The notes below the pieces were generated by a model. It was not told where the DNA came from. It saw only the letters and a program-made list of their open reading frames with translations, and ran no database searches. A program made the position numbers and the translations under genes. A stretch of 64,000 bases of DNA from Candidatus Poribacteria bacterium (GTDB taxonomy: Bacteria; Poribacteria; WGA-4E; WGA-3G). Where the stretch lies: NCBI GenBank assembly GCA_965197475.1, contig CBDANF010000002.1, forward strand, positions 160,001 through 224,000. Direction: 5' to 3'. Shown piece after piece: positions 1-64,000 of this stretch (the first letter of the stretch is position 1; every line of letters starts with the position of its first letter).

Positions 1-1
1 G

Positions 2-601
2 TCTTGGCGTGGACAAATCGCAACATCCGAAATTTTCGATCTACACTACGCCGGTCCCCTCGTAGATGCTATTGGTCAACTTACAGGTACCGATGTAATT
101 GGACACCCAGTTTTTAATGCTCGTCCTAAACTGCCCGGTCAGCAATTGACTGTTGTTCCGTGGCATCAAGACAGCGGCTATTTCGGGACAGTCAGTGAAC
201 AATCACTCATCCCGACTGCATGGATTCCACTCGTACCAGTAGACGAGAGTAACGGTTGTTTACAAGTAGTTGCAGGCTCACATCGGTTAGGTGTAGTTGA
301 CCATCACACTGAAAACCGAGAAGGTAAGTTTCTTGAGGTGATGGACAATCTTGTAGAGGATTCTCGTGTTGTAACCTGTCCTATGGAAATAGGGGATGCG
401 TTGGTGTTCAATAACCTCACGCTCCACCGTTCCTTACCGCACACTACAAGCGAAATCATCCGATGGGCAATTGACATCCGTTATCTTCGGGATGGCGACC
501 ATCCGGGGGCAATCTATTGGAAAGACCCTGATTTTAAGTGGGTTATTCGAAGCCAAACGCAATCTATAACGACTCTTGCCCAATGGCTCGAAATGTGGTA
601 G
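2..601 (+). CDS. PhyH-family Fe(II)/2OG dioxygenase, 5' partial
   Basis: Frame is open from base 2; motifs PWHQD, WIPL..NGCLQVVAGSH, HRS and R.AIDIRY. Confidence 0.85.
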   Translation, partial: SWRGQIATSEIFDLHYAGPLVDAIGQLTGTDVIGHPVFNARPKLPGQQLTVVPWHQDSGYFGTVSEQSLIPTAWIPLVPVDESNGCLQVVAGSHRLGVVDHHTENREGKFLEVMDNLVEDSRVVTCPMEIGDALVFNNLTLHRSLPHTTSEIIRWAIDIRYLRDGDHPGAIYWKDPDFKWVIRSQTQSITTLAQWLEMW

Positions 602-756
602 TGCCATAAGCGCGCTTACCGAGTGAGATCAAGTTAATTTGGTATAAGTCCGATTTCCTATCGCAAACTAAATCCCTCCGGATCACACAAAATATCTTGC
701 ATTCTTCTCAGACATTAGGCATAATAATATTGAAGAAACCGTTAAGGAAGAATCGC

Positions 757-1764
757 ATGATACGTGTACCTTTCCAAACTTTAAATGATGAATTTTATCG
801 TGTGCTTGCAGCAGTCGGATTTACCGGCGAACGGGCAAAATTATGTGCCAAGTTATTTGCCGAAAATCAACGCGACGGTGTTTATTCACACGGGCTCAAT
901 CGCTTTCCCGGGTTTGTGGCTGGACTACAAAGCAAACAGATTAACTTCCATGCAAAACCAGAAAAAATTGAGAGTTTCGGCGCGTTAGAACGGTGGGATG
1001 GCAAGATGGGGGTAGGGCTTGTCAACGCACATATCTGTATGCAACGCGCAATAGAACTTGCTGAAACACACAGCATCGGTTGTGTAGGACTTTCAAACAC
1101 GAACCACTGGATGCGTGGCGGTGTCTACGCACTACAGGCAGCAGAAGCAGGCTATATCGGTATCTGCTGGACAAATACCACCAAACTCATGCCGCCGTGG
1201 GGTTCTGCAGAGAAAAAGATCGGTAATAACCCATTAGCAATTGCTGTGCCGCGCCAAGAACGGCATATTCTGCTTGATATGGCGATGAGTCAGTATTCAA
1301 ACGGAAAATTAGAAGTACTCAAGCTACAAGGCAAACAACTTCCGCTACCGGGTGGATATGATACCGAAGGAAACCTAACGATTGAACCTACAGAAATTCT
1401 CGATTCGCAAAGAGCTCTTCCCATCGGTTATTGGAAAGGATCCGGATTAGCATTGGTGCTTGACACAATGGCTGCTGTTATCTCAGGTGGACAAGCCACA
1501 CATCAGATTGGAAAACAGAAGTCAGAATATGCTGTCTCTCAGGTTTACATTGCGATTAATGCTACCGGAATGATGGGAGAAACAATATTAAACGAAACTG
1601 TAGAAGCAATTATCAACGACTTCCATACCGCTATTCCCTTAGATCAAAACGAGAAGGTGCGGTATCCAGGGGAAGGTATGTTGCGCACACGGCAAGAGAG
1701 TCTTGAAAAGGGTGTCTTCGTAGACGAAAAACAGTGGCAAGCGTTATTGGAAATGAATAGGTAA
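757..1764 (+). CDS. yiaK: 3-dehydro-L-gulonate 2-dehydrogenase (Ldh_2 family)
   Basis: DGVYSHGLNRF, NTNHWMRGG, CWTNT..MPPWG and LPIGYWKGSGL; ATG at 757 follows AGGAAG. Confidence 0.85.
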   Translation: MIRVPFQTLNDEFYRVLAAVGFTGERAKLCAKLFAENQRDGVYSHGLNRFPGFVAGLQSKQINFHAKPEKIESFGALERWDGKMGVGLVNAHICMQRAIELAETHSIGCVGLSNTNHWMRGGVYALQAAEAGYIGICWTNTTKLMPPWGSAEKKIGNNPLAIAVPRQERHILLDMAMSQYSNGKLEVLKLQGKQLPLPGGYDTEGNLTIEPTEILDSQRALPIGYWKGSGLALVLDTMAAVISGGQATHQIGKQKSEYAVSQVYIAINATGMMGETILNETVEAIINDFHTAIPLDQNEKVRYPGEGMLRTRQESLEKGVFVDEKQWQALLEMNR

Positions 1765-1765
1765 T

Positions 1766-2932
1766 ATGCACACTCACCTTACCATAAATTCGAATCGGAG
1801 ACAACTTGTGACGCTACGCGCAGGAATTGTCGGTTGTGGCGGGATTAGCCGTAGCCACGCCGCCGCTTATGATGGTTTAGAAGATATTTCACTTGTTGCA
1901 ATGTGCGACATCAATCAAGATGCTGTCAATAACCGCGCCGATGAATACGGTGTCTCAAACCGATATACCAACTATAAGGAGATGTTTGCAAATGAAACCC
2001 TTGATATTGTGAGTGTTTGTACACATGCTCCCTTACACACTCCGATTACCATTGCAGCAGCAAAAGCAGGTATTCATGTTTTATGTGAAAAGCCACTATC
2101 GGTTGATTTAGAAACTGCTGACCAGATGCTCAAAACGTGTAATAATGCGGGTGTCCACTTAGCAGTGAGTCATCAATTCCGATTCACACCCCTGTTCCGG
2201 CACGCAAAATCCCTTATTGATGCGGGGGAAATTGGTGAACTACGAGCAATTCGTGAGGTAGGTAAAGGACGCGAAGCAGGATTTGAGCTAATGGAGATGG
2301 GTGTCCACTACTTTGACGAGATGGATTTCTTCTTGGATGGTATCTCTTGGATTCAGGCACATATCACAAATCAAGGACATGATGTGACAGACGCAGATAT
2401 TATGCACAGCAGTGAGTTATGCAAAACCGACCGACGTGACAACGGTATCGTCGCGGGCGATACAATGCTTGTGCATATCGGTGGCGCAAGCGGTGCTTAT
2501 GGAATTATGGAACTTTACCTCCGAAAACATCGACACGGGTGGATGATGGGACCGCATCTCCTCGGTTCGGAAGGGCAATTGATGATAAAACCAAACCCAC
2601 AGACAGGAATAGATGAAATGTGGTACTGTCCTTTTGATGTCTCATTTGCAGCGCATACACCCGCATGGGAACAGATAGAACTTGACACATCAGCGTTTAT
2701 GATCTCTGGAAAAGCGTGGAAGTCTCGCCACACAATCTGGAGTGCCAAAAATATGCGAGACGCAATTCTTAACGGAAATCAACCAGAACTCGGTGGACAC
2801 AACACACTAACATCTCTTGAGTGTGTAAGCGCAACCTACACTTCCCATTTTTCCGGTCAAAAAGTAAAACTACCATTAGAAGAACGGAGCCATCCGCTTG
2901 TCAAACGTCTAAACATAGGAGCAAACAACTGA
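1766..2932 (+). CDS. Gfo/Idh/MocA oxidoreductase
   Basis: GIVGCGGI, HVLCEKPL, HQFRF. Start may be the GTG at 1808. Confidence 0.85.
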   Translation: MHTHLTINSNRRQLVTLRAGIVGCGGISRSHAAAYDGLEDISLVAMCDINQDAVNNRADEYGVSNRYTNYKEMFANETLDIVSVCTHAPLHTPITIAAAKAGIHVLCEKPLSVDLETADQMLKTCNNAGVHLAVSHQFRFTPLFRHAKSLIDAGEIGELRAIREVGKGREAGFELMEMGVHYFDEMDFFLDGISWIQAHITNQGHDVTDADIMHSSELCKTDRRDNGIVAGDTMLVHIGGASGAYGIMELYLRKHRHGWMMGPHLLGSEGQLMIKPNPQTGIDEMWYCPFDVSFAAHTPAWEQIELDTSAFMISGKAWKSRHTIWSAKNMRDAILNGNQPELGGHNTLTSLECVSATYTSHFSGQKVKLPLEERSHPLVKRLNIGANN

Positions 2933-3781
2933 ATGAAACTTGCATTCTTTGATGATTACCAACTCGGCGTGATAACAGAAAACGAAATCGTTGATATCAG
3001 CGATTCTCTCAGCGATATTTCGTACCATACGCCGCAAGAACTGATAAAATTGGTGATTGAGGATTTTGATAGCCTGCGTACAACAATAGCAGATGCAGCT
3101 GAAAACAACGCCTCAATTCCCTTGGACAACGTCAGCCTTAAAGCCCCGCTACCACGGCCCGGACAACTCGTCTGTCTTGCTGGCAATTACATTGAACCCG
3201 ACAGCCCTTCTCGCGGCGATTTTAATGCCTTCCTCAAATCACCAACTAGCGTAATTTCCACAAAAGAGACAGTTGAACTCCCAGAGGCGGATGTAACCGT
3301 TTTTCATTTTGAACCAGAGTTAGCAATTGTCATCGGGAAAACAGCAAAGTATCTAACCGAAGAAAACGCGCTTGACTGCGTCTTTGGATACACACAATTT
3401 ATTGATGTGTCTGCCCGCGGTTTACCGGGAGGCTTCTTTTTAGGGAAAAGTTGGCATACCTTCGCACCCATGGGACCTGTGCTTATCACCACGGATGAAG
3501 TAGAAGACCCTAATGCTCTCGGTGTCCAACTTTGGATTAACGAAGGTTTGCAACACGATTTCTCTACGAATTCCATGGCGCGTTTCGTCCCAGAATTGCT
3601 CGCTGAGGTAACCAACGTGCTAACACTGGAACCGGGAGACGTAGTCTCTACAGGCACACATCACGAAGCACTCACGGTGGTCGGAGACAGTGATACGGTG
3701 CGGTTGACAATTGAAGGTTTCGGACCAGCGTTAGTCGTTGACGTGCACGACCCGTTAAAGCGTACTACTTGGCGTGGGTAA
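2933..3781 (+). CDS. Fumarylacetoacetate hydrolase family protein
   Basis: HFEPELAIVIGK, DVSAR, GKSWHTFAPMGP, LEPGDVVSTGT. Confidence 0.9.
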   Translation: MKLAFFDDYQLGVITENEIVDISDSLSDISYHTPQELIKLVIEDFDSLRTTIADAAENNASIPLDNVSLKAPLPRPGQLVCLAGNYIEPDSPSRGDFNAFLKSPTSVISTKETVELPEADVTVFHFEPELAIVIGKTAKYLTEENALDCVFGYTQFIDVSARGLPGGFFLGKSWHTFAPMGPVLITTDEVEDPNALGVQLWINEGLQHDFSTNSMARFVPELLAEVTNVLTLEPGDVVSTGTHHEALTVVGDSDTVRLTIEGFGPALVVDVHDPLKRTTWRG

Positions 3782-3790
3782 TAAAAAAGG

Positions 3791-3820
3791 TTGACAACTA
3801 CATCAGTTTGCATGTATAAT
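3791..3820 (+). promoter_or_regulatory. Sigma70-type promoter
   Basis: TTGACA-18 nt-TATAAT. Confidence 0.75.
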
Positions 3821-3950
3821 TTTAAAAATCGGGAATTTTAGGGCGTAGCTTGCAAGCCCATATTACAACTTGGAATGCGATGTCCGAGGTTGCAAGAAAT
3901 TATTTTAGTTTAGACACAACAAACCCGTTCTTGATGATAAGGAGAAGCGA

Positions 3951-4880
3951 TTGATGAAAAGACACAGAAATATAGCTATTTACGCTATCTTTGCAATTGC
4001 CTGTGTGTGGATGGTAGGATGCGGAGGCTGTAATCCGGAACCGGTACCGTCAGACATGACCCCAACTGAGGGTCCCGAAGCTGGTGGAACCCCTGTCCGT
4101 ATTATTGGCGAAAAATTCGATATGAAAAACGGTGTGACTGTGACGTTTGGTGGAAAAGAAGGGCAAAATGCAACTGTCCCAAGTAAAACAGAAGTTACTG
4201 TCGTAACGCCTGCTGGCACAGCCGGACAATCAGTGGATGTTGTCATTACCAATAATGGGAAACCGGAGGTGCCTGTCCCACTCACTCAGAAGTTTACCTA
4301 TATGGACGCAACACCACCAACGGTAACCGGTACTGATCCTATGGGTGGCGCTGTTTTCTCTGAATACGAAGATTCTTTGAATGTACGGAATAGTCTCACG
4401 GTTACCTTCAGCGAACCAATTGACGCGAATAGCGTATCAATTGATGTCGCAGTTACTAAAACAGAAGACTCCATGAGTGAACCTACAGCAGCTACGCTTG
4501 CTGGCACAGTAAGTGGTAGTGGCGATTCCGTGACGTTTACCTCAGATATGCCGATGCGATGCGGGCGCATGTATACTGTCACCGTCTCAGGTGCCACTGA
4601 TATGGCAGGAAATGCCCTCGCTACTTCACACAGTTTCAGCTTTAGCGTAACAAGCCCGGAAGCAGTTAGCAGATATTACGTCAAAGAAGAGGATATTCAA
4701 GAAGAAAATGGCGAAGCAGCATTAAAGCACATCGCCGCTCGACCTGAGATTTTTGACAATCCTGAGAAGTGGACGCGGTTAGTTGCCGCAAATCAGGATG
4801 ATTATATCTTTGACCGGACGAAACTAAGTGTGGGACAAGAGTTATTAATTCCTCGCGGTCGTGCTTGGGGTGATAAGTAG
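3951..4880 (+). CDS. Lipoprotein with IPT/TIG, Ig-like (Big_5-type) and LysM-like domains
   Basis: Signal peptide with VGC; PTEGPEAGGTPVRI.G (IPT); DATPPTV..VTFSEPID..ATDMAGN (Big_5); W..L..AN..LSVGQELLIP (LysM). Confidence 0.75.
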   Translation: MMKRHRNIAIYAIFAIACVWMVGCGGCNPEPVPSDMTPTEGPEAGGTPVRIIGEKFDMKNGVTVTFGGKEGQNATVPSKTEVTVVTPAGTAGQSVDVVITNNGKPEVPVPLTQKFTYMDATPPTVTGTDPMGGAVFSEYEDSLNVRNSLTVTFSEPIDANSVSIDVAVTKTEDSMSEPTAATLAGTVSGSGDSVTFTSDMPMRCGRMYTVTVSGATDMAGNALATSHSFSFSVTSPEAVSRYYVKEEDIQEENGEAALKHIAARPEIFDNPEKWTRLVAANQDDYIFDRTKLSVGQELLIPRGRAWGDK

Positions 4881-4900
4881 CTAATACCTATTGTAATGAA

Positions 4901-4938
4901 AACAAAAAGCCGTGTCCTTAGGACACGGCTTTTTTGTT
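4901..4938. terminator. Bidirectional intrinsic terminator
   Basis: AAAAAGCCGTGTCC-TTA-GGACACGGCTTTTTT. Confidence 0.9.
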
Positions 4939-5074
4939 GCCTTCAACCTTCTTCCGTTATAGGAGCGACCTCTCGGTCGCGGTTTATACACAGTCTATTC
5001 ATAAATTGTGGGATGGTATTGTATATTGTAAACCCATAGGTGTCAATTTAAGGTGTACAATGCCCGTTTTCATC

Positions 5075-5153
5075 GTAGGGCGGGGTCTCTGGGTTTCCCG
5101 CCATGTGTCAAGATTGTTCCAAGCAATGGGCGGGCACAGAGACCCGCCCCTAC
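5075..5153. repeat. Inverted pair of GTAG-type REP-like sequences
   Basis: GTAGGGCGGGGTCTCTG...CAGAGACCCGCCCCTAC; a related half-copy lies near 32369-32395. Confidence 0.6.
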
Positions 5154-5424
5154 AAGAAGGTGGGCATTTGGAGGAAATCGGGTGGACAAGGAACTATCAC
5201 AAGAGAAAATCCAGCAATTCATTGTGCGTTTTAGGTTGGGTGGGTTGAACGCTTGAACGCAGTGAAACTAACATAATCGTGTTTGTTAAATACGCATTTA
5301 AAAAGAAGAACGGATTGGCAGCAAACGAAATATTTTACCAATCCATTCTTATAGGTGTTGCGAACTATAATTGTACCGCACTTTTGACGCATTATCGCCA
5401 ATGTCCCCGTTAGTTACAAGGACA

Positions 5425-6378
5425 TTACTCGCCAATGGAAAGTTTCACGATAACGCTATCACCATTCTCACCAGCGTCCTTGACGTGGCAATCGTGGCAT
5501 CCTTGACTCGTAGCAAAGCTGCCACCTTGTGACAGTTCAAACTCATTCGTTTCCGAATTAAGCATGTATTGATCATACTTCCAGCCGTTATGTCCGTTGT
5601 AAGTCATGTCGTCCGTTTTTTCCATCGTTGCAACCGTCATGACAAAGGAATTTGTAGCATCCATGATTTCCTTGACAATCATAGTTCCAACGGGATAGAC
5701 ACCGCCTTCCCGGTTCGCCGTAACACCGGTCTCGTTGATATAAACAATACGGGAGCCCATGCCATGAGCAGCACCGGTTCCCACCGGTTCTGGAAGCCCA
5801 ACAAATTTCCACGACTTGTGTGCTGTTGAGTCAAACACGGGAGGAGACTCATCTTCTTCAATGAGTGGCACAAAAACAAAGTCGTTAGAGGCGTTTGCAT
5901 GGCAATCAACGCATGCTCCCGCGGCCATCTCCGATGTGAGTGTATTTCTCATCATCATATCTACCGCTGTTGCTGAAGGCGGACCTGTTACACCGTATAC
6001 CCAACCGCTATTATCTGTGCCATCGGTTTTCGTCATCGTTGAGATCTGCGAGACAAACGTATTGGTAGTATCCATGGATACCTTGACAATCATAGACCCG
6101 ATAGGGTATTCTTCTGCACTTGTCTTGTTCGCCATAGCAGCGGCTTCGTTGAGATAGATGGTACGGGATCCCAGATCATGAGCATCCCCTTTAAAGTCTA
6201 ACCACGGTCCGTCAAGCATTTTCTGATCTGGCCACGACTTGTACGCATCCATCATTCCCGCATCCATCATTCCCGCATCCATCATTCCCGGATCTAATAC
6301 CTCCTTCGTACGCTCACAAGCAACAAAAGCGATACAACCGATCAAAACGGCAATCAGGACTACTTGAAATTTTAGCAT
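5425..6378 (-). CDS. Lipoprotein with two tandem cytochrome P460-like domains
   Basis: Lipobox FVAC; two repeats of R.IY.N...YP.G.MIVK...GW.Y...CxxCH (CVDCH, CHDCH). Confidence 0.75.
   Translation of the reverse strand: MLKFQVVLIAVLIGCIAFVACERTKEVLDPGMMDAGMMDAGMMDAYKSWPDQKMLDGPWLDFKGDAHDLGSRTIYLNEAAAMANKTSAEEYPIGSMIVKVSMDTTNTFVSQISTMTKTDGTDNSGWVYGVTGPPSATAVDMMMRNTLTSEMAAGACVDCHANASNDFVFVPLIEEDESPPVFDSTAHKSWKFVGLPEPVGTGAAHGMGSRIVYINETGVTANREGGVYPVGTMIVKEIMDATNSFVMTVATMEKTDDMTYNGHNGWKYDQYMLNSETNEFELSQGGSFATSQGCHDCHVKDAGENGDSVIVKLSIGE
6246..6290. repeat. 15-bp tandem repeat x3 encoding GMMDA
   Basis: CATCCATCATTCCCG three times. Confidence 0.9.
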
Positions 6379-6605
6379 TGTTAATGCTCCTTATCTATAG
6401 AATTCTAAAGTTTGAAGAAGAGTTACAAATCTATTTGTGAGACTAAAAGATAAAGCCATTTCACGGTAATTAGTCACTCTTCGGGTTTATGTACTACACA
6501 ACCTTTCTTAATGATACCACAATTGCTATTATTTTTCAAGAATTAATAAGATGTTTATACAAAGGTTGGGGAAACTATAGGAGAGTTGAATAACATTATA
6601 CAGAT

Positions 6606-8222
6606 TTAACGCCTATTTTGATCAGTCTGTAAGATTTTTGAACGAATTTTTAAGATATAGGGATGCTTAGGGGATTGTGAAAACGCTATTTTAATTTCAC
6701 GCCGCGCTTCAGAAGTCCGTTTGAGACGGTAATAGACAAAAGCGAGTGTCGCAATGTGTGTCGGACGTCTATCAATCGCTACAACAGATTCGGCAAGTTT
6801 TAGTGCCTCATCAAGCGATCTGTTTTCCGTTGCGAGTAACGATGCTAATGCATCTTTTGGAAACGGAACATTCGGGGCAAGTCGGATTGCGCGGCGGAAA
6901 TCTGTTTCTGCCGTTCCAGACTCACCCCGTTTTTGGTAAATCTGTCCGCGCCACCAATAACCCGGTGCCTATGTCGGTTCATGCTGAAGCCCCATCGTAA
7001 AAGCATTCTCAGCACCCGCAAGGTCGCCTGATGCCTCGCGGAGATTTGCAAGCTGAGAGTAGGTATCCATAAAGTCCGGTTCATGTTTAATAAGCGTAAG
7101 GAAATGTGATTCCGCTTCAGTACTATTCCCAAATTTTGCTGCTATCATGCCCAAATGTAGCAATGCCTGACGCGAGGTTGGCTCTAACTTCAGCACACGT
7201 TGATATGCTTGCTTAGCAGATGCCAATTCATCTAATTGCATCTGAACGTACGCATAATCTTTCAAGGCAGGAATATATGCCGCATCCGTTTCGAGTGCCT
7301 TCTGTAGCAGTTCCAGAGCGCGCCGCCCCTGCTGCTTTTCAATAAACCGATGTGCCTGACGACGATAGACTTCTGCTAATGTTTGCTTGTAGCGCAAATG
7401 AGCAGCATTAGCACCCTTGTTATCACCGAGTTGCGTAAGCACCTCCGCGAGTGCTTTGTGAAATATCGGCTCGTGTGGTGTTGCTTGGATAGCCTGTTCA
7501 TAAAAACGACGCGCGACTACGGGTTCTCCCCGCCTCGCTGCCACTTCACCTCTACCGAAAGCAGCACTTGCCAAGGCTTTATCTAACACAAGTGCTTCAC
7601 GAAAAACGGCATCCGCCTCGTCAATACGGTTGAGTTTTAACAGAACATGTCCAAGGTTGTTATAGGCAGCTGTTGTCTCTGGAGACAGTTGCACCGCAAC
7701 GATGTAGTAGCGACGTGCCTGCTCCAAATTGTCCCGTTCGGTTTCAATCTGTCCCAAAGCAACATACCACGTAACAGGGGCGTTTTCACCTGCACCTTTG
7801 ACAGCTTTCTGAAACCACTCGTCTGCCGCATCAAGTTGTTTATTGCGATGGTAGGCGGTAGCGAGTTTGGCTTGCACAGTCGGTTCAAAGGTAAAACGAT
7901 CAACCTATGGGAACTCTGAAATCATCTGCAAAGCACGTTGAAAAGCAGCAATCGCACTTGGATAATCCGCCAACTTCGCCGATGCATCGCCTTCTCCAAT
8001 ATGCGCAATCGGGAGTTTAGGCACATCTTTGGCAAGTATCTGATACAAACGACGTGCTTCCGCAAACTTATCTTCTTTAAACGCTTGCTGCGCCTTCTCC
8101 AATTGCTCACGAACCTTTCCAGGATAGGTAGATATATCCCACGGGGAAACATCCCCAAAAACTGATACAGTGAATATCAAAAGAAGAGAACAGACGACTG
8201 TTCGGGGCAGTGCCAAATTCAT
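6606..8222 (-). pseudogene. Secreted TPR protein interrupted by two in-frame TAG codons (7905-7907 and 6969-6971)
   Basis: ORFs 7905..8222 and 6969..7877 share one frame; TPR-like sequence continues after the second TAG (APGYWWRGQIYQKRG...) to TAA at 6606. Confidence 0.75.
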
Positions 8223-8226
8223 TAGA

Positions 8227-9237
8227 TTATTTTGTCGGTTGAATTTTTATTCCTGAAACACGCTTAAGTGCATTTTCTAAGATATACCAAGGCTCGTCTG
8301 CTTTTTGTCTCGTCAACCATTCCTTAAACGCAGTTTCCGCTTTATTCTGACAGATCAACTTGGCAATCTCGTCTTTAACTTCCGAATACTGTTTTTGACG
8401 TGCTGGCGTTTTCTTAACAAGTTCAACAATCCGATATCCCTCTTGAACAGGAAGCGGGCCCTTACGTTCAGTAGGTTGCAATTGCGCTACAATTGTCCCC
8501 AATGCCGTGTCTGTCGTCAGGGTAAAGGAATTAAAACTGATAGACGGATCCGTTTTATAACTCTGCTTAACCTTCTCAAACGTTTCACCTTGCTGTAAGC
8601 GTCCATTGATTTGTTCCATGAGACGTTTGGCGGTCTGCTTCTCTTTTGCTGAACTCTCCGATGGCACGGCTATCACCACAGAACGAAATGTAACGGTAGC
8701 AGCCGTTATAAACTGTGCTTTATTCTTCTCAAAGTATTGCGGTGCTAACTCATCAATCTCTTTGCTATCAACTTTACTGACAAAATTACGCCTAAAATAG
8801 TCATCGTAAATTAAACGATCAGACACCCACTTTTCTAATGCTTCAATTTCTACTTCCTGTTCCTGCCCAACCTTATGGAACGCCGCATCAGAAGGGAATT
8901 TTGCGCGTATCGTTGCGATCTGTTCCGCAATCTGCTTCTTGTGATCAACAGCCGTAATTCCGATCTTTTCAGCTGCCAGCAATACAAATCTGCGACTGAT
9001 AATACGATCTAAATACTTTCGTTTTTCCATCTCAGTCGGTTCACGTGAAAGGGGTTTATCTATAATAATAGCATCAATCCGAAATTCGTTTACAAGTTCA
9101 CTTTGGGTAATTGCTTTTCCATTGACAACCGCAATCACGGAGTCTATTAGAACTTGCGCGTCTGCATTCCCGACAAACAAGAAAAGCAGAAAAGTGATGT
9201 ATTTTGTTGTGTTTGAAAGGTATTTTGGTATCCTCAT
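8227..9237 (-). CDS. SurA-like chaperone / PpiC-type PPIase
   Basis: IDSVIAVVNGKAITQSEL N-domain, GETFEKV, GYRIVEL; signal peptide. Confidence 0.8.
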   Translation of the reverse strand: MRIPKYLSNTTKYITFLLFLFVGNADAQVLIDSVIAVVNGKAITQSELVNEFRIDAIIIDKPLSREPTEMEKRKYLDRIISRRFVLLAAEKIGITAVDHKKQIAEQIATIRAKFPSDAAFHKVGQEQEVEIEALEKWVSDRLIYDDYFRRNFVSKVDSKEIDELAPQYFEKNKAQFITAATVTFRSVVIAVPSESSAKEKQTAKRLMEQINGRLQQGETFEKVKQSYKTDPSISFNSFTLTTDTALGTIVAQLQPTERKGPLPVQEGYRIVELVKKTPARQKQYSEVKDEIAKLICQNKAETAFKEWLTRQKADEPWYILENALKRVSGIKIQPTK

Positions 9238-9516
9238 GGCTTTGATATGATAACGCAATTTGGTGTTTAATTCAAGATATTTTGTTAGGTGTATCTGGAC
9301 AATGCTAACAATTAACACTTCAGAGAGGAAGCGAAAACTTCAGATTGGTTGTTATAATTTCTCTAACATTTAATTGACATCTGACACTTCAACATGTTAT
9401 GATTATAGTTAAGTTCATGATTGCTTGTACGATGCAATTGGAATTCGCTCCCACTAGAGTGAAAGGAGCTAGATTCAACCTATACTATAAACTTCCTACT
9501 GAGGCATAAGGAATAT

Positions 9517-9912
9517 TTGATGGACAAAATAAAATTGGAAATTCCAAGAATATCAAACGATTCGATAAATCTAACCCTAAAAAATGGCGACCAATTTTTC
9601 ATAGTAGGCCCAAATGGTTCGGGCAAATCCGCGTTGATACATCGAATTGTTTCAATGAATACGGACAAAAAGATTAAGCGCATATCTGCACATAGACAAA
9701 CATGGCTTAGCTCAGGAAGCATTAATTTTACTCCAGAAAGTCGTGAAGCATATGAAAAAACCTCCTTACAATATATCACACGGAATGAAGCTCGCTGGAG
9801 AGATTCCAATGCTGGACAAGATTTATCTGCAATCCTATTTGACTTAGTTGCTAAAGAAAATACTCGTGCCCGTTTAATTGCTCAGCATGTAGACAATCAG
9901 GATTTAGATAAA
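9517..9912 (+). pseudogene. AAA/ABC-type ATPase N-terminal fragment truncated by an IS
   Basis: Walker A GPNGSGKS and RISAHR; the frame runs into the IS left inverted repeat and no C-terminal half follows the IS. Confidence 0.7.
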
Positions 9913-10951
9913 AGACATTATAATGAATTAGTTTTAAATTTGTTAACCTCTGTTATACTGACTTATTATTACGATAGGAGGTTAACTCATGACCAATTTT
10001 CAAGATCTCAAGGACAGACCTGATGCGTTTCTGTCCCTCACCGGATATACATTAGAAGAGTTTACAGAACTATTACCTCATTTTTCTTGTTGTTTTTTAG
10101 AATATATGTGAACACATACCCTTGATGGCAAACCACGCAAAAATCGGAGATATAAACCCTATAAAAATAGTCGTTTTGCTTCCCATGAAGATATGTTGCT
10201 ATTATCTTGATTTACCTGCGTGATGCTCCGAAACAAGTTCTATTGGGTGCGCTCTTTGGTATGTCTCAACCACTTGCTAATAAATGGATACACTTGCTTT
10301 TATCGATATTGAACAAAGCATTAGCAAAACTTGAAGAGTTGCCATCTCGGGAAACAGACCCCGCACCTATGTGTGATGCTTGTGAGGTATCAACTCAAAG
10401 TCAAGAAGTAGAACATTTTTTTTCATGATGGCACGGAGCGTCTGATACAGCGTCCAAAAGACCCGTCAACTCAAAAGGCGTATTATAGTGGTAAAAAGAA
10501 ATGCCATACAGTGAAAAATAATCTGATTATCAATGAGACCTGCAAAGTTGTCCTATTGACACCTTCTTTTGAAGGAAGACACCATGACAAACACATAGCC
10601 GATACGGTGGGCTATTGTGTGCCACAGGGAAGCACATTGTCCCAAGATACCGGTTTTCAGGGTTTCGTTCTCCCGGATATAAACATCATTCAACCGAAGA
10701 AAAAACCGAGAGGTAGAGAACGGACGAATGAAGAAAAAGAAAACAATAGAAAGATAGTGTCTATACGCATACGCGTTGAACATGCGATTAGTGGTGTCAA
10801 AAGATGCCGCATTGTCAAAGATAAACTCAGGAATTGGAAGAAAGGGTTTTGTGATTTAGTTATGGAAACTTGTTGTGGTTTACACAACTTCCGACTAAAC
10901 TTCAGACCCTGGCGTTATGAAACTCCTTCTATTTAATTCATTATAATGTCT
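9913..10951 (+). mobile_element. Degraded IS5-like element (HTH + DDE_Tnp_4-type transposase)
   Basis: Perfect 18-bp TIR AGACATTATAATGAATTA at 9913-9930 and 10934-10951. Confidence 0.85.
9989..10936 (+). pseudogene. Transposase pseudogene
   Basis: ATG 9989 after AGGAGG; TGA at 10109; 1-nt deletion near 10203; T8 shift at 10416-10423; motifs DGTER.IQRP, YYSGKKK.HT.K, DTGFQG, RIRVEHAI.GVK. Confidence 0.85.
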
Positions 10952-11246
10952 ATTGTTATCGGTCCAGTTGGGAAACAGTTCCTACCGCATATTTTGTAGC
11001 ACAAACTTTTAGTTTGTGTCGTCCTTGCGCAAACTGAAAGTGGACGCTACAGCAGTGTCCAGATAATTACAGATTTTACTATAAGACACCTTACACCTGA
11101 GAGATTTCAATACCTACTGTTGCTGACGAATGAAAATCACAATGAATTGTGCTACAACAACGCTACAAACACAATCTATATCCCGAATCAAAATATCCGT
11201 TTTTGGTAGGGAGTTAGGTTATTCTTTGATGTTGGAGGAAACGAAG

Positions 11247-12046
11247 ATAAAATTTAGAAATAAAAGTAAAGCCATGGTATTTTGGTTAAGTGCCATCATT
11301 TTCACTGTGGCGGGCACCGGTATCACTCATGCTGGTATAATTGACGAGGGCGCAGTTGAAGTTCTCTATCTTTTCGACGAAGGAGAAGGTGAGGTAGCCG
11401 TAGATTCTTCTCTCAATGGTCGGGATGGGGCAATAATCGGTGCGCAATACGCCGAGGGTGTTTTTGGCACCTGCCTACAGTATGATGGAGTAGACGACAA
11501 TCTGATCGTTACCGGTTATGCTGGTGTTGGCGGTGTAGAACCCAGAACAACGCTCTTCTGGTTTAAAGCAGGCGACACAAGACAACATTCATGGGTAAAA
11601 TGGGGACCGAATGTTGTCAGAGAAAAATATTATATCCGGGCACATCCATCAGGTGAACAATGCTTCTTGAGAATTGAAGTTAATGGCGGACAAAATTACG
11701 GAGAAGATGATGTGTGTGATGGCGAGTGGCATCATTAGCACTGGTCTTTCCCGAAGGTGCGGACTCCGTGCAAGACCATGATCTCTATGTTGATGGTAAA
11801 CTTCAAGAAAAGATAGGCAATGATGTAGAAATGAACACGAATGGTGAAGCGCAGGAGATAAACATCGGCGCACGTCTAACGGGGCACAATTTTTTGTTCG
11901 GTCTTCTGGATGAACTCGCTATCTTCAGCGTGGGCTTAGATGCAGATCAAATCAACGCTATTCGTGAGAACGGACTACACAACACGGTAAGTGTTGACCC
12001 ACAAGGAAAATTAGCCACAAGTTGGGCAAAGATTAAGAAGTACTAA
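11247..12046 (+). pseudogene. LamG-like secreted protein, pseudogene
   Basis: Paralogue of 13661..14443; ATA at the paralogue's ATG position; 1-nt deletion near 11735 (CATCATTAG); ends VDPQGKLATSWAKIK. Confidence 0.8.
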
Positions 12047-12083
12047 ATTGTTCGTTAAATTTCTGAGGCGATTAGTCATCGCC

Positions 12084-13301
12084 TCAGAAATTTGATCGAA
12101 ACGCGGGGTACAGCGGCATTTCTCGGACTTCAAGTGGCCATATTGTGCTGAACTTTTCCTGGATTTTTCTCGCTGTCGCTCCAAGTGCTTGCAGATAACT
12201 GTGTTCCTCAGTTAACTGTGTCAACATATCTAAACGGTAGAAAACACGCCTCCGGACAGCGGGCAGCCCCCAATGATTGTAGTTTGGGTCAGTTCTTAAA
12301 GCTTCATAATCGCCGGCTGGTCGATTATTCAAGGAATTGCTAAATACGGCTTTTGGCGGTTCAAAAAATCGGTATATACACCGAATCGTCTCATAAACAC
12401 ACGCCTCTATAAGACGCTGGTAAAACCACTGATCATCTTGCACTTCAGGACAAGTTGTCGCTAGTGCCGCCCGGTACGCATTTTCCATTTCTTTCATTAC
12501 ATAGTCGGGAAACCTTGAAACTTCCGCCCACATATCAAGATGAACACGAATCTGCAACCCATCAACAAGCACATGTTGGTAATGACCAAACTCGTAGTCG
12601 AAAACATAAACTTTCGATTTTGCGGTAGACTGATAGACATTAACGGGGTAAAGATCGCCGTGGGTCAGTCCATGAAAACGATTAGAAGTTTCAAGGAAAC
12701 CCGCGAGTGTTTTTAACTCAGAAAAGGATTCTTGATAGGGAGCAACACCTGCGGCATCGGATATCTCGGTCAATTTTTCAGCATAAACAGAATAGAAGTC
12801 TTCACTTTTCTGTTCAATGGTGACAATCGAATCCCGAATTTTAAGGAACGTCTCCAACTTGCCAATTGAGTGTGCATTGATATTCCCGAGTACCTTGGCA
12901 CATTCAATCACCACTATTTTTGCGGTTTGGCTATCATCAGATGCTAATACTGCCCTCAGATTCTGACCATCACCCATATCTTCCATCACTATGAGGGGAA
13001 CGTTATTTTTTCCTGTATATCCTCCACCGTAAAAACGCGGTGTAGGACAATTTTCACCTATTTGGTCACTAAGGAATTTTAGGCACGTCCATTCAACACG
13101 GATTCTCCGCGCCCGCTTTCGTTTGACGAAGACGCTTTCCGGTATCCCATCGGGTCCCGAAAGAACCCTGAAACGATATAGACATTGAGGATGGATATTC
13201 TCACTCCTATCAAGGCGAACCTCACCACCGAATTTTGTAGAAAGTATCGCCTGAACTGCTGAGTTCACATTTTTGAAAGACGTATTGTTGTGTGTTGCCA
13301 T
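12084..13301 (-). CDS. APH/choline-kinase-like phosphotransferase
   Basis: VFVK, IVMEDMG, THGDLYPVN, FDYE. Confidence 0.75.
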   Translation of the reverse strand: MATHNNTSFKNVNSAVQAILSTKFGGEVRLDRSENIHPQCLYRFRVLSGPDGIPESVFVKRKRARRIRVEWTCLKFLSDQIGENCPTPRFYGGGYTGKNNVPLIVMEDMGDGQNLRAVLASDDSQTAKIVVIECAKVLGNINAHSIGKLETFLKIRDSIVTIEQKSEDFYSVYAEKLTEISDAAGVAPYQESFSELKTLAGFLETSNRFHGLTHGDLYPVNVYQSTAKSKVYVFDYEFGHYQHVLVDGLQIRVHLDMWAEVSRFPDYVMKEMENAYRAALATTCPEVQDDQWFYQRLIEACVYETIRCIYRFFEPPKAVFSNSLNNRPAGDYEALRTDPNYNHWGLPAVRRRVFYRLDMLTQLTEEHSYLQALGATARKIQEKFSTIWPLEVREMPLYPAFRSNF

Positions 13302-13390
13302 AATAACCGTTCTACGAAGTGTATAATAGGTCTATATTTTACTTTATTTTTGCCTGTAAATCAATCAGAATCACGTCTGTATTTTACACT

Positions 13391-13511
13391 AACGTGAGCT
13401 CGGCATAAGCAATTTTTAGGAATCGGTGCGGTTAGAAACCGCACCTACCGTGGCTGTGAAAGTAGAATTCAAGCATTAAAAACTTCACATCTCTTACACT
13501 GAGCTCACGTT
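13391..13511. mobile_element. MITE-like element A, copy 1, with internal REP
   Basis: TIR AACGTGAGCTC...GAGCTCACGTT; 5-bp flanking duplication ACACT; homologous copy at 61862-61991. Confidence 0.75.
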
Positions 13512-13660
13512 ACACTTGCTTTTTTCTTGTGTTTTCAGGGCAATTTTGCTAAAATAATCTCGTCATAGTTTAGAGAAATATACGGAAAATCTCTGTTTTC
13601 GTATTGAATATACGGTTTAGATTACGGAACTTGTCAGGCTTTACATTGGAGGAAAGAAGA

Positions 13661-14443
13661 ATGAAATTTGGAAGTCAAAGTAGATTCATGATCCTTTCTT
13701 TAAGTATCGTTATTTTCACATTATCGGTCACTGGAATCAGTCATTCTGCAGTGATTGATAAAGATACTATTGAGTTTGCCTATCTCTTTGATGAGGGAAA
13801 AGGCAACGTTGCTAAAGATCTCTCAGGAAATGGTCGAGATGGTGCGATATCTGGTGCTAAATACGTCAAAGGTAAGTTTGGGACTTGCCTGGAATACGAT
13901 GGCGTAGACGATAACTTGATCGTAACCGGTTATGCCGGTGTCGGCGGCACAGTTCCCAGAACAACGGTCTTCTGGCTTAAAGCCAGTGACACAAGAGCTC
14001 ATTCATTGGTGAAATGGGGCCGGATTGATGCTGGAGAAAAATACTACATCCGGGCGCACCCATCAGGCGCAGCGTGCTTCTTACGAGTTGAGGTTACTGG
14101 TGGGCAAAATTACGGGGCAGACGATATGTGTGATGGTGAGTGGCATCATCTGGCAGTAGTCTTTCCCAAAGGTGCAAACTCCGTGCAAGACCATGACCTC
14201 TATGTTGATGGTAAACTTCAAACTAAGGAAGGCACTGATCAAGTGATGAACACGAATGATCAGGCACAAGAGGTGAACATGGGAGCAAAGTTGGGCCACG
14301 AATTTATGTTCGGTTTGTTTGATGAGGTAGCCATCTTCAATGTTGACTTGAGTCAGAGGCAGATTGATGCAATCCGAAAGAACGGATTAGAAGGGGCCCT
14401 CAGTGTAAACCCACTAGGTAAATTAGCCACAAGTTGGGGATGA
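13661..14443 (+). CDS. LamG-like jellyroll secreted protein
   Basis: RBS GGAGG; signal peptide; YLFDEGKG..AKDLSGNGRDG, DGEWHHLAV, LYVDG, FDEVAIFN; C-terminal VNPLGKLATSWG. Confidence 0.85.
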   Translation: MKFGSQSRFMILSLSIVIFTLSVTGISHSAVIDKDTIEFAYLFDEGKGNVAKDLSGNGRDGAISGAKYVKGKFGTCLEYDGVDDNLIVTGYAGVGGTVPRTTVFWLKASDTRAHSLVKWGRIDAGEKYYIRAHPSGAACFLRVEVTGGQNYGADDMCDGEWHHLAVVFPKGANSVQDHDLYVDGKLQTKEGTDQVMNTNDQAQEVNMGAKLGHEFMFGLFDEVAIFNVDLSQRQIDAIRKNGLEGALSVNPLGKLATSWG

Positions 14444-14453
14444 TTAAGACATA

Positions 14454-15287
14454 TTAATCCCACAAGTCAAGTCCTAATAGTTTCCGTCCCAAAGGTGTCA
14501 ATTCCGGCGATCCATAGTTTTTTGCTTCCCACCCCCTCGGGTCGCCGGGATAGGGTCCGTGGCCTAATGCTCGCCGCTCCCGCCATAGTGTGAGGCGTTC
14601 TTGACGCCGTTCCTCATTCATCGGGTTAGGCGCACGATAGAAATTCATATATTGTGCCAATCTCGGTTTGTCGGAGGTATTGCGACCGTTGCCGTGCGGA
14701 AGTGCTACATGCCAGATGAGTAGTGAACCTTCCTTCGCTGGCACCTGTATGAATTTTTCCCTATATTTTTCCGGCGTAAGTTCTGGCACCCATGGGTTTT
14801 CTTTGTCAATGAGTGACTTGTGCGCTCCGGGCCAACAGACAAAAGACCCTTGATTGCCGACTGTGTCTCTGAGAAACAAAACACCTTGTGTGCTAAACCT
14901 AACTGGTAGTTTTGAGGTGTCCGCATCCCAATGATACATGCCCTTATGGTCCCACTCAGGATAGTCTGAATGTTTAGGCGGTTTCATGTTGACTCTGTCT
15001 TGGTGAACCCAAATCCGCTCTGTGCCATACACCTCACTATAAATCTGATGAATCGGTGGATGTTGATAAACGCTCCACATCGCTTGATGATGGTACATCT
15101 CTACCATTCCTGCCCCGGGTTTGTGCGGCGCGCGATACCAATCATTCGGGTCCGATGGATCCATCTCCAAAAACGCAAAAATCGCGTCAACAACTGCCTC
15201 ACACAGTTCAATCGGTACAGCATTTTCGATGATCATATAGCCATATTCATCAAAATGTTCGCGGTGTGCCTCTGTTAATATTGCCAT
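14454..15287 (-). CDS. PhyH-family dioxygenase
   Basis: HWD, QGVL.L.D, PGAH, LPHGN..N.SDKPR. Confidence 0.85.
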   Translation of the reverse strand: MAILTEAHREHFDEYGYMIIENAVPIELCEAVVDAIFAFLEMDPSDPNDWYRAPHKPGAGMVEMYHHQAMWSVYQHPPIHQIYSEVYGTERIWVHQDRVNMKPPKHSDYPEWDHKGMYHWDADTSKLPVRFSTQGVLFLRDTVGNQGSFVCWPGAHKSLIDKENPWVPELTPEKYREKFIQVPAKEGSLLIWHVALPHGNGRNTSDKPRLAQYMNFYRAPNPMNEERRQERLTLWRERRALGHGPYPGDPRGWEAKNYGSPELTPLGRKLLGLDLWD

Positions 15288-15547
15288 TCAATTCCTTTTA
15301 TGTTAGTGTGTTGCTTAAATCATAGTCCAATTCTTCATTTAATTATAACACATCCAATCAAAAAACTTAAGAGAAAGAACAGTGCTTTTATAGTAACAAC
15401 CTCCGAACAGCAATTTCCTCTATAGAAATAACATATTTTTCACGTTAGGTAGGCGCGGTTTGAAACCGCGCCTAATAGACAATAGGTGTATGTCGTTATA
15501 CTGTAACTGTCTTTGTGCAATCGCGTTTACCAGGTAATTAACCGCGA

Positions 15548-16006
15548 TTAGTGGTCTTTTGGATCCAGATGGACCCTTGTCATGCCCACGAAGTTCAGGT
15601 AATAGAAAATGGCATCGTTTTTCGGTCCAATGAGATTGTCCTCCGTGTGAGACGCTAACTTCGCTTCCACTAACGTTTCTACGGCTTTTTCTATCTCACT
15701 TTCTGAGATGTCGGTTTCTTCCAATGATTCGGTCTGTAAAGGGTTTTTTCGGAACCATGCAATACAGAGATGTTTCACAACCTTATGAATCCATCCTTGA
15801 AACTGTGTTGGATCTCCCAACGTTTCAAGTTTCTGATAGACTTGCAGGAAGGTCTCCTGCGTTATATCTTCAGCAATATGGAAATCTCTTATTCTCCGCC
15901 AAGCATGCGCGTGAACCTGCTTCTGATATTTTCTAATCAAACTCTCAAAAGCAACCTCATCACCCTCAAGGATGCGTTGGATCAACGTAACATCGTTATT
16001 TTTCAC
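15548..16006 (-). pseudogene. ECF sigma factor fragment (region 2 only)
   Basis: GTG after GGAGG; GDEVAFESLI.KYQ, AEDITQETFL; no region-4 HTH. Confidence 0.7.
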
Positions 16007-16108
16007 CAGATGCCTCCGCAAGCATATCTTCATTCACTCATATATAATGACGCGAGTTAGACAAAAAAAGGTGCATATTTTTGGAATAGGGTGGATTACG
16101 AAATTTAC

Positions 16109-16137
16109 TTGACATATTTTACGCCTCTACATATAAT
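16109..16137 (+). promoter_or_regulatory. Sigma70-type promoter
   Basis: TTGACA-17 nt-TATAAT. Confidence 0.8.
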
Positions 16138-16177
16138 TTTCAACACAATTCAACAGATATAGTGGAGGAATCTGTCG

Positions 16178-17386
16178 ATGGCGAAAACAGTTTGTATCGT
16201 AGGAACAATGGACACAAAAGGGTTAGAATTTGCCTTCATCACAGATATGATAGAATCAAGTGGCGTTTCAACGTGCGTTGTTGACACAGGAATCTTGGGA
16301 GAACCACAGTTGATACCCGATGTTTCTGCTGATGAAGTCGCACAAGCTGGCGGTTCATCTCTAAAGGCATTGCGAGATGAAGGCGATCGAGGCAATAGTG
16401 TCGCTGTGATGGCACAAGGTGCGGCAACGCTTATCGCTGAAAAACATGCTGCTGATGAGATTGATGGTATAATTTCACTCGGAGGGTCTGCTGGCACAAC
16501 GATTGGGACGACAGCGATGCAGGTGTTACCTGTGGGTGTTCCAAAACTCATGGTCTCAACCCTTGCTTCAGGCGATACAAGTCCGTATGTGCAGTCCAAA
16601 GATATATGCATGATGTATTCTGTCGTTGACATTGCTGGTATCAACCGCTTGTCACGACAAATACTCACCAACGCTGCGAGGGCAGTCGTTGGAATGGTAA
16701 CTGCCGAAATACCAATGGCAACAGCAGACAAACCTTTAATCGCTGCCACAATGTTCGGTGTAACGACTCCCTGCGTTACAAAAGCACGTGAAATCCTTGG
16801 AGCCGCTGGCTACGAAGTACTCGTTTTTCACGCAACAGGTACAGGCGGACGCGCAATGGAAGACCTTGTCAAAGGCGGATTCCTCGCCGGTGTACTTGAC
16901 GTAACAACGACAGAACTTGCAGACGAATTGGTCGGTGGAATTCTCAGTGCTGGACCAGAACGTCTGGAAGCCGCAGGACAAGCAGGTTTGCCCCAAGTCA
17001 TTGCTCCCGGTGCTTTGGATATGGTGAATTTCGGCCCGCCAGATACCGTGCCAGAGAAGTTTAGCAAACGACATTTTTATCAGCACAATCCGACAGTGAC
17101 ACTGATGCGGACAACTGCCGAAGAGACAGCCGAGTTAGGAAAAATCATGGCACGCAAACTCAGCGGAGCGAAAGGCCCTACAACTGTCCTCATCCCTACA
17201 CAAGGTGTATCCGCTATTGACAAAACAGGACAACCTTTTGATTCACCCGAAGCGCGAGATGCATGGCGAGAAAATCTAAAGGCGTACATCGGTGCCAATG
17301 TTACGGTAATTGAGATGGACGTTCACATCAACGATGACAAATTCGCTGCGAAACTTGCAGAAACGTTGTTGGATAGCCTAAAATAA
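16178..17386 (+). CDS. Tm-1-like ATP-binding protein (UPF0261)
   Basis: GTMDTKG.E, GGSAGT, PKLMVSTLASG, TMFGVTTPCV, FHATGTGG, HNPTVTLMRT. Confidence 0.9.
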   Translation: MAKTVCIVGTMDTKGLEFAFITDMIESSGVSTCVVDTGILGEPQLIPDVSADEVAQAGGSSLKALRDEGDRGNSVAVMAQGAATLIAEKHAADEIDGIISLGGSAGTTIGTTAMQVLPVGVPKLMVSTLASGDTSPYVQSKDICMMYSVVDIAGINRLSRQILTNAARAVVGMVTAEIPMATADKPLIAATMFGVTTPCVTKAREILGAAGYEVLVFHATGTGGRAMEDLVKGGFLAGVLDVTTTELADELVGGILSAGPERLEAAGQAGLPQVIAPGALDMVNFGPPDTVPEKFSKRHFYQHNPTVTLMRTTAEETAELGKIMARKLSGAKGPTTVLIPTQGVSAIDKTGQPFDSPEARDAWRENLKAYIGANVTVIEMDVHINDDKFAAKLAETLLDSLK

Positions 17387-17396
17387 GAGGATATAG

Positions 17397-18287
17397 ATGC
17401 CAAAAACTTACAAAACACTAACAGAATCAGATGTAAACCATTTCATTGAAAAGGGACATGTTGTCCTGAAAGATGGTTTTTCGCGAGAATTAGCAGCAGA
17501 GTGGCGAGAATTCGCTTTTAAACGTCTCGGTTATGACCCCGATGATCCCACAACTTGGGAAGAACCACGCATCCATCTGCCCTCAATGAATCGTATGCCA
17601 ATTCGAGAAATCGCGCCGAGGGCATGGGACGCTATCTGTGACCTACTCGGCGGTGAAGACAGAATTACCAATTCAGAACCTTCTTGGGGCGATGGCTTTA
17701 TAATCAACTTTGCGTTAGGTGCAGATACTGCATGGCAACCCCCTGAGTCTCTACAAAGAGGTTGGCATAAGGATGGCGATTTCTTCCGACATTTTTTGGA
17801 TAGTCCAGAACAAGGATTGCTTACCATTGTCGTCTGGTCGGATATTCATCCGAAAAGTGGTGGTACATTTGTCGCCTGCGATTCGGTTCAACATGTCGCC
17901 CAGCATTTGTCCGCACATCCAGAGGGTTTGTTGCCGGGACAAGGTTTCGGTCAGTTGTATGAAAAGTGCAAGGACTTTGTAGAAATTACTGGGAATGCTG
18001 GAGACGTTGTTCTGCTGCATCCGTTCATTTTGCATTCTGCGTCACAAAATCCATCTGGACGCGCCCGTTTTATCACAAATCCGCCAGTTGCGCTCAAAGA
18101 ACCGATGAATTTCAATCGCGAAAATCCTGATGATTTCTCACCGATGGAGTTGGCAGTCTTACGTGGATTGGGCAAAGACCGCTTAGATTTCAAACCGACA
18201 GCACCGCGGGAACGATTGGTGCCGGAACGTGTCAAACGGCAAAAGAAAATGTTGGAAAAGCAGAAAAAACGTCTCGTTATGGTATAG
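17397..18287 (+). CDS. PhyH-family dioxygenase
   Basis: WHKDG, GGTF, GDVVLLHPFILHSAS.N. Confidence 0.8.
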   Translation: MPKTYKTLTESDVNHFIEKGHVVLKDGFSRELAAEWREFAFKRLGYDPDDPTTWEEPRIHLPSMNRMPIREIAPRAWDAICDLLGGEDRITNSEPSWGDGFIINFALGADTAWQPPESLQRGWHKDGDFFRHFLDSPEQGLLTIVVWSDIHPKSGGTFVACDSVQHVAQHLSAHPEGLLPGQGFGQLYEKCKDFVEITGNAGDVVLLHPFILHSASQNPSGRARFITNPPVALKEPMNFNRENPDDFSPMELAVLRGLGKDRLDFKPTAPRERLVPERVKRQKKMLEKQKKRLVMV

Positions 18288-18309
18288 CAATCCTTCATCA
18301 TCAAGGTTG

Positions 18310-19377
18310 CTACCTTTTTTCTGCTTCTAACTGCGCCTTTTGCCAGCCATAATCCACATTGCCATCATAAAATTTGTCGGGATGTTCAACTGCCCAAATC
18401 TGCTTGTGGATAATCCAATTTTTGGGGTCCAATGCGAGTGCCTTCCGCCATTCTGTCACTGCTTCCGTCTTTTTTCCTATCTCTAACAAGGTCCGTCCAA
18501 GTTGAAACCGCGCATTAGCTTCAAGAATCTTTGGGTTTTGCGATTTGTTGAGCGGTTTTAAGTTACGAAGCAGTGTCGCGTTATAGGTGGTATGGGAGAA
18601 CCATTTTTCCAGCATCGCAATGGTTTCTTTGTTGGCAACATTTATGTTGAAAGGTGATTTGACCATCCTTCCTGCTTCGTCAATCATAACACCGTATGGA
18701 ATCGCTTTGAGATTATAACGATTGCCCAATATATTTTGTGAGTCAACAAGTGTGACAAATTCTGCGTTGGCTTTGTCGTGCCATGGTCGCACCACAGACG
18801 CACCCTGCGCGTCAATTGCAATGGAGACGAGGTTTAGTTTATCACGGTGTTTCGCGTAAAATTTCTGCCATCCTGGCAGTTGTCCACGACATGCTCACCA
18901 TGAACCCCAAATATAAAGTAGTGTCTTCTTTCCACGGAAATCCTGCAAACGTCTTGGGCTATTATCTATATCTGGTAACGTAAATTTAGGGGCGAGTTGC
19001 TCCGGGCGTACAACCTCCAGCTGGGTTTCTGAGGCTTTGTAAATTTCAAAGCCGAACGGTTCAGTAATGTTTTCAATTTTAGTGTAAGTAACGCCATCAA
19101 TATTGAATGCGCTCTCACCAAATTGCAGCGGAACACACAACTCCGATTCTCCGCCGCAGATAACTACCATATCCCCACCATTTGGCACTTCAACTAATCC
19201 TAAATGTTTGCAGACAGATTCTAACGGCACTAACCATGTACCATTTTTGAATATAGGTGTTGAGGTAAATGTAACGAGTTGATTATCAATTGAAATTTGA
19301 AGTTTTTTGACTGGTGCCGCCTGCAATCCTATTGCAAAAGACAATATGACACAGGTCGTAAGTATCAGTTTCATCAT
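18310..19377 (-). CDS. Secreted ResA/TlpA-like redoxin selenoprotein (WGSW-U-AC) with C-terminal TPR; Sec codon at 18895-18897
   Basis: Two ORFs lie in one frame; readthrough gives APKFTLPD..L.DFRGKKTLLYIWGSW*ACRGQLPGWQKFY...VSIAID; SECIS-like hairpin follows. Confidence 0.85.
18865..18879 (-). promoter_or_regulatory. Candidate bacterial SECIS hairpin
   Basis: CTGCCA-GGA-TGGCAG begins 15 nt after the UGA, with G first in the loop. Confidence 0.7.
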
Positions 19378-19742
19378 GGCGCACTTCTCTCCCGATGTTG
19401 AGCATCGTAAATTAAGAATTTGATTATCTGTTCAGCTGTTTTGGGGGTGAGTCCAGAACCTGGCTTTCGCATCATCTTATGCACATATTTTCGCCATTCT
19501 TCCGGTGTAAAGGTGGAATTAATCGGTCGTGCAACGGTATGGCATCGGCTACATTTCCGAGTAAACAACTCGTAAAGCGTTTGCATTTCCTGTGGATAGT
19601 TTGAGACATCAACAAAGTTAGTACCATTATCTGCAGGGTATGTTTTAGCGGCAGTGCGCGGCGCGCGTAAGGCGAAAATCATTCCAATGCCTACCAGAAA
19701 GATAACACCTATCACTGTAATCCAAACAATAGTTTGCTGCAC
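19374..19742 (-). CDS. Membrane-anchored monoheme c-type cytochrome
   Basis: N-terminal TM helix, KCSRCH, W..YV.KM..KPGS; GTG start after GAGG. Confidence 0.75.
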   Translation of the reverse strand: MQQTIVWITVIGVIFLVGIGMIFALRAPRTAAKTYPADNGTNFVDVSNYPQEMQTLYELFTRKCSRCHTVARPINSTFTPEEWRKYVHKMMRKPGSGLTPKTAEQIIKFLIYDAQHRERSAP

Positions 19743-19799
19743 CCTTAGTGAACCTCTCAATGACAACTTCCAGATTAGTTGTAACTTTTCCAATAATCA

Positions 19800-20066
19800 T
19801 TATGTTGGGGCCGAAATCTTAAAGCCGATACGATGAGCAGCTGGGAACCCGATCCGCAAACTGTAAATGACAGCATCAGGACGCTTAGCGAGCAGACGCA
19901 TCGTTGGGGACAAATCATCGGTATCAATTTCGTAGTCTCCCGTTTCAATGTCAACAGACAAGAATTTGCCTTTATGTTCTGGCTCAACTTTGTCCCGAAG
20001 TTGTAGTTGATAAATCTCTTTGCCGCGGGCAGCAACATCTTCGGAAGTATAATCGGTACGTGGCAT
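19800..20066 (-). CDS. Small hypothetical protein
   Basis: RBS AAGGA; RGKEIY..GKFLSVDIETGDYEID resembles small proteins found upstream of clan AA aspartic proteases. Confidence 0.65.
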   Translation of the reverse strand: MPRTDYTSEDVAARGKEIYQLQLRDKVEPEHKGKFLSVDIETGDYEIDTDDLSPTMRLLAKRPDAVIYSLRIGFPAAHRIGFKISAPT

Positions 20067-20168
20067 AACTACTTTCCTTATCGTTGCGTTTTAACCGAAA
20101 TCTTAAAGTCACAATATGGTATAACGATTCTCCCAAATTTCATTAACCTTAAACTCCGCTTGAGGTTA

Positions 20169-22007
20169 TCAGACGATATCCTTCACCTTTTGGACAATAG
20201 CATTTGCACTAATACCGTGAAGTTCCAATAACTCATCCGGTTTGCCTGATCGTGGTATTCCCGTAACAGCAAGTTTGTGGACGTGGATACCTTTAGTCGC
20301 AACAGCATCTAACACAGCACCACCTAAACCACCTTCAGGATAATGATCTTCAACGGTGATTATGGTATTGTTTGTTTCGGCTGCAGCATCGATTAGTGTT
20401 TCCGTGTCAATCGGTTTGATGCAATACAGATCAATGATGCGGATTGCAATACTTTCTGCATTGAGTATTTCGTGCGCCTTCAAGGTTTCGTGAAGTGTAA
20501 CACCTGCGGCAACGATCGTCACCTTATCTTCACTACTTTTCCGAACGACCTTACTTCCACCGATAGGGAAACTTTCATCAGCATCGTAAAGAATCGCTGT
20601 TTTTGGGCGCGAAGTTCGGATATATACAATCCCTTCGTGGGCAGCAGCTTCCGCGACGAGACGTTCAGCCGCAACAGCATCGCTCGGATATAGCACGACT
20701 GCCCCCGGAATTGCCCGGAACATTGAGATGTCTTCTAAACCCATCTGTGAGGGACCGTCTTCACCGATTGAGACACCGCAGTGTGAACCGGCGTATTTTA
20801 TATTTGCCTGTGAAATCGCAGACATCCGAATTTGGTCATAAGCACGAGATAGGAATGCAGCGAATGTGGAAACAAACGGTATCTTTCCTCGCTTTGCCAG
20901 ACCGATGCCTGCCCCTACTAAGTTTTGCTCTGCGATGAACATCTCAAAAAAGCGGTTCGGATGGAGTGTCATAAATTGTTCGGCGTAAGTAGAGTTTTTG
21001 GTATCTCCATCAAGCGCAACAACATTGGGGTTTGCAGTGCCGAGTTTTGCAAGTCCAATGCCGTAACCGCCGCGTGTCGCAACCTCTTCGTCAGATGTAT
21101 ACGCCGGAGGTTCACATTCTGTAGTGGTAGAAATCTGTCTGCCTATCGGATTTGGGGATTCTATCTGTAACGGAATATCTGTTTGCAGCGGACCGAGTTC
21201 GGCTAAAGTTTTGTCAAGTTGTTCCCCTTTGGGAACGGCTTTTCCGTGCCAGTTGTCTTCATCTTCAAGGAATGAAACGCCTTTCCCCTTAAATGTCTTG
21301 GCAACTATCATCGTTGGTTTATCGGTTGAGGTTTTGGCTTTCTCCAGTGCTGGCAAAATTTCATCAAAATCATGCCCATCAATACCTATGGTTTGCCAAC
21401 CGAACGCTTCAAAACGTCTGCAGTAGGTATCAATATCAAAGGCATACATAGTGCGTTGGCTCTGTCCGAGGGCGTTTACATCCACAATCCCGATGAGGTT
21501 GTTCAACTGGTAGTGAGATGCTAAAGCAGCTGCTTCCCAAACACCTCCTTCAGCGGTTTCGCCGTCGCCGAGAAGCACATAGACACGGTAATCGGATTTG
21601 TCCAAGTATTTACCATTGAGTGCCATACCCAGTCCAAGCGATAAACCTTGACCGAGAGAACCTGTCGCGACCTCAGTCCATTCAAAACGTGGAGTCGGGT
21701 GTCCCTCAAAGATACTGTCTATCTGCCTTAGTGTCCGCAGATCGTCAGCTGGAATGATACCCGCTTCAGCATAAGCAGCATAAAGCAGCGGTGCTGCGTG
21801 CCCTTTTGATAAAATAAACCTATCGTTGTTCGGGTTTTGCGCGTCTGCACAGTCATAGCGCATCGCATGAAAAAAGAGGGCAGAGACAATATCTGCTGCT
21901 GAGAGGCACGTTGTCGGATGTCCGGAGCCTGCCTCCGATGTTGAGATAATAGAGTGGATTCGTAAGTTTGTCGCTTTCCGTTTGAGAAGATTTTTCAAAG
22001 TGTCCAC
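20169..22007 (-). CDS. tkt: Transketolase
   Basis: GSGHPT, DRFILSKGHA, TGSLGQG, GDGETAEG, IAEQN, GEDGPSQM. Confidence 0.95.
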   Translation of the reverse strand: MDTLKNLLKRKATNLRIHSIISTSEAGSGHPTTCLSAADIVSALFFHAMRYDCADAQNPNNDRFILSKGHAAPLLYAAYAEAGIIPADDLRTLRQIDSIFEGHPTPRFEWTEVATGSLGQGLSLGLGMALNGKYLDKSDYRVYVLLGDGETAEGGVWEAAALASHYQLNNLIGIVDVNALGQSQRTMYAFDIDTYCRRFEAFGWQTIGIDGHDFDEILPALEKAKTSTDKPTMIVAKTFKGKGVSFLEDEDNWHGKAVPKGEQLDKTLAELGPLQTDIPLQIESPNPIGRQISTTTECEPPAYTSDEEVATRGGYGIGLAKLGTANPNVVALDGDTKNSTYAEQFMTLHPNRFFEMFIAEQNLVGAGIGLAKRGKIPFVSTFAAFLSRAYDQIRMSAISQANIKYAGSHCGVSIGEDGPSQMGLEDISMFRAIPGAVVLYPSDAVAAERLVAEAAAHEGIVYIRTSRPKTAILYDADESFPIGGSKVVRKSSEDKVTIVAAGVTLHETLKAHEILNAESIAIRIIDLYCIKPIDTETLIDAAAETNNTIITVEDHYPEGGLGGAVLDAVATKGIHVHKLAVTGIPRSGKPDELLELHGISANAIVQKVKDIV

Positions 22008-22031
22008 AAATTTCGCGTATCCTTTCTTTTT

Positions 22032-22592
22032 TTAAGAATGTTTCGCTTTCAAAGTTTCCGCGCGCCGTTGCGCCGATATAGTCAGATAATGCGCTTGGCA
22101 GGTTTTTACGAGGGATTCAAAAGTCTTAATCGCTTTTGGAATATCTTGCGTTTTGACGTAAGCCTCTGCCTGCCAATACATTGATTTGGCTACGATTTCG
22201 TTTGCCTCAGACCGTTTGCCTTTCGTTTGCTTTTTTTCATTTTTTATAGCCTCATCAAATTTTTCTATGGCCTGTTCATAATCTTTTTCTTCATAGTAGG
22301 CTCTAACAGCGTCTGCGTAGGCGAAGTTATTTTCTTCCTGTGAGTTAAAAGGTGCTATTTCTATAGGCTGTTCTAAAACCAACGCAGAAGAATCTTCCAA
22401 TTCGTCCTCTTCATCATGCTCGTCATCAGGTTCTTCTGATTCATAAGCCATCCGATCAGCATCTTCCGCGTCGTTTTTATTTTCAAAGCCGAGGGGGTCA
22501 AACTTATCCTCATCAGTGAAATCGTTGTTGTCATCAGAAGGTTCCAATACTTCCTCGTCAGGACCATCTATTTCTTCAAGTTTGAAATCCAT
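22032..22592 (-). CDS. Acidic TPR-containing protein
   Basis: D/E-rich N-terminus and TPR helices; RBS GAGGAG. Confidence 0.75.
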   Translation of the reverse strand: MDFKLEEIDGPDEEVLEPSDDNNDFTDEDKFDPLGFENKNDAEDADRMAYESEEPDDEHDEEDELEDSSALVLEQPIEIAPFNSQEENNFAYADAVRAYYEEKDYEQAIEKFDEAIKNEKKQTKGKRSEANEIVAKSMYWQAEAYVKTQDIPKAIKTFESLVKTCQAHYLTISAQRRAETLKAKHS

Positions 22593-22715
22593 TTTTATCC
22601 TCCTCAGTTGTGATGTTTTCTAACATACATTTCAGTATTTGAACTACCTTCGCGATTGTTTTATATGGAATAAAGGCAACACAACGGATAAGTTGTTAAA
22701 ATAAAACATACCTAT

Positions 22716-22744
22716 ATCATATCAGATTTATGCAGACATGTCAA
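22716..22744 (-). promoter_or_regulatory. Sigma70-type promoter (leftward)
   Basis: TTGACA-17 nt-TATGAT on the minus strand. Confidence 0.65.
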
Positions 22745-22776
22745 GAAAAATCCGAAAAAATACTTCTGAAAAAGAG

Positions 22777-22805
22777 TTGACACCAATAGCTTTTCTGTCT
22801 ATAAT
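22777..22805 (+). promoter_or_regulatory. Sigma70-type promoter (rightward)
   Basis: TTGACA-17 nt-TATAAT. Confidence 0.8.
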
Positions 22806-22842
22806 AGATAAGGATATAAAAAAATAGATAAGGATATAAAAA
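22803..22842. repeat. 20-bp tandem duplication at the putative transcription start
   Basis: AATAGATAAGGATATAAAAA twice, then a partial ATAAGGATA. Confidence 0.75.
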
Positions 22843-22874
22843 CTATAAGGATACTTTTCCTTTCTATCTATTAT

Positions 22875-23028
22875 AACCCAAGTTGCTACTAACAAGTTTT
22901 CGACGTTTCAAGAGGGTTTTTCAGATTCTTCTCCACCCCGTAGGGGTGATATGTCTATAGAAAACGGCATATTTAAGCAACTGCACCCGTAGGGGTGCTA
23001 TGTCTATGGATAGGTAGCAACTTGGGTT
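22875..23028. mobile_element. MITE-like element B
   Basis: TIR AACCCAAGTTGCTAC...GTAGCAACTTGGGTT; 5-bp TSD ATTAT; two internal CCCGTAGGGGTG.TATGTCTAT copies. Confidence 0.8.
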
Positions 23029-23046
23029 ATTATAAGTGAAGTAAAC

Positions 23047-24207
23047 ATGAAACAAATAGGAATTATTTTTTTTATAATTGTTATCTTTAGTGTCCAACCG
23101 CTGTTTGCGCAGTCAACAGAATCGGAGACTGAATCCCCTTCTCCATTGCCTCAAGAAGAAAAATCTGTGGAGGACAACAAACAGAACGCGGAACCCGTTT
23201 CACCGTCAACACCTGAAACGCCTTCAATAACAGAAGAAGGGGGAGTTTTGGAAAGCGAAAAACAGGACACCGAAAACACTTCACCATCTACACCTGAAGA
23301 AATCTCCGTAGATGGTGACAAACAGGATACGATACCCACTATCAAGGAAGTAGAAGACGAAGAACTACTTGATACACCTGATCCGGCACTGCCAAAGTGG
23401 AAAGGAAAACGGCGGTTTTTCAAAATTGTCAACGATTACTTGTTAAAAGCAGATGAAGTCGTGACAACGCTTGTCCTGATCGCCGGAAACGCTACCATAC
23501 AGGGAACAGTAACAGGAAATGTTTTAGTAATCGGTGGAGATGTTGATCTTGCTCCAGGTGCTGAAGTAAAAGGAATGCTCCAAGTTATCGGTGGGCAGAT
23601 ATACGGCAACCTTGAATCTGTAGAGAATTTTAGTGTAAGTAACGGATGGAGAATAGCTCCAGCTGCGGCGCAACTGTTGATGCATCCCCAATCCGTCTGG
23701 GATATCAGGAAACATAGAAATTTCCGGTTGACTACCATGAAGTTTGCGATTTTGCTGTTGACGTATCTGCTAATTGCGGTGGCATTTCCAAAGCCAATAA
23801 ATACAATCAGTTCAATGTTGGCACATAGACCGATCAGTAGCATCTTATTTGGCATCCTCATGTTTGTTGTTATACCTATAGTTTCGTGGGTGCTAATACT
23901 TTCTATTGTAGGGTTTCCATTCCTGTTATTGGGTATTTGCCTTTTGGTGCCGCTGGCGTTATGTGGTAAAGCTGCAATCTTTTATACACTTGGTAGTACA
24001 CTTCTTGCCGGACGATTAAAGCCGCTCGCTGTGATTTTTGGCTTTATCCCCTACTTTATGGCGACTGAAATACCGCATGTTAACTGGGTGACATTTCTTC
24101 TTTTCAACGTCATCGGGATCGGACTCTGTATACTATTAATCTTAAGTGCAATGTCATCACAAAGCCAAGGTAGAAACGTTCATTGGTCCGAACGGGTGCG
24201 CCTATAA
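23047..24207 (+). CDS. Membrane protein with acidic repeats, a bactofilin-like beta-helix and C-terminal TM helices
   Basis: Signal peptide; SPSTPE repeats; GNATIQGTVTGNVLVIGGDV; several hydrophobic helices. Confidence 0.7.
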   Translation: MKQIGIIFFIIVIFSVQPLFAQSTESETESPSPLPQEEKSVEDNKQNAEPVSPSTPETPSITEEGGVLESEKQDTENTSPSTPEEISVDGDKQDTIPTIKEVEDEELLDTPDPALPKWKGKRRFFKIVNDYLLKADEVVTTLVLIAGNATIQGTVTGNVLVIGGDVDLAPGAEVKGMLQVIGGQIYGNLESVENFSVSNGWRIAPAAAQLLMHPQSVWDIRKHRNFRLTTMKFAILLLTYLLIAVAFPKPINTISSMLAHRPISSILFGILMFVVIPIVSWVLILSIVGFPFLLLGICLLVPLALCGKAAIFYTLGSTLLAGRLKPLAVIFGFIPYFMATEIPHVNWVTFLLFNVIGIGLCILLILSAMSSQSQGRNVHWSERVRL

Positions 24208-25208
24208 TGGTTCTTGAATCTCCTATTTTTCTCAGTCTGTTCATCGTATTGCCGCTGTTAGTGATATCCCTTTGGCAGACACAGAAACAAGCAGGCGCGC
24301 CTGCTATTCGCTTCGGTGAACTTGATGGGGTCCGACAAATTCCCAGAACACTTGCTGTCAAACTACTGCCTTTGCTTAAGGTAACAAGGTTCATCGTAAT
24401 AGCACTTCTCATCTTTACCCTTGCCCGACCACAACTTTCCCAAAGTCAAGAACGGCGTTTCGCTGAAGGCATTAATATCTTCTTAGCACTTGATGTCTCT
24501 GAGAGCATGCGGGCAGAAGATTTTAAGGATGCCAACCGACTTCAAACAGCGAAATCAGTTATTCGTGATTTCCTCAAGCATCGGGAAGGTGACCGAATCG
24601 GGTTAGTCGTTTTTTCTGGAGAAAGTTATACACTTTGTCCACTCACATTGGATTATTCTGTGTTGATAGAACTACTTGATGAGGTAGAAGTAGCAATGGG
24701 TGGTCAGTTGCAAGATGGCACGGCTATCGGCGATGCAATTGCGACAACAGCGCATCGGTTACGAACATCAGATGCAAAAACCAAGATTGTTATTTTATTA
24801 ACAGATGGTGAAAACAACGCTGGGACAATTAACCCGGGAACAGCAGCATCGTTAGCGCAATCCTTCGGTATTCGGGTTTACACCATCGGCATGGGTAAGG
24901 AGGGCGGCGCGCTTATTCCTTATGAAGACACCACATTTGGAAAACGGTATCGTGAAGTTTTGACATACCTTGATGAGGATACACTCAAACTGATCGCCAA
25001 CACCACTGGTGCCCGGTATTTCCGCGCTACAGACGTGCAATCGTTGAAACACGTCTATGCTGAGATTGACCAACTTGAAAAGACAAAATTTAAGGTTGTT
25101 AACTATACTGATCGCCAAGAATTGGCAGCATATTTCTTAATACCAGCTGCACTTCTGTTAGGACTTGAAATTATATTGAGCAATACAGTTCTACGGAAAA
25201 TTCCATAG
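24207..25208 (+). CDS. BatA-like VWA domain protein
   Basis: LARPQ, DVSESM (MIDAS), GTAIGDA, LLTDGENN. Confidence 0.9.
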   Translation: MVLESPIFLSLFIVLPLLVISLWQTQKQAGAPAIRFGELDGVRQIPRTLAVKLLPLLKVTRFIVIALLIFTLARPQLSQSQERRFAEGINIFLALDVSESMRAEDFKDANRLQTAKSVIRDFLKHREGDRIGLVVFSGESYTLCPLTLDYSVLIELLDEVEVAMGGQLQDGTAIGDAIATTAHRLRTSDAKTKIVILLTDGENNAGTINPGTAASLAQSFGIRVYTIGMGKEGGALIPYEDTTFGKRYREVLTYLDEDTLKLIANTTGARYFRATDVQSLKHVYAEIDQLEKTKFKVVNYTDRQELAAYFLIPAALLLGLEIILSNTVLRKIP

Positions 25209-25246
25209 AACCCATAATATTTCCAATCATTCTGTAGGAGATTATA

Positions 25247-26008
25247 ATGAAAAATATCATTGCATGTAACTTAGGCAGTTATCGACAGTTTGGTGCGAAT
25301 GCATATTCACACTTAGCAGAAATAGGGTTGACTAATGTTGAAATCGGGGTGCCTTCGTCTGATTCAATTGACACAGTGCAGGAGGGATTGAAAGCACACG
25401 GACTCACTGCCACGAGTTTACTCGGCAGTTGTAATGTCCAATCAGAAACAGTCGTTGAGGACTTTCAGACGACACTAAATATCGCAAACGAGATGGGTGT
25501 GAAGATTATTTTTGTCAGCGTTCACGCGGGCGAAGCAGACCGAAATGCTGTATATGACCGCCTCCGCGCTATCGGTGAAAATGCTGCGCCGTTGGGTGTA
25601 AAAGTGTGTTTAGAAACGCATCCAGATATGGCACACAACGGTGACATTGCGCTTGAGACAATGAAAGCCGTTGACCATCCGAATATCCGCATCAATTTTG
25701 ATACCGGCAACGTCTATTACTATAATCATGATGTAACAGCTGTCAAAGAAGTGCAGAAGATTATTGAGTATGTCGGTGCTGTTCACCTCAAGGATACAAA
25801 CGGCGGATATAGGACATGGAATTTTCCGGCCCTCGGAGAAGGCGTAGTTGATTACAAAACCGTATTCCAGGCATTGAACGATGCTGATTTCTATGGTCCC
25901 TTCACAATGGAATTGGAAGGTATTGAGGGTGAAAACCTTGATGAAGCAGGCGTTAAGGCTCGCGTGGCAGATTCACTGCAGCACCTAAAAGACATTGGAG
26001 TCATCTAA
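25247..26008 (+). CDS. Sugar phosphate isomerase/epimerase (TIM barrel)
   Basis: LETH, NFDTGN, VHLKD, LGEGVVD, MELE. Confidence 0.85.
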   Translation: MKNIIACNLGSYRQFGANAYSHLAEIGLTNVEIGVPSSDSIDTVQEGLKAHGLTATSLLGSCNVQSETVVEDFQTTLNIANEMGVKIIFVSVHAGEADRNAVYDRLRAIGENAAPLGVKVCLETHPDMAHNGDIALETMKAVDHPNIRINFDTGNVYYYNHDVTAVKEVQKIIEYVGAVHLKDTNGGYRTWNFPALGEGVVDYKTVFQALNDADFYGPFTMELEGIEGENLDEAGVKARVADSLQHLKDIGVI

Positions 26009-26370
26009 TGGATACGAATCTCTGTATTATCCGACTCGGTGAGGGAGAACGGGTCGGTGATACGCTCGGAAAAATCCTTGATACCCCGGATATGACGACA
26101 ATCGGAGTTTTTGTTGTTTCCAAAGAACACCCGACTAAACTTCATTATCACGATTTTGATGAATATTGGTATTTCACGGAAGGCATTACAACGGTGACAC
26201 TTCGAACTGCTGATGGGCAATCCGAATCCTATCGCGTAGGTCCGGGAGATTTAGTTGTCACTCCTAAGGGTGTTGAGCATGGACATATCCCAGACGATGT
26301 TGTTAAAGGTGTGCAGTGGGTGAGTGTGATTCATCCGGATGCACGCCGTGGGCATCTACAGCGGAAGTAG
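26008..26370 (+). CDS. Cupin domain protein
   Basis: HYHDFDEYW, GDLVVTPKGVEH. Confidence 0.85.
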   Translation: MDTNLCIIRLGEGERVGDTLGKILDTPDMTTIGVFVVSKEHPTKLHYHDFDEYWYFTEGITTVTLRTADGQSESYRVGPGDLVVTPKGVEHGHIPDDVVKGVQWVSVIHPDARRGHLQRK

Positions 26371-26449
26371 TGCAAATTTCACTGCTACCACAACACCTAT
26401 TTCCGATGATGTAGGAACAACTGCAGAAACTCTTGTAGGAGAAGATTTT

Positions 26450-27202
26450 ATGAAATTTCAGCGAAGGGTTGCTCTGGTAACCGGAGGTAGCCGTGGTATA
26501 GGAAAGGCAACCGCTTATAAACTTGCCAGTGAAGGTGCTACCGTTGCCGTACACTATTCCCGATCAGATGCTAAAGCGGAAGATGTCTGTGCTGAAATCT
26601 ACGGTGAATATCGACAGAAAGCATTCCCTTTTCAAGCCGACATCTCAGATAGAGAAGCAGTAAACAGAATGGTTGCTGCGGTGACCAAAGAACTCGGCAC
26701 AATTGAATTGCTGGTGAACAACGCTGGAGATGTCGGTGATATGGCGTTTGATGAGCTTACGCCTGAACATTGGGATCGGATAATCGCAATTAACCTGACT
26801 GGTCCCTTCAACGTGCTTTGGGCAGTCAAACCAGGGATGATCAAACGACAGTTTGGTCGTATCGTCAATGTGTCGTCAATTGCTGCGTTGGCAGTCCGCC
26901 CGAATCAACTACCTTATGCCGCAGCGAAAGCCGGTGTTATCTCCCTGACAAAATCGTGTTGTGGACCACTTGCACAGCACAACATCCGCATCAATTCAGT
27001 GGCACCGGGGGCAATAGCGACAGATATGCTAAGTGAAGTTTCGCCAGAAATGGTGGAGCAACTCCGCTCTACAACACCGCTCGGTAGGCTTGGTGAACCG
27101 TATGAGATGGCGGACGTGATAGCGTTTCTTTTGAGCGAGGAATCGAGTTATATGACAGGTTCAACTGTGATTGCAAGTGGCGGACGCATCCTCATTCCGT
27201 AA
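26450..27202 (+). CDS. SDR oxidoreductase
   Basis: TGGSRGIG, NNAG, YAAAK, PLGRLG; ATG at 26450 after AGGAG. Confidence 0.9.
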   Translation: MKFQRRVALVTGGSRGIGKATAYKLASEGATVAVHYSRSDAKAEDVCAEIYGEYRQKAFPFQADISDREAVNRMVAAVTKELGTIELLVNNAGDVGDMAFDELTPEHWDRIIAINLTGPFNVLWAVKPGMIKRQFGRIVNVSSIAALAVRPNQLPYAAAKAGVISLTKSCCGPLAQHNIRINSVAPGAIATDMLSEVSPEMVEQLRSTTPLGRLGEPYEMADVIAFLLSEESSYMTGSTVIASGGRILIP

Positions 27203-28457
27203 ATGTAAGTTCTGTCTCTCCGATTTCCAGATCAAATGCAACGAACGTTTGCTTGTTCTCACAGAGAAACGTATCTCTCTGAAAATCGCGCCGAGAATGA
27301 ACATCGCGTATATCCCATCCGTTGACTTGTATACGACGTATCGGGGCATCAATAGCTAACGTAAAGTTTGCAGTTGGGAATTGGGTCGAAAGGTTAATCT
27401 GCTGCTGTTCATTGAGGGTTGTAATTTCAGTGAATTCACGTGCCATCCAGTAGTGGCCAATTTCGGAGGTTTTCATCCAAAGCGTTTTTGTTCTATCAGG
27501 ATCGTAATTATCTAATCGCGATTTGACTGTTTTCAACACATCAAACCCACATTTTTCTCCGTTGAAATAGAACCCTGGCCAATGTCCAGCGAGAACACAC
27601 GGAAGTTCTTGCTCAAGGATGGGTGGTAAACGACCTCCTTGTAAGTCTTCCGTAATGAATCGATCAGCATCTCCCAAGTCGTAGCCTGTCCACCCACCGA
27701 ACCAGTCACCAGCACCTGCAACAATACTGGCAATCGCGCTCCCATTCTGTCTATCAGCATGCCAGATAGGCACATCTGGAAATTCATCGTGTTTTAGCCA
27801 GAGGAAATAAAACGGACAGGAATCGTTATTGACCTCCTGAGACGCTGTTAACACCGCTCTTGCATACGTTTCCTCTTGGCATTTACCGAATGCGCCAGGA
27901 CTCGTTACACCTTCACACGGGATGCCGACATTATTGAGCATTTCCATCGCTGCGATGATATAATCTGTAAGTCTATTATCAATAGGCGGATCCACCCACT
28001 CAACTTGTTCCCACTCTTGGGTCAACGCGAACGTCTCCAGGTCAACAACAGCAGTATGGGTTAACATCTCTGGTGTTAAATCGAAGTTTGGCCAAATAAT
28101 TTCGCGATAAATCCGCAGCCAAGATTGATATTCGTGTATTGGAAAATCGGGGAATCCTTCATCAACGCGTCCCATTCCAGCGGGGTAAGGAATAAGGCTA
28201 AATTTGCCTTTCACGCCGTTTTCCCAACACCATTCTGCCCACTCCCATGCAAAATCTGCGGGAATAGTTGGTGGCATTTTTTTGAGTTGCGTAGCATTAC
28301 CTTCCCATCGTTCAGGGTGGACACCCGGTTGATGTCGTGCCTTCCACGCATGTCGTTGCTGAATCCAGTAGTAAGTTAAATTAATCACCGGGCACGCATC
28401 GTCTACAATAAGGGACAATGGTGTTCTGAGGAGTGGGTTGCAGATGGTAACGTTCAT
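27192..28457 (-). CDS. Hypothetical protein, possibly polysaccharide-deacetylase-like
   Basis: 421-aa ORF; SLIVDD, PEMLTH, GVTSPG. Confidence 0.65.
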   Translation of the reverse strand: MNVTICNPLLRTPLSLIVDDACPVINLTYYWIQQRHAWKARHQPGVHPERWEGNATQLKKMPPTIPADFAWEWAEWCWENGVKGKFSLIPYPAGMGRVDEGFPDFPIHEYQSWLRIYREIIWPNFDLTPEMLTHTAVVDLETFALTQEWEQVEWVDPPIDNRLTDYIIAAMEMLNNVGIPCEGVTSPGAFGKCQEETYARAVLTASQEVNNDSCPFYFLWLKHDEFPDVPIWHADRQNGSAIASIVAGAGDWFGGWTGYDLGDADRFITEDLQGGRLPPILEQELPCVLAGHWPGFYFNGEKCGFDVLKTVKSRLDNYDPDRTKTLWMKTSEIGHYWMAREFTEITTLNEQQQINLSTQFPTANFTLAIDAPIRRIQVNGWDIRDVHSRRDFQRDTFLCENKQTFVAFDLEIGETELTFTE

Positions 28458-28468
28458 ATTTCGTAATC

Positions 28469-29245
28469 CTACGATCCTGTTTTTTCGGTTTCAATCTGTT
28501 CCAGACACCGTTTGATATAAGGAACGTTGTCCACCCATAGTCCTTGGATGCCGTTTTTTACCGCCCAAGAAACGTCTTTGATATTTTGAATAAACCCTGC
28601 TTCAATAACAATTCCGTTTTCACGAAGTTGATCCGCTTGTTGTGAGACAGATCGTGTAAGGGAATTGTAAATTCCAAAATGATTGATTTTGCTCCATCCG
28701 AAAATAATACGGTTTGCATCAATCAGGGTGGCTGCTTTGAGAAAGTTCGCGAATGGATTAATCAGAATCGCGCTTGTTTGCAATTTTGGCTCTAATCTTT
28801 TGGCATCAACAAGCACTTGTTTTTGGATGTAAAAGGTGAGAATGCTGACGAGGTGAACAACCTCAAAATGATGAATCCGTTCTATGATGATAGGGAGGAG
28901 TTCAGGTGTGTCGGTCTTCGGTTCAACAAAGCACGGCATCTGGTTTTCACGTACAAATCTGAGTGCATCATCAAGATGGGCAACGGGTTCATTGGAATTT
29001 AGCGACGTTAATTGTTGCACATCCTTCCATTTTAGTTTACTGAGGGGAGTTGTGCATCCGGTAGCTTTACGTATATCATCACGGTTAAAAGCAACATGAA
29101 TCAGCACAGGTTGCTTATCTTGGGTAAGGCAGACATCACATTCAAATCCATCAGCACCGTCTGTGAATGCTTGCTTAAAAGAGACGAGTGTGTTTTCGGG
29201 TGCGCGCCCCATACCACCCCGATGTGCAAGAAGTTGAATTTTCAT
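28469..29245 (-). CDS. Glycerophosphodiester phosphodiesterase family
   Basis: AHRG..APENT, GADGFECDV.LT.D. Confidence 0.85.
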   Translation of the reverse strand: MKIQLLAHRGGMGRAPENTLVSFKQAFTDGADGFECDVCLTQDKQPVLIHVAFNRDDIRKATGCTTPLSKLKWKDVQQLTSLNSNEPVAHLDDALRFVRENQMPCFVEPKTDTPELLPIIIERIHHFEVVHLVSILTFYIQKQVLVDAKRLEPKLQTSAILINPFANFLKAATLIDANRIIFGWSKINHFGIYNSLTRSVSQQADQLRENGIVIEAGFIQNIKDVSWAVKNGIQGLWVDNVPYIKRCLEQIETEKTGS

Positions 29246-29255
29246 AATGTAGAGT

Positions 29256-29699
29256 TTAACCGTCTAAACGGTCAATTTCTGGTGGGTATTTTCGCATAGA
29301 TCGCAATGCCATTCTCATATTTACTTGTTCAAGACGGTTCATATTTAACGCCTCAACTGTCGCTCTGCCGGAGCGCGTGCGCCCAATTATATGCAGAAAG
29401 TTTTCACTCCACATAAAATGGCGGTGCCAATGTTTTAAGCGAGGGTTGAAGAGCGGGACTCGCTGGTCTGTTTGTGGATCAAGGGCATGCGTTTTAGTAT
29501 GTTTAGCGGAATTACACCATGGGCAAGCCAATGCTAAGTTATCTAATGAGGTTCTACCTCCAATTTTCCGAGGATAGATGTGCTCACAGTGAAAAGAGGC
29601 ACTAGCACAATTGGCAGGTACTTGACAGTATTCACAGAGTCCTTTAGCACGCTCCTGTACACGAAGACGTAGTGAGCGAGAAACCCGTTCAGAGTACAT
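29256..29699 (-). CDS. HNH endonuclease
   Basis: CEYC, EHIYP..GG, NLALACPWCN..K, LFNPR. Confidence 0.9.
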   Translation of the reverse strand: MYSERVSRSLRLRVQERAKGLCEYCQVPANCASASFHCEHIYPRKIGGRTSLDNLALACPWCNSAKHTKTHALDPQTDQRVPLFNPRLKHWHRHFMWSENFLHIIGRTRSGRATVEALNMNRLEQVNMRMALRSMRKYPPEIDRLDG

Positions 29700-30114
29700 C
29701 GTTCCCTGCTTTTAATCCAAATTTTTCGATAATTTCCTCTGCTGGTTTTTCCCAACGATGCATTAAAATCGCGATACCTTCAAGGCGCTTAGTGTTCAAA
29801 ACCGTTAGCCTTCGTACGAGTTCTTGATACTCCGGCAATTCATCATCAGTCAAGGTTTCATTATCAGACTTACGTCGCAACTGCCAATACCGGCGATTTT
29901 CTTTTTCAGGCAGCTCCGAATTTTTCTTGATAAATGCCAACACATCTTCATCCGAAGCATTAGGATTAACTTTTTCACTGACCGAATTTTCTTGCTGTTG
30001 CTGCCATTCGGCAAATTTCTGGGTAAATTCATCTAACTCAAATGGCGATAACTTTTTAACGCCACGCAGTAAATGTTCAACCTTTAGTTCTGTCGGGTTC
30101 TCTACACTTGCCAT
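29689..30114 (-). CDS. Hypothetical helical protein, possible partner of the HNH nuclease
   Basis: RBS GGAGGAG; overlaps the HNH start. Confidence 0.7.
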   Translation of the reverse strand: MASVENPTELKVEHLLRGVKKLSPFELDEFTQKFAEWQQQQENSVSEKVNPNASDEDVLAFIKKNSELPEKENRRYWQLRRKSDNETLTDDELPEYQELVRRLTVLNTKRLEGIAILMHRWEKPAEEIIEKFGLKAGNDVL

Positions 30115-30235
30115 CGCAACTCCTCCTGAGCATCCGTACGCATTACTTGCACTACCTACACTTGTCTATAATTTACGTATTCAATTAGTTTAACACAGAT
30201 TTTGGCGTTTTGCAAAGTGCTATGTGCGTCATAAT

Positions 30236-30961
30236 TCATTTTTTCTTATGCCACATCCGCTCAAAATTATCCTGTGGCTGAAATCCTAAAATCCGTTTCG
30301 TTTTGACATTTGAGAACTGCTGATGCGGCAAATCAGCGAAGATGTTAAAAATCTCACACCGTGATGGTAATTCCTCCAGATCAATTTCTAATCCTAACCG
30401 AAATGCCTCACCCGCATCCCGCCAACTCACCGCGAATGAATTTGTATCTGTTCCTTCCGCTGGGTCATCTGTCTCACGGAAATTGAGAAATAGGTAACAG
30501 AGAACATAGATGTCGTAATGTTCGGTGAAAACTTTACAGATTTCCTGCCCAAGTCCTTTCGTCAATGGATAAAGACCTGTGCTTGTCTTTGGTGGAACAT
30601 CTGGGTTAATCTCGTAATCCCAACTGGTATAGGCATCTCCTTGGATGGTGAAGTGGGGACCTGTGTTGATGACACGGCGGATACCGTGTTCAACAGCGGC
30701 GCGCATCGTGTTATATGCCCCACGTGTGCTAACATCAAATGCCAACTGCCGATCATGGCGAAGCACTGAGCAGTTGATAATAGTGTCCATTCCCTCTGCT
30801 GCTTGCATGACCTGATCTAATGAACCTACATCAATGTGCATCGATTCATGTTTTGTCTCAATGTCGTTGATGTCCGTTACACGCAAGGTGTAGTAGGGTT
30901 CCAATGCTTTGACAACGTGTGGTCCGAGGTATCCGTTGCCACCTAAAATCAGAACTTTCAT
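30236..30961 (-). CDS. NAD-dependent epimerase/dehydratase
   Basis: ILGGNGYLG, YPLTK. Confidence 0.85.
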   Translation of the reverse strand: MKVLILGGNGYLGPHVVKALEPYYTLRVTDINDIETKHESMHIDVGSLDQVMQAAEGMDTIINCSVLRHDRQLAFDVSTRGAYNTMRAAVEHGIRRVINTGPHFTIQGDAYTSWDYEINPDVPPKTSTGLYPLTKGLGQEICKVFTEHYDIYVLCYLFLNFRETDDPAEGTDTNSFAVSWRDAGEAFRLGLEIDLEELPSRCEIFNIFADLPHQQFSNVKTKRILGFQPQDNFERMWHKKK

Positions 30962-30998
30962 TTGTTATCTCCTCATGTTGTGTTGGCACACGGTGTGC

Positions 30999-31721
30999 TT
31001 ACTGTTTTGTCGGTGGCACAAATTGCGGATTGAATTTCAGGTGTCCCTTCGCTTTGCCGATGGAAAAACGTGAACCGGGGAATTCCGACTGGACGTGAAA
31101 GATACCCCATCTTGATGGTGCTTCAATTGCACCTTGAAAGGCAGCAACCGCATCATTTATTTCAAGCCACATTGAGTTGAACTCCACACCAGCTGCTTCT
31201 TCAGCAGTGGTAATAGCACCGAGTCGGAGGCATGTTACATTGATCTTCCCTTCGCGAGCAAATTCTCGGCAAGTGAATTCGCCAAGGTGCTTTGAAAGCA
31301 CAAAACTATCCATACTCGGACGCGGTCTCCAATTCTCTTTAACGGTCCAATCTTCACCATGTTGCTCAAACAAACGGAGTGTGCTGGCATAAATGCAGTG
31401 TTTCACACCTTCTGCAGCTGCAGCCATTAACAGGTTATAGGTGCAACGCGTCTGATAATCAATCTCAAAGTTTTCTGGTTGGTTGACCTTTGCTAAAATA
31501 TTTGGAGGAATTTCGGCAATATGGACAATAGCGTCCAGACCTTGCATCAATTCGTTTGTTGACTCGTCGTGTCCTAAATTGCTCTGAACAAATTCGCATC
31601 CTGATACGTTGGTGGTATCAATAGGTTCAAGTTCTGTTAGTCGGATCGTATGTGATTCTGCTGTGGCTGCCGCTAATCTGCGCGCCAATTCGGAACCAGC
31701 CGAGGTAATCAAAACGTTCAT
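30999..31721 (-). CDS. NAD-dependent epimerase/dehydratase-like protein with degenerate motifs
   Basis: ITSAGSELA, IYAST, FVLSK in place of YxxxK. Confidence 0.75.
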   Translation of the reverse strand: MNVLITSAGSELARRLAAATAESHTIRLTELEPIDTTNVSGCEFVQSNLGHDESTNELMQGLDAIVHIAEIPPNILAKVNQPENFEIDYQTRCTYNLLMAAAAEGVKHCIYASTLRLFEQHGEDWTVKENWRPRPSMDSFVLSKHLGEFTCREFAREGKINVTCLRLGAITTAEEAAGVEFNSMWLEINDAVAAFQGAIEAPSRWGIFHVQSEFPGSRFSIGKAKGHLKFNPQFVPPTKQ

Positions 31722-31758
31722 AAGAATCTCTCTTAAAATTAGGGTTGTTAGATTAGTT

Positions 31759-32166
31759 CTATAAAACCTCTCGAATTTTCGCTGCAATATTACTAATTTC
31801 TTCTGTATTTACTTCTCTCGGTTGCCACGGAGGTCTCAACGGGTCTCCTTCCCATCTCGGAATGATGTGCAGATGGAAATGGAAAACCGTCTGAAATCCC
31901 GCTGCTTCGTTATTTTGGACCAGGTTGAGACCATCGGGGTTTAAAGCCTCACGGATCGCTGCTGCAAGCGGTATCGTGGCTTCCATAATTTTACTGCCTA
32001 TCTCCGCGGGCAAATCAAAGATATTTCGATAGTGTTGCTTCGGTATAACCACAAGATGTCCAGGGTTCGCGGGGGCAATATCCATAAAAGCGAAGACGTG
32101 TTCGTCTTCATACACTGTCGCAGAGGGAATTTTACCTTCAGCAATCGCACAAAAGATACATTCCAT
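31759..32166 (-). CDS. HIT family hydrolase
   Basis: CIFC, QTVFHFHLHIIPR. Confidence 0.95.
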   Translation of the reverse strand: MECIFCAIAEGKIPSATVYEDEHVFAFMDIAPANPGHLVVIPKQHYRNIFDLPAEIGSKIMEATIPLAAAIREALNPDGLNLVQNNEAAGFQTVFHFHLHIIPRWEGDPLRPPWQPREVNTEEISNIAAKIREVL

Positions 32167-32658
32167 TAATTCGTATCCTCACAAGAATTTTGAGTTATTT
32201 TAGCAAATATAAATTAGAATATCAACCATAAATATAGGAGTCAGAGCCATTCAATGGTCGCGAACTGCTCTTGTGGGAGGGTTTTCTAAGCCCAATTTCC
32301 AGTCAGAGGGCACCCTTTCAACGCCTTATGCGCGTGGCAGAATGCGCTTTTGGCATTCTGCATGATTCGGCGGGCACAGGGACCCCGTCCTATAGTAGAA
32401 AAACGCGACGCACGCTTCGTCCATTGAACCTATGTGACAAAATATTTACCCATCCTATTTGATTTGACATTTTTAGTCTTTTATGGTATTTTATAATGAG
32501 TACTGTTGAAAAGTTCGCATTTTCACGACACGAATCGTCTGATAAATCAGATAAGGCAAGGATATAATTTCTGGTACTATATCTGGTTAATTCATTTTAA
32601 AGACTAAGTCTTATGAACTGACATGATTTAAGTTATTGAGGAGGAACACAAGGGTTTT

Positions 32659-33861
32659 ATGAAAAATCTCAAAATTATTCCACTGATTCTAATCTTATTC
32701 ACCTGTTTTGCTTGTGACACGAAACAGAAAGGCCCTAGCCACTTGACGGTAGGGAGAGATAAACTCAATAATGGGTTTGCAATTGAAGCAGTTAATTATC
32801 TCATAGAGGCAGAAAAAAAAGAGGAGGATAAGGCGGAACCGCGAGCACTGCTCGTGATTGCATACTCACATGGGCTATCCTCAGATGTTGCGAAGACGCA
32901 AGGGCTTGAAGCAGAATATAAAAAACAGAGAACTGAAAGAATAGCTGCCTTGAATGAAGCAGAGATAAATAAAATGATCGAAATTCTCAGCAAACGTTCG
33001 GAGGTCCAGCAAGATGGCTTTCAAGCATTGGTCGAAAAGGGAACAGATGCCGCAGTTTTACTAATTGATAACCTTGCCAAAGGTTCATATCCAGAAATAC
33101 ACAATAATTTTATTTCGGCACTTGAAGATATGGGATCTAAGGCGATTGATCCTATCTTGGATAGAGTTACCGATGTAGAGGTGACTCCCGAAGTGAAAAT
33201 AAAACTAATTCGGGTGATTGGTGAAATTGGCGATAAGAAGGCGGTTGAGAAGTTAAAATCCATTGACATGACGAACATTGATGTTGCGCTGAAAATGGCA
33301 ATTTACACGACCCTCTATAGGCTCGGTGATAGTAGTCATAAGTCGAAGATACTCATAGGACTAACCGCAAATGAGGTTGAGGTCCGACGTGCTGCAGCAA
33401 AATCTATGGCTAACCTCAAGAAGGTTAACACCGCCACGCTCATCACAGCTCTTAAAGACGGTGATTCGCAAGTAGTTACTGACATTGCAAAGGCACTCGC
33501 TGTCCACAAAACCAAAAATGCTGTTGAACCGCTCGTAAATATCCTCAAGAGTGAGCATAGTCCGGATGCAAAGAAAGAGGTATTAGATACACTTACTGAG
33601 TATGCTGAAATTGGAGGTGAGCTCAAAAAAGGGTTAGCGAGACGCATCTGTTTCCTGCTCATCAGTAAAGAAATAAGCAATTCGCAAACTCGGGTTCGGC
33701 TTGTCCATTTTTTGAAGCATCCTGTGTTAGTAAAGCAGCTAAAAGCAGCAAGTTTGCTTGATGGCCTTGATTCAAAACTCTACAACTATGTCCAAACTGA
33801 TGAGGACAGCGATTTCGTGAAGACAGAAATCCATGACCTTCTTAACATGATTAGAAAATAG
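32659..33861 (+). CDS. HEAT-repeat lipoprotein
   Basis: Lipobox FAC; VRRAAAKSM, ALKDGDSQV. Confidence 0.75.
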   Translation: MKNLKIIPLILILFTCFACDTKQKGPSHLTVGRDKLNNGFAIEAVNYLIEAEKKEEDKAEPRALLVIAYSHGLSSDVAKTQGLEAEYKKQRTERIAALNEAEINKMIEILSKRSEVQQDGFQALVEKGTDAAVLLIDNLAKGSYPEIHNNFISALEDMGSKAIDPILDRVTDVEVTPEVKIKLIRVIGEIGDKKAVEKLKSIDMTNIDVALKMAIYTTLYRLGDSSHKSKILIGLTANEVEVRRAAAKSMANLKKVNTATLITALKDGDSQVVTDIAKALAVHKTKNAVEPLVNILKSEHSPDAKKEVLDTLTEYAEIGGELKKGLARRICFLLISKEISNSQTRVRLVHFLKHPVLVKQLKAASLLDGLDSKLYNYVQTDEDSDFVKTEIHDLLNMIRK

Positions 33862-33907
33862 AGTGTTAGATGGATACGAATCTATGTGTTCAGATGAGTT
33901 TATATAG

Positions 33908-33932
33908 CCTCTCTCATAAATTATGAGAGAGG
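33908..33932. terminator. Stem-loop after the first HEAT gene
   Basis: CCTCTCTCATA-AAT-TATGAGAGAGG; weak U-tract. Confidence 0.45.
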
Positions 33933-34019
33933 TTCGGATTTTGTTTAGTAAAGGGAACACCTATGTATGCGTTATATATTTTGCGCTTCTAACGCAATCA
34001 GTGCTAAATTAAAATTTTC

Positions 34020-34048
34020 TTGACACAAAAATGTATCTGTTTTATCAT
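34020..34048 (+). promoter_or_regulatory. Sigma70-type promoter
   Basis: TTGACA-17 nt-TATCAT. Confidence 0.6.
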
Positions 34049-34159
34049 ATTTAAAAATGCTATTTGCCTCGGACTCCTGAGGAGATAATTTTATCCGAAT
34101 CTACACAATATATCGGATTTCGCATTTACGTTGATGTTAGGAGGAAAAACGAACGTAAC

Positions 34160-35377
34160 ATGAAAAAACTTATAACGATATGCCTCTTTTTAATATGGGT
34201 TGTGTCGTTTGGCTGTAAGCGGGAACAAATTATTCCTGAAATTCGAGTGGGCAGAGAGAAGTTGGTAGGAGCTGGTCTGGCAATTGAAGCAGTTGAACAT
34301 CTCAAACGAGCAGAAATAGATGAGGAAAATAAGGATGAACCCCGAGCACTCTTGCTCATTGCTTATAGTCATGCACTCTCTGAGAACACTGCGTGGTTAA
34401 AAAATAACAATTTGGAAACTGAATTTCGGGACGAACGAGCCCGGAGACTTGCTGAACTGAACACCTCTGAGATGCAGGAAATTTTTCGGATTCTTAATGA
34501 GAGGCATCGCGTTCAAAAGGACGCTAGACAAATCCTAATTGATAAAGGCGACTCTGTCATTCCCCCCATTTTGAAGAGTTTAATTGGGAATAAGTATTCC
34601 AATGCCCACAACGATTTTACATATATCCTTACGCAGATTGGAACCAAAGGTCTTGATGAACTCTTGATGGCAGTTGATGCCGCAGCTACACCAACCTCCG
34701 TTAAGGTCAAATTAATCCAAATTATAGGAGATATAGGAGACGTTTCCGCTCAAGAAAAATTAGAATCTCTAAAAAACACAGTTACGGATGCTGGCTTACA
34801 GATGGAGATTAATGTTGCACTCTATCAACTCGGTAATAAAGTATACCAGAAAGGCATTGAGGCAGGTTTAAACGATAATAACCTTGTTGCACGCCAAGCC
34901 GCTGCGAGATCGATGATATTGCTCAATAAACCTTCTACTTCCAAAATGGTAAATGCGCTCAAAGATACCGAAGGTCAAGTACAGGAAGACATCGCAAAAG
35001 CACTACAAAAACACGTTGACCCGAACGCTGTAGACAATCTTGTTGATATACTCACTAACGATTCGGGTAATAATACGAAGCAGGCTGTTATGGAGACTTT
35101 AAATCATTATGTTGAAAAAGGACTCGCAGATGGATTAGCACCACGTCTAATTGTCTTATTGACAGGTACTGAAATCGTTGAACACGAAGATAGACTTCGT
35201 ATCGTTCAACTTCTTAGTAAACCTGCACTGATAAAGCAAATTCAAGCAGCGGACATTTTTGATAATTTGCCGCATAAACTTTTTCAGTACTATGATACTA
35301 AGGAAAGCAACTCAATGGTCAAAGATGAGCTTAACACGCTACTTCTTGAACTTGATAAAGGTGAACTTAAAGAATAA
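34160..35377 (+). CDS. HEAT-repeat lipoprotein, paralogue of the upstream gene
   Basis: Lipobox FGC; shares VGR.KL..G.AIEAV and EPRALL.IAYSH.LS. Confidence 0.75.
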   Translation: MKKLITICLFLIWVVSFGCKREQIIPEIRVGREKLVGAGLAIEAVEHLKRAEIDEENKDEPRALLLIAYSHALSENTAWLKNNNLETEFRDERARRLAELNTSEMQEIFRILNERHRVQKDARQILIDKGDSVIPPILKSLIGNKYSNAHNDFTYILTQIGTKGLDELLMAVDAAATPTSVKVKLIQIIGDIGDVSAQEKLESLKNTVTDAGLQMEINVALYQLGNKVYQKGIEAGLNDNNLVARQAAARSMILLNKPSTSKMVNALKDTEGQVQEDIAKALQKHVDPNAVDNLVDILTNDSGNNTKQAVMETLNHYVEKGLADGLAPRLIVLLTGTEIVEHEDRLRIVQLLSKPALIKQIQAADIFDNLPHKLFQYYDTKESNSMVKDELNTLLLELDKGELKE

Positions 35378-35485
35378 GTAGAAATGTGTTAATCACGGAT
35401 TATCATAACGCTTTTGTAGGAATTACCACAATCGTTGCACTCTTCTCCGATAGTTGTGTTTTCATCACTCATAAGGAGAAATTCC

Positions 35486-36655
35486 ATGCAGAACTATCCA
35501 ACTGACATCAAGATTACCAAAATTGAGCAGGTTACAGTTGAGATTGACCAACCTGCCATCGGTTGTAACTCTGGCGCGAAAGAGATAAAACAACCTGATC
35601 CAAATGGGCAGTGGCAGGAACGGATAACTTGCATTTATACAAACGATGGGACACTCGGTTGGGGAGCGACAAGTTGGGGCGCAACGACTCCTGAGGAAGC
35701 CAAAGGTGCTCTAAATAAAAATCCTTTCGATCTACTGAATCCGGAAGATGGAGTAGTTGAGGAATTTCGTGGACTCGAAAACGCCTTATGGGATACTATC
35801 GGTAAAATCCTTGAAAAACCCGCCTATAAGCTCATGGGGACTGACTCCTACGGTGATGGATTGCCCGCTTACGATAGCACGATCTATTTCAATGATCTAC
35901 TCTATGGAACGAAAGCAGAAGGCCTGAAACGGATTGAGAATGATGTCAAGCAAAGTTTGGCAGATGGGTTTACCGCATGTAAAATGAAAGTGGGACGCGG
36001 AAATCATCTCATGGAGCGCAAAGCCGGACTTGAACGAGACATAGAAGTTGTCCAACTTGCTCGCAGCACTGCTGGAGAAGGTTTCAATATCCTTGTTGAT
36101 GCAAATAACGCGTATACTTATGATGAGGTCATTACTTTCCTGAACGAGACAGGCAATTGCGATGTTTTTTGGATAGAAGAGATGTTTGAAGAGGATGTTG
36201 AATTGTATCGCAACTTAAAGGCTTTTATCCAAGAAAAAGGCTTGAATACGCTCATCGCCGATGGCGAAACCCGTACCCGCGCGCCTCTTGAATTCTACGA
36301 TCCATTCTTTGAAGCGGGTGTAATTGATGTTATCCAGCATGATATGAAGGGGCTTGGTGTTACAGGTTGGAGACGGCTCTCCAATATGGCTGCTGCACAT
36401 AATGTCAAATGCGCACCACATAACTGGGGTTCTCTGCTCGGTTTTTTCCTCAGCCTCCAATTCGCAAAGACGATTCCGCATTTTCTCTACGGTGAAGTCG
36501 CAACCCTAACTAGTGATGTAATTGATACCTCTGGGTATGGATTTGCCGATGGAACATTCACAGTGCCTGACATGCCCGGTCTCGGTTTGGAACTCAATCA
36601 AGATGTTTACGATGCGCGCTACGCTGGTAACGAGGATTGGCAGATCGCAACGTAG
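35486..36655 (+). CDS. Mandelate racemase / enolase superfamily enzyme
   Basis: ALWD..GK, KMKVG, VDAN, WIEE, DGE, APHNW, PGLG. Confidence 0.85.
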   Translation: MQNYPTDIKITKIEQVTVEIDQPAIGCNSGAKEIKQPDPNGQWQERITCIYTNDGTLGWGATSWGATTPEEAKGALNKNPFDLLNPEDGVVEEFRGLENALWDTIGKILEKPAYKLMGTDSYGDGLPAYDSTIYFNDLLYGTKAEGLKRIENDVKQSLADGFTACKMKVGRGNHLMERKAGLERDIEVVQLARSTAGEGFNILVDANNAYTYDEVITFLNETGNCDVFWIEEMFEEDVELYRNLKAFIQEKGLNTLIADGETRTRAPLEFYDPFFEAGVIDVIQHDMKGLGVTGWRRLSNMAAAHNVKCAPHNWGSLLGFFLSLQFAKTIPHFLYGEVATLTSDVIDTSGYGFADGTFTVPDMPGLGLELNQDVYDARYAGNEDWQIAT

Positions 36656-36732
36656 TAGGTACAATTTATAAAATTGGTAAGGAAACGAATTGATAAGGAG
36701 GAGTTTTATAACTTTCTAAAAACTAAGGTGAT

Positions 36733-38709
36733 ATGACTTTGAATTTATTTGGCTATCCCAATGAAGACTACCTTACCTACAAAGAAGTCTCAGAAGTTTT
36801 AGGGGTTTCTACCGCAACCGTTAGAAATTGGGTAAAACTGGGGCACATTAAGCCAGCAGCGATTCATTTAAGTAATAGATTTCTAAGCTCTCACATAGAA
36901 GAGATTAGAAGTAAAATTACTAATGGCTCTCTTGCCAAACTCAATAAACGTGCAAATAAAGGAAACTCTATCTCTAAGATTATCCCTACAGAATATGCAG
37001 ATAATCGTGAAGTATTTGAGTCTATTTTAAAAATTACTGAACTTTTTAAAAAATATAATCTTGATAGGGATACAGTGCTGCTTGTAACTGCTATGAATTT
37101 ACTAAGGCAGATTGGCTTAATTAAAGATACACAAGATTTATCCCTTAATCGTATCAACTATACTAATGATATAGTAAAAGCTGAAATAGAAGATTGGTTG
37201 CATAGCAAAAAAGGCAGGCAAATCACAAAACATTATGATGATATTTTTGATGTTAAAATCCCGACAAACTGTGATTTCTTAGGGTTACTGCATCAGTCAC
37301 TACTAAATGAGGGCGAGAGGGTAAAAACTGGCTTATATTACACACCAAAACATATTGTCGATGAGGTAGTTAAGCAAAATATAAAAAGCAGCCATACTGT
37401 CCTTGACCCTTGCTGTGGTACTGGTCAGTTTTTGCTTTTAGCTTCTGAAAAAATAGATAATCCATCTCATCTATGGGGTTTTGATATTGACAAAAGTGCT
37501 GTTAGACTTGCAAAGATAAATCTTTTTTTAAAGTTTCCAAAACATAGATTTAAACCAAACATTTATTACAAAAATTCATTACTAGAAGATGGTGAAGGTA
37601 TCCCCAACTTTGATTTAGTTATAACAAATCCGCCTTGGGGATCCCATTTCTCTAAAGATGAAGAGTTGTTACTAAAAAAGAAATACCAAGATATTAAGTC
37701 AAACGAGGCGTTTGCATATTTTCTCAAAGTGGGTATTGGATTTTTGAAAGAGGGTGGCACGCTTTCGTTTATCTTACCCGAGTCAATCCTAAACATTAAA
37801 ATCCATAAAGATATTAGGGAAAAAATCCTTAAGCAAACTACAATTAAAAAAATTAAACACCTTGGTCGTCCGTTTAATGGGGTTTTTACAAATGTAGTTC
37901 GAATAGACTTGGTAAATAAAAAAGCAGACAAAAATTCTTTCATTGCGGAAAAAGAAAATTTACTATTTCATCCTGAGCAAATACGATTATTATCAAATAA
38001 AGATTTTATCTTTGATGTTTTTACAGACACAAGTGATTATGTGTTGACAGATAAGGTGTTTTCTGTCAAACATAGTACGTTAAAAGATAATGCAATATGG
38101 GCTCTTGGTATTGTTACTGGTGACAATAAAAAACACCTACAAGAAAACAAAAGTAGTGACTTAGAACCAATCCTAACTGGTAAGGACATCAAAAGATTTT
38201 GCCCGAATAAACCAAGTAAATTTATTCGGTTTATACCAGATAAGTTTCAACAAGTTGCACCAGAAGAAAAATATCGAGCAAAAGAAAAATTGCTATATAA
38301 GTTTATTTCTAAGCAATTAGTTTTTGCTTATGATGATAGGCAAACCCTCACCCTTAACAGTGCTAATGTATTGATACCAACAATATCTAATTACCCTATT
38401 AAAACAATTTTGGCGTTGTTTAATTCAACCCTATATCAATTTATCTTTGAAAAGAAGTTTGGTGCTATAAAAGTACTTAGAAGCCACATTGAGCAATTAC
38501 CTTTGCCCGATATTAGCAAAAGAGAACATATGAGGTTTGAAAAGTTGGTAGACGAACTGCTAAAAAAAGATCTTGGTATAGAAGAGCGTAAAAGTCTATA
38601 CAAGAAGTTGGATGATGAGGTTATGAGTTTATTTTCTTTAGATGAACAAGAAAAGGAGCGTATATATAACGGAGTGAGCGTATCAGATAAATTACTAGAA
38701 ATAAATTAA
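36733..38709 (+). CDS. N6-adenine DNA methyltransferase (gamma class, TaqI-like TRD) with N-terminal HTH
   Basis: EVSEVLGVSTATVRNWVK HTH; GLYYTP, LDPCCGTGQF, NPPW. Confidence 0.9.
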   Translation: MTLNLFGYPNEDYLTYKEVSEVLGVSTATVRNWVKLGHIKPAAIHLSNRFLSSHIEEIRSKITNGSLAKLNKRANKGNSISKIIPTEYADNREVFESILKITELFKKYNLDRDTVLLVTAMNLLRQIGLIKDTQDLSLNRINYTNDIVKAEIEDWLHSKKGRQITKHYDDIFDVKIPTNCDFLGLLHQSLLNEGERVKTGLYYTPKHIVDEVVKQNIKSSHTVLDPCCGTGQFLLLASEKIDNPSHLWGFDIDKSAVRLAKINLFLKFPKHRFKPNIYYKNSLLEDGEGIPNFDLVITNPPWGSHFSKDEELLLKKKYQDIKSNEAFAYFLKVGIGFLKEGGTLSFILPESILNIKIHKDIREKILKQTTIKKIKHLGRPFNGVFTNVVRIDLVNKKADKNSFIAEKENLLFHPEQIRLLSNKDFIFDVFTDTSDYVLTDKVFSVKHSTLKDNAIWALGIVTGDNKKHLQENKSSDLEPILTGKDIKRFCPNKPSKFIRFIPDKFQQVAPEEKYRAKEKLLYKFISKQLVFAYDDRQTLTLNSANVLIPTISNYPIKTILALFNSTLYQFIFEKKFGAIKVLRSHIEQLPLPDISKREHMRFEKLVDELLKKDLGIEERKSLYKKLDDEVMSLFSLDEQEKERIYNGVSVSDKLLEIN

Positions 38710-38713
38710 AAGC

Positions 38714-39451
38714 ATGGATGACTTAAAACAAAAACTGAATCAACTTATAGAAGAACTTTCTGAAGATAAAAAACAGGTAATTAGAAATAGACTGGATGAC
38801 CTAGTATCGGTTTACCCATTTAATGAGTATGAATACATAATTTCATCTTTAGTGGGGTTCGGAAAGATAACTCTGGATGATTACTATGAGATTAGAGATG
38901 ATTACATATCACGTAATGCGTATCTAAAATTATTCGAGATTACATCACCAAGAACTTTTGGAGAAAAGTGGGCACAAGGGCAACTTATGTCTCTTGAGCC
39001 AGACTTTTTAAAACCAACAAAGAAGCTTGATGAAAATTATAGTGGTGAGTACGACCTTGTATTACCATACGGAGACGAAGTTATAAAAATTGAAGTAAAA
39101 GCTTCTAGAGTCGTGCACGCAAAGAGCAAAGAACCACTATACGTAAAAGCTCTATCTTACGAAAGCCTCCATCCATTTTTAATGAATTTCCAACAAATAA
39201 AACCTGCGTGTGCTGATGTGTTTATCTGGATTGCTGTATGGAAAGATGTTATTAAATACTGGGTCATTTCTTCTACTGAAGTAGAAAACAACAAGTACTA
39301 TTCTAAGGTGCAGCACCGAGGGAATATTGGTGAGGGTCAATTACATATCACAGATGACAACATTGAAGAGTTTGTACAATATGAGTGCAATCCCACAGAG
39401 TTAAGACAAACCGTTATTGATGCCTATGAAAGACAAATGAATATTAAATAA
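38714..39451 (+). CDS. Putative type II restriction endonuclease (PD-(D/E)XK)
   Basis: FGEKWA, YDL...IEVKASR, FQQIK; directly after the MTase; AT-rich. Confidence 0.75.
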   Translation: MDDLKQKLNQLIEELSEDKKQVIRNRLDDLVSVYPFNEYEYIISSLVGFGKITLDDYYEIRDDYISRNAYLKLFEITSPRTFGEKWAQGQLMSLEPDFLKPTKKLDENYSGEYDLVLPYGDEVIKIEVKASRVVHAKSKEPLYVKALSYESLHPFLMNFQQIKPACADVFIWIAVWKDVIKYWVISSTEVENNKYYSKVQHRGNIGEGQLHITDDNIEEFVQYECNPTELRQTVIDAYERQMNIK

Positions 39452-39578
39452 ATTATTTTAGTAATCAATGTAGCATGAGTATCCACAGAAGAAAGAAATT
39501 GTAACTTATTACCTGCTTAAACATAACGTATTCAGTGATAGTAGGCATACTCCGCATGCTGAAATCTCAGGTAATCCC

Positions 39579-40661
39579 ATGAAAAAAGTTCTCGTCGCAA
39601 TGAGCGGTGGTGTAGATAGTTCCGTTACTGCTGCCATGATGGTTGATGCTGGTTATGATGTCACTGGCATCACCATGCGCCTCGGTGCGCCCGATACAAT
39701 TGAGGTGGAACCTGAACGTCCCAATTGCTGTTCCCTTGAAGGCATTGAGGACGCACGACGTGTTGCCACCCAACTCGGAATCCCGTTTTACGGCGTGAAT
39801 TACGAAGATATTTTCCGAGAACAGATCATTGATTACTTTGTTGCAGAATATCTCGTCGGGAGAACACCGAGTCCCTGCATGGTATGTAACCGAGAACTCA
39901 AGTTTGGCAAACTCCTTGACCTCGCAAAAACTTTGGAATGTGATGCTATCGCTACCGGCCATTATGCCCGAATTGAACAACATCCTGAGACTGGACGTTT
40001 TCTCTTACGCAAGTCACTTGATGTTAGCAAGGATCAGTCCTATTTCCTTGCTGCGCTGACGCAGGATCAGTTGCGATGTGCGATGATGCCCCTTGGTGAA
40101 TACACGAAAGCCGAAGTGCGTGATCTTGCGCGTAAGTATCAGTTGCGAACCGCTGAAAAAGTCGAAAGCCAAGAACTCTGCTTTGTTGCGGATACTAATT
40201 ATAGACGATTCCTCCAAGACAGAATTCCCGAAAAAATTGAAAGTGGCGATATTATTGACAAGGATGGCAAAGTTCTCGGCAGACACCAAGGTGTACCATT
40301 TTATACTGTTGGGCAACGACGCGGTCTCGGTATAGCAGTTGGTAAACCCCTCTATGTGACGCAGCTTAATGCTTCTGAGAATACTGTTGTTGTCGGAGAA
40401 CCGGACGATCTCCTTGAGGACACTATGCATGTAGAACGTATCAACCTTATCTCCATAAAGAAGTTGACAGAACCGATCCGAGCACTTGTCAAAATACGTT
40501 CTCGTGATGATGGTGGTCTCACGACAATCTCTCCTATCAGCGACACAGAAGCGGTTGTTCAATTTGACGAACCGCGGCGTGCAATTACCCCCGGACAAGC
40601 CACCGTTTTCTACGATGGTGAATACGTCATCGGCGGCGGCTGGATCAAAACATCTTTGTAG
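39579..40661 (+). CDS. mnmA: tRNA-specific 2-thiouridylase
   Basis: AMSGGVDS, PSPCM.CN, ATGHY, KDQSYFL, ESQELCF, YTVGQRRGLG, TPGQ. Confidence 0.97.
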   Translation: MKKVLVAMSGGVDSSVTAAMMVDAGYDVTGITMRLGAPDTIEVEPERPNCCSLEGIEDARRVATQLGIPFYGVNYEDIFREQIIDYFVAEYLVGRTPSPCMVCNRELKFGKLLDLAKTLECDAIATGHYARIEQHPETGRFLLRKSLDVSKDQSYFLAALTQDQLRCAMMPLGEYTKAEVRDLARKYQLRTAEKVESQELCFVADTNYRRFLQDRIPEKIESGDIIDKDGKVLGRHQGVPFYTVGQRRGLGIAVGKPLYVTQLNASENTVVVGEPDDLLEDTMHVERINLISIKKLTEPIRALVKIRSRDDGGLTTISPISDTEAVVQFDEPRRAITPGQATVFYDGEYVIGGGWIKTSL

Positions 40662-40677
40662 CACAAATCCCGTGGCA

Positions 40678-41601
40678 ATGAAACCAAAACTCCTCTGTCT
40701 CCTCGGTCCCACAGCGGTTGGTAAAACAGAGATAGCGATTCAACTTGCACAACGCCTCAATGCCGAAATTATATCCGTTGACTCCCGACAAATATATCGT
40801 CAGATGGATGTCGGCACTGCGAAACCTACCCTTGCAGAACAGCAAGCAGCACGACATCATGTAATAGATTGTGTGGATATTGCGCAACCCTTCTCTGTTG
40901 CCGATTTTCAATCCCTTGCTGACACTGCAATCTCAGATATCCAAAACAGAGGTAAACAAGCTTTACTTGTCGGCGGCGCGGGTCTTTACTTTCGGGCGAT
41001 TGTTGATGGGTTGTTTGAGGGACCAGGGGCTGATGTTTCACTCCGAAAGCAACTTGAGCAGGAAGCAGCGCAGCACGGTGTTGATGTGCTCCATGATCGC
41101 CTCCGTGCCTGCGATCCAATATCTGCCCATCGGATTCATCCCAACAACCTCGTTCGAGTTATTCGCGCGCTTGAAATCTACGAACTAACAGGTACTCCCA
41201 TGTCCGAACACCAACAGCAGTGGCATCCGGAAAACCAACGTTTTCCGTTTATCGCCTTCGGATTGACGATACCTCGCGAGCTACTTTACCATCGCATTGA
41301 ACAACGCGTAGACGTGATGCTTGCTAACGGATTGATAGTGGAGGTGGAGTCGTTGTTAGCGGCAGGATATTCACGGGATACTTTTGCGCTCCAAAGTTTT
41401 GGGTATAAAGAACTGATAGCTTATCTGGATGGGAGGTGTACATATGTTGAAGCAGTTTCACAACTAAAACAGAACACGCGCCGATTTGCCAAACGACAGT
41501 TGACGTGGTTTCGTAAAGATATGCGTATTGAATGGTTAGATCGTGAGGAAATGCCCAATATTGTTGGCCATATTTTAAGGAAGATTAAAGGACAATTATG
41601 A
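40678..41601 (+). CDS. miaA: tRNA dimethylallyltransferase
   Basis: GPTAVGKT, DSRQIY..MDVGTAKP, TRRFAKRQLTWFR. Confidence 0.97.
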   Translation: MKPKLLCLLGPTAVGKTEIAIQLAQRLNAEIISVDSRQIYRQMDVGTAKPTLAEQQAARHHVIDCVDIAQPFSVADFQSLADTAISDIQNRGKQALLVGGAGLYFRAIVDGLFEGPGADVSLRKQLEQEAAQHGVDVLHDRLRACDPISAHRIHPNNLVRVIRALEIYELTGTPMSEHQQQWHPENQRFPFIAFGLTIPRELLYHRIEQRVDVMLANGLIVEVESLLAAGYSRDTFALQSFGYKELIAYLDGRCTYVEAVSQLKQNTRRFAKRQLTWFRKDMRIEWLDREEMPNIVGHILRKIKGQL

Positions 41602-41676
41602 TAAACACCTTCTTGATTATGTTAAGTAAAACTGATACAATAAATAATTGATGCTCTTAGCGAAAAGGAGAGAAAG

Positions 41677-43344
41677 ATGAGACGTTTTGGAACACAAGGT
41701 CCAGTCAACCCTCAAGAACACTACATTGTTTCACGGTCCGAGGAAATTGCCGACTACATTGCGCGTGTTGCAGAAGGCAAATATGTCGTCCTTTTCGCAC
41801 CACGCCAAACAGGCAAAACCACCTTCTTTCAAGCTGCCTTAGAAACACTCATTGCCGGTGTTGAACCAAATACATCTGTCACACCAACCGAATCCGTTTC
41901 AAAGTTTAACTACTTCCCTATTCAACTAAATTTTGACATCTATAAAAACCTTGATCTGTCAGAGTTTTATACGCATTTGTACGAACAGATCTGTGAAAAA
42001 ATAGAAGCCGTTTTTCAAAGACGTGGTGTTGTTCCTTCTGCGGATTTAAGTCAATTCCTGGAGAACACGACTTTAACAAATCATCTCTCATTGTTGTCGT
42101 TCTTTAAACGGTTTGCGAGTTTTCTGGACTCTGAGTTTGCTGGGCAGCAAGTTGTTCTTGTTATTGACGAATTTGATGGCATCCCGCAAGTTGCAGTAAG
42201 CGATTTCCTTCATACGCTCCGTCATATTTACATTTCCGGCAAGCCGCGATGTCCCCACAGCGTTGGTATCGTCGGAGTTAAGAGTATTGCGCAGCTCAAC
42301 TACGACAGGTCTATTTCCCCTTTCAATATTCAAGACGAGTTCCATCTGCCCAATTTTACCCTTGAACAGATGCAGAAACTGCTTGGACAATATACTGACG
42401 AAATCGGACAAGTCTTCATCCCAGAAGTTATAAAGTCTATTCATAAGCAAACTGCCGGGCAACCTGTGCTTGTCAACCGATTCGCGCAGATTCTCACAGA
42501 AGAACTGGATATCCCGAAAACTGAGCCGATTATCATGGCACACTTTTCAAAGGCACACGCTCAACTGCTACATGATCGGAATACCAATATTGAGCATCTA
42601 ACAACCAATATCCGAAAGAATCCGCGCTTTGAAAACGTTCTAATGCGAATTATGGAACGTGATGAAGGTGTGGACTTCAACATGGACGATGACATCATCA
42701 GTGAACTCGCCACTTATGGTGTCATCAAAAAAGCCTCAGACGGTATGTGTGAAATCCTCAATCCGATTTATCTCTACCGCATCATGAGAACCTTTAAACC
42801 GACAGTGAATGGCTTAGAGAATCAGTACCTTCCTGGAGGTGGCGATGAGGGATTTTTCAATTATCTCAAACCCACCGGTCAGATTGATATGGAGGCGTTA
42901 CTCAATAACTTTCGAGATTTCATTGCACGGGCGGGGTTCAAGATTTTACAGGTGCCAGATACGCCACAAGAATCGGTTGGCAGACATCTCCTGCTCGCGT
43001 ATCTCGACCAGTTTGTTAAAATCGTAGGCGGTTTTATGCACATTGAAGTGCAAACCGGCAGAGGCAGAATGGACATCATTATCACCCATAACCAGCAAAA
43101 ATATATCGTAGAAACAAAAATTTGGAGAGGCGACAGTCGTTATCAAACAGGTAAAAAGCAACTTGCTGTATATCTCAACACTGAGGGAGTAAAGGAGGGA
43201 TATTACATCGTCTTTGATCATCGAGAACAACCAGAGCCACGGACAGAGACAGAAATGATAGAGGGGTTGACGATTCGGAGTTATGTTATTCCTGTGATGC
43301 AGGAGCTACCCTCAGGAATTGTAAGTACTCATAGAATGAAATAA
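41677..43344 (+). CDS. AAA-like ATPase with C-terminal PD-(D/E)XK nuclease-like domain
   Basis: APRQTGKT, IDEFD, SPFNI; E...GRGRMDII...IVETKIW. Confidence 0.8.
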   Translation: MRRFGTQGPVNPQEHYIVSRSEEIADYIARVAEGKYVVLFAPRQTGKTTFFQAALETLIAGVEPNTSVTPTESVSKFNYFPIQLNFDIYKNLDLSEFYTHLYEQICEKIEAVFQRRGVVPSADLSQFLENTTLTNHLSLLSFFKRFASFLDSEFAGQQVVLVIDEFDGIPQVAVSDFLHTLRHIYISGKPRCPHSVGIVGVKSIAQLNYDRSISPFNIQDEFHLPNFTLEQMQKLLGQYTDEIGQVFIPEVIKSIHKQTAGQPVLVNRFAQILTEELDIPKTEPIIMAHFSKAHAQLLHDRNTNIEHLTTNIRKNPRFENVLMRIMERDEGVDFNMDDDIISELATYGVIKKASDGMCEILNPIYLYRIMRTFKPTVNGLENQYLPGGGDEGFFNYLKPTGQIDMEALLNNFRDFIARAGFKILQVPDTPQESVGRHLLLAYLDQFVKIVGGFMHIEVQTGRGRMDIIITHNQQKYIVETKIWRGDSRYQTGKKQLAVYLNTEGVKEGYYIVFDHREQPEPRTETEMIEGLTIRSYVIPVMQELPSGIVSTHRMK

Positions 43345-43353
43345 AATGGTTTT

Positions 43354-46300
43354 TCAATCAATACCATGTTCTTTGCAATAGTCCCGAATAATTGGCAAAA
43401 AATCATCGGCATATTTTTCGGTTTTCTTAGGACCAACACCATGAATTCGCCTAAATGCTGTTCGGGTTTTTGGGAAATGGATTGCCATTTCTCTTAATGT
43501 CCTATTAGTGAAAATCCCTTTTCCTTCTACCTTTGCCAACTTTTTACTTTTATCCTGAAGTTGCTCAAAAAGATCATGGTCGTATTCAATTCGTTCTTTG
43601 GATGTAGCATCATTAGTATTGAGACCTTCAGTTTTGATCTCTACCGAATTTATTCCATGCTCCTCGCAATAGGTAAGGATTATAGGAAAGAAAATATCAG
43701 TATATTTTTTTAATTTCTCTGGTTCTACGTTAGACATCTGTCTAAACGATTCCTCAGATGTCGGAAAATAGGTCGCCATCGCTTGAAGTGTTTTATCGTG
43801 AAAAGTCTCGTAAACCTGATGCCTCTCTGTCTCAAAGATTTTATCTCGTTCAGCTTGTAGTAATTCAAAGAGTTCTGGAGAATGTTCATTTAGTGCTTCG
43901 GATGTGGCATCATGAGTATTCAATGTTTCAGGTGCGTCCGCTACGGAATTAATGTCTTGTTCTTTGCAATAGTCGCGGATAATCGGTAAAAAATCATCGG
44001 AGTATTTTTCAACTTTCACATCACCAACACCATTAATCTGGAGAAATGCTTCCTTTGATTGTGGTAATTTGATTGCCATCTCTTGCAATGTCTTATTGCT
44101 AAAAATGCAGTATGCCGGTAACTTTTCATGCCCTGCTAACATTGTGCGTCTTTCGCGAAGTTGGTCGTAAAGTTCAGGAGCGGATAAGTTTGAAACCTCG
44201 GATGTTGATTCATAAGTATTTACTACTTCGGTTACCTGATTTACTGTATCCACCGGAAGTCCCCAAAACATCTCTTTGTTTTTTAATACATCCCACCCTT
44301 TTTTTGTCAAACGAAGACTACCGTACCGTGAATCTCGCTCTAGCAGTTCGTGTTTAAGGAATTGATGTGCTAAATATCGCCACTGCTCCTTGTTGTACTT
44401 GCTACCTTTGCCATAGGTCTTGATTTTATCATGGTCGTTATCAAGAATCTTTTTACGCTTTGAGCCCCGTAAAATATCAACAATATATACTTCTCCGAAA
44501 ATCTGATTTGTACAGTAAACACCAGAAAGAAATTTTTGCGCTGGTTCTGTCAAGTCAACCCGCTCCATTTCAGAATTGTGGCAGTTGTCACACATTCCAC
44601 AATTCTGTATCTCGTATTCTTCCCCGAAATAGCCTAACAATTCCTTACGGCGGCACTCTGTTGAAGTCGTCCACGAAACAAGCGTTTGCAATCGTTTAAG
44701 TCGTCCTTCCCGTTCAGATGAGGCACCTTGCTCAATGAAATCGTTGATGATTTCTGCATCTTCATTATCAAATAGCAAAAGACATTCTGCTCTGATCCTA
44801 TCTCGGCCTGCACGTCCAATTTCCTGATAATAAGATTCTGGATTCTTTGGCAATCCAGCATGTAGGACAAAGCGTACATCTGCTTTGTCTATACCCATTC
44901 CAAACGCAATTGTGGCAACTATCACCCGGGTGTTGCCATTAATGAAAGCCTCTTGATTTTGCTTGCGGGTTTCACTATCAAGTCCTGCATGATAGGGCAG
45001 TGCCGAAATTCCATGTGCCACTAAATCCTGATACAGCGATTCAACTTGTTTTCTCCTTTGACAGTAGATTATACCGGAGCCGTTAGTATGCTTATTAAGA
45101 AATGTTAATGTTTGCCCAAGTAAGTCAAACCGCGGCTCAACAGCGATGAAGAGGTTTTCTCTGTCAAAACTGGTAATAAACTCGTTTTCATCAGGAATTT
45201 TTAGCAACTTCTTAATATCATCTTGAACCCGCGGAGTTGCGGTGGCCGTTAGTGCCACACAAACAGCGTTCGGAAAGCGTTGACGAATAGAGACTAATTC
45301 TCGATAATCTGGACGAAAATCGTGCCCCCACTGCGAAATACAGTGTGCTTCATCAATCGCAAGACATGACACATTTGATCTATCAAGTTTCAGCAACGTT
45401 CCAGGTTTCACCAGCGTTTCAGGAGCCATGTAAAGCAGCTTCACTTCACCCTGTTTGACACGTTGCATTGTGGTTTCTTGTTCTGAATAGCTGAGAGTGC
45501 TGTTGAAAAAGGCCGCGCGAATACCCCTCTGTTCCAACTTCATTACCTGGTCCTGCATAAGCGAAATTAGCGGTGAAACAACAACGGTCAGACCGTCAAA
45601 GATAAGTGCTGGCAATTGGTAACAGAGTGACTTTCCACCACCCGTCGGTAGAACAATCAGAGCATCCTGCCCATTGAGGATATGTTTAATAATCTCGTCC
45701 TGAAATGGGCGGAACCCTTCATGCCCAAAAACGTTTTTGAGAATTTCTAAGGAAGTTTGCGTTAAAGTTTGAGATGGAGGCAGTTTCTCTTTACGGAGAG
45801 GTTTCTGTTCTTCTTGCGTTGCTTTCTCAAAAAACCAGCCAGAAATTTGAGCGTAGCAACGTTTTTCTACTTCTGGTTTATCTTCTGGTCGCCACCAATG
45901 CGCTAGCGACACCCGCAAGAGCGTATCTGCAGGAATTATCTCAAGCGGTTCTTGAAAACCTCCGAAAGTAAATGTACAGCCTCCATTTTCTGTAGGATAA
46001 CGATACCGGGGTCTCTGTTTCTCTATATCAAGGGTGAGCGGCAGATCTGGTCTCCAAAATGTAGTGCTGTAGATTGGAATACCGTTTTGCTTGGCGATGT
46101 GCAGCCTACCGCGCTCAGTATTTTGCAATAAACCTTCATAAAGCATCCGCGGAGGTCCAATTTTCGGCGGCATTAAGAGTTCAATTGCACTTATCAGCTC
46201 TCTCGTGTCTTGCGTCCTATAAAGCCGCGACTTACTGTGCACGACAAAGTTTTCGTTATGTGGCGGAATCAGCGAAGTTTCCGGTTCACCAGTAATTTTC

Positions 46301-46449
46301 CAAATATCGCCAACCTCATATTTTCGATTAGCACCGTCATGCGGATCAGCGTTAAAAGGGATGAGTCTAACACTTTCTCCCGTCTCTGTAATTGCGCCAA
46401 TACACGCACCGCTCCCCATTCGTGTTTTCGCAACAATTAGAACTCTCAT
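43354..46449 (-). CDS. recQ: RecQ helicase with an extra N-terminal dual-OB-like domain and three HRDC domains
   Basis: [39 protein letters not shown]; three HRDC-like repeats; about 205-aa N-terminal domain (IVAKT.M...CIGA...VRL). Confidence 0.88.
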
Positions 46450-46934
46450 GGCAAAATATTTTCAACCTCCAAATTGAATGTTTCCGCCAGTTTATCTGCT
46501 ACTAATGATCGGTGACATGCCTCCGGTGCAGTTTCTACACAAAAGAGTGCCAAAATCTTTGCATCCGATTCTAATTCATCAAGCAGACTTTGCGGGTCAA
46601 ACGCATCAAGGCATTCGGTGTGATAAGCTTCAATAAACGCTTCTCCAAGTTCAGTGCGTTTACGTTTAGCCGTTTTTGTTGCTTTATCCGCCGCAGCTTG
46701 CTTTTCTCGGACGGTTTTTGTCGGCCCAAGGTCCTTTCTATGGATATATCGGATGCCAAGTTTTGCAAGACGTGCTTGCAACCGCTTGCTGTTGGCAAAT
46801 GCATAAGTTGCGCCGCGCACACCTCGTCGGCTACGAATATCGCAGAACGTATCAACCTCTGCTTTGCACAAAGCGTCAAAAAAACTGGTTTCATCAAATC
46901 CATATACACCTATAGTCACAATTTTAATCTTCAT
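46446..46934 (-). CDS. DUF488 family protein
   Basis: [32 protein letters not shown]. Confidence 0.85.
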
Positions 46935-47494
46935 ACTGAATCAGGGCGTTTCTTCCGCGAGTGAAACGTCTCCTCCCCAAACAGATCCATCTGCCCACCC
47001 GTAATACGCTCAATAATCTGCTCCTGAGTCATCTGCTCACTGTTTTCATCAATATGAATCACAGGTAAATCCTGAGTCGTGAGGGTTGCACTAATCAGTT
47101 TACATCGATGGCAATGCTCCGGCTTCTCCTCGCTACACATAAGTGCCACGCACTGTTGTTGCAAAAAGGCGTTGTGGAGACGTTTAATACCACGCTGATA
47201 AAATTCCGCATTCTGAACTTTCTCGTAATCAACCATTCCGTTGACGTAACACGTTTCATCATCAGGTTTGCCACCGAGTGAATCTCCCATAAACACATAG
47301 CGAATACCTTGCTGTTCTAATTCATTAGCAAGCGGTTTTTTAGAGAATTCCGGTTTATAGCGTGAATACGGAACTGAACGGACATCAATGAGAAAAACAA
47401 TCTCATACTGGCGAAGCACCTCAATGAATTCCGTTATCGAACGGCTGCCATAACCTATCGTATAGATTGGGATAGTGTCTGTTGTTCTTTCCAT
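46931..47494 (-). CDS. DUF488 family protein
   Basis: IYTIGYG, IDVRSVPYSR, LGG.P, ALMCSE..PEHCHR. Confidence 0.9.
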   Translation of the reverse strand: MERTTDTIPIYTIGYGSRSITEFIEVLRQYEIVFLIDVRSVPYSRYKPEFSKKPLANELEQQGIRYVFMGDSLGGKPDDETCYVNGMVDYEKVQNAEFYQRGIKRLHNAFLQQQCVALMCSEEKPEHCHRCKLISATLTTQDLPVIHIDENSEQMTQEQIIERITGGQMDLFGEETFHSRKKRPDSV

Positions 47495-47813
47495 GATAAG
47501 TAGATAATATCATATTACCCTCCAAAAAACAACTGGATTTTATTGCTCCATTTCTCCAATTAAAAAATCCTTGCTATTTTAACATAGAATCTGTTATATT
47601 AATTACATTCCTTGATTTTGTGTAGATAGCGCATTAGTTCTCCGTTTTTTCAGAACTTTTTTAGGATAATATAGTCTAATTCATAAGGATATGGTCGGAA
47701 CCGTTTCTGCTAAGCGTGTCCATATCAGGGAACTTGTGCTACGTTTTGGGGTAACTCTCAATAAATAGACAGGATTTATGACCTCAGGATTTGCCATAGA
47801 CAAAAGGTAAAAG

Positions 47814-48473
47814 ATGAAAGAGAGTTGGCAAAACCTTATTGATCTCGTTGTGAAGCCAAGTGCTACATTTGAACGTCTTAAAGCCAACCCGAAGTGGGTG
47901 ATGGCATTTGTTCTATTTTTTTCACTTTCTATCGGGTTGGCTTGGGCAAATGCGCCGTTCATAGAACGCCTCATGTTCCTACTGAAACCGGATGTCGCTA
48001 CAACAACTTCCTTCAAATCATATCTGACAAAGGGGACTGTTACAATAGTACTCTGGTGCATTATACTGAGTGTGATATTCACAATCGCAGCGCGAGTTTT
48101 CAAAATAAATCCCGCACTAAAATTTAAACATATTTATGCGGCCGTTGTGCATACGTCATTGATCGGCACCATAATATATCTAATCAATATTGGGTTGTTC
48201 CCATTTTTTAGGCAGCTTGAAGATATTAATAGACCGATTGATATGAAACTTCTCCCGGGATTACACATGTTAGCGGGATCAATCGAAAATGCACATATTC
48301 TTACGTTTCTGAGTTATATAAACCCTTTGAGTGTATGGTATATTGTTGTCTTAACAATTGCCGTTGCTATTCTCGCCGAAGTAAACCGAGTTAAGGCATG
48401 TTTTACAGCACTAATCATCTTTTTTATTAGAATTGGTACCGAGATTCTGTTTTTTTATCTGACTTTTTACTAA
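47814..48473 (+). CDS. Yip1-family membrane protein
   Basis: KPSATFERL..PKW, INPLSVWY; about five TM helices. Confidence 0.75.
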   Translation: MKESWQNLIDLVVKPSATFERLKANPKWVMAFVLFFSLSIGLAWANAPFIERLMFLLKPDVATTTSFKSYLTKGTVTIVLWCIILSVIFTIAARVFKINPALKFKHIYAAVVHTSLIGTIIYLINIGLFPFFRQLEDINRPIDMKLLPGLHMLAGSIENAHILTFLSYINPLSVWYIVVLTIAVAILAEVNRVKACFTALIIFFIRIGTEILFFYLTFY

Positions 48474-48630
48474 ATGTATCAATACCACAGAAATAGTTGT
48501 GAGTTAAAATAATTTTGCGAGATTAAAACACTTTTTAACTGATACCGAGAAATGTCTTCAAAATATAGGCGGATATCTGTAAGTTGCTCCAAACCTGTCT
48601 TTTGGCAGATGGGGTGAAGGAGAAAAATTA

Positions 48631-51600
48631 ATGAGTCCCAGCGAAAATTATGCAGAATTACAAGCAAAGATTTTAGACGCGCGGCGTGTGTGGAAACGCA
48701 GCCTCTTCTGGACAGGATTTGCCATTGTACTAATAGGTATCCTTGCAATTCTGGTTGGAGGATCAATTGTTGATTGGCTAATGCCGATGCCAAGTGCTGT
48801 CCGTATTGCCCTGCTTGCAGGAATTGTCGGCACAACCCTCTACCTACTTTACAAATACCTGATTCAACCGATGAGAGCCGCACTTACCCTCCGCGATGTT
48901 GCTCTCAACGTTGAACAAAGCCATCCAAACCTTGAGGATAGGCTTGTGAGTGCTGTGCAATTCGGTGCCCGCGAATCTGATGATCCAATTGAGTCGCACA
49001 TGCTTCAACGATTGCTTGAAGACACAACTCAACGGATCAAAGGGATTGATTTCAAAACAACGATTGACCACAGTCGAGCCCGGAAGTATGTCGGTATCGC
49101 AGTTTTAGTCATTGCTGCATGTGGTTTGCTTGCACTCCTGTTTCCCACAGAAATCAATACGAGCTTGATGCGAATACTTGTGCCGTGGGAAAAAACTGAC
49201 CCGATTTTAACAACCAAGGTTAAAGTTTCACCCGGCAATGCTCGTATCCTGCGTGGAAAAAGCCTGCCTATCCAAGTCATCGTTACTGGCAAATCCGCAG
49301 AAAAGGTTGTCTTGGCGTATTATGACAAAGATGCTCCGCCTACTGCAGAAAACGAAAATAGCAAACAAGAAGTCAATATGGTGCAAAACCCGAAGGATAA
49401 ACGCGGATTTGCTTATGAAATTTTCAATATTAACGCGGATATGGAATACTATGTTGTGGCTAATGAAACGACATCAGAACGCTACACAGTTGAGGTTTTC
49501 GAGATGCCGCGCATAGACAATGTTTCCGTCTCTTATACCTACCCTGAGTATACGATGCTCAAACCGGTTGTGCAGCAAGGTAGTGGGGACATTCAAGCGG
49601 TCGTCGGCAGCACAGCAGAAATCAGAATCACCGCCAATAAAACTATTCAGAAAGCAACGTTCACCCTCCAAAGTTCAGAATCTGCAGCCAAAACTGAAGA
49701 TAGTGACACGGATGAATCGGTTCCTTCAAAATCCTCAGAAATGGTCATTGCTGATGGTAACATTCTCACCACAACCTTAGAAGTCCGTGAAGATGGGAAA
49801 TATACTGTTGAACTGCTCTGTATTGATGGGTTCAATAATGAGGTGCCGATTGAATATAATATCAAAGCAATGCCGGACAACGCGCCTGAAGTGGTTATCA
49901 AAGAACCCGGACGCGATGTGAAAGCAACAAAATTGGAAGAGGTGAAAATCGTTGCTGAGGCTACGGACGACTACGGTGTTGAAAAATTAAGCTTAATGTA
50001 TCGCATCGGCGCAGGTGAATTGAAGGAGATCGTCCTTGAATCTACTGGTGAACTTACAGCGGAAGATGCTGATTTGCGATCAGGTAAACACCTCCAAGCT
50101 GGCACTTATACCTTCTATCTGGAGGAATTTGATGTTGAACCGGGCGAAGTTATCTCCTATTACGCACACGCCATCGACAATAACACGCTTACAGGACCTG
50201 GTGAAGCGAACAGTGAGATTTACTTCATAGAAATCAAACCTTTTAATCAGAGGCTCGAACAGGGTGAATCAGCTGAAGAACAACAGCAACAACAAGGTAT
50301 GCCGAACCCGTTTCTCGAATTAATGGCTTCTCAGAAGCAGATTATCCGAGAGACATGGAAGCATATTAACGCAAAACCAGATACGGTTACAGAAGAATAC
50401 AGGTCCGCAGTTAAGAAAACTAGTGAGAAGCAATCTGAACTAAAGGATAATACTCAGCGCGTGGCAGACGAGCTTAGTACTGCGATGCAAGAAATGCAGG
50501 TTGCACCAGAAGTTATGATGAACCTTGAAGAGGCAATTGCTCAGATGGGCAAGGCGAGAGATAACCTGAATGCTACCCAACCTGTAGAGGCAATGCCACC
50601 GGAACAAGCTGCACTTGAACTGCTCAATAAAGTCAATCTTGAAATCCCAAAAGTGCTGCAGCAGGCGAGATCTAGTCAGCCGCAACTCGCTGAGAACTTT
50701 GAATTGGAAATGGAAGATTTGCAAAGCGAGCTTGAACAGGATCAGGAAGAACTTGAACGAGAGATGCAGGAACAGACGCAGCAAATGTTAGACCAAGCGC
50801 GTGAAATGTTGGAACAACAGCAGAACCTAAATCAACAGAGCCAGCAGTTGGGCAGAGAAAATCAACCCTCTCCAAGCGACATGCAACAGAACAGTCAGCA
50901 GCAGGGGCAGTTGTCTCAGCAAGCGCAGCAGATGTCACAACAACTCGGTCAAATGCAAGGCAATGCGCAAGGCACACAGGAACAACGCCTGGGTCAGGCT
51001 GGACAGGCAATGCAACAAGCAGGCGAACAGATGCAACAAGCTTCGCAAGGGATGCAACAGCAGCAACCTCAGCAGAGTGCTGCTAAAGGTGAAAAGGCGG
51101 AAGACAGGCTTGAAGAAGCCATTGAACAACTTGAGAGAGCCGCCGCTGAATTCACAGATAATGCGTTAGAGAGAACTTCCCAACAACTGCAGCAGTTGAC
51201 TGAGGAGCAATCTGACGTTCAACAGCAGACGCAAGAACTAAGGGATAGGTCTCAGCAATCCGGAATGAGTCCCGAAGATTATCGCCAAGCCTCTGAACTC
51301 TCGAATCAACAACGTCAACTTCAACAGGACTTAGAGTCGCTTCAGAACAATTTGAGCGATCTTCAGGAACAACTTAGCCAAGAGAATCCGGAGGCTTCCC
51401 AAAATGTCTCAAATGCCTCAAGAAGACTTACTGAAGAACAGACTGCGGAAGATATGGCAACGGCGCAGCGTGCATTGCAATGGCGTAGTTTGCAATCCGC
51501 AGACCTGAATCAGCAAGAAGCGGTAGAGACTTTAGAGCAAGCACAAGCGGATCTTCAACAGGCAAAAGCCAATATGGCACGCACTGAAGAGGAACAACTT

Positions 51601-52155
51601 GAAGCTGCCCTGGAACAACTCCAAAACTTTGAAGAACAGATGCAAGATATACAACGTGAACTTGAAGCGATGGAGGGACAGGAACAGACAGAGGCGCAAC
51701 AAGAACGAGAACAGCAGCTTGCTGAACAACAGCAGCAGCTTCAGGAACGGATGCAACAAGCGCAGCAGGCTATGCAGAATGCACAGGAAGGGGAGCAACC
51801 CGGACAGGAAGGGCAACAACCTGCACAGAATGGACAGGAAGGGCAACAACCTGCACAGAACGGACAGGGCGAAAACGAAACTGATGTCGCACGCGGCGGG
51901 GCAGAATCCAATCGCAAAATTGAGGAATTGTGGCTCGGCATGCTTGATGCTATGCAGCCCCCTCGGACAAATCGTTCCAGACCTTTTCCGAACTATGAAC
52001 TCGCTATCCGTGATCTGAGAAAACTGGAATCCGCTTTAGAAGAACGGCTCAGTATGCTTCAAGAGAAGAAACAGTTGACACAGGTTGCGAAGGAAGACGT
52101 GCCCCCTGAATATCGCAGACTCGTTGATAACTACTACGAGTCTTTAGCGAAGTAG
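48631..52155 (+). CDS. DUF4175-like membrane-anchored Gln-rich coiled-coil protein
   Basis: L.DRLVSAVQF, P.Y, DNAPEV.I..P, ATDDYGV, long Q-rich region, VPPEYRRLVDNYYESL. Confidence 0.8.
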   Translation: MSPSENYAELQAKILDARRVWKRSLFWTGFAIVLIGILAILVGGSIVDWLMPMPSAVRIALLAGIVGTTLYLLYKYLIQPMRAALTLRDVALNVEQSHPNLEDRLVSAVQFGARESDDPIESHMLQRLLEDTTQRIKGIDFKTTIDHSRARKYVGIAVLVIAACGLLALLFPTEINTSLMRILVPWEKTDPILTTKVKVSPGNARILRGKSLPIQVIVTGKSAEKVVLAYYDKDAPPTAENENSKQEVNMVQNPKDKRGFAYEIFNINADMEYYVVANETTSERYTVEVFEMPRIDNVSVSYTYPEYTMLKPVVQQGSGDIQAVVGSTAEIRITANKTIQKATFTLQSSESAAKTEDSDTDESVPSKSSEMVIADGNILTTTLEVREDGKYTVELLCIDGFNNEVPIEYNIKAMPDNAPEVVIKEPGRDVKATKLEEVKIVAEATDDYGVEKLSLMYRIGAGELKEIVLESTGELTAEDADLRSGKHLQAGTYTFYLEEFDVEPGEVISYYAHAIDNNTLTGPGEANSEIYFIEIKPFNQRLEQGESAEEQQQQQGMPNPFLELMASQKQIIRETWKHINAKPDTVTEEYRSAVKKTSEKQSELKDNTQRVADELSTAMQEMQVAPEVMMNLEEAIAQMGKARDNLNATQPVEAMPPEQAALELLNKVNLEIPKVLQQARSSQPQLAENFELEMEDLQSELEQDQEELEREMQEQTQQMLDQAREMLEQQQNLNQQSQQLGRENQPSPSDMQQNSQQQGQLSQQAQQMSQQLGQMQGNAQGTQEQRLGQAGQAMQQAGEQMQQASQGMQQQQPQQSAAKGEKAEDRLEEAIEQLERAAAEFTDNALERTSQQLQQLTEEQSDVQQQTQELRDRSQQSGMSPEDYRQASELSNQQRQLQQDLESLQNNLSDLQEQLSQENPEASQNVSNASRRLTEEQTAEDMATAQRALQWRSLQSADLNQQEAVETLEQAQADLQQAKANMARTEEEQLEAALEQLQNFEEQMQDIQRELEAMEGQEQTEAQQEREQQLAEQQQQLQERMQQAQQAMQNAQEGEQPGQEGQQPAQNGQEGQQPAQNGQGENETDVARGGAESNRKIEELWLGMLDAMQPPRTNRSRPFPNYELAIRDLRKLESALEERLSMLQEKKQLTQVAKEDVPPEYRRLVDNYYESLAK
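51802..51867 (+). repeat. 30-bp tandem repeat encoding GQEGQQPAQN
   Basis: GGACAGGAAGGGCAACAACCTGCACAGAAY twice plus a partial copy. Confidence 0.85.
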
Positions 52156-52219
52156 GCGGGTTGCATTCAACTATGGTGGAATATGAAATAGGTAGACACC
52201 TACTAGTAGGCGCGCTTTG

Positions 52220-52334
52220 ATGAAGTTTAAGTATTTAAATCGGTAATCCCGATTTCCCCATGTCCGGTAGGTGCGGTTTCCTAACCGCACCGAGCATTGC
52301 TAGTAAATTACCGAATTATTTTTTTAATCTTCAT
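52220..52334. mobile_element. MITE-like element C, inserted in a REP and carrying another REP
   Basis: 28-bp imperfect TIR (22/28) ATGAAG...CGGTAAT; the flanks rejoin into a REP also seen at 56342-56365. Confidence 0.7.
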
Positions 52335-52396
52335 TAAGCGCGCTGATCGACGGTGTATCATTAATTGTAAAATCTACTATATAATGGAGAATTACT

Positions 52397-53224
52397 ATGG
52401 TCCAACCTTTTATTGTTAAGCCCGGTAACAGCATTAGTCTGAACGGGGTTGGAAAGGGTTGTAATCCCGAACATGTCCCAGAATATACAGGGGCTTACCA
52501 AAAAAAGGCTGAAACTAAAAAGCCGTTGAAAAAACTACATAAAAAGATGCTCAAACTTCAGGAGCTGCTTTACGCGGAGAATCAACACGCGCTTCTGATT
52601 ATCTTGCAAGGCATGGATACATGCGGCAAGGACGGTACCATCAGAAAGGTGATGGCTGGTATCAACGTGCAGGGCTGCGATGTAGTTAATTTCAAAGTTC
52701 CCACAGTGGATGAGATTTCTCGAGATTTTTTGTGGCGGGCACACAAAGCGGTGCCACAGAAGGGAAAGATCGGAATTTTCAACCGTTCACATTATGAGGA
52801 TGTGCTTGTTGTCCGTGTGCATGATCTTGTGCCGCAATCGGTTAGGAAACAACGCTACCAGCAGATTAACGATTTTGAAAAAATGTTGGTAGAAAATGGA
52901 ACGATTGTTCTAAAATTTTTCCTCCACATTTCAAAGGACGAGCAGAAAGAACGGCTTGAATCTCGGATCAACGACCCTTCAAAGCATTGGAAAATCACCG
53001 AAGCCGATATTCGCGAACGCGCCTACTGGGATGATTACATGCAGGCGTATGAAACAGTTCTCCAAAAATGTAGTACCGATTGGGCACCTTGGTATATAAT
53101 CCCCGCTAATAAGAAGTGGTATCGAAATCTTGTTATCACGGAACGCATTGTTGAAACCCTTGAGGGGTTGGACATGAAATTCCCGAAACCGACATCTGAT
53201 GTGTCAATATTTTCCGTAGAATGA
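52397..53224 (+). CDS. ppk2: Polyphosphate kinase 2 family (class III-like)
   Basis: QGMDTCGKDGTI, DFLWR, FNRSHYEDVL, KFFLHISKDEQ. Confidence 0.92.
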   Translation: MVQPFIVKPGNSISLNGVGKGCNPEHVPEYTGAYQKKAETKKPLKKLHKKMLKLQELLYAENQHALLIILQGMDTCGKDGTIRKVMAGINVQGCDVVNFKVPTVDEISRDFLWRAHKAVPQKGKIGIFNRSHYEDVLVVRVHDLVPQSVRKQRYQQINDFEKMLVENGTIVLKFFLHISKDEQKERLESRINDPSKHWKITEADIRERAYWDDYMQAYETVLQKCSTDWAPWYIIPANKKWYRNLVITERIVETLEGLDMKFPKPTSDVSIFSVE

Positions 53225-53244
53225 GCAGAAATGAAAGAGTGGCT

Positions 53245-53541
53245 ATGAAATTCAATCTTTTGAGTGATAACAAAAGAATCGTAGAAATAGCAATGTTGAT
53301 AGGGATAGTAATGGTGAGCGTGGATGCTATAATGCAAAACCGAGGTATTGCGGAAAAACATTTTTTGTGGATCTCCGGATTGGGATTTCTCGTAATGCTT
53401 TGGAGCATTTTTTCATACATTTTCGTTAACGCCAAGGCTATTAGCATAAAACCTTCAAGGATTTTAGGAAACATTTTATTTTTGGTCTTGTCCGCTTTTT
53501 GGGGAATATTTATGACGTGGATATACTTCGGAACGCAGTAG
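53245..53541 (+). CDS. Small membrane protein
   Basis: Three hydrophobic segments; start uncertain (53221 or 53245). Confidence 0.55.
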   Translation: MKFNLLSDNKRIVEIAMLIGIVMVSVDAIMQNRGIAEKHFLWISGLGFLVMLWSIFSYIFVNAKAISIKPSRILGNILFLVLSAFWGIFMTWIYFGTQ

Positions 53542-53595
53542 TTTTTTTGACTGTTATGTGCAGAGTATTGTAAATTTTGAAACAAGGAATATTTG

Positions 53596-54375
53596 ATGCT
53601 TTCCACAGCACAATTAAAGCAATTTGAAGAAGAGGGGTATCTGCTACTTTCCGGTTTGATTCCAAAAGAGACCATCGTCCAAGCAGAACAAGCAATGTGG
53701 CATTCAATGGGTATGGATGCGAACGATCCTGACTCATGGAAACATATCCAACGTCCCTTTCTCACCGGTTTTTATATAGAAAACATGTCAAACGAAAATC
53801 GTATTGAGCTTTTCGGCGTAACGCATCCAGATATGTTGGCGTGTTGCACACCAGATTATCTCATCGTCCTCAACCAACTCGCTGAAAGATATCCATCTAT
53901 TTCGCATTGTAAAAGCCAATATCCAGATGGTATCTGGGCTATGAATCAATTCCCTATTTCTGCTGAGCGGAAAATACCTCTCCCTCACCTTGATGGATAC
54001 TCCAGAGATTTACGGTTGGATCCGGGTACTTTTCGTGTATCCAGTTTAACCTATCTCACCGATGCCAATTCCCATCAAGGAACGACAGTGATATGGCCCG
54101 AAGGTCCGCAACGGATTCGGGAGTTCCGCCAAAAGAATCCGTATTTTTCAAAACATGTTCGATCTATGCTGACACAGTTACCACAGATGGATTTGGGTGA
54201 ACCGATGGAAGTTGTCGCAAAACAAGGCGATGTACTCCTTTTTCATCACCTACTGCCGCATTCCGGAACAATAAATGCTGGCACTTCTCCGCGTTTCGCA
54301 ATTCGGTTTATGTGTCTTTGTCTTGATTGTCATCCTTGGCAGAAAAGAGGTGAGTGGAATATCTGGATGCCTTAG
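53596..54375 (+). CDS. PhyH-family dioxygenase
   Basis: F.EEGYL, PHLDG, YLTD, GDVLLFHHLLPHSG..N...PR. Confidence 0.85.
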   Translation: MLSTAQLKQFEEEGYLLLSGLIPKETIVQAEQAMWHSMGMDANDPDSWKHIQRPFLTGFYIENMSNENRIELFGVTHPDMLACCTPDYLIVLNQLAERYPSISHCKSQYPDGIWAMNQFPISAERKIPLPHLDGYSRDLRLDPGTFRVSSLTYLTDANSHQGTTVIWPEGPQRIREFRQKNPYFSKHVRSMLTQLPQMDLGEPMEVVAKQGDVLLFHHLLPHSGTINAGTSPRFAIRFMCLCLDCHPWQKRGEWNIWMP

Positions 54376-54471
54376 AAAATATAGATACAACAGCATGTTG
54401 TTGAATTAATAGTTAATAGGATTCCTTGACATTAAACGTCCGAAGATATGATTGTAAACCAACTAACCTAA

Positions 54472-54726
54472 CATAACAAAGGTCGCGAACCTTTTAAACT
54501 CGCAATCAAGGAGAAAAAAGGTAAAAAAGGACTCGCTTTTCGTGATCCTGCCGTAAATCCTGTTGCTAAATGGATTTCTTTCCATGTTTATACAATGGCT
54601 GCCCCCGGATACGTAGATGATTTACTTGTCTATGAGGGTGACAAACCGATAAACCTTGCCGTTGACCCAAATGGAAAACTCGCTACCGTTTGGGGGCATA
54701 TCAAAAGACATTCCTCATTTCAGTAG
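54472..54726 (+). pseudogene. Orphan C-terminal fragment of a secreted protein with the V.P.GKLAT.W..IK tail
   Basis: Open frame without a proper 5' end: ...YVDDLLVYEGDKPINLAVDPNGKLATVWGHIK. Confidence 0.65.
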
Positions 54727-54754
54727 GAGTTACAATTCTAACCTCTGAGATAAT

Positions 54755-55038
54755 AGACATTATAATGATTTAATCGTCCGTCCCTGATATCACTAAGACC
54801 GAAATATAGTCTAAACGCTAATGGCTTGTCCGTCGGGTAGAGTTTGCGAAACCCGACATGTTTGTTCTGAATGTCAAGTGTTCAGATGGTGGAAGTTACC
54901 GTTTTATAGATTGCGAAATCTGCTATATTATCTCTGGAACCCTGATATTGTCGGGTTTCGCTGCGCTCTACCCGACCTACGAACTTTAGATTTTATTATA
55001 GACCAGTAACAACACACAATTAAAACGTTATAATGTCT
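54755..55038. mobile_element. MITE-like element D with ends matching the IS at 9913-10951
   Basis: TIR AGACATTATAA..; 3-bp TSD AAT; internal inverted REP pair. Confidence 0.8.
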
Positions 55039-55073
55039 AATGTGTTTATTGAAAAGATGCAAAGGAGTTTAAT

Positions 55074-55889
55074 ATGGACAACGAAACAGTTCATCTAACG
55101 CCTGCACAACGGTTACACTTTGACATTTACGGTTTCGTGTTGTTGGAGAACGTTCTGACTACCGACGAAATTGATCGGATGAAAGATGCTTTATACAGAA
55201 TCAAAGCGGATAAAGACCTTGATGGTAAAAGAGTCTATCTGAATTGGCGAGGTGAACATCACGCGCACATGGGAAACCTTGTTGAGTATGATCCGGCACT
55301 ATTAGAATATGCAGCGCATCCTAAACTTGTCCCGTTGGTTGAGGAGGTTGTTGGCGGGGCAGTCCGTCTTGAGGAAACTGAAGCAATTATTAACAGACGA
55401 AACGCAGAGGTTGATTTAGATGAACTTTTCAAACGTCGTTACAACCCAACTGGCTTTCATCGTGGCACGCAACACGGTTGGGGCACCTACATGGAACAGG
55501 ATAAGTTCCACTGCATCTTTGTGAAGACGCTTGCATGCCTAACCGATGTCGGCCCTGATGATGGTGGAACGTGTGTCATACCGGGTAGCCACCGCTTGAC
55601 ATGGAAACAGCGTGAAATGATTGAGGCAGCTTTATCTGATGACAAACTCATCCATCAAGTTGAAGCGTCCGCCGGTTCTGTCCTGCTTTTTGCAGAGGCC
55701 CTCGTTCACAGTACCACTGCCATTCGTAGCGACAAAGAGCGGGTTATTCTGATCGCAGGCTACACCCCACCGATGGTCCGAGAATGGCCGGGCAACGAGG
55801 TGAGTCCAGAATTTGTTGAGACACTTCCCGAAGAAATTCGCCCGCTTATCTCTGGCAGCGACAGTTGGCACTGGAAACGGCGGTACTAA
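55074..55889 (+). CDS. PhyH-family dioxygenase
   Basis: FDIYGF, FHRG, LTDVGPDDGGT.VIPGSH, LVHS. Confidence 0.85.
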   Translation: MDNETVHLTPAQRLHFDIYGFVLLENVLTTDEIDRMKDALYRIKADKDLDGKRVYLNWRGEHHAHMGNLVEYDPALLEYAAHPKLVPLVEEVVGGAVRLEETEAIINRRNAEVDLDELFKRRYNPTGFHRGTQHGWGTYMEQDKFHCIFVKTLACLTDVGPDDGGTCVIPGSHRLTWKQREMIEAALSDDKLIHQVEASAGSVLLFAEALVHSTTAIRSDKERVILIAGYTPPMVREWPGNEVSPEFVETLPEEIRPLISGSDSWHWKRRY

Positions 55890-55925
55890 GTTAACGTGCA
55901 TTTGATAATAAGATCCAATGTAGAT

Positions 55926-55957
55926 GTAGGTTGGGTAGAGCGCAGCGAAACCCAACA
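55926..55957 (+). repeat. GTAG-type REP
   Basis: GTAGGTTGGGTAGAGCGCAGCGAAACCCAACA; inverted relatives at about 54949-54980, 55983-56007 and 56271-56299. Confidence 0.7.
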
Positions 55958-56003
55958 CGTCAACCATTGGGATGTGATAAATTGTTGGGTTTCACGTTGT
56001 TCT

Positions 56004-56275
56004 ACCCTTATGTGTCAATTTAGTGTGCTATATGCAAAAAGATGCTGATTTGTGATAATAGCAGCACCAGCGGTGCGGAATGTGTATAGAATCAAACAGT
56101 CTCTTGAACCCCGCCAAATGCCATACGCGCATTTGGCGTTGATTCGCGGGGCAGCATGCGCTTTTGGCATGCTGCATGAGGTGTCTGACAACACGTACAC
56201 ATATACACCTTTCGCCCCTCTGGGGTTTAGATATCCAAAATATAGGTTTATTTCCTTAAGTTGACACTTATGGGT
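56004..56275. mobile_element. MITE-like element E, inserted in a REP
   Basis: Imperfect TIR ACCC.TA.GTGTCAA.TTA; flanking duplication TTCACGTTGTTCT; a solo end at 5031-5053. Confidence 0.65.
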
Positions 56276-56309
56276 TTCACGTTGTTCTACCCAACCTACT
56301 TTAGTCAAC

Positions 56310-56396
56310 TATAGTGAAGTATAAAAAGTAGACATTTGCTTGTAGGTGCGCTTTGTAAGCGCGCTATCAGTGGTATTTCAATAATTCTTGACTATA
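56310..56396. mobile_element. Short MITE-like element F carrying a REP
   Basis: TATAGTGAAG...CTTGACTATA ends around GTAGGTGCGCTTTGTAAGCGCGC. Confidence 0.45.
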
Positions 56397-56436
56397 ATTG
56401 ACTGTAGGATGGGTACCGTGCCTTACCCACACTGTT

Positions 56437-57948
56437 TTATGCGCCCGAAGTCCGCGGCATCGGCAGCGGTTCTTTCCCCATTTCCGCAAACAAAAGTTTC
56501 ATCACCAGGTCCGCCTTCAATTCCGCATGTTCAGATGAATTCCAAAGGTTATTGATTTCACCTGGATCCTCGCGCATATCAAACAATTCCCCATATTCTC
56601 GGTTGTAATAGACGGTAAGTTTATATCGGTCATCAACGTAGGTTTTTACGTGGACAGTTGTCGGTTCGTGATGGTTTTCAACGATGATGTGGTCACGTGC
56701 CTGCTCTTCCTGTCCGTACCAGACCGGTGTCTGATCTACCCCTGTCATCGGAAGTGGAATATCAATCCCCGCGGCACTAAGAAACGAAGGTGCTAAATCC
56801 ACTAAAGTCTGCAACGCATCAGATTGTTTCCCCGCAGGCACAACACCCGGATACCGAGCGATAAACGGCACCTTGATTACATCTTCATAGTGGAACGCTC
56901 CTTTTGCAATCAGACCGTGCTGCCCATAAAAATGTCCATGATCGGAGGTGAAAACAACCAACGTGTTATCAGCAAGTCCAAGTTCGTCAAGTTTTCCCAA
57001 GATTTTGCCGATATACTTATCCATCAGACTCACCATGCCGTAATAGACAGCAATATCTTTAGCAAGTTCATCCCGATCTCGTAAATGCGACCTGAATCCG
57101 TGGACACCTTTGCCGCTTTCTCGCCATTCGGAGAAATCCGGTTTTTTCTGCTGTGTCATTTGGAAATGTATGGGATTTTTGTCATGCTCACCTTCTGTTA
57201 CAGATGGCACCGTCAAAGCATCAGGGTCATACATCGTATCCCACGGTTCTGGCACGAGATATTTCGGGTGCGGATCAAAGAAACTTGCCCAGAGGAAAAA
57301 GTTCTCGTCATTTTGCTGATAGGTTTCCATGAGTGCGTTCGTTCGTTCAGCAATCCAAGTATCGTAATGGTATTCTTCAGGAATGGGCCACTTGCGATAT
57401 TGTCCTTTAGCGTTTCCTGTAGGTGGTGCATAAAAATCACGCCAATTTGATAGACCTTTTTCCTCCATCCAGATAGCGTAGTGCTGCCCGACGTGTGCTT
57501 CATCGGCGTGGTTACGCGCAAGTTCAACATGCTCAAATCCGTAAAACGGTTCATTGAAGTTTCGCCAGAAGTCTAAATCTTGTAGAATCGGATAGGATTC
57601 CAATGAAGGGAATTCGTCTGTTCCGTGTAAGGGTTGAAAGTGCGCTTTTCCAACAAGGGCAGTACGGTAACCTGCGTCGGTAAAATCTTCACCGACGGTA
57701 TGTTCATCTTCAAGGAGTTTTGTGCCGAGAGACCATGCACCGTGTTGGCTTGGATACTTTCCTGTAATGATAGATGCGCGGGTCGGTGTGCAAGTTGGGT
57801 TAGGGCAATAGGCTCTGTTAAAGAGTGTGCCATCTTGTGCTAAGGCATCCAAGTGAGGTGTCTGAATTTCGGGGTTAAGACACCCCAAGGTATTCCAATG
57901 TTGTTGATCGCTTGTGATAAGCAAAATATTGGGTCGGTTTTTATCCAT
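56437..57948 (-). CDS. Sulfatase (Cys-type)
   Basis: RPNILLI.SDQ, CTPTRASI.TG.YP, GKAH, FTSDHG. Confidence 0.95.
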   Translation of the reverse strand: MDKNRPNILLITSDQQHWNTLGCLNPEIQTPHLDALAQDGTLFNRAYCPNPTCTPTRASIITGKYPSQHGAWSLGTKLLEDEHTVGEDFTDAGYRTALVGKAHFQPLHGTDEFPSLESYPILQDLDFWRNFNEPFYGFEHVELARNHADEAHVGQHYAIWMEEKGLSNWRDFYAPPTGNAKGQYRKWPIPEEYHYDTWIAERTNALMETYQQNDENFFLWASFFDPHPKYLVPEPWDTMYDPDALTVPSVTEGEHDKNPIHFQMTQQKKPDFSEWRESGKGVHGFRSHLRDRDELAKDIAVYYGMVSLMDKYIGKILGKLDELGLADNTLVVFTSDHGHFYGQHGLIAKGAFHYEDVIKVPFIARYPGVVPAGKQSDALQTLVDLAPSFLSAAGIDIPLPMTGVDQTPVWYGQEEQARDHIIVENHHEPTTVHVKTYVDDRYKLTVYYNREYGELFDMREDPGEINNLWNSSEHAELKADLVMKLLFAEMGKEPLPMPRTSGA

Positions 57949-58036
57949 TAAACTTCCTTTTTATGTCTTTCGCAAAACCAGAAAAACGGACTTCATTTTA
58001 TCAGCGAACTTTATCCTTGCGTTCTACGCCTGCTGC

Positions 58037-59347
58037 TTAAGCTCCCTTCCTTAAACAACACTGCTTATACTTTCGTCCACTACCGCATGAGCAAGGTGAG
58101 TTTCGCCCGACCTTCTGCGATGACGTGGAGAGGGTCCGAACCTTCAAATTATTGCTTTTGCCATTTGCTTGCCGACGTTCCCGCATCATCGGTATAATAC
58201 TATTCGCGGGTTTTCCCGCCTGTAGAGCCGAAGCCATCAGTTTCATCGGTTCATCAATGTGATTGAAAAAATGCTTGTAGCCAGCACAGAGGTAGTTCAA
58301 GCCTTCCTCTCCTGATGGAGTCTCAATAATTCGGTTTTTCGGACAACCGCCATTGCAAACGAACTTTACCTCACAATTGCGGCAGTATTCCGGTAGCATG
58401 TCCCGCTTATCGGTGCCGAATTTACGTTGAAACGGTGAATCCACCATGTCCGCTATTGAGGTCTCTTCTATGTTGCCGATGTAGTAGTCAGGGGTAACGT
58501 AATGATCGCAGGAATAGAGATCGCCATTATGTTCAATTGCCATCGCATCGCCACAGGTCTCATTGAAAATACAGAGGCTTGGGTTATAACCCATCCACGC
58601 TTCTAACGCTACATCAAAAATCTGGACGAAGATTTTACCGATGTCGTTTACCACCCATTCATCGAAAATGGTGGAGAGGAATTTACCGTATTGCTTTGCC
58701 GTGACAGAGCGCGGGGACACGTTTTTGCTGTCAAAGTGTTCAACCGCAGGAATAAACTGCATAAATTCTACGCCAAGCTCTTTGAAATAGGAGTATACCT
58801 CCTTCGGATAATCAGCGTTGTGTCTGTTAACAACGCAAAGCACATTATAATCAACCTTATGCTCCTGCAATATCCGCAACCCACGGATTACCTGTTCTGA
58901 TGTTGGACGGCCGCGTTTGTCATAACGATATTTATCGTGGATCTCCGGTGGACCATCGATACTTATCCCTATTAAAAATCTATTTTGCTTGAAAAAATGC
59001 CCCCATTCATCGTCTAATAGCGTGGCATTCGTTTGAAAAGTATTTTGAATCCTCATACCAGTGCGGCGGTATTTTTGCTGATAACGTACTGCCTGTCGGA
59101 AAAAATCCACACCCATCAAAGTCGGTTCGCCACCTTGCCACGCGAACGTAACTTCGTTAACCTGCTGTGCCTCAATATATTGCTTGACATAGTTTTCCAA
59201 AGTTTCGTCGCCCATCCGGAAAGAGCGAGTTTCGGGGTAGAGTTCCTCTTTTTCCAGATAAAAGCAGTATTCGCAATCTAAATTGCAGATCGGTCCGATC
59301 GGCTTTGTCATCACATGAAAAGCGCGTGGAGCTTTAGGTTGAACCAT
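58037..59347 (-). CDS. Anaerobic sulfatase maturase (radical SAM/SPASM) with SEC-C tail
   Basis: CNLDCEYC, WQGGEP, YSCDHY, C..C.....CNGGCPK; GRNSPCSCGSGRKYKQCC. Confidence 0.95.
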   Translation of the reverse strand: MVQPKAPRAFHVMTKPIGPICNLDCEYCFYLEKEELYPETRSFRMGDETLENYVKQYIEAQQVNEVTFAWQGGEPTLMGVDFFRQAVRYQQKYRRTGMRIQNTFQTNATLLDDEWGHFFKQNRFLIGISIDGPPEIHDKYRYDKRGRPTSEQVIRGLRILQEHKVDYNVLCVVNRHNADYPKEVYSYFKELGVEFMQFIPAVEHFDSKNVSPRSVTAKQYGKFLSTIFDEWVVNDIGKIFVQIFDVALEAWMGYNPSLCIFNETCGDAMAIEHNGDLYSCDHYVTPDYYIGNIEETSIADMVDSPFQRKFGTDKRDMLPEYCRNCEVKFVCNGGCPKNRIIETPSGEEGLNYLCAGYKHFFNHIDEPMKLMASALQAGKPANSIIPMMRERRQANGKSNNLKVRTLSTSSQKVGRNSPCSCGSGRKYKQCCLRKGA

Positions 59348-59484
59348 TCGAATTACCTCTTGTTTTGACTTTGCGTTAAGTGTAGCACATTCCGCATGAA
59401 ACTACAAGAAAAAAGTGGAAGTCAATCGCATTCTGCAGGAGTACCTCTTTTTCCTCTGTAGGAGCGACCTCCCGGTCGAGATCC

Positions 59485-61017
59485 CTAAACAACCCTGTTT
59501 TCAACCCCACCAAACGACAAAATTTTCTTTATCTTACCCGGTTGTGCCCAATTGCACTTTCCTGCCCCATTAAGTTGTCGCAGCAAAACCGGAATTTCCG
59601 GATCTTCAAGTGCTGTCTTTATCCTTTGTGCCTCGTCTTCACGCCAGCACGGAATGAACGCATGCATCGCCTGATTGCCTTGCCACATCTGCCCGTCTAC
59701 ACTGCTCAACACAATCGGGTTAAAGTGGTTTTTCCCGTATGCCTCCCATATCACTTTGAAAGGTGCAAACGAATAGGGACCAACACCGAGCAACGCCCAC
59801 CAATACCCTCTATTCATAGACGCTCGTAGAAGTGTTCCTTTTCGACTCTGTAACACATCTTGACAATTCTGAAGATAGTTTCTTAATGTATCAAACTTTT
59901 CGATTTGTTCCCATGTTAGCGGTTTCCCTGTCTCCTGATGATACGGCAATAGAATCCATTTGTGAGGTGTCAAGTCATGTTGTCGCCATATCTCCTTCGT
60001 TGCCAGCGGGTATAGAAACGCTTCAGGGAGATGTGTAGGTTTGTGGTCAAAGATAAAAACGCTATTCGCACCGCATGTATTCACACCTTGTCTTGGCTTT
60101 TGTTCAGGTGTCAATCTGATTTCAAGTGTTTTACCCGCATTAAGTTCATCAAGGTTTTGCACGATCCGCCACGGGTCATCAGAATTTTTGAGTGGTAAAG
60201 CCTTATGTTCAACCCAATTTCCGTCCAACTCTTTGAAATATGTGACCGGAAATTCCTGTTGTGCATCACCTTGGAACCTGGCACAACAGTATGCAGTGTT
60301 AACGCCATCAAACACTTTAGTAGATGTAAATTCATAAACAGCATCTATGGCGAAATTCCGATATGTATCAAAGAAACTTTGCGAGCATTTAGCATTGTAA
60401 TTTCTAAATCCACTATGTGCACCATCGCCAAAAAAGAGAGACGTGGGAAGATAGAAATATCCTGAACCGTTCTTTTTGAGTAGTTTTCCAAGAACGACCT
60501 TCAATACTAATGCAGCTATATCAACGCGGGAAGACCCCAAAAGCGTCCGTTGCGTATCCGCTACAAGTCCTTCTTGAAGAAAATAGGGTTTAATTTCCGT
60601 TTTGTAAGCCGTAGGTAAGTCTCCGAAGTTTGCCCACGGAGGATTCCCAATGAGTATATCATATTGTTGCGTATGCGTCTCTGTGATAACATCTTGACAG
60701 AAGATGTGTGAGGAAGGAAAATCAACGCCAAATTCTCGTTGAACATTTTCTCTGAACTGCTCAAGGAACGAAGGGATTATCTCAATGAGCGTTAGACGTG
60801 ACATGCGTTCCGTGGTAATAGGAATTCCTTTGTTTCGCGCGATATGGAGCATCGCAAGCACAAACGCACCCTGCCCCGCTGTTGGGTCACAGATATGTGC
60901 ACCGTCAAGCCACGCATCAAAGATATTCCACTTATTGATGAGCCATTCTGCCCATTTGAGTGGTGTAAAAACTTTTCCGATATTAGCGTCTATTAAATGA
61001 GAAGTGTTTGTATCCAT
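59485..61017 (-). CDS. Amino-type DNA methyltransferase (gamma class)
   Basis: GKVFTP, DPTAGQGAF, GNPPW. Confidence 0.85.
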   Translation of the reverse strand: MDTNTSHLIDANIGKVFTPLKWAEWLINKWNIFDAWLDGAHICDPTAGQGAFVLAMLHIARNKGIPITTERMSRLTLIEIIPSFLEQFRENVQREFGVDFPSSHIFCQDVITETHTQQYDILIGNPPWANFGDLPTAYKTEIKPYFLQEGLVADTQRTLLGSSRVDIAALVLKVVLGKLLKKNGSGYFYLPTSLFFGDGAHSGFRNYNAKCSQSFFDTYRNFAIDAVYEFTSTKVFDGVNTAYCCARFQGDAQQEFPVTYFKELDGNWVEHKALPLKNSDDPWRIVQNLDELNAGKTLEIRLTPEQKPRQGVNTCGANSVFIFDHKPTHLPEAFLYPLATKEIWRQHDLTPHKWILLPYHQETGKPLTWEQIEKFDTLRNYLQNCQDVLQSRKGTLLRASMNRGYWWALLGVGPYSFAPFKVIWEAYGKNHFNPIVLSSVDGQMWQGNQAMHAFIPCWREDEAQRIKTALEDPEIPVLLRQLNGAGKCNWAQPGKIKKILSFGGVENRVV

Positions 61018-61657
61018 TGTTTCTAAATGCCTCTAAATCTGCAATACGTCTTAACGCGTCACTGCTAACTCGTCTATAATGTTGGATAGCGAGATCTATG
61101 AACATATCATAGAAATCAGTAATATCCCGATTCCAATCAATTTCCTCCCAAACTTGGTTAACTGTGTAATTAAGCCGTATTTGTCCAGTACCAAGATTTT
61201 TAATTCTGTATGCATCCTGAGGAAATAAAATAAAAGGTGCTACACGGATATATACAAAATCGCGTTTTTCACTCTGGGAAGATAATTTGTTGTGTCCAAA
61301 TTCTGCGATAAGGAACATCCCATTATCATTTGCCAGAAATTTCAACAAATTACCAACAGCACAAATCCCACCATCAGAGTACCGAGTTGAATCTAGGTCC
61401 TTAGTTTTAACATCAATTCCAATGATTCTATTTTCAAACTGTAAAGCAAAATCAAAGATGGTACGTCTTCCTGGTCGTTCTAACGCAGGATATCCAAGAT
61501 CTGAACACATCTGATCCCAATTATCAGCTATCTTTTTTTCAATCATTGCTCCAAAAGCTCGAGAATCTTCGCGTGCTGCTAACCCCGATGTTAGTTCTTC
61601 AGAAAAAATCTCAGATAGTTTATCTTCTATTTGACTGGATATTTCCTTTAGATCCAT
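60983..61657 (-). CDS. Putative restriction endonuclease (PD-(D/E)XK)
   Basis: RAFGAMIE, FDF...IDVKT, NLGTGQ; overlaps the MTase. Confidence 0.65.
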   Translation of the reverse strand: MDLKEISSQIEDKLSEIFSEELTSGLAAREDSRAFGAMIEKKIADNWDQMCSDLGYPALERPGRRTIFDFALQFENRIIGIDVKTKDLDSTRYSDGGICAVGNLLKFLANDNGMFLIAEFGHNKLSSQSEKRDFVYIRVAPFILFPQDAYRIKNLGTGQIRLNYTVNQVWEEIDWNRDITDFYDMFIDLAIQHYRRVSSDALRRIADLEAFRNNGYKHFSFNRR

Positions 61658-61861
61658 AAAATTCCTCCCCTACCATTTATTATAGTCAATTTATTAGTAT
61701 GATATTACAATTATGCCAACAACCGAGATAGTTGGGATAGTCGCAATAACCTCATGTTACAATGTTAGTATGTATTTTATCACTTATAAATATATTAATC
61801 AACTTGTTAAATTTCTTTTGGCTTGACCTTTTCAGAGCAAATATGGTACTATTTGATAACT

Positions 61862-61991
61862 AACGTGAGTTCGATATAAGCATTTTTGGGAATTGGTGCG
61901 GTTAGGAAACCGCACCTACCGCTGTTATGTGAGTAGAATAGTAGAATTCAAAGCATTAAGAACTTCATACCTCTTACACCGAACTCACGTT
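61862..61991. mobile_element. MITE-like element A, copy 2
   Basis: TIR AACGTGAGTTCG...CGAACTCACGTT; colinear with 13391-13511. Confidence 0.75.
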
Positions 61992-62071
61992 ACTACTTGT
62001 AATGGCAGAAGTTTGAAGGGTTTTCCGCACACCGTAATGGCACTTATGGATAGTGAAAGGCAGATCATGCA

Positions 62072-62920
62072 ATGGCAGCAATAAAAACAGACCTTTATCT
62101 TGGAGATTGTTTAGAGGTCCTGTCCAATTTTGACACTGATTCATTTGACCTGATTGTAACTTCTCCTCCATACGCGGACCGGCGATCTAAAACTTATGGC
62201 GGAATCAATCCTAATGAATATGTGAATTGGTTTATACCTCGCGCTGAGCAATTTTTAAGGGTTCTCAAGCCATCCGGCACATTTATCCTGAACATCAAAG
62301 AGAAAGCTGTTAACGGAGAACGGCATACCTATGTTATTGAGTTGATACTTGAAATGAAAAAACAGGGATGGTTGTGGACAGAGGAGTTTATCTGGCACAA
62401 GAAAAACAGCTACCCGGGCAAGTGGCCGAATAGGTTCAGAGATTCTTGGGAAAGATGTATACAGTTTAACAAAACTAAGAAATTCAATATGTATCAGGAT
62501 GCGGTAATGGTGCCGATGGGTGACTGGGCAGAGAAAAGGTTGAAAAAGCTTAGTAAGACAGATCAAAGTCGAGATACGTCCAAAGTAGGGAGTGGATTTG
62601 GAAAGAACGTATCAAATTGGTTAGACCGAAAAATGGCGTATCCGACTAATGTTTTACATCTCGCAACGGAAACTGGAAATCGAAAACATAGTGCCGTTTT
62701 TCCGAAGACGTTACCTGAATGGTTCATCAAGTTGTTTACGAAAGAAAATGATTGGGTTCTTGATCCGTTTGCAGGTTCCGGAACGACTTGCCAGGTTGCC
62801 CAAATGTTGTTGAGAAATTCTGCTGGTATTGAAATTTTTCCGGAGTATTATCAAGTGGCAAAGGAGAATATTACGCCGACACAATATAAGATTGAGGGCA
62901 GCATATGTGCTACTGCTTGA
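62072..62920 (+). CDS. Beta-class DNA methyltransferase (likely N4-cytosine)
   Basis: GDCLEVL, TSPPY, HSAVFP, VLDPFAGSGTT. Confidence 0.92.
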   Translation: MAAIKTDLYLGDCLEVLSNFDTDSFDLIVTSPPYADRRSKTYGGINPNEYVNWFIPRAEQFLRVLKPSGTFILNIKEKAVNGERHTYVIELILEMKKQGWLWTEEFIWHKKNSYPGKWPNRFRDSWERCIQFNKTKKFNMYQDAVMVPMGDWAEKRLKKLSKTDQSRDTSKVGSGFGKNVSNWLDRKMAYPTNVLHLATETGNRKHSAVFPKTLPEWFIKLFTKENDWVLDPFAGSGTTCQVAQMLLRNSAGIEIFPEYYQVAKENITPTQYKIEGSICATA

Positions 62921-62966
62921 AGTTATGCGGACAAACTTTTGGCAGTTTATTTCTGATGACGGTAAC
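62905..62966 (+). pseudogene. Possible remnant of a type II restriction endonuclease C-terminus
   Basis: LKLCGQ, then after a 1-nt shift FWQFISDD, recalling a CGQxFWxFIS motif of PmeII-like REases. Confidence 0.4.
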
Positions 62967-63267
62967 ATACTTTGGGAAGAAATCGTTAAATTTAATTCCG
63001 CAAAGACTACATCTTGAATCTAATTCTAAATCCTGCTTGACACCTAATTATAATTCAACCTCCACCCAATCAAAACACTATCACCAAATCCCGCTAATTA
63101 TAATTCAATACTCGGCAAACGCGCCTGGACAGTTTCAATTTCGTTTATAGTATTCAGTATCTACAATAGGAATGCTTCCCAGAAATCACAAATTTTCTGG
63201 ACATGCAACAAATGCTATGCTATGCTAAATACTATATATCTTATAGACAATATGCTGAGGAGAAACT

Positions 63268-64000
63268 ATGGCTAACGAAGATTTTACCTCGAAAGTACCC
63301 CACTATACCTTCGCGGAAACATTGGAAGAACAGGAAGAACAGTTAAAGACAAATCCGTTAATGCAACGGTTGATCGCTTATCGGAAGACTTATGAAGGCG
63401 ACCCGCATCGCCCGATCTATCACTATATCAATCCGGAAGCGATGCTCAACGATCCGAACGGTCTTTGCTTTTGGCAAGGACGATGGCACCTCTTCTATCA
63501 AGCATATCCACTGGAAGATACACGTCAGCATTGGGGACACGCTGTTAGCGATGACCTTATCCACTGGCGCGATTTGCCTTATGCGATTTATCCGAACCCA
63601 GAACGCTGCTGTTTTTCCGGTTCAACCTATGTTGAAGAGGATCGCGTGATTGCCATGTATCACGGGACTGTTGTCGGTAATATGGTAGCAGTGTCAAGCG
63701 ACCCACTTCTTTTGAATTGGGAGAAGGTTTCTGGCAAAGCGGTGATACCCTCAAGACACGCTGATGGCACAAACCCTGTTTATCGTGTTTTCGATCCGTG
63801 TATTTGGAAAAAAGATGATATGTATTATTCGCTATCGGGTGGAACGTTACCACACGGTCCCGGTGGCAAACCTGTTCGAGCGAACTTTCTGCTCCGTTCA
63901 GCAGATCTGGCGAACTGGGTCTATTTGCACCCCTTCGTTGAAGATGATCAATACACGTTGGTAGGTGATGATGGTGCATGTCCGTATTTTTGGCCCATCG
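63268..64000 (+). CDS. Glycoside hydrolase family 32, 3' partial
   Basis: RBS GAGGAG; HRPIYH, NDPNG, WHLFYQ, WGHAVS.DL.HW, FSGS, FDP.IW. Confidence 0.9.
   Translation, partial: MANEDFTSKVPHYTFAETLEEQEEQLKTNPLMQRLIAYRKTYEGDPHRPIYHYINPEAMLNDPNGLCFWQGRWHLFYQAYPLEDTRQHWGHAVSDDLIHWRDLPYAIYPNPERCCFSGSTYVEEDRVIAMYHGTVVGNMVAVSSDPLLLNWEKVSGKAVIPSRHADGTNPVYRVFDPCIWKKDDMYYSLSGGTLPHGPGGKPVRANFLLRSADLANWVYLHPFVEDDQYTLVGDDGACPYFWPI

Follow-up and report, generated by a model that had tools for sequence, protein, structure and literature searches.

A DUF488-DUF488-DuOB::RecQ operon of Poribacteria as a candidate accessory module for processing DNA ends or single-stranded DNA

The window analysed here, a 64,000-nucleotide stretch of DNA from a sponge-symbiont Candidatus Poribacteria bacterium, carries an operon of three genes encoding two DUF488 proteins, referred to as DUF488-A and DUF488-B, and a 1031-residue protein in which a dual-OB domain (DuOB) is joined to a RecQ helicase (Table 1). 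The original prediction had described the three genes as coupled via ATGA overlaps. Both stop/start overlaps were read in the sequence, at 46934-46931 (DUF488-A/DUF488-B) and at 46449-46446 (DUF488-B/DuOB::RecQ), and the ORF coordinates agreed with that description. The AT-rich intergenic region upstream presumably holds the operon promoter, although a sigma-70 scan returned no minus-strand site. The operon neighbours in the window include the housekeeping genes mnmA and miaA, and a TaqI_C/Eco57I-type methyltransferase is encoded about 5 kb away. With the E-values obtained for the domains of the operon, chance was set aside as a source of the matches.

Table 1. Features of the operon and of its upstream region, in window coordinates.
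Feature	Position	Strand	Evidence
DUF488-A, 187 aa, operon gene 1	46931..47494	-	ORF; PF04343 E 1.8e-23
DUF488-B, 162 aa, operon gene 2	46446..46934	-	ORF; PF04343 E 9.9e-14
DuOB::RecQ-3xHRDC fusion, 1031 aa, operon gene 3	43354..46449	-	ORF; Pfam; TIGR01389
DuOB domain, residues 1-205, two OB folds	45835..46449	-	PF22557 83.1 bits
DuOB-helicase linker, about 25 residues (206-230)	45760..45834	-	sequence; outside all Pfam domains
RecQ helicase core, residues 247-550	44800..45711	-	DEAD E 1.2e-28; Helicase_C E 6.6e-26
RecQ zinc-binding and RQC winged-helix, residues 563-726	44272..44763	-	PF16124 E 6e-15; PF09382 E 8.2e-30
Three tandem HRDC domains, residues ~740-1031	43354..44232	-	PF00570, three stretches, E 1.6e-44
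AT-rich intergenic region between the operon and a divergent Yip1-domain gene	47495..47813	.	GC 0.37-0.40

Both DUF488 proteins score above the PF04343 cut-off of 22.2 bits, DUF488-A with 83.9 bits and DUF488-B with 52.4 bits. The motif C-x-E-x5-C-H-R was read in the translations of both, as C120/E122/C128/H129/R130 in DUF488-A and C132/E134/C140/H141/R142 in DUF488-B. Conservation of each of these residues reaches at least 98% among the orthologues (137 of DUF488-A and 143 of DUF488-B), which bears out the claim of two distinct DUF488 proteins with intact motifs. DUF488-A is a predicted Cys-dependent enzyme, and we infer the chemistry of both paralogues solely from fold and motif. Membership of either paralogue in the DUF488-N3a group (PF22751) was rejected, as the scores of DUF488-B (26.2 bits) and DUF488-A (21.5 bits) lie below the model cut-off of 27. 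The AF2 model of DUF488-A has a pLDDT of 87.8; its C-terminal tail (approximately residues 157-181) is conserved and modelled with low confidence (57 in the tail blocks). In structural comparison with VIA, the best matches of this model were tetrapyrrole-methylase and PTP-fold phosphatase chains at Z 8-10.6, and the 16 chains at Z of at least 8 stand only moderately above the typical background of Z 7-8. The top match was the methyltransferase domain CbiF (Z 10.6) rather than a phosphatase; the KAP phosphatase gave Z 9.7 with 129 residues aligned, and the Sulfolobus PTP, PRL, laforin and the baculovirus RNA 5'-phosphatase gave Z 8.6, 8.5, 8.4 and 7.0, respectively. Foldseek returned no PDB match at E of at most 0.001 for the same model, and a search for a solved structure of any sequence relative of DUF488-A found none. 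The PTP-fold matches of DUF488-A (Z 7-9.7), only moderately above that background, may support the earlier placement of DUF488 in the rhodanese/phosphatase superfamily; the Foldseek search did not.

The N-terminal domain of the third protein matches PF22557 with E 3.8e-23, far above the cut-off of 27 bits, and the profile is covered end to end (positions 1-210 of 210). Its AF2 model (pLDDT 94.5) is nearly all beta, and the top Foldseek matches, extending across the entire domain, were HIN-200 tandem-OB domains (E 2.6e-5, probability 1.00). With VIA, residues 1-80, corresponding to the first OB alone, matched the OB folds of RPA, mtSSB, SSB and PriB at Z 7.0-7.4. Pfam, the structural model and both fold searches thus agree that the extra domain of about 205 residues has a tandem-OB fold, as had been suspected. 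In an alignment of 72 sequences, R28, P63, H64, E66, W132, G164, R179, S181, L182, Q201 and G204 are invariant, and the second OB has a set of conserved aromatic and basic residues (F131, W132, Y149, W185, W186 and R179). Judging from this alignment, DuOB could do more than bind, since invariant R28, H64, E66, S181 and Q201 are atypical of a plain ssDNA binder. The linker that follows is rich in E, K, Q, P and T, and the pLDDT drops to 57 in residues 211-215, the last block modelled.

The RecQ part is complete, in line with the original prediction: in Pfam, DEAD (PF00270, 247-409), Helicase_C (PF00271, 447-550), RecQ_Zn_bind (563-623) and RQC (628-726) are followed by the three HRDC domains, all above their cut-offs, and the protein scores 768.2 bits against the NCBIfam recQ equivalog TIGR01389 (cut-off 640.2). 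The Walker A motif PTGGGKS and the DEAH box are intact in the translation, and the protein is predicted to unwind DNA in the 3'-5' direction in an ATP-dependent manner. The three HRDC copies are 42-47% identical to each other by BLASTP, and a search for a nucleotide-level tandem repeat across them found none. HRDC copy number varies among the orthologues, whose lengths range from 827 to 1135 residues.

DUF488-A and DUF488-B are encoded upstream of DuOB, on the same strand, at 137 of the 139 loci with enough upstream sequence, which come from many phyla. The fusion is not confined to one assembly: DuOB is present in 114 of 176 genomes of the phylum, and among 135 surveyed loci it is fused to RecQ at 94, in at least six phyla. 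The triad of DUF488-A, DUF488-B and DuOB also occurs without any RecQ nearby (40 of the 135 loci). The helicase, originally taken as a part of the system, is not an obligatory one. At 47 helicase-free loci, the three members of the triad are the only families common to all, and one cluster representative (P0127, 368 residues) has a DUF488-like region followed by DuOB in a single frame. In a DuOB tree of 150 rows, a single change accounts for the label "fused", and one branch with an SH-aLRT of 100 separates 47 stand-alone rows from 103 others, consisting of 102 fused rows and L094, which is truncated by a contig end and groups with the fused ones. On this tree, the DuOB-RecQ fusion is of single origin. 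The ancestral module would have been the triad without helicase, one lineage of which would later have been joined to RecQ. The fused lineage was found in Chloroflexota, Verrucomicrobiota, Planctomycetota, Acidobacteriota, Latescibacterota and Poribacteria. Cultivable carriers in the survey are Rhodothermus marinus DSM 4252, Polaribacter marinivivus CECT 8655 and Sphingomonas pseudosanguinis DSM 19512.

Within the genus of the window, the cassette is accessory and dispensable. Of the 40 genomes, 22 have both DUF488-B and DuOB::RecQ, and the remaining 18 have neither; 17 of these 18 keep DUF488-A intact. Independent losses with differing breakpoints were identified in genomes G078, G090, G101 and G102, where DUF488-B and DuOB::RecQ were lost jointly and DUF488-A was retained; the vacated slot is filled in one species (G102) by a FokI-like type IIS restriction-modification system, and in G078 by an IS. 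Gain and loss of DUF488-B and DuOB::RecQ as a unit points to joint action of these two, while the persistence of DUF488-A alone suggests that it may also work independently. The proposed "machine" is thus not strictly one unit. In its own genome, DuOB::RecQ is the sole gene over the recQ equivalog cut-off (703.5 bits in a same-genome profile scan), and this, together with its housekeeping neighbours, would fit a housekeeping RecQ with a decorative N-terminal extension and an incidental DUF488 adjacency. However, canonical RecQ is missing from exactly the 18 genomes that lack DuOB, and 38 of the 40 have a second, shorter RecQ-family helicase; the original prediction had proposed to look for a separate housekeeping recQ. 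These co-occurrence counts, along with the triads without RecQ and the near-constant DUF488 pair in the survey, contradict such a reading; the ATGA coupling of the genes also speaks against it, and we consider it very improbable indeed.

We tentatively favour the interpretation, to which we give slightly less than an even chance, that the operon is an accessory RecQ-coupled module which processes DNA ends or single-stranded DNA. RecQ would unwind DNA in the 3'->5' direction at gaps, forks or ends, and DuOB would hold the exposed single strand or its terminus. There, the DUF488 pair would take off or transfer a group of phosphate or sugar-phosphate type, such as an adduct that blocks the 3' or 5' end. 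The mostly housekeeping neighbours would agree with this interpretation, as would the near-absence of the cassette from the mobile-element collections searched, with a single find among 72,556 plasmids and none among 50,697 phages. As to the purpose, we lean slightly towards accessory end repair, which would maintain the cell's own DNA, rather than towards an attack on DNA of invaders.

Anti-phage or anti-plasmid defence is nevertheless a possible, though doubtful, role. DuOB and RecQ would then recognise ends or replication intermediates of invader DNA, and the DUF488 enzymes would block or modify the ends against ligation, replication or packaging. The patchy presence in the phylum and the genus, the independent losses, the occupants of the vacated slot and the nearby methyltransferase would all agree with such a role. 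The abstract of Burroughs & Aravind 2023 reportedly predicts conflict roles for DUF488 systems. DUF488-A matches the PADLOC candidate PDC-M45B with E 1.2e-52, and in the Rhodothermus marinus plasmid pRMAR01 the genes cas1-cas2-cas6-csx2-csm6 follow immediately downstream of the triad. A scan of 141 flanking ORFs of the surveyed loci gave raw matches to PDC-S03 (4), PDC-S01 (3) and mad2 (3), and single ones to, for example, type I MTase, TIR-TM and QatA. Within-genus variability, the restriction-modification system in the slot of G102, the cas1-cas2 adjacency and the PDC-M45B likeness are features that fit defence better than repair. On the other hand, PDC-M45 is itself only a candidate, and DuOB, including the Vibrio, Sphingomonas and Polaribacter copies, matched none of the PADLOC models. 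The helicase-free loci share no gene family beyond the triad, cas genes as in Rhodothermus occur at 0 of the other 158 loci, and Pfam assigns the same 141 nearest flanking ORFs to 148 families, chiefly metabolic or housekeeping. In Poribacteria, the cassette occupies a single stable site beside miaA (20 loci), and its helicase, rather than being a diverged defence enzyme, is a canonical RecQ equivalog.

A different possibility is that the substrate of the DUF488 enzymes is not a DNA terminus but a nucleotide, an NAD-derived metabolite or the end of an RNA, with DuOB, alone or with RecQ, only sensing ssDNA and activating the enzymes, which would make the operon a damage-signalling or nucleotide-salvage unit. 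The PTP-fold relatives include RNA 5'-phosphatase and inositol-pyrophosphate, lipid and glucan phosphatases, and the retention of DUF488-A in genomes without DuOB would suit such a role. The abstract of Burroughs & Aravind is also said to predict that enzymes of the clade act on NAD+ derivatives and RNA termini. A preprint describes CTP binding by a ParB-CTPase fold that is fused to DUF488-HTH. By contrast, the other domains of the cassette are all DNA-directed (RecQ, RQC, HRDC and a tandem OB like that of HIN-200, RPA or SSB), and the triad has no conserved link to nucleotide-metabolism genes at the surveyed loci. We regard a non-DNA substrate as quite improbable.

Within a DNA-directed role, DuOB may have a ligand-binding or catalytic site of its own, made up of R28, H64, E66, R179, S181 and Q201. 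The triad would then carry out a novel multi-step chemistry on DNA termini or on an adduct, installing or removing an end modification, and this chemistry would be coupled to RecQ translocation in six phyla. We hold this to be unlikely; if true, it would amount to a DNA-repair or DNA-conflict pathway of a new sort, resting on a phosphatase-like fold that is so far not known to act on DNA. Many bacteria and archaea encode members of the large DUF488 family, E. coli YeaO among them, and the triad offers the family a sharply defined DNA-directed context: two paralogues with predicted activity, a dedicated tandem-OB partner, and, in one lineage, a covalent link of that partner to a well-understood helicase. 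In this context, oligonucleotide substrates and Cys mutants allow a direct test of what DUF488 enzymes do. If the DUF488 enzymes process blocked DNA ends, as in the end-processing role favoured here, they would bring a new enzyme fold to end repair; should the module serve defence, it would represent a system of a new, RecQ-using type.

Several known proteins and systems resemble parts of the operon. DuOB shares its fold with HIN-200 proteins (AIM2, IFI16 and p202), RPA, SSB and PriB, but with identities of 8-15%, TM of about 0.38 and Z of about 7 the likeness is one of fold level only, and DuOB has its own invariant H64/E66/R179/S181/Q201. The fold of DUF488-A (residues ~6-181) is matched at Z 7-10.6 by KAP, PRL, laforin, the baculovirus RNA 5'-phosphatase and tetrapyrrole/diphthine methylases. 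As in PTP-fold phosphatases, a conserved Cys is followed by an Arg; however, the P-loop of PTPs is C-x5-R, whereas DUF488-A has C-x-E-x5-C-H-R.

Among the PADLOC candidates, PDC-M45B is the one that DUF488-A resembles most: the match covers positions 5-177 of the 204 in the profile, and DUF488-B matches PDC-M45C (E 3.2e-12), as well as PDC-M19A (E 7.7e-15). In contrast, PDC-M45A was absent among the matches listed for the cassette proteins (for the 1031-residue protein, the best 25 of 38), and a literature search for "PDC-M45" found no paper. The helicase core also matches the PADLOC models of DpdF and PsyrT strongly; evidently, these models pick up any RecQ. In the Dpd 7-deazaguanine DNA-modification system, DpdF is the helicase component and is RecQ-like. 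Identity with DpdF was rejected for DuOB::RecQ, which scores 200.5 bits against NF041063 (cut-off 550), and further Dpd genes are absent from the operon.

Bacterial RecQ as defined by TIGR01389 is equalled in score and in domain content (core, zinc-binding, RQC and HRDC), and the RecQ of Deinococcus radiodurans likewise has three HRDC domains. The protein described here differs from it by the N-terminal 205-residue DuOB, by the operon with two DUF488 genes and by being accessory in this genus. A literature search found no experimental paper on the DUF488/DuOB::RecQ module. The original prediction of an "undescribed" system was nonetheless too strong, since Pfam already has models named DuOB and DUF488-N3a. 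These models, PF22557 ("Dual OB-containing domain") and PF22751 ("Active DUF488-N3 subclade"), presumably stem from Burroughs & Aravind, NAR Genom Bioinform 2023, in which the DUF488/dual-OB link is reportedly a computational prediction and the role named in the abstract is said to be DNA-end processing. Both DUF488 partners described here fall short of the DUF488-N3a model and keep the catalytic motif. As in the DUF488/DuOB neighbourhoods known from Pfam, DuOB is above its cut-off and encoded with DUF488; here it is in addition joined to a complete RecQ that has three HRDC domains. The operon represents a widespread variant of a module for which only computational predictions are known so far.

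The three genes of the operon encode two DUF488 proteins, here called DUF488-A and DUF488-B, and a 1031-aa protein, DuOB::RecQ, in which an N-terminal dual-OB domain (DuOB) precedes a RecQ helicase (see the table). The sequence reads ATGA, a stop/start overlap, at both junctions between the genes. The 1031-aa protein scores 768.2 bits against the NCBIfam recQ equivalog cut-off of 640.2, and the translations contain Walker A (PTGGGKS) and DEAH motifs in RecQ and a C-x-E-x5-C-H-R motif in both DUF488 proteins. Because ORF coordinates, overlaps, Pfam and NCBIfam scores and motifs agree, the observation behind the original prediction, namely three overlapping genes encoding two motif-bearing DUF488 proteins and a complete RecQ, is confirmed in full. 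The extra N-terminal domain of about 205 aa that it described is real, but a curated Pfam model for it exists already. The HRDC copies show a mutual identity of 42-47%, and no tandem repeat was found in the HRDC region at the nucleotide level. Fusion orthologues in Poribacteria loci L023-L063 measure 824-1135 aa and differ mainly C-terminal of RQC; this range of lengths suggests that HRDC copies have been gained and lost.

Positions of the operon genes, of the domains of the 1031-aa protein and of two further genes
Feature	Position	Strand	Evidence or remark
DUF488-A, 187 aa	46931..47494	minus	ORF listing; Pfam DUF488, 83.9 bits, cut-off 22.2
DUF488-B, 162 aa	46446..46934	minus	ORF listing; Pfam DUF488, 52.4 bits, cut-off 22.2
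DuOB::RecQ, 1031 aa	43354..46449	minus	ORF listing; Pfam + NCBIfam
DuOB, PF22557 'Dual OB-containing domain'	residues 1-205		Pfam, 83.1 bits, cut-off 27
DEAD	residues 247-409		Pfam
Helicase_C	residues 447-550		Pfam
RecQ_Zn_bind	residues 563-623		Pfam
RQC	residues 628-726		Pfam
HRDC x3	three stretches		Pfam
AAA_35 + PDDEXK_9 protein, 555 aa	41677-43344	plus	convergent with recQ
Second RecQ-family helicase, 588-aa frame	genome G000, contig C3, ~3569892-3571544 (locus L003)	minus	418 bits, below the recQ equivalog cut-off

A word-indexed search with residues 1-230, covering proteins of 567-1805 aa, returned 879 of them at E <= 0.001. All of the 120 matches listed combined PF22557 with helicase domains, and the named proteins among these 120 were labelled 'Candidatus Poribacteria'. 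Within the phylum of the window, DuOB occurs in 114 of 176 genomes, with one match per genome, and 102 of these matches fall within open frames of 636-1272 aa. When DuOB only was used in an exhaustive search that needed no profile, it yielded 699 clusters at 50% identity; the more distant ones were mostly proteins of about 200 aa, and the long DuOB proteins tested by Pfam had the arrangement DuOB-RecQ-HRDC, often with a C-terminal HTH_40 domain. Two cluster representatives are built differently: P0137 (464 aa) has DuOB and HRDC and lacks the helicase core, and P0127 (368 aa) has a DUF488-like region followed in the same frame by DuOB, which may reflect either a genuine fusion or a frameshift at the ATGA overlap.

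Two scans with one genome per species gave 405 and 373 confirmed DuOB loci. The best 80 of each were examined (149 after de-duplication), ranked by likeness to the two queries and therefore a non-random sample. Upstream sequence of 1300 nt or more was available for 139 loci, and in 137 of them orthologues of both DUF488 genes precede DuOB on its own strand; L102 has no DUF488 gene, and L157 has both of them in a divergent arrangement. Of the 135 loci that extend 1500 nt or more downstream, 94, from several phyla, have the RecQ core and DuOB in one ORF, which disposes of the concern that the fusion might be limited to the source assembly. Among the other 41, 40 have no RecQ and one has only out-of-frame RecQ pieces. 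Fused proteins were found in Poribacteria, Latescibacterota, Acidobacteriota, Chloroflexota (mostly Anaerolineae), Verrucomicrobiota and Planctomycetota, and stand-alone DuOB in Chloroflexota (Ktedonobacteria, Chloroflexia), Bacteroidota, Pseudomonadota, Nitrospinota, Planctomycetota and others. When all ORFs were clustered, the only families common to all 47 helicase-free loci were the triad genes, DUF488-A, DUF488-B and DuOB. The triad is the true unit, and the DuOB::RecQ fusion is widespread; that the genes are adjacent by accident seems to us exceedingly improbable. A fourth conserved gene was rejected, as the next clusters were antisense ORFs (16 loci) or lineage-specific neighbours (at most 12 of the 47 loci): PrkA, DUF444, PrmC, molybdopterin oxidoreductase, a GT4 glycosyltransferase or proteins with no Pfam match. 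At one Chloroflexota locus (L114, 1-2796, plus strand) an intein bearing a LAGLIDADG homing-endonuclease domain interrupts the PrkA serine kinase gene.

The history of the fusion was read from a maximum-likelihood tree of DuOB (150 rows, quick IQ-TREE search). The label 'fused' changes once on this tree, and a branch with SH-aLRT 100 sets the 47 stand-alone rows apart from the other 103, which comprise 102 fused rows and L094, a locus cut by a contig end. A single origin of the fusion is not contradicted by this single change and branch, and on these grounds the fusion apparently arose once.

The two DUF488 proteins are distinct paralogues (about 24-30% identity) with separate orthologue series. 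The five motif residues are retained in at least 98% of 137 DUF488-A and 143 DUF488-B sequences, and for this reason both proteins look active, as judged from sequence. Both score too low to pass the Pfam threshold for the 'active N3' subclade. Profile searches found no solved structure related by sequence to either protein at E <= 0.01. The model of DUF488-A (pLDDT 87.8) has a C-terminal tail that is of low confidence yet conserved, and Foldseek gave no match for it in the PDB at E <= 0.001. A likeness to phosphatases and methylases is visible by VIA search, not by Foldseek, and forms two groups: the N-domains of tetrapyrrole and diphthine methylases (CbiF, Z 10.6), and Cys-dependent phosphatases of the PTP fold, with KAP (Z 9.7, 129 residues) followed by an archaeal PTP (Z 8.6), PRL (Z 8.5) and laforin (Z 8.4); the baculovirus RNA 5'-phosphatase scored Z 7.0. 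Burroughs and Aravind are said to have united such methylase N-domains and PTP-fold phosphatases with DUF488 in a rhodanese-phosphatase superfamily. The modelled fold supports, and does not prove, the placement of DUF488-A in it.

An AlphaFold2 model of DuOB, based on an alignment of 72 diverse homologues, is nearly all beta, with a mean pLDDT of 94.5. The original prediction had called this domain OB-like and had proposed a Foldseek comparison, which bore it out: the HIN-200 domains (AIM2, IFI16, p202), which are tandem-OB DNA binders, rank first in the PDB (best E 2.6e-5, probability 1.00; TM-scores only about 0.38), and Teb1-AB, Deinococcus SSB and BRCA2 come after them. By VIA search, residues 1-80 align with RPA, mitochondrial SSB, PriB, SSB and MCM N-domains at Z 7.0-7.4, a middling level, yet a uniform one. 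DuOB is thus, as modelled, a tandem OB fold. In the 72-sequence alignment, aromatic residues are conserved in the second half (F131, W132, Y149, W185, W186, W205) and a polar set is invariant (R28, H64, E66, R179, S181, Q201). A predicted complex of DUF488-A, DUF488-B and DuOB (35-row alignments, DuOB as the partner, run without controls) gave ipSAE 0.00 in two runs and was counted neither way.

We tentatively favour a role of the module in genome maintenance, by RecQ-coupled processing of DNA ends. RecQ would unwind DNA in the 3'-5' direction, with RQC and HRDC contributing structure-specific binding to DNA; DuOB, joined to the helicase through a flexible linker, would grip the single strand or its end, and the two DUF488 Cys enzymes might carry out phosphate- or sugar-phosphate-type chemistry at the end so held. 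The helicase-free triads would act in the same way, with no motor attached to DuOB. An alternative in which the enzymes perform small-molecule or RNA chemistry and DuOB serves as a sensor appears unlikely. Repair is favoured by the canonical RecQ, by stable housekeeping neighbourhoods and by the near absence of the module from plasmid and phage collections, where DuOB was found in one of 72,556 plasmid records and in none of 50,697 phages. Defence, with invader DNA as the target, is a serious possibility, held with more doubt, and it draws on the patchy distribution of the module and its recurrent loss.

This loss was followed in the genus of the window. In the window's own genome, DuOB::RecQ is the sole gene above the recQ equivalog cut-off. 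The check for a separate recQ that the original prediction had called for revealed a second, shorter RecQ-family helicase (588-aa frame). It has the core, a zinc-binding match (PF16124, 45 bits) and a C-terminal CxxCxxC; it matches TIGR01389 over the core and a short stretch beyond, leaving the C-terminal part of the model unmatched. Of the 40 genomes, 38 carry this gene; it is missing from G106 and from G075, whose completeness is 73%. On this gene content, it probably serves the genus as its core RecQ-like enzyme. Canonical RecQ is present in 22 of the 40 genomes (18 above the cut-off, four high-scoring and partial or split), and these are exactly the DuOB-positive ones. Genes of the DUF488-B type are found in those 22 genomes and no others, and genes of the DUF488-A type in 39, including 17 of the 18 that are DuOB-negative. 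Four DuOB-negative genomes were opened. G078 (locus L181, 6045-8777, contig C1) retains a DUF488-A that is 86% identical, followed by an insertion sequence (DUF4277 + DDE_Tnp_1). In the pair L184/L185, G101 has DUF488-A and then only the first 19 codons of DUF488-B, and G090 has DUF488-A, fragments of DUF488-B and DuOB residues 153-192. G102 (locus L183, contig C1) still has miaA and the AAA_35 gene, and its DUF488-A is intact; between the AAA_35 gene and DUF488-A, at 4007-7783, a FokI-like type IIS restriction-modification system fills the slot of DUF488-B and DuOB::RecQ, with a D12-class methyltransferase, an N6/N4 methyltransferase and an endonuclease containing all four FokI domains. Such a system in the same slot speaks for defence. 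The differing breakpoints indicate several independent losses of DUF488-B and DuOB::RecQ as a block, and hence that the cassette is accessory in the genus. The pattern points to interdependence of these two genes, and DUF488-A can persist without the rest of the cassette.

The operon is flanked in the window by mnmA-miaA and the convergent AAA_35/PDDEXK_9 gene on one side, and by a divergent Yip1-domain gene and a DUF4175 protein on the other. The 1174-aa protein encoded at 48631-52155 (plus strand) has membrane segments at its N-terminus and matches DUF4175 weakly; its C-terminal half is very long, of low complexity and rich in Q and E. Among loci L023-L102, miaA adjoins the cassette in 20 of 80 and the AAA_35 gene in 21 of 80, all Poribacteria-type; the latter does so in none of loci L103-L180. 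The AAA_35 family is strongly expanded, with 8-15 matches in each of five genomes from the genus; these share 53-92% identity, and internal stops interrupt several of them. The gene was rejected as part of the system, being a member of a multi-copy family and adjacent in Poribacteria-type loci only. For the de-duplicated loci L064-L180, 167 nearest flanking ORFs were collected, 26 under 150 aa were dropped and 141 were scanned. These ORFs, from loci outside the Poribacteria block, matched 148 Pfam families, none dominant, the commonest being Oxidored_molyb (6), SpoVR (4) and Uma2 (4). A minority matched PADLOC models at E <= 1e-10, with raw counts, not enrichments, of 4 for PDC-S03, 3 for PDC-S01 and 3 for mad2, and single matches that include a type I methyltransferase, TIR-TM and QatA.

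The one plasmid with DuOB, Rhodothermus marinus pRMAR01 (L182, NC_013502.1 ~39961-54146), carries a helicase-free triad directly upstream of cas1 (long, 1578 nt), cas2, a J-domain gene, cas6, csx2 and csm6, with an SSB gene and an AAA ATPase gene upstream of the triad. This CRISPR-adjacent copy again argues for defence. A general CRISPR link was rejected: blastp at 1e-4 found no relatives of the Rhodothermus Cas1, Cas2 and Cas6 in any of the 158 remaining loci, a search that distant Cas1 types may escape.

Promoter and terminator scans were uninformative, with no minus-strand site upstream of the operon and 5 promoter-like sites against 11.0 expected. Contigs of 129-293 nt (depth 2-8) from a sponge metatranscriptome (four runs, one study) match stretches of recQ, DUF488-B and the intergenic region at 99-100% identity; they are a weak hint of transcription, as assembled contigs with unreadable strand and transcript ends and possible DNA carry-over, and no weight attaches to the stretches that they leave uncovered. 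About 5 kb from the operon, at 36733-39451 (plus strand), a 658-aa HTH_17 + N6_Mtase + Eco57I + TaqI_C protein, of the restriction-modification methyltransferase type, precedes an ORF of 245 aa that matches no Pfam family. The GC content here is 0.32-0.34 against about 0.45 nearby, and the pair is possibly an acquired restriction-modification unit.

The literature searched held no paper on DUF488 together with RecQ and no relevant paper on DuOB, PF22557, PF04343, PDC-M45 or DUF488-N3a; among the DUF488 papers listed, judged by title or abstract, none described a mechanism, and the papers that name the rhodanese-phosphatase superfamily do no more than cite it. A passage of a 2024 preprint records no literature on YeaO, the E. 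coli DUF488 protein. Relative to the literature searched, the DuOB-RecQ fusion is new, and so are its wide occurrence and apparently single origin, with Burroughs and Aravind (2023), which may have shown the fusion before, lying outside that search. The apparent activity of both DUF488 partners and the evolutionary behaviour of the cassette in Poribacteria are new in the same sense. The description of the system as undescribed may hold for the fusion; it does not for DuOB, which Pfam already models, or for the kind of system, which has been predicted computationally.

As for known systems, no PADLOC model matches the DuOB of the window at E <= 1, and none matches the copies from Vibrio, Sphingomonas and Polaribacter at E <= 0.01. 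DUF488-A is closest to PDC-M45B (E 1.2e-52), of the untested PADLOC candidate PDC-M45; this is a likeness, not a shown identity, and it counts towards defence. DpdF is ruled out for the helicase (200.5 bits against a cut-off of 550), and on all the sequence criteria applied the 1031-aa protein is a genuine RecQ. The module as a whole belongs among the Pfam-modelled DUF488/DuOB neighbourhoods.
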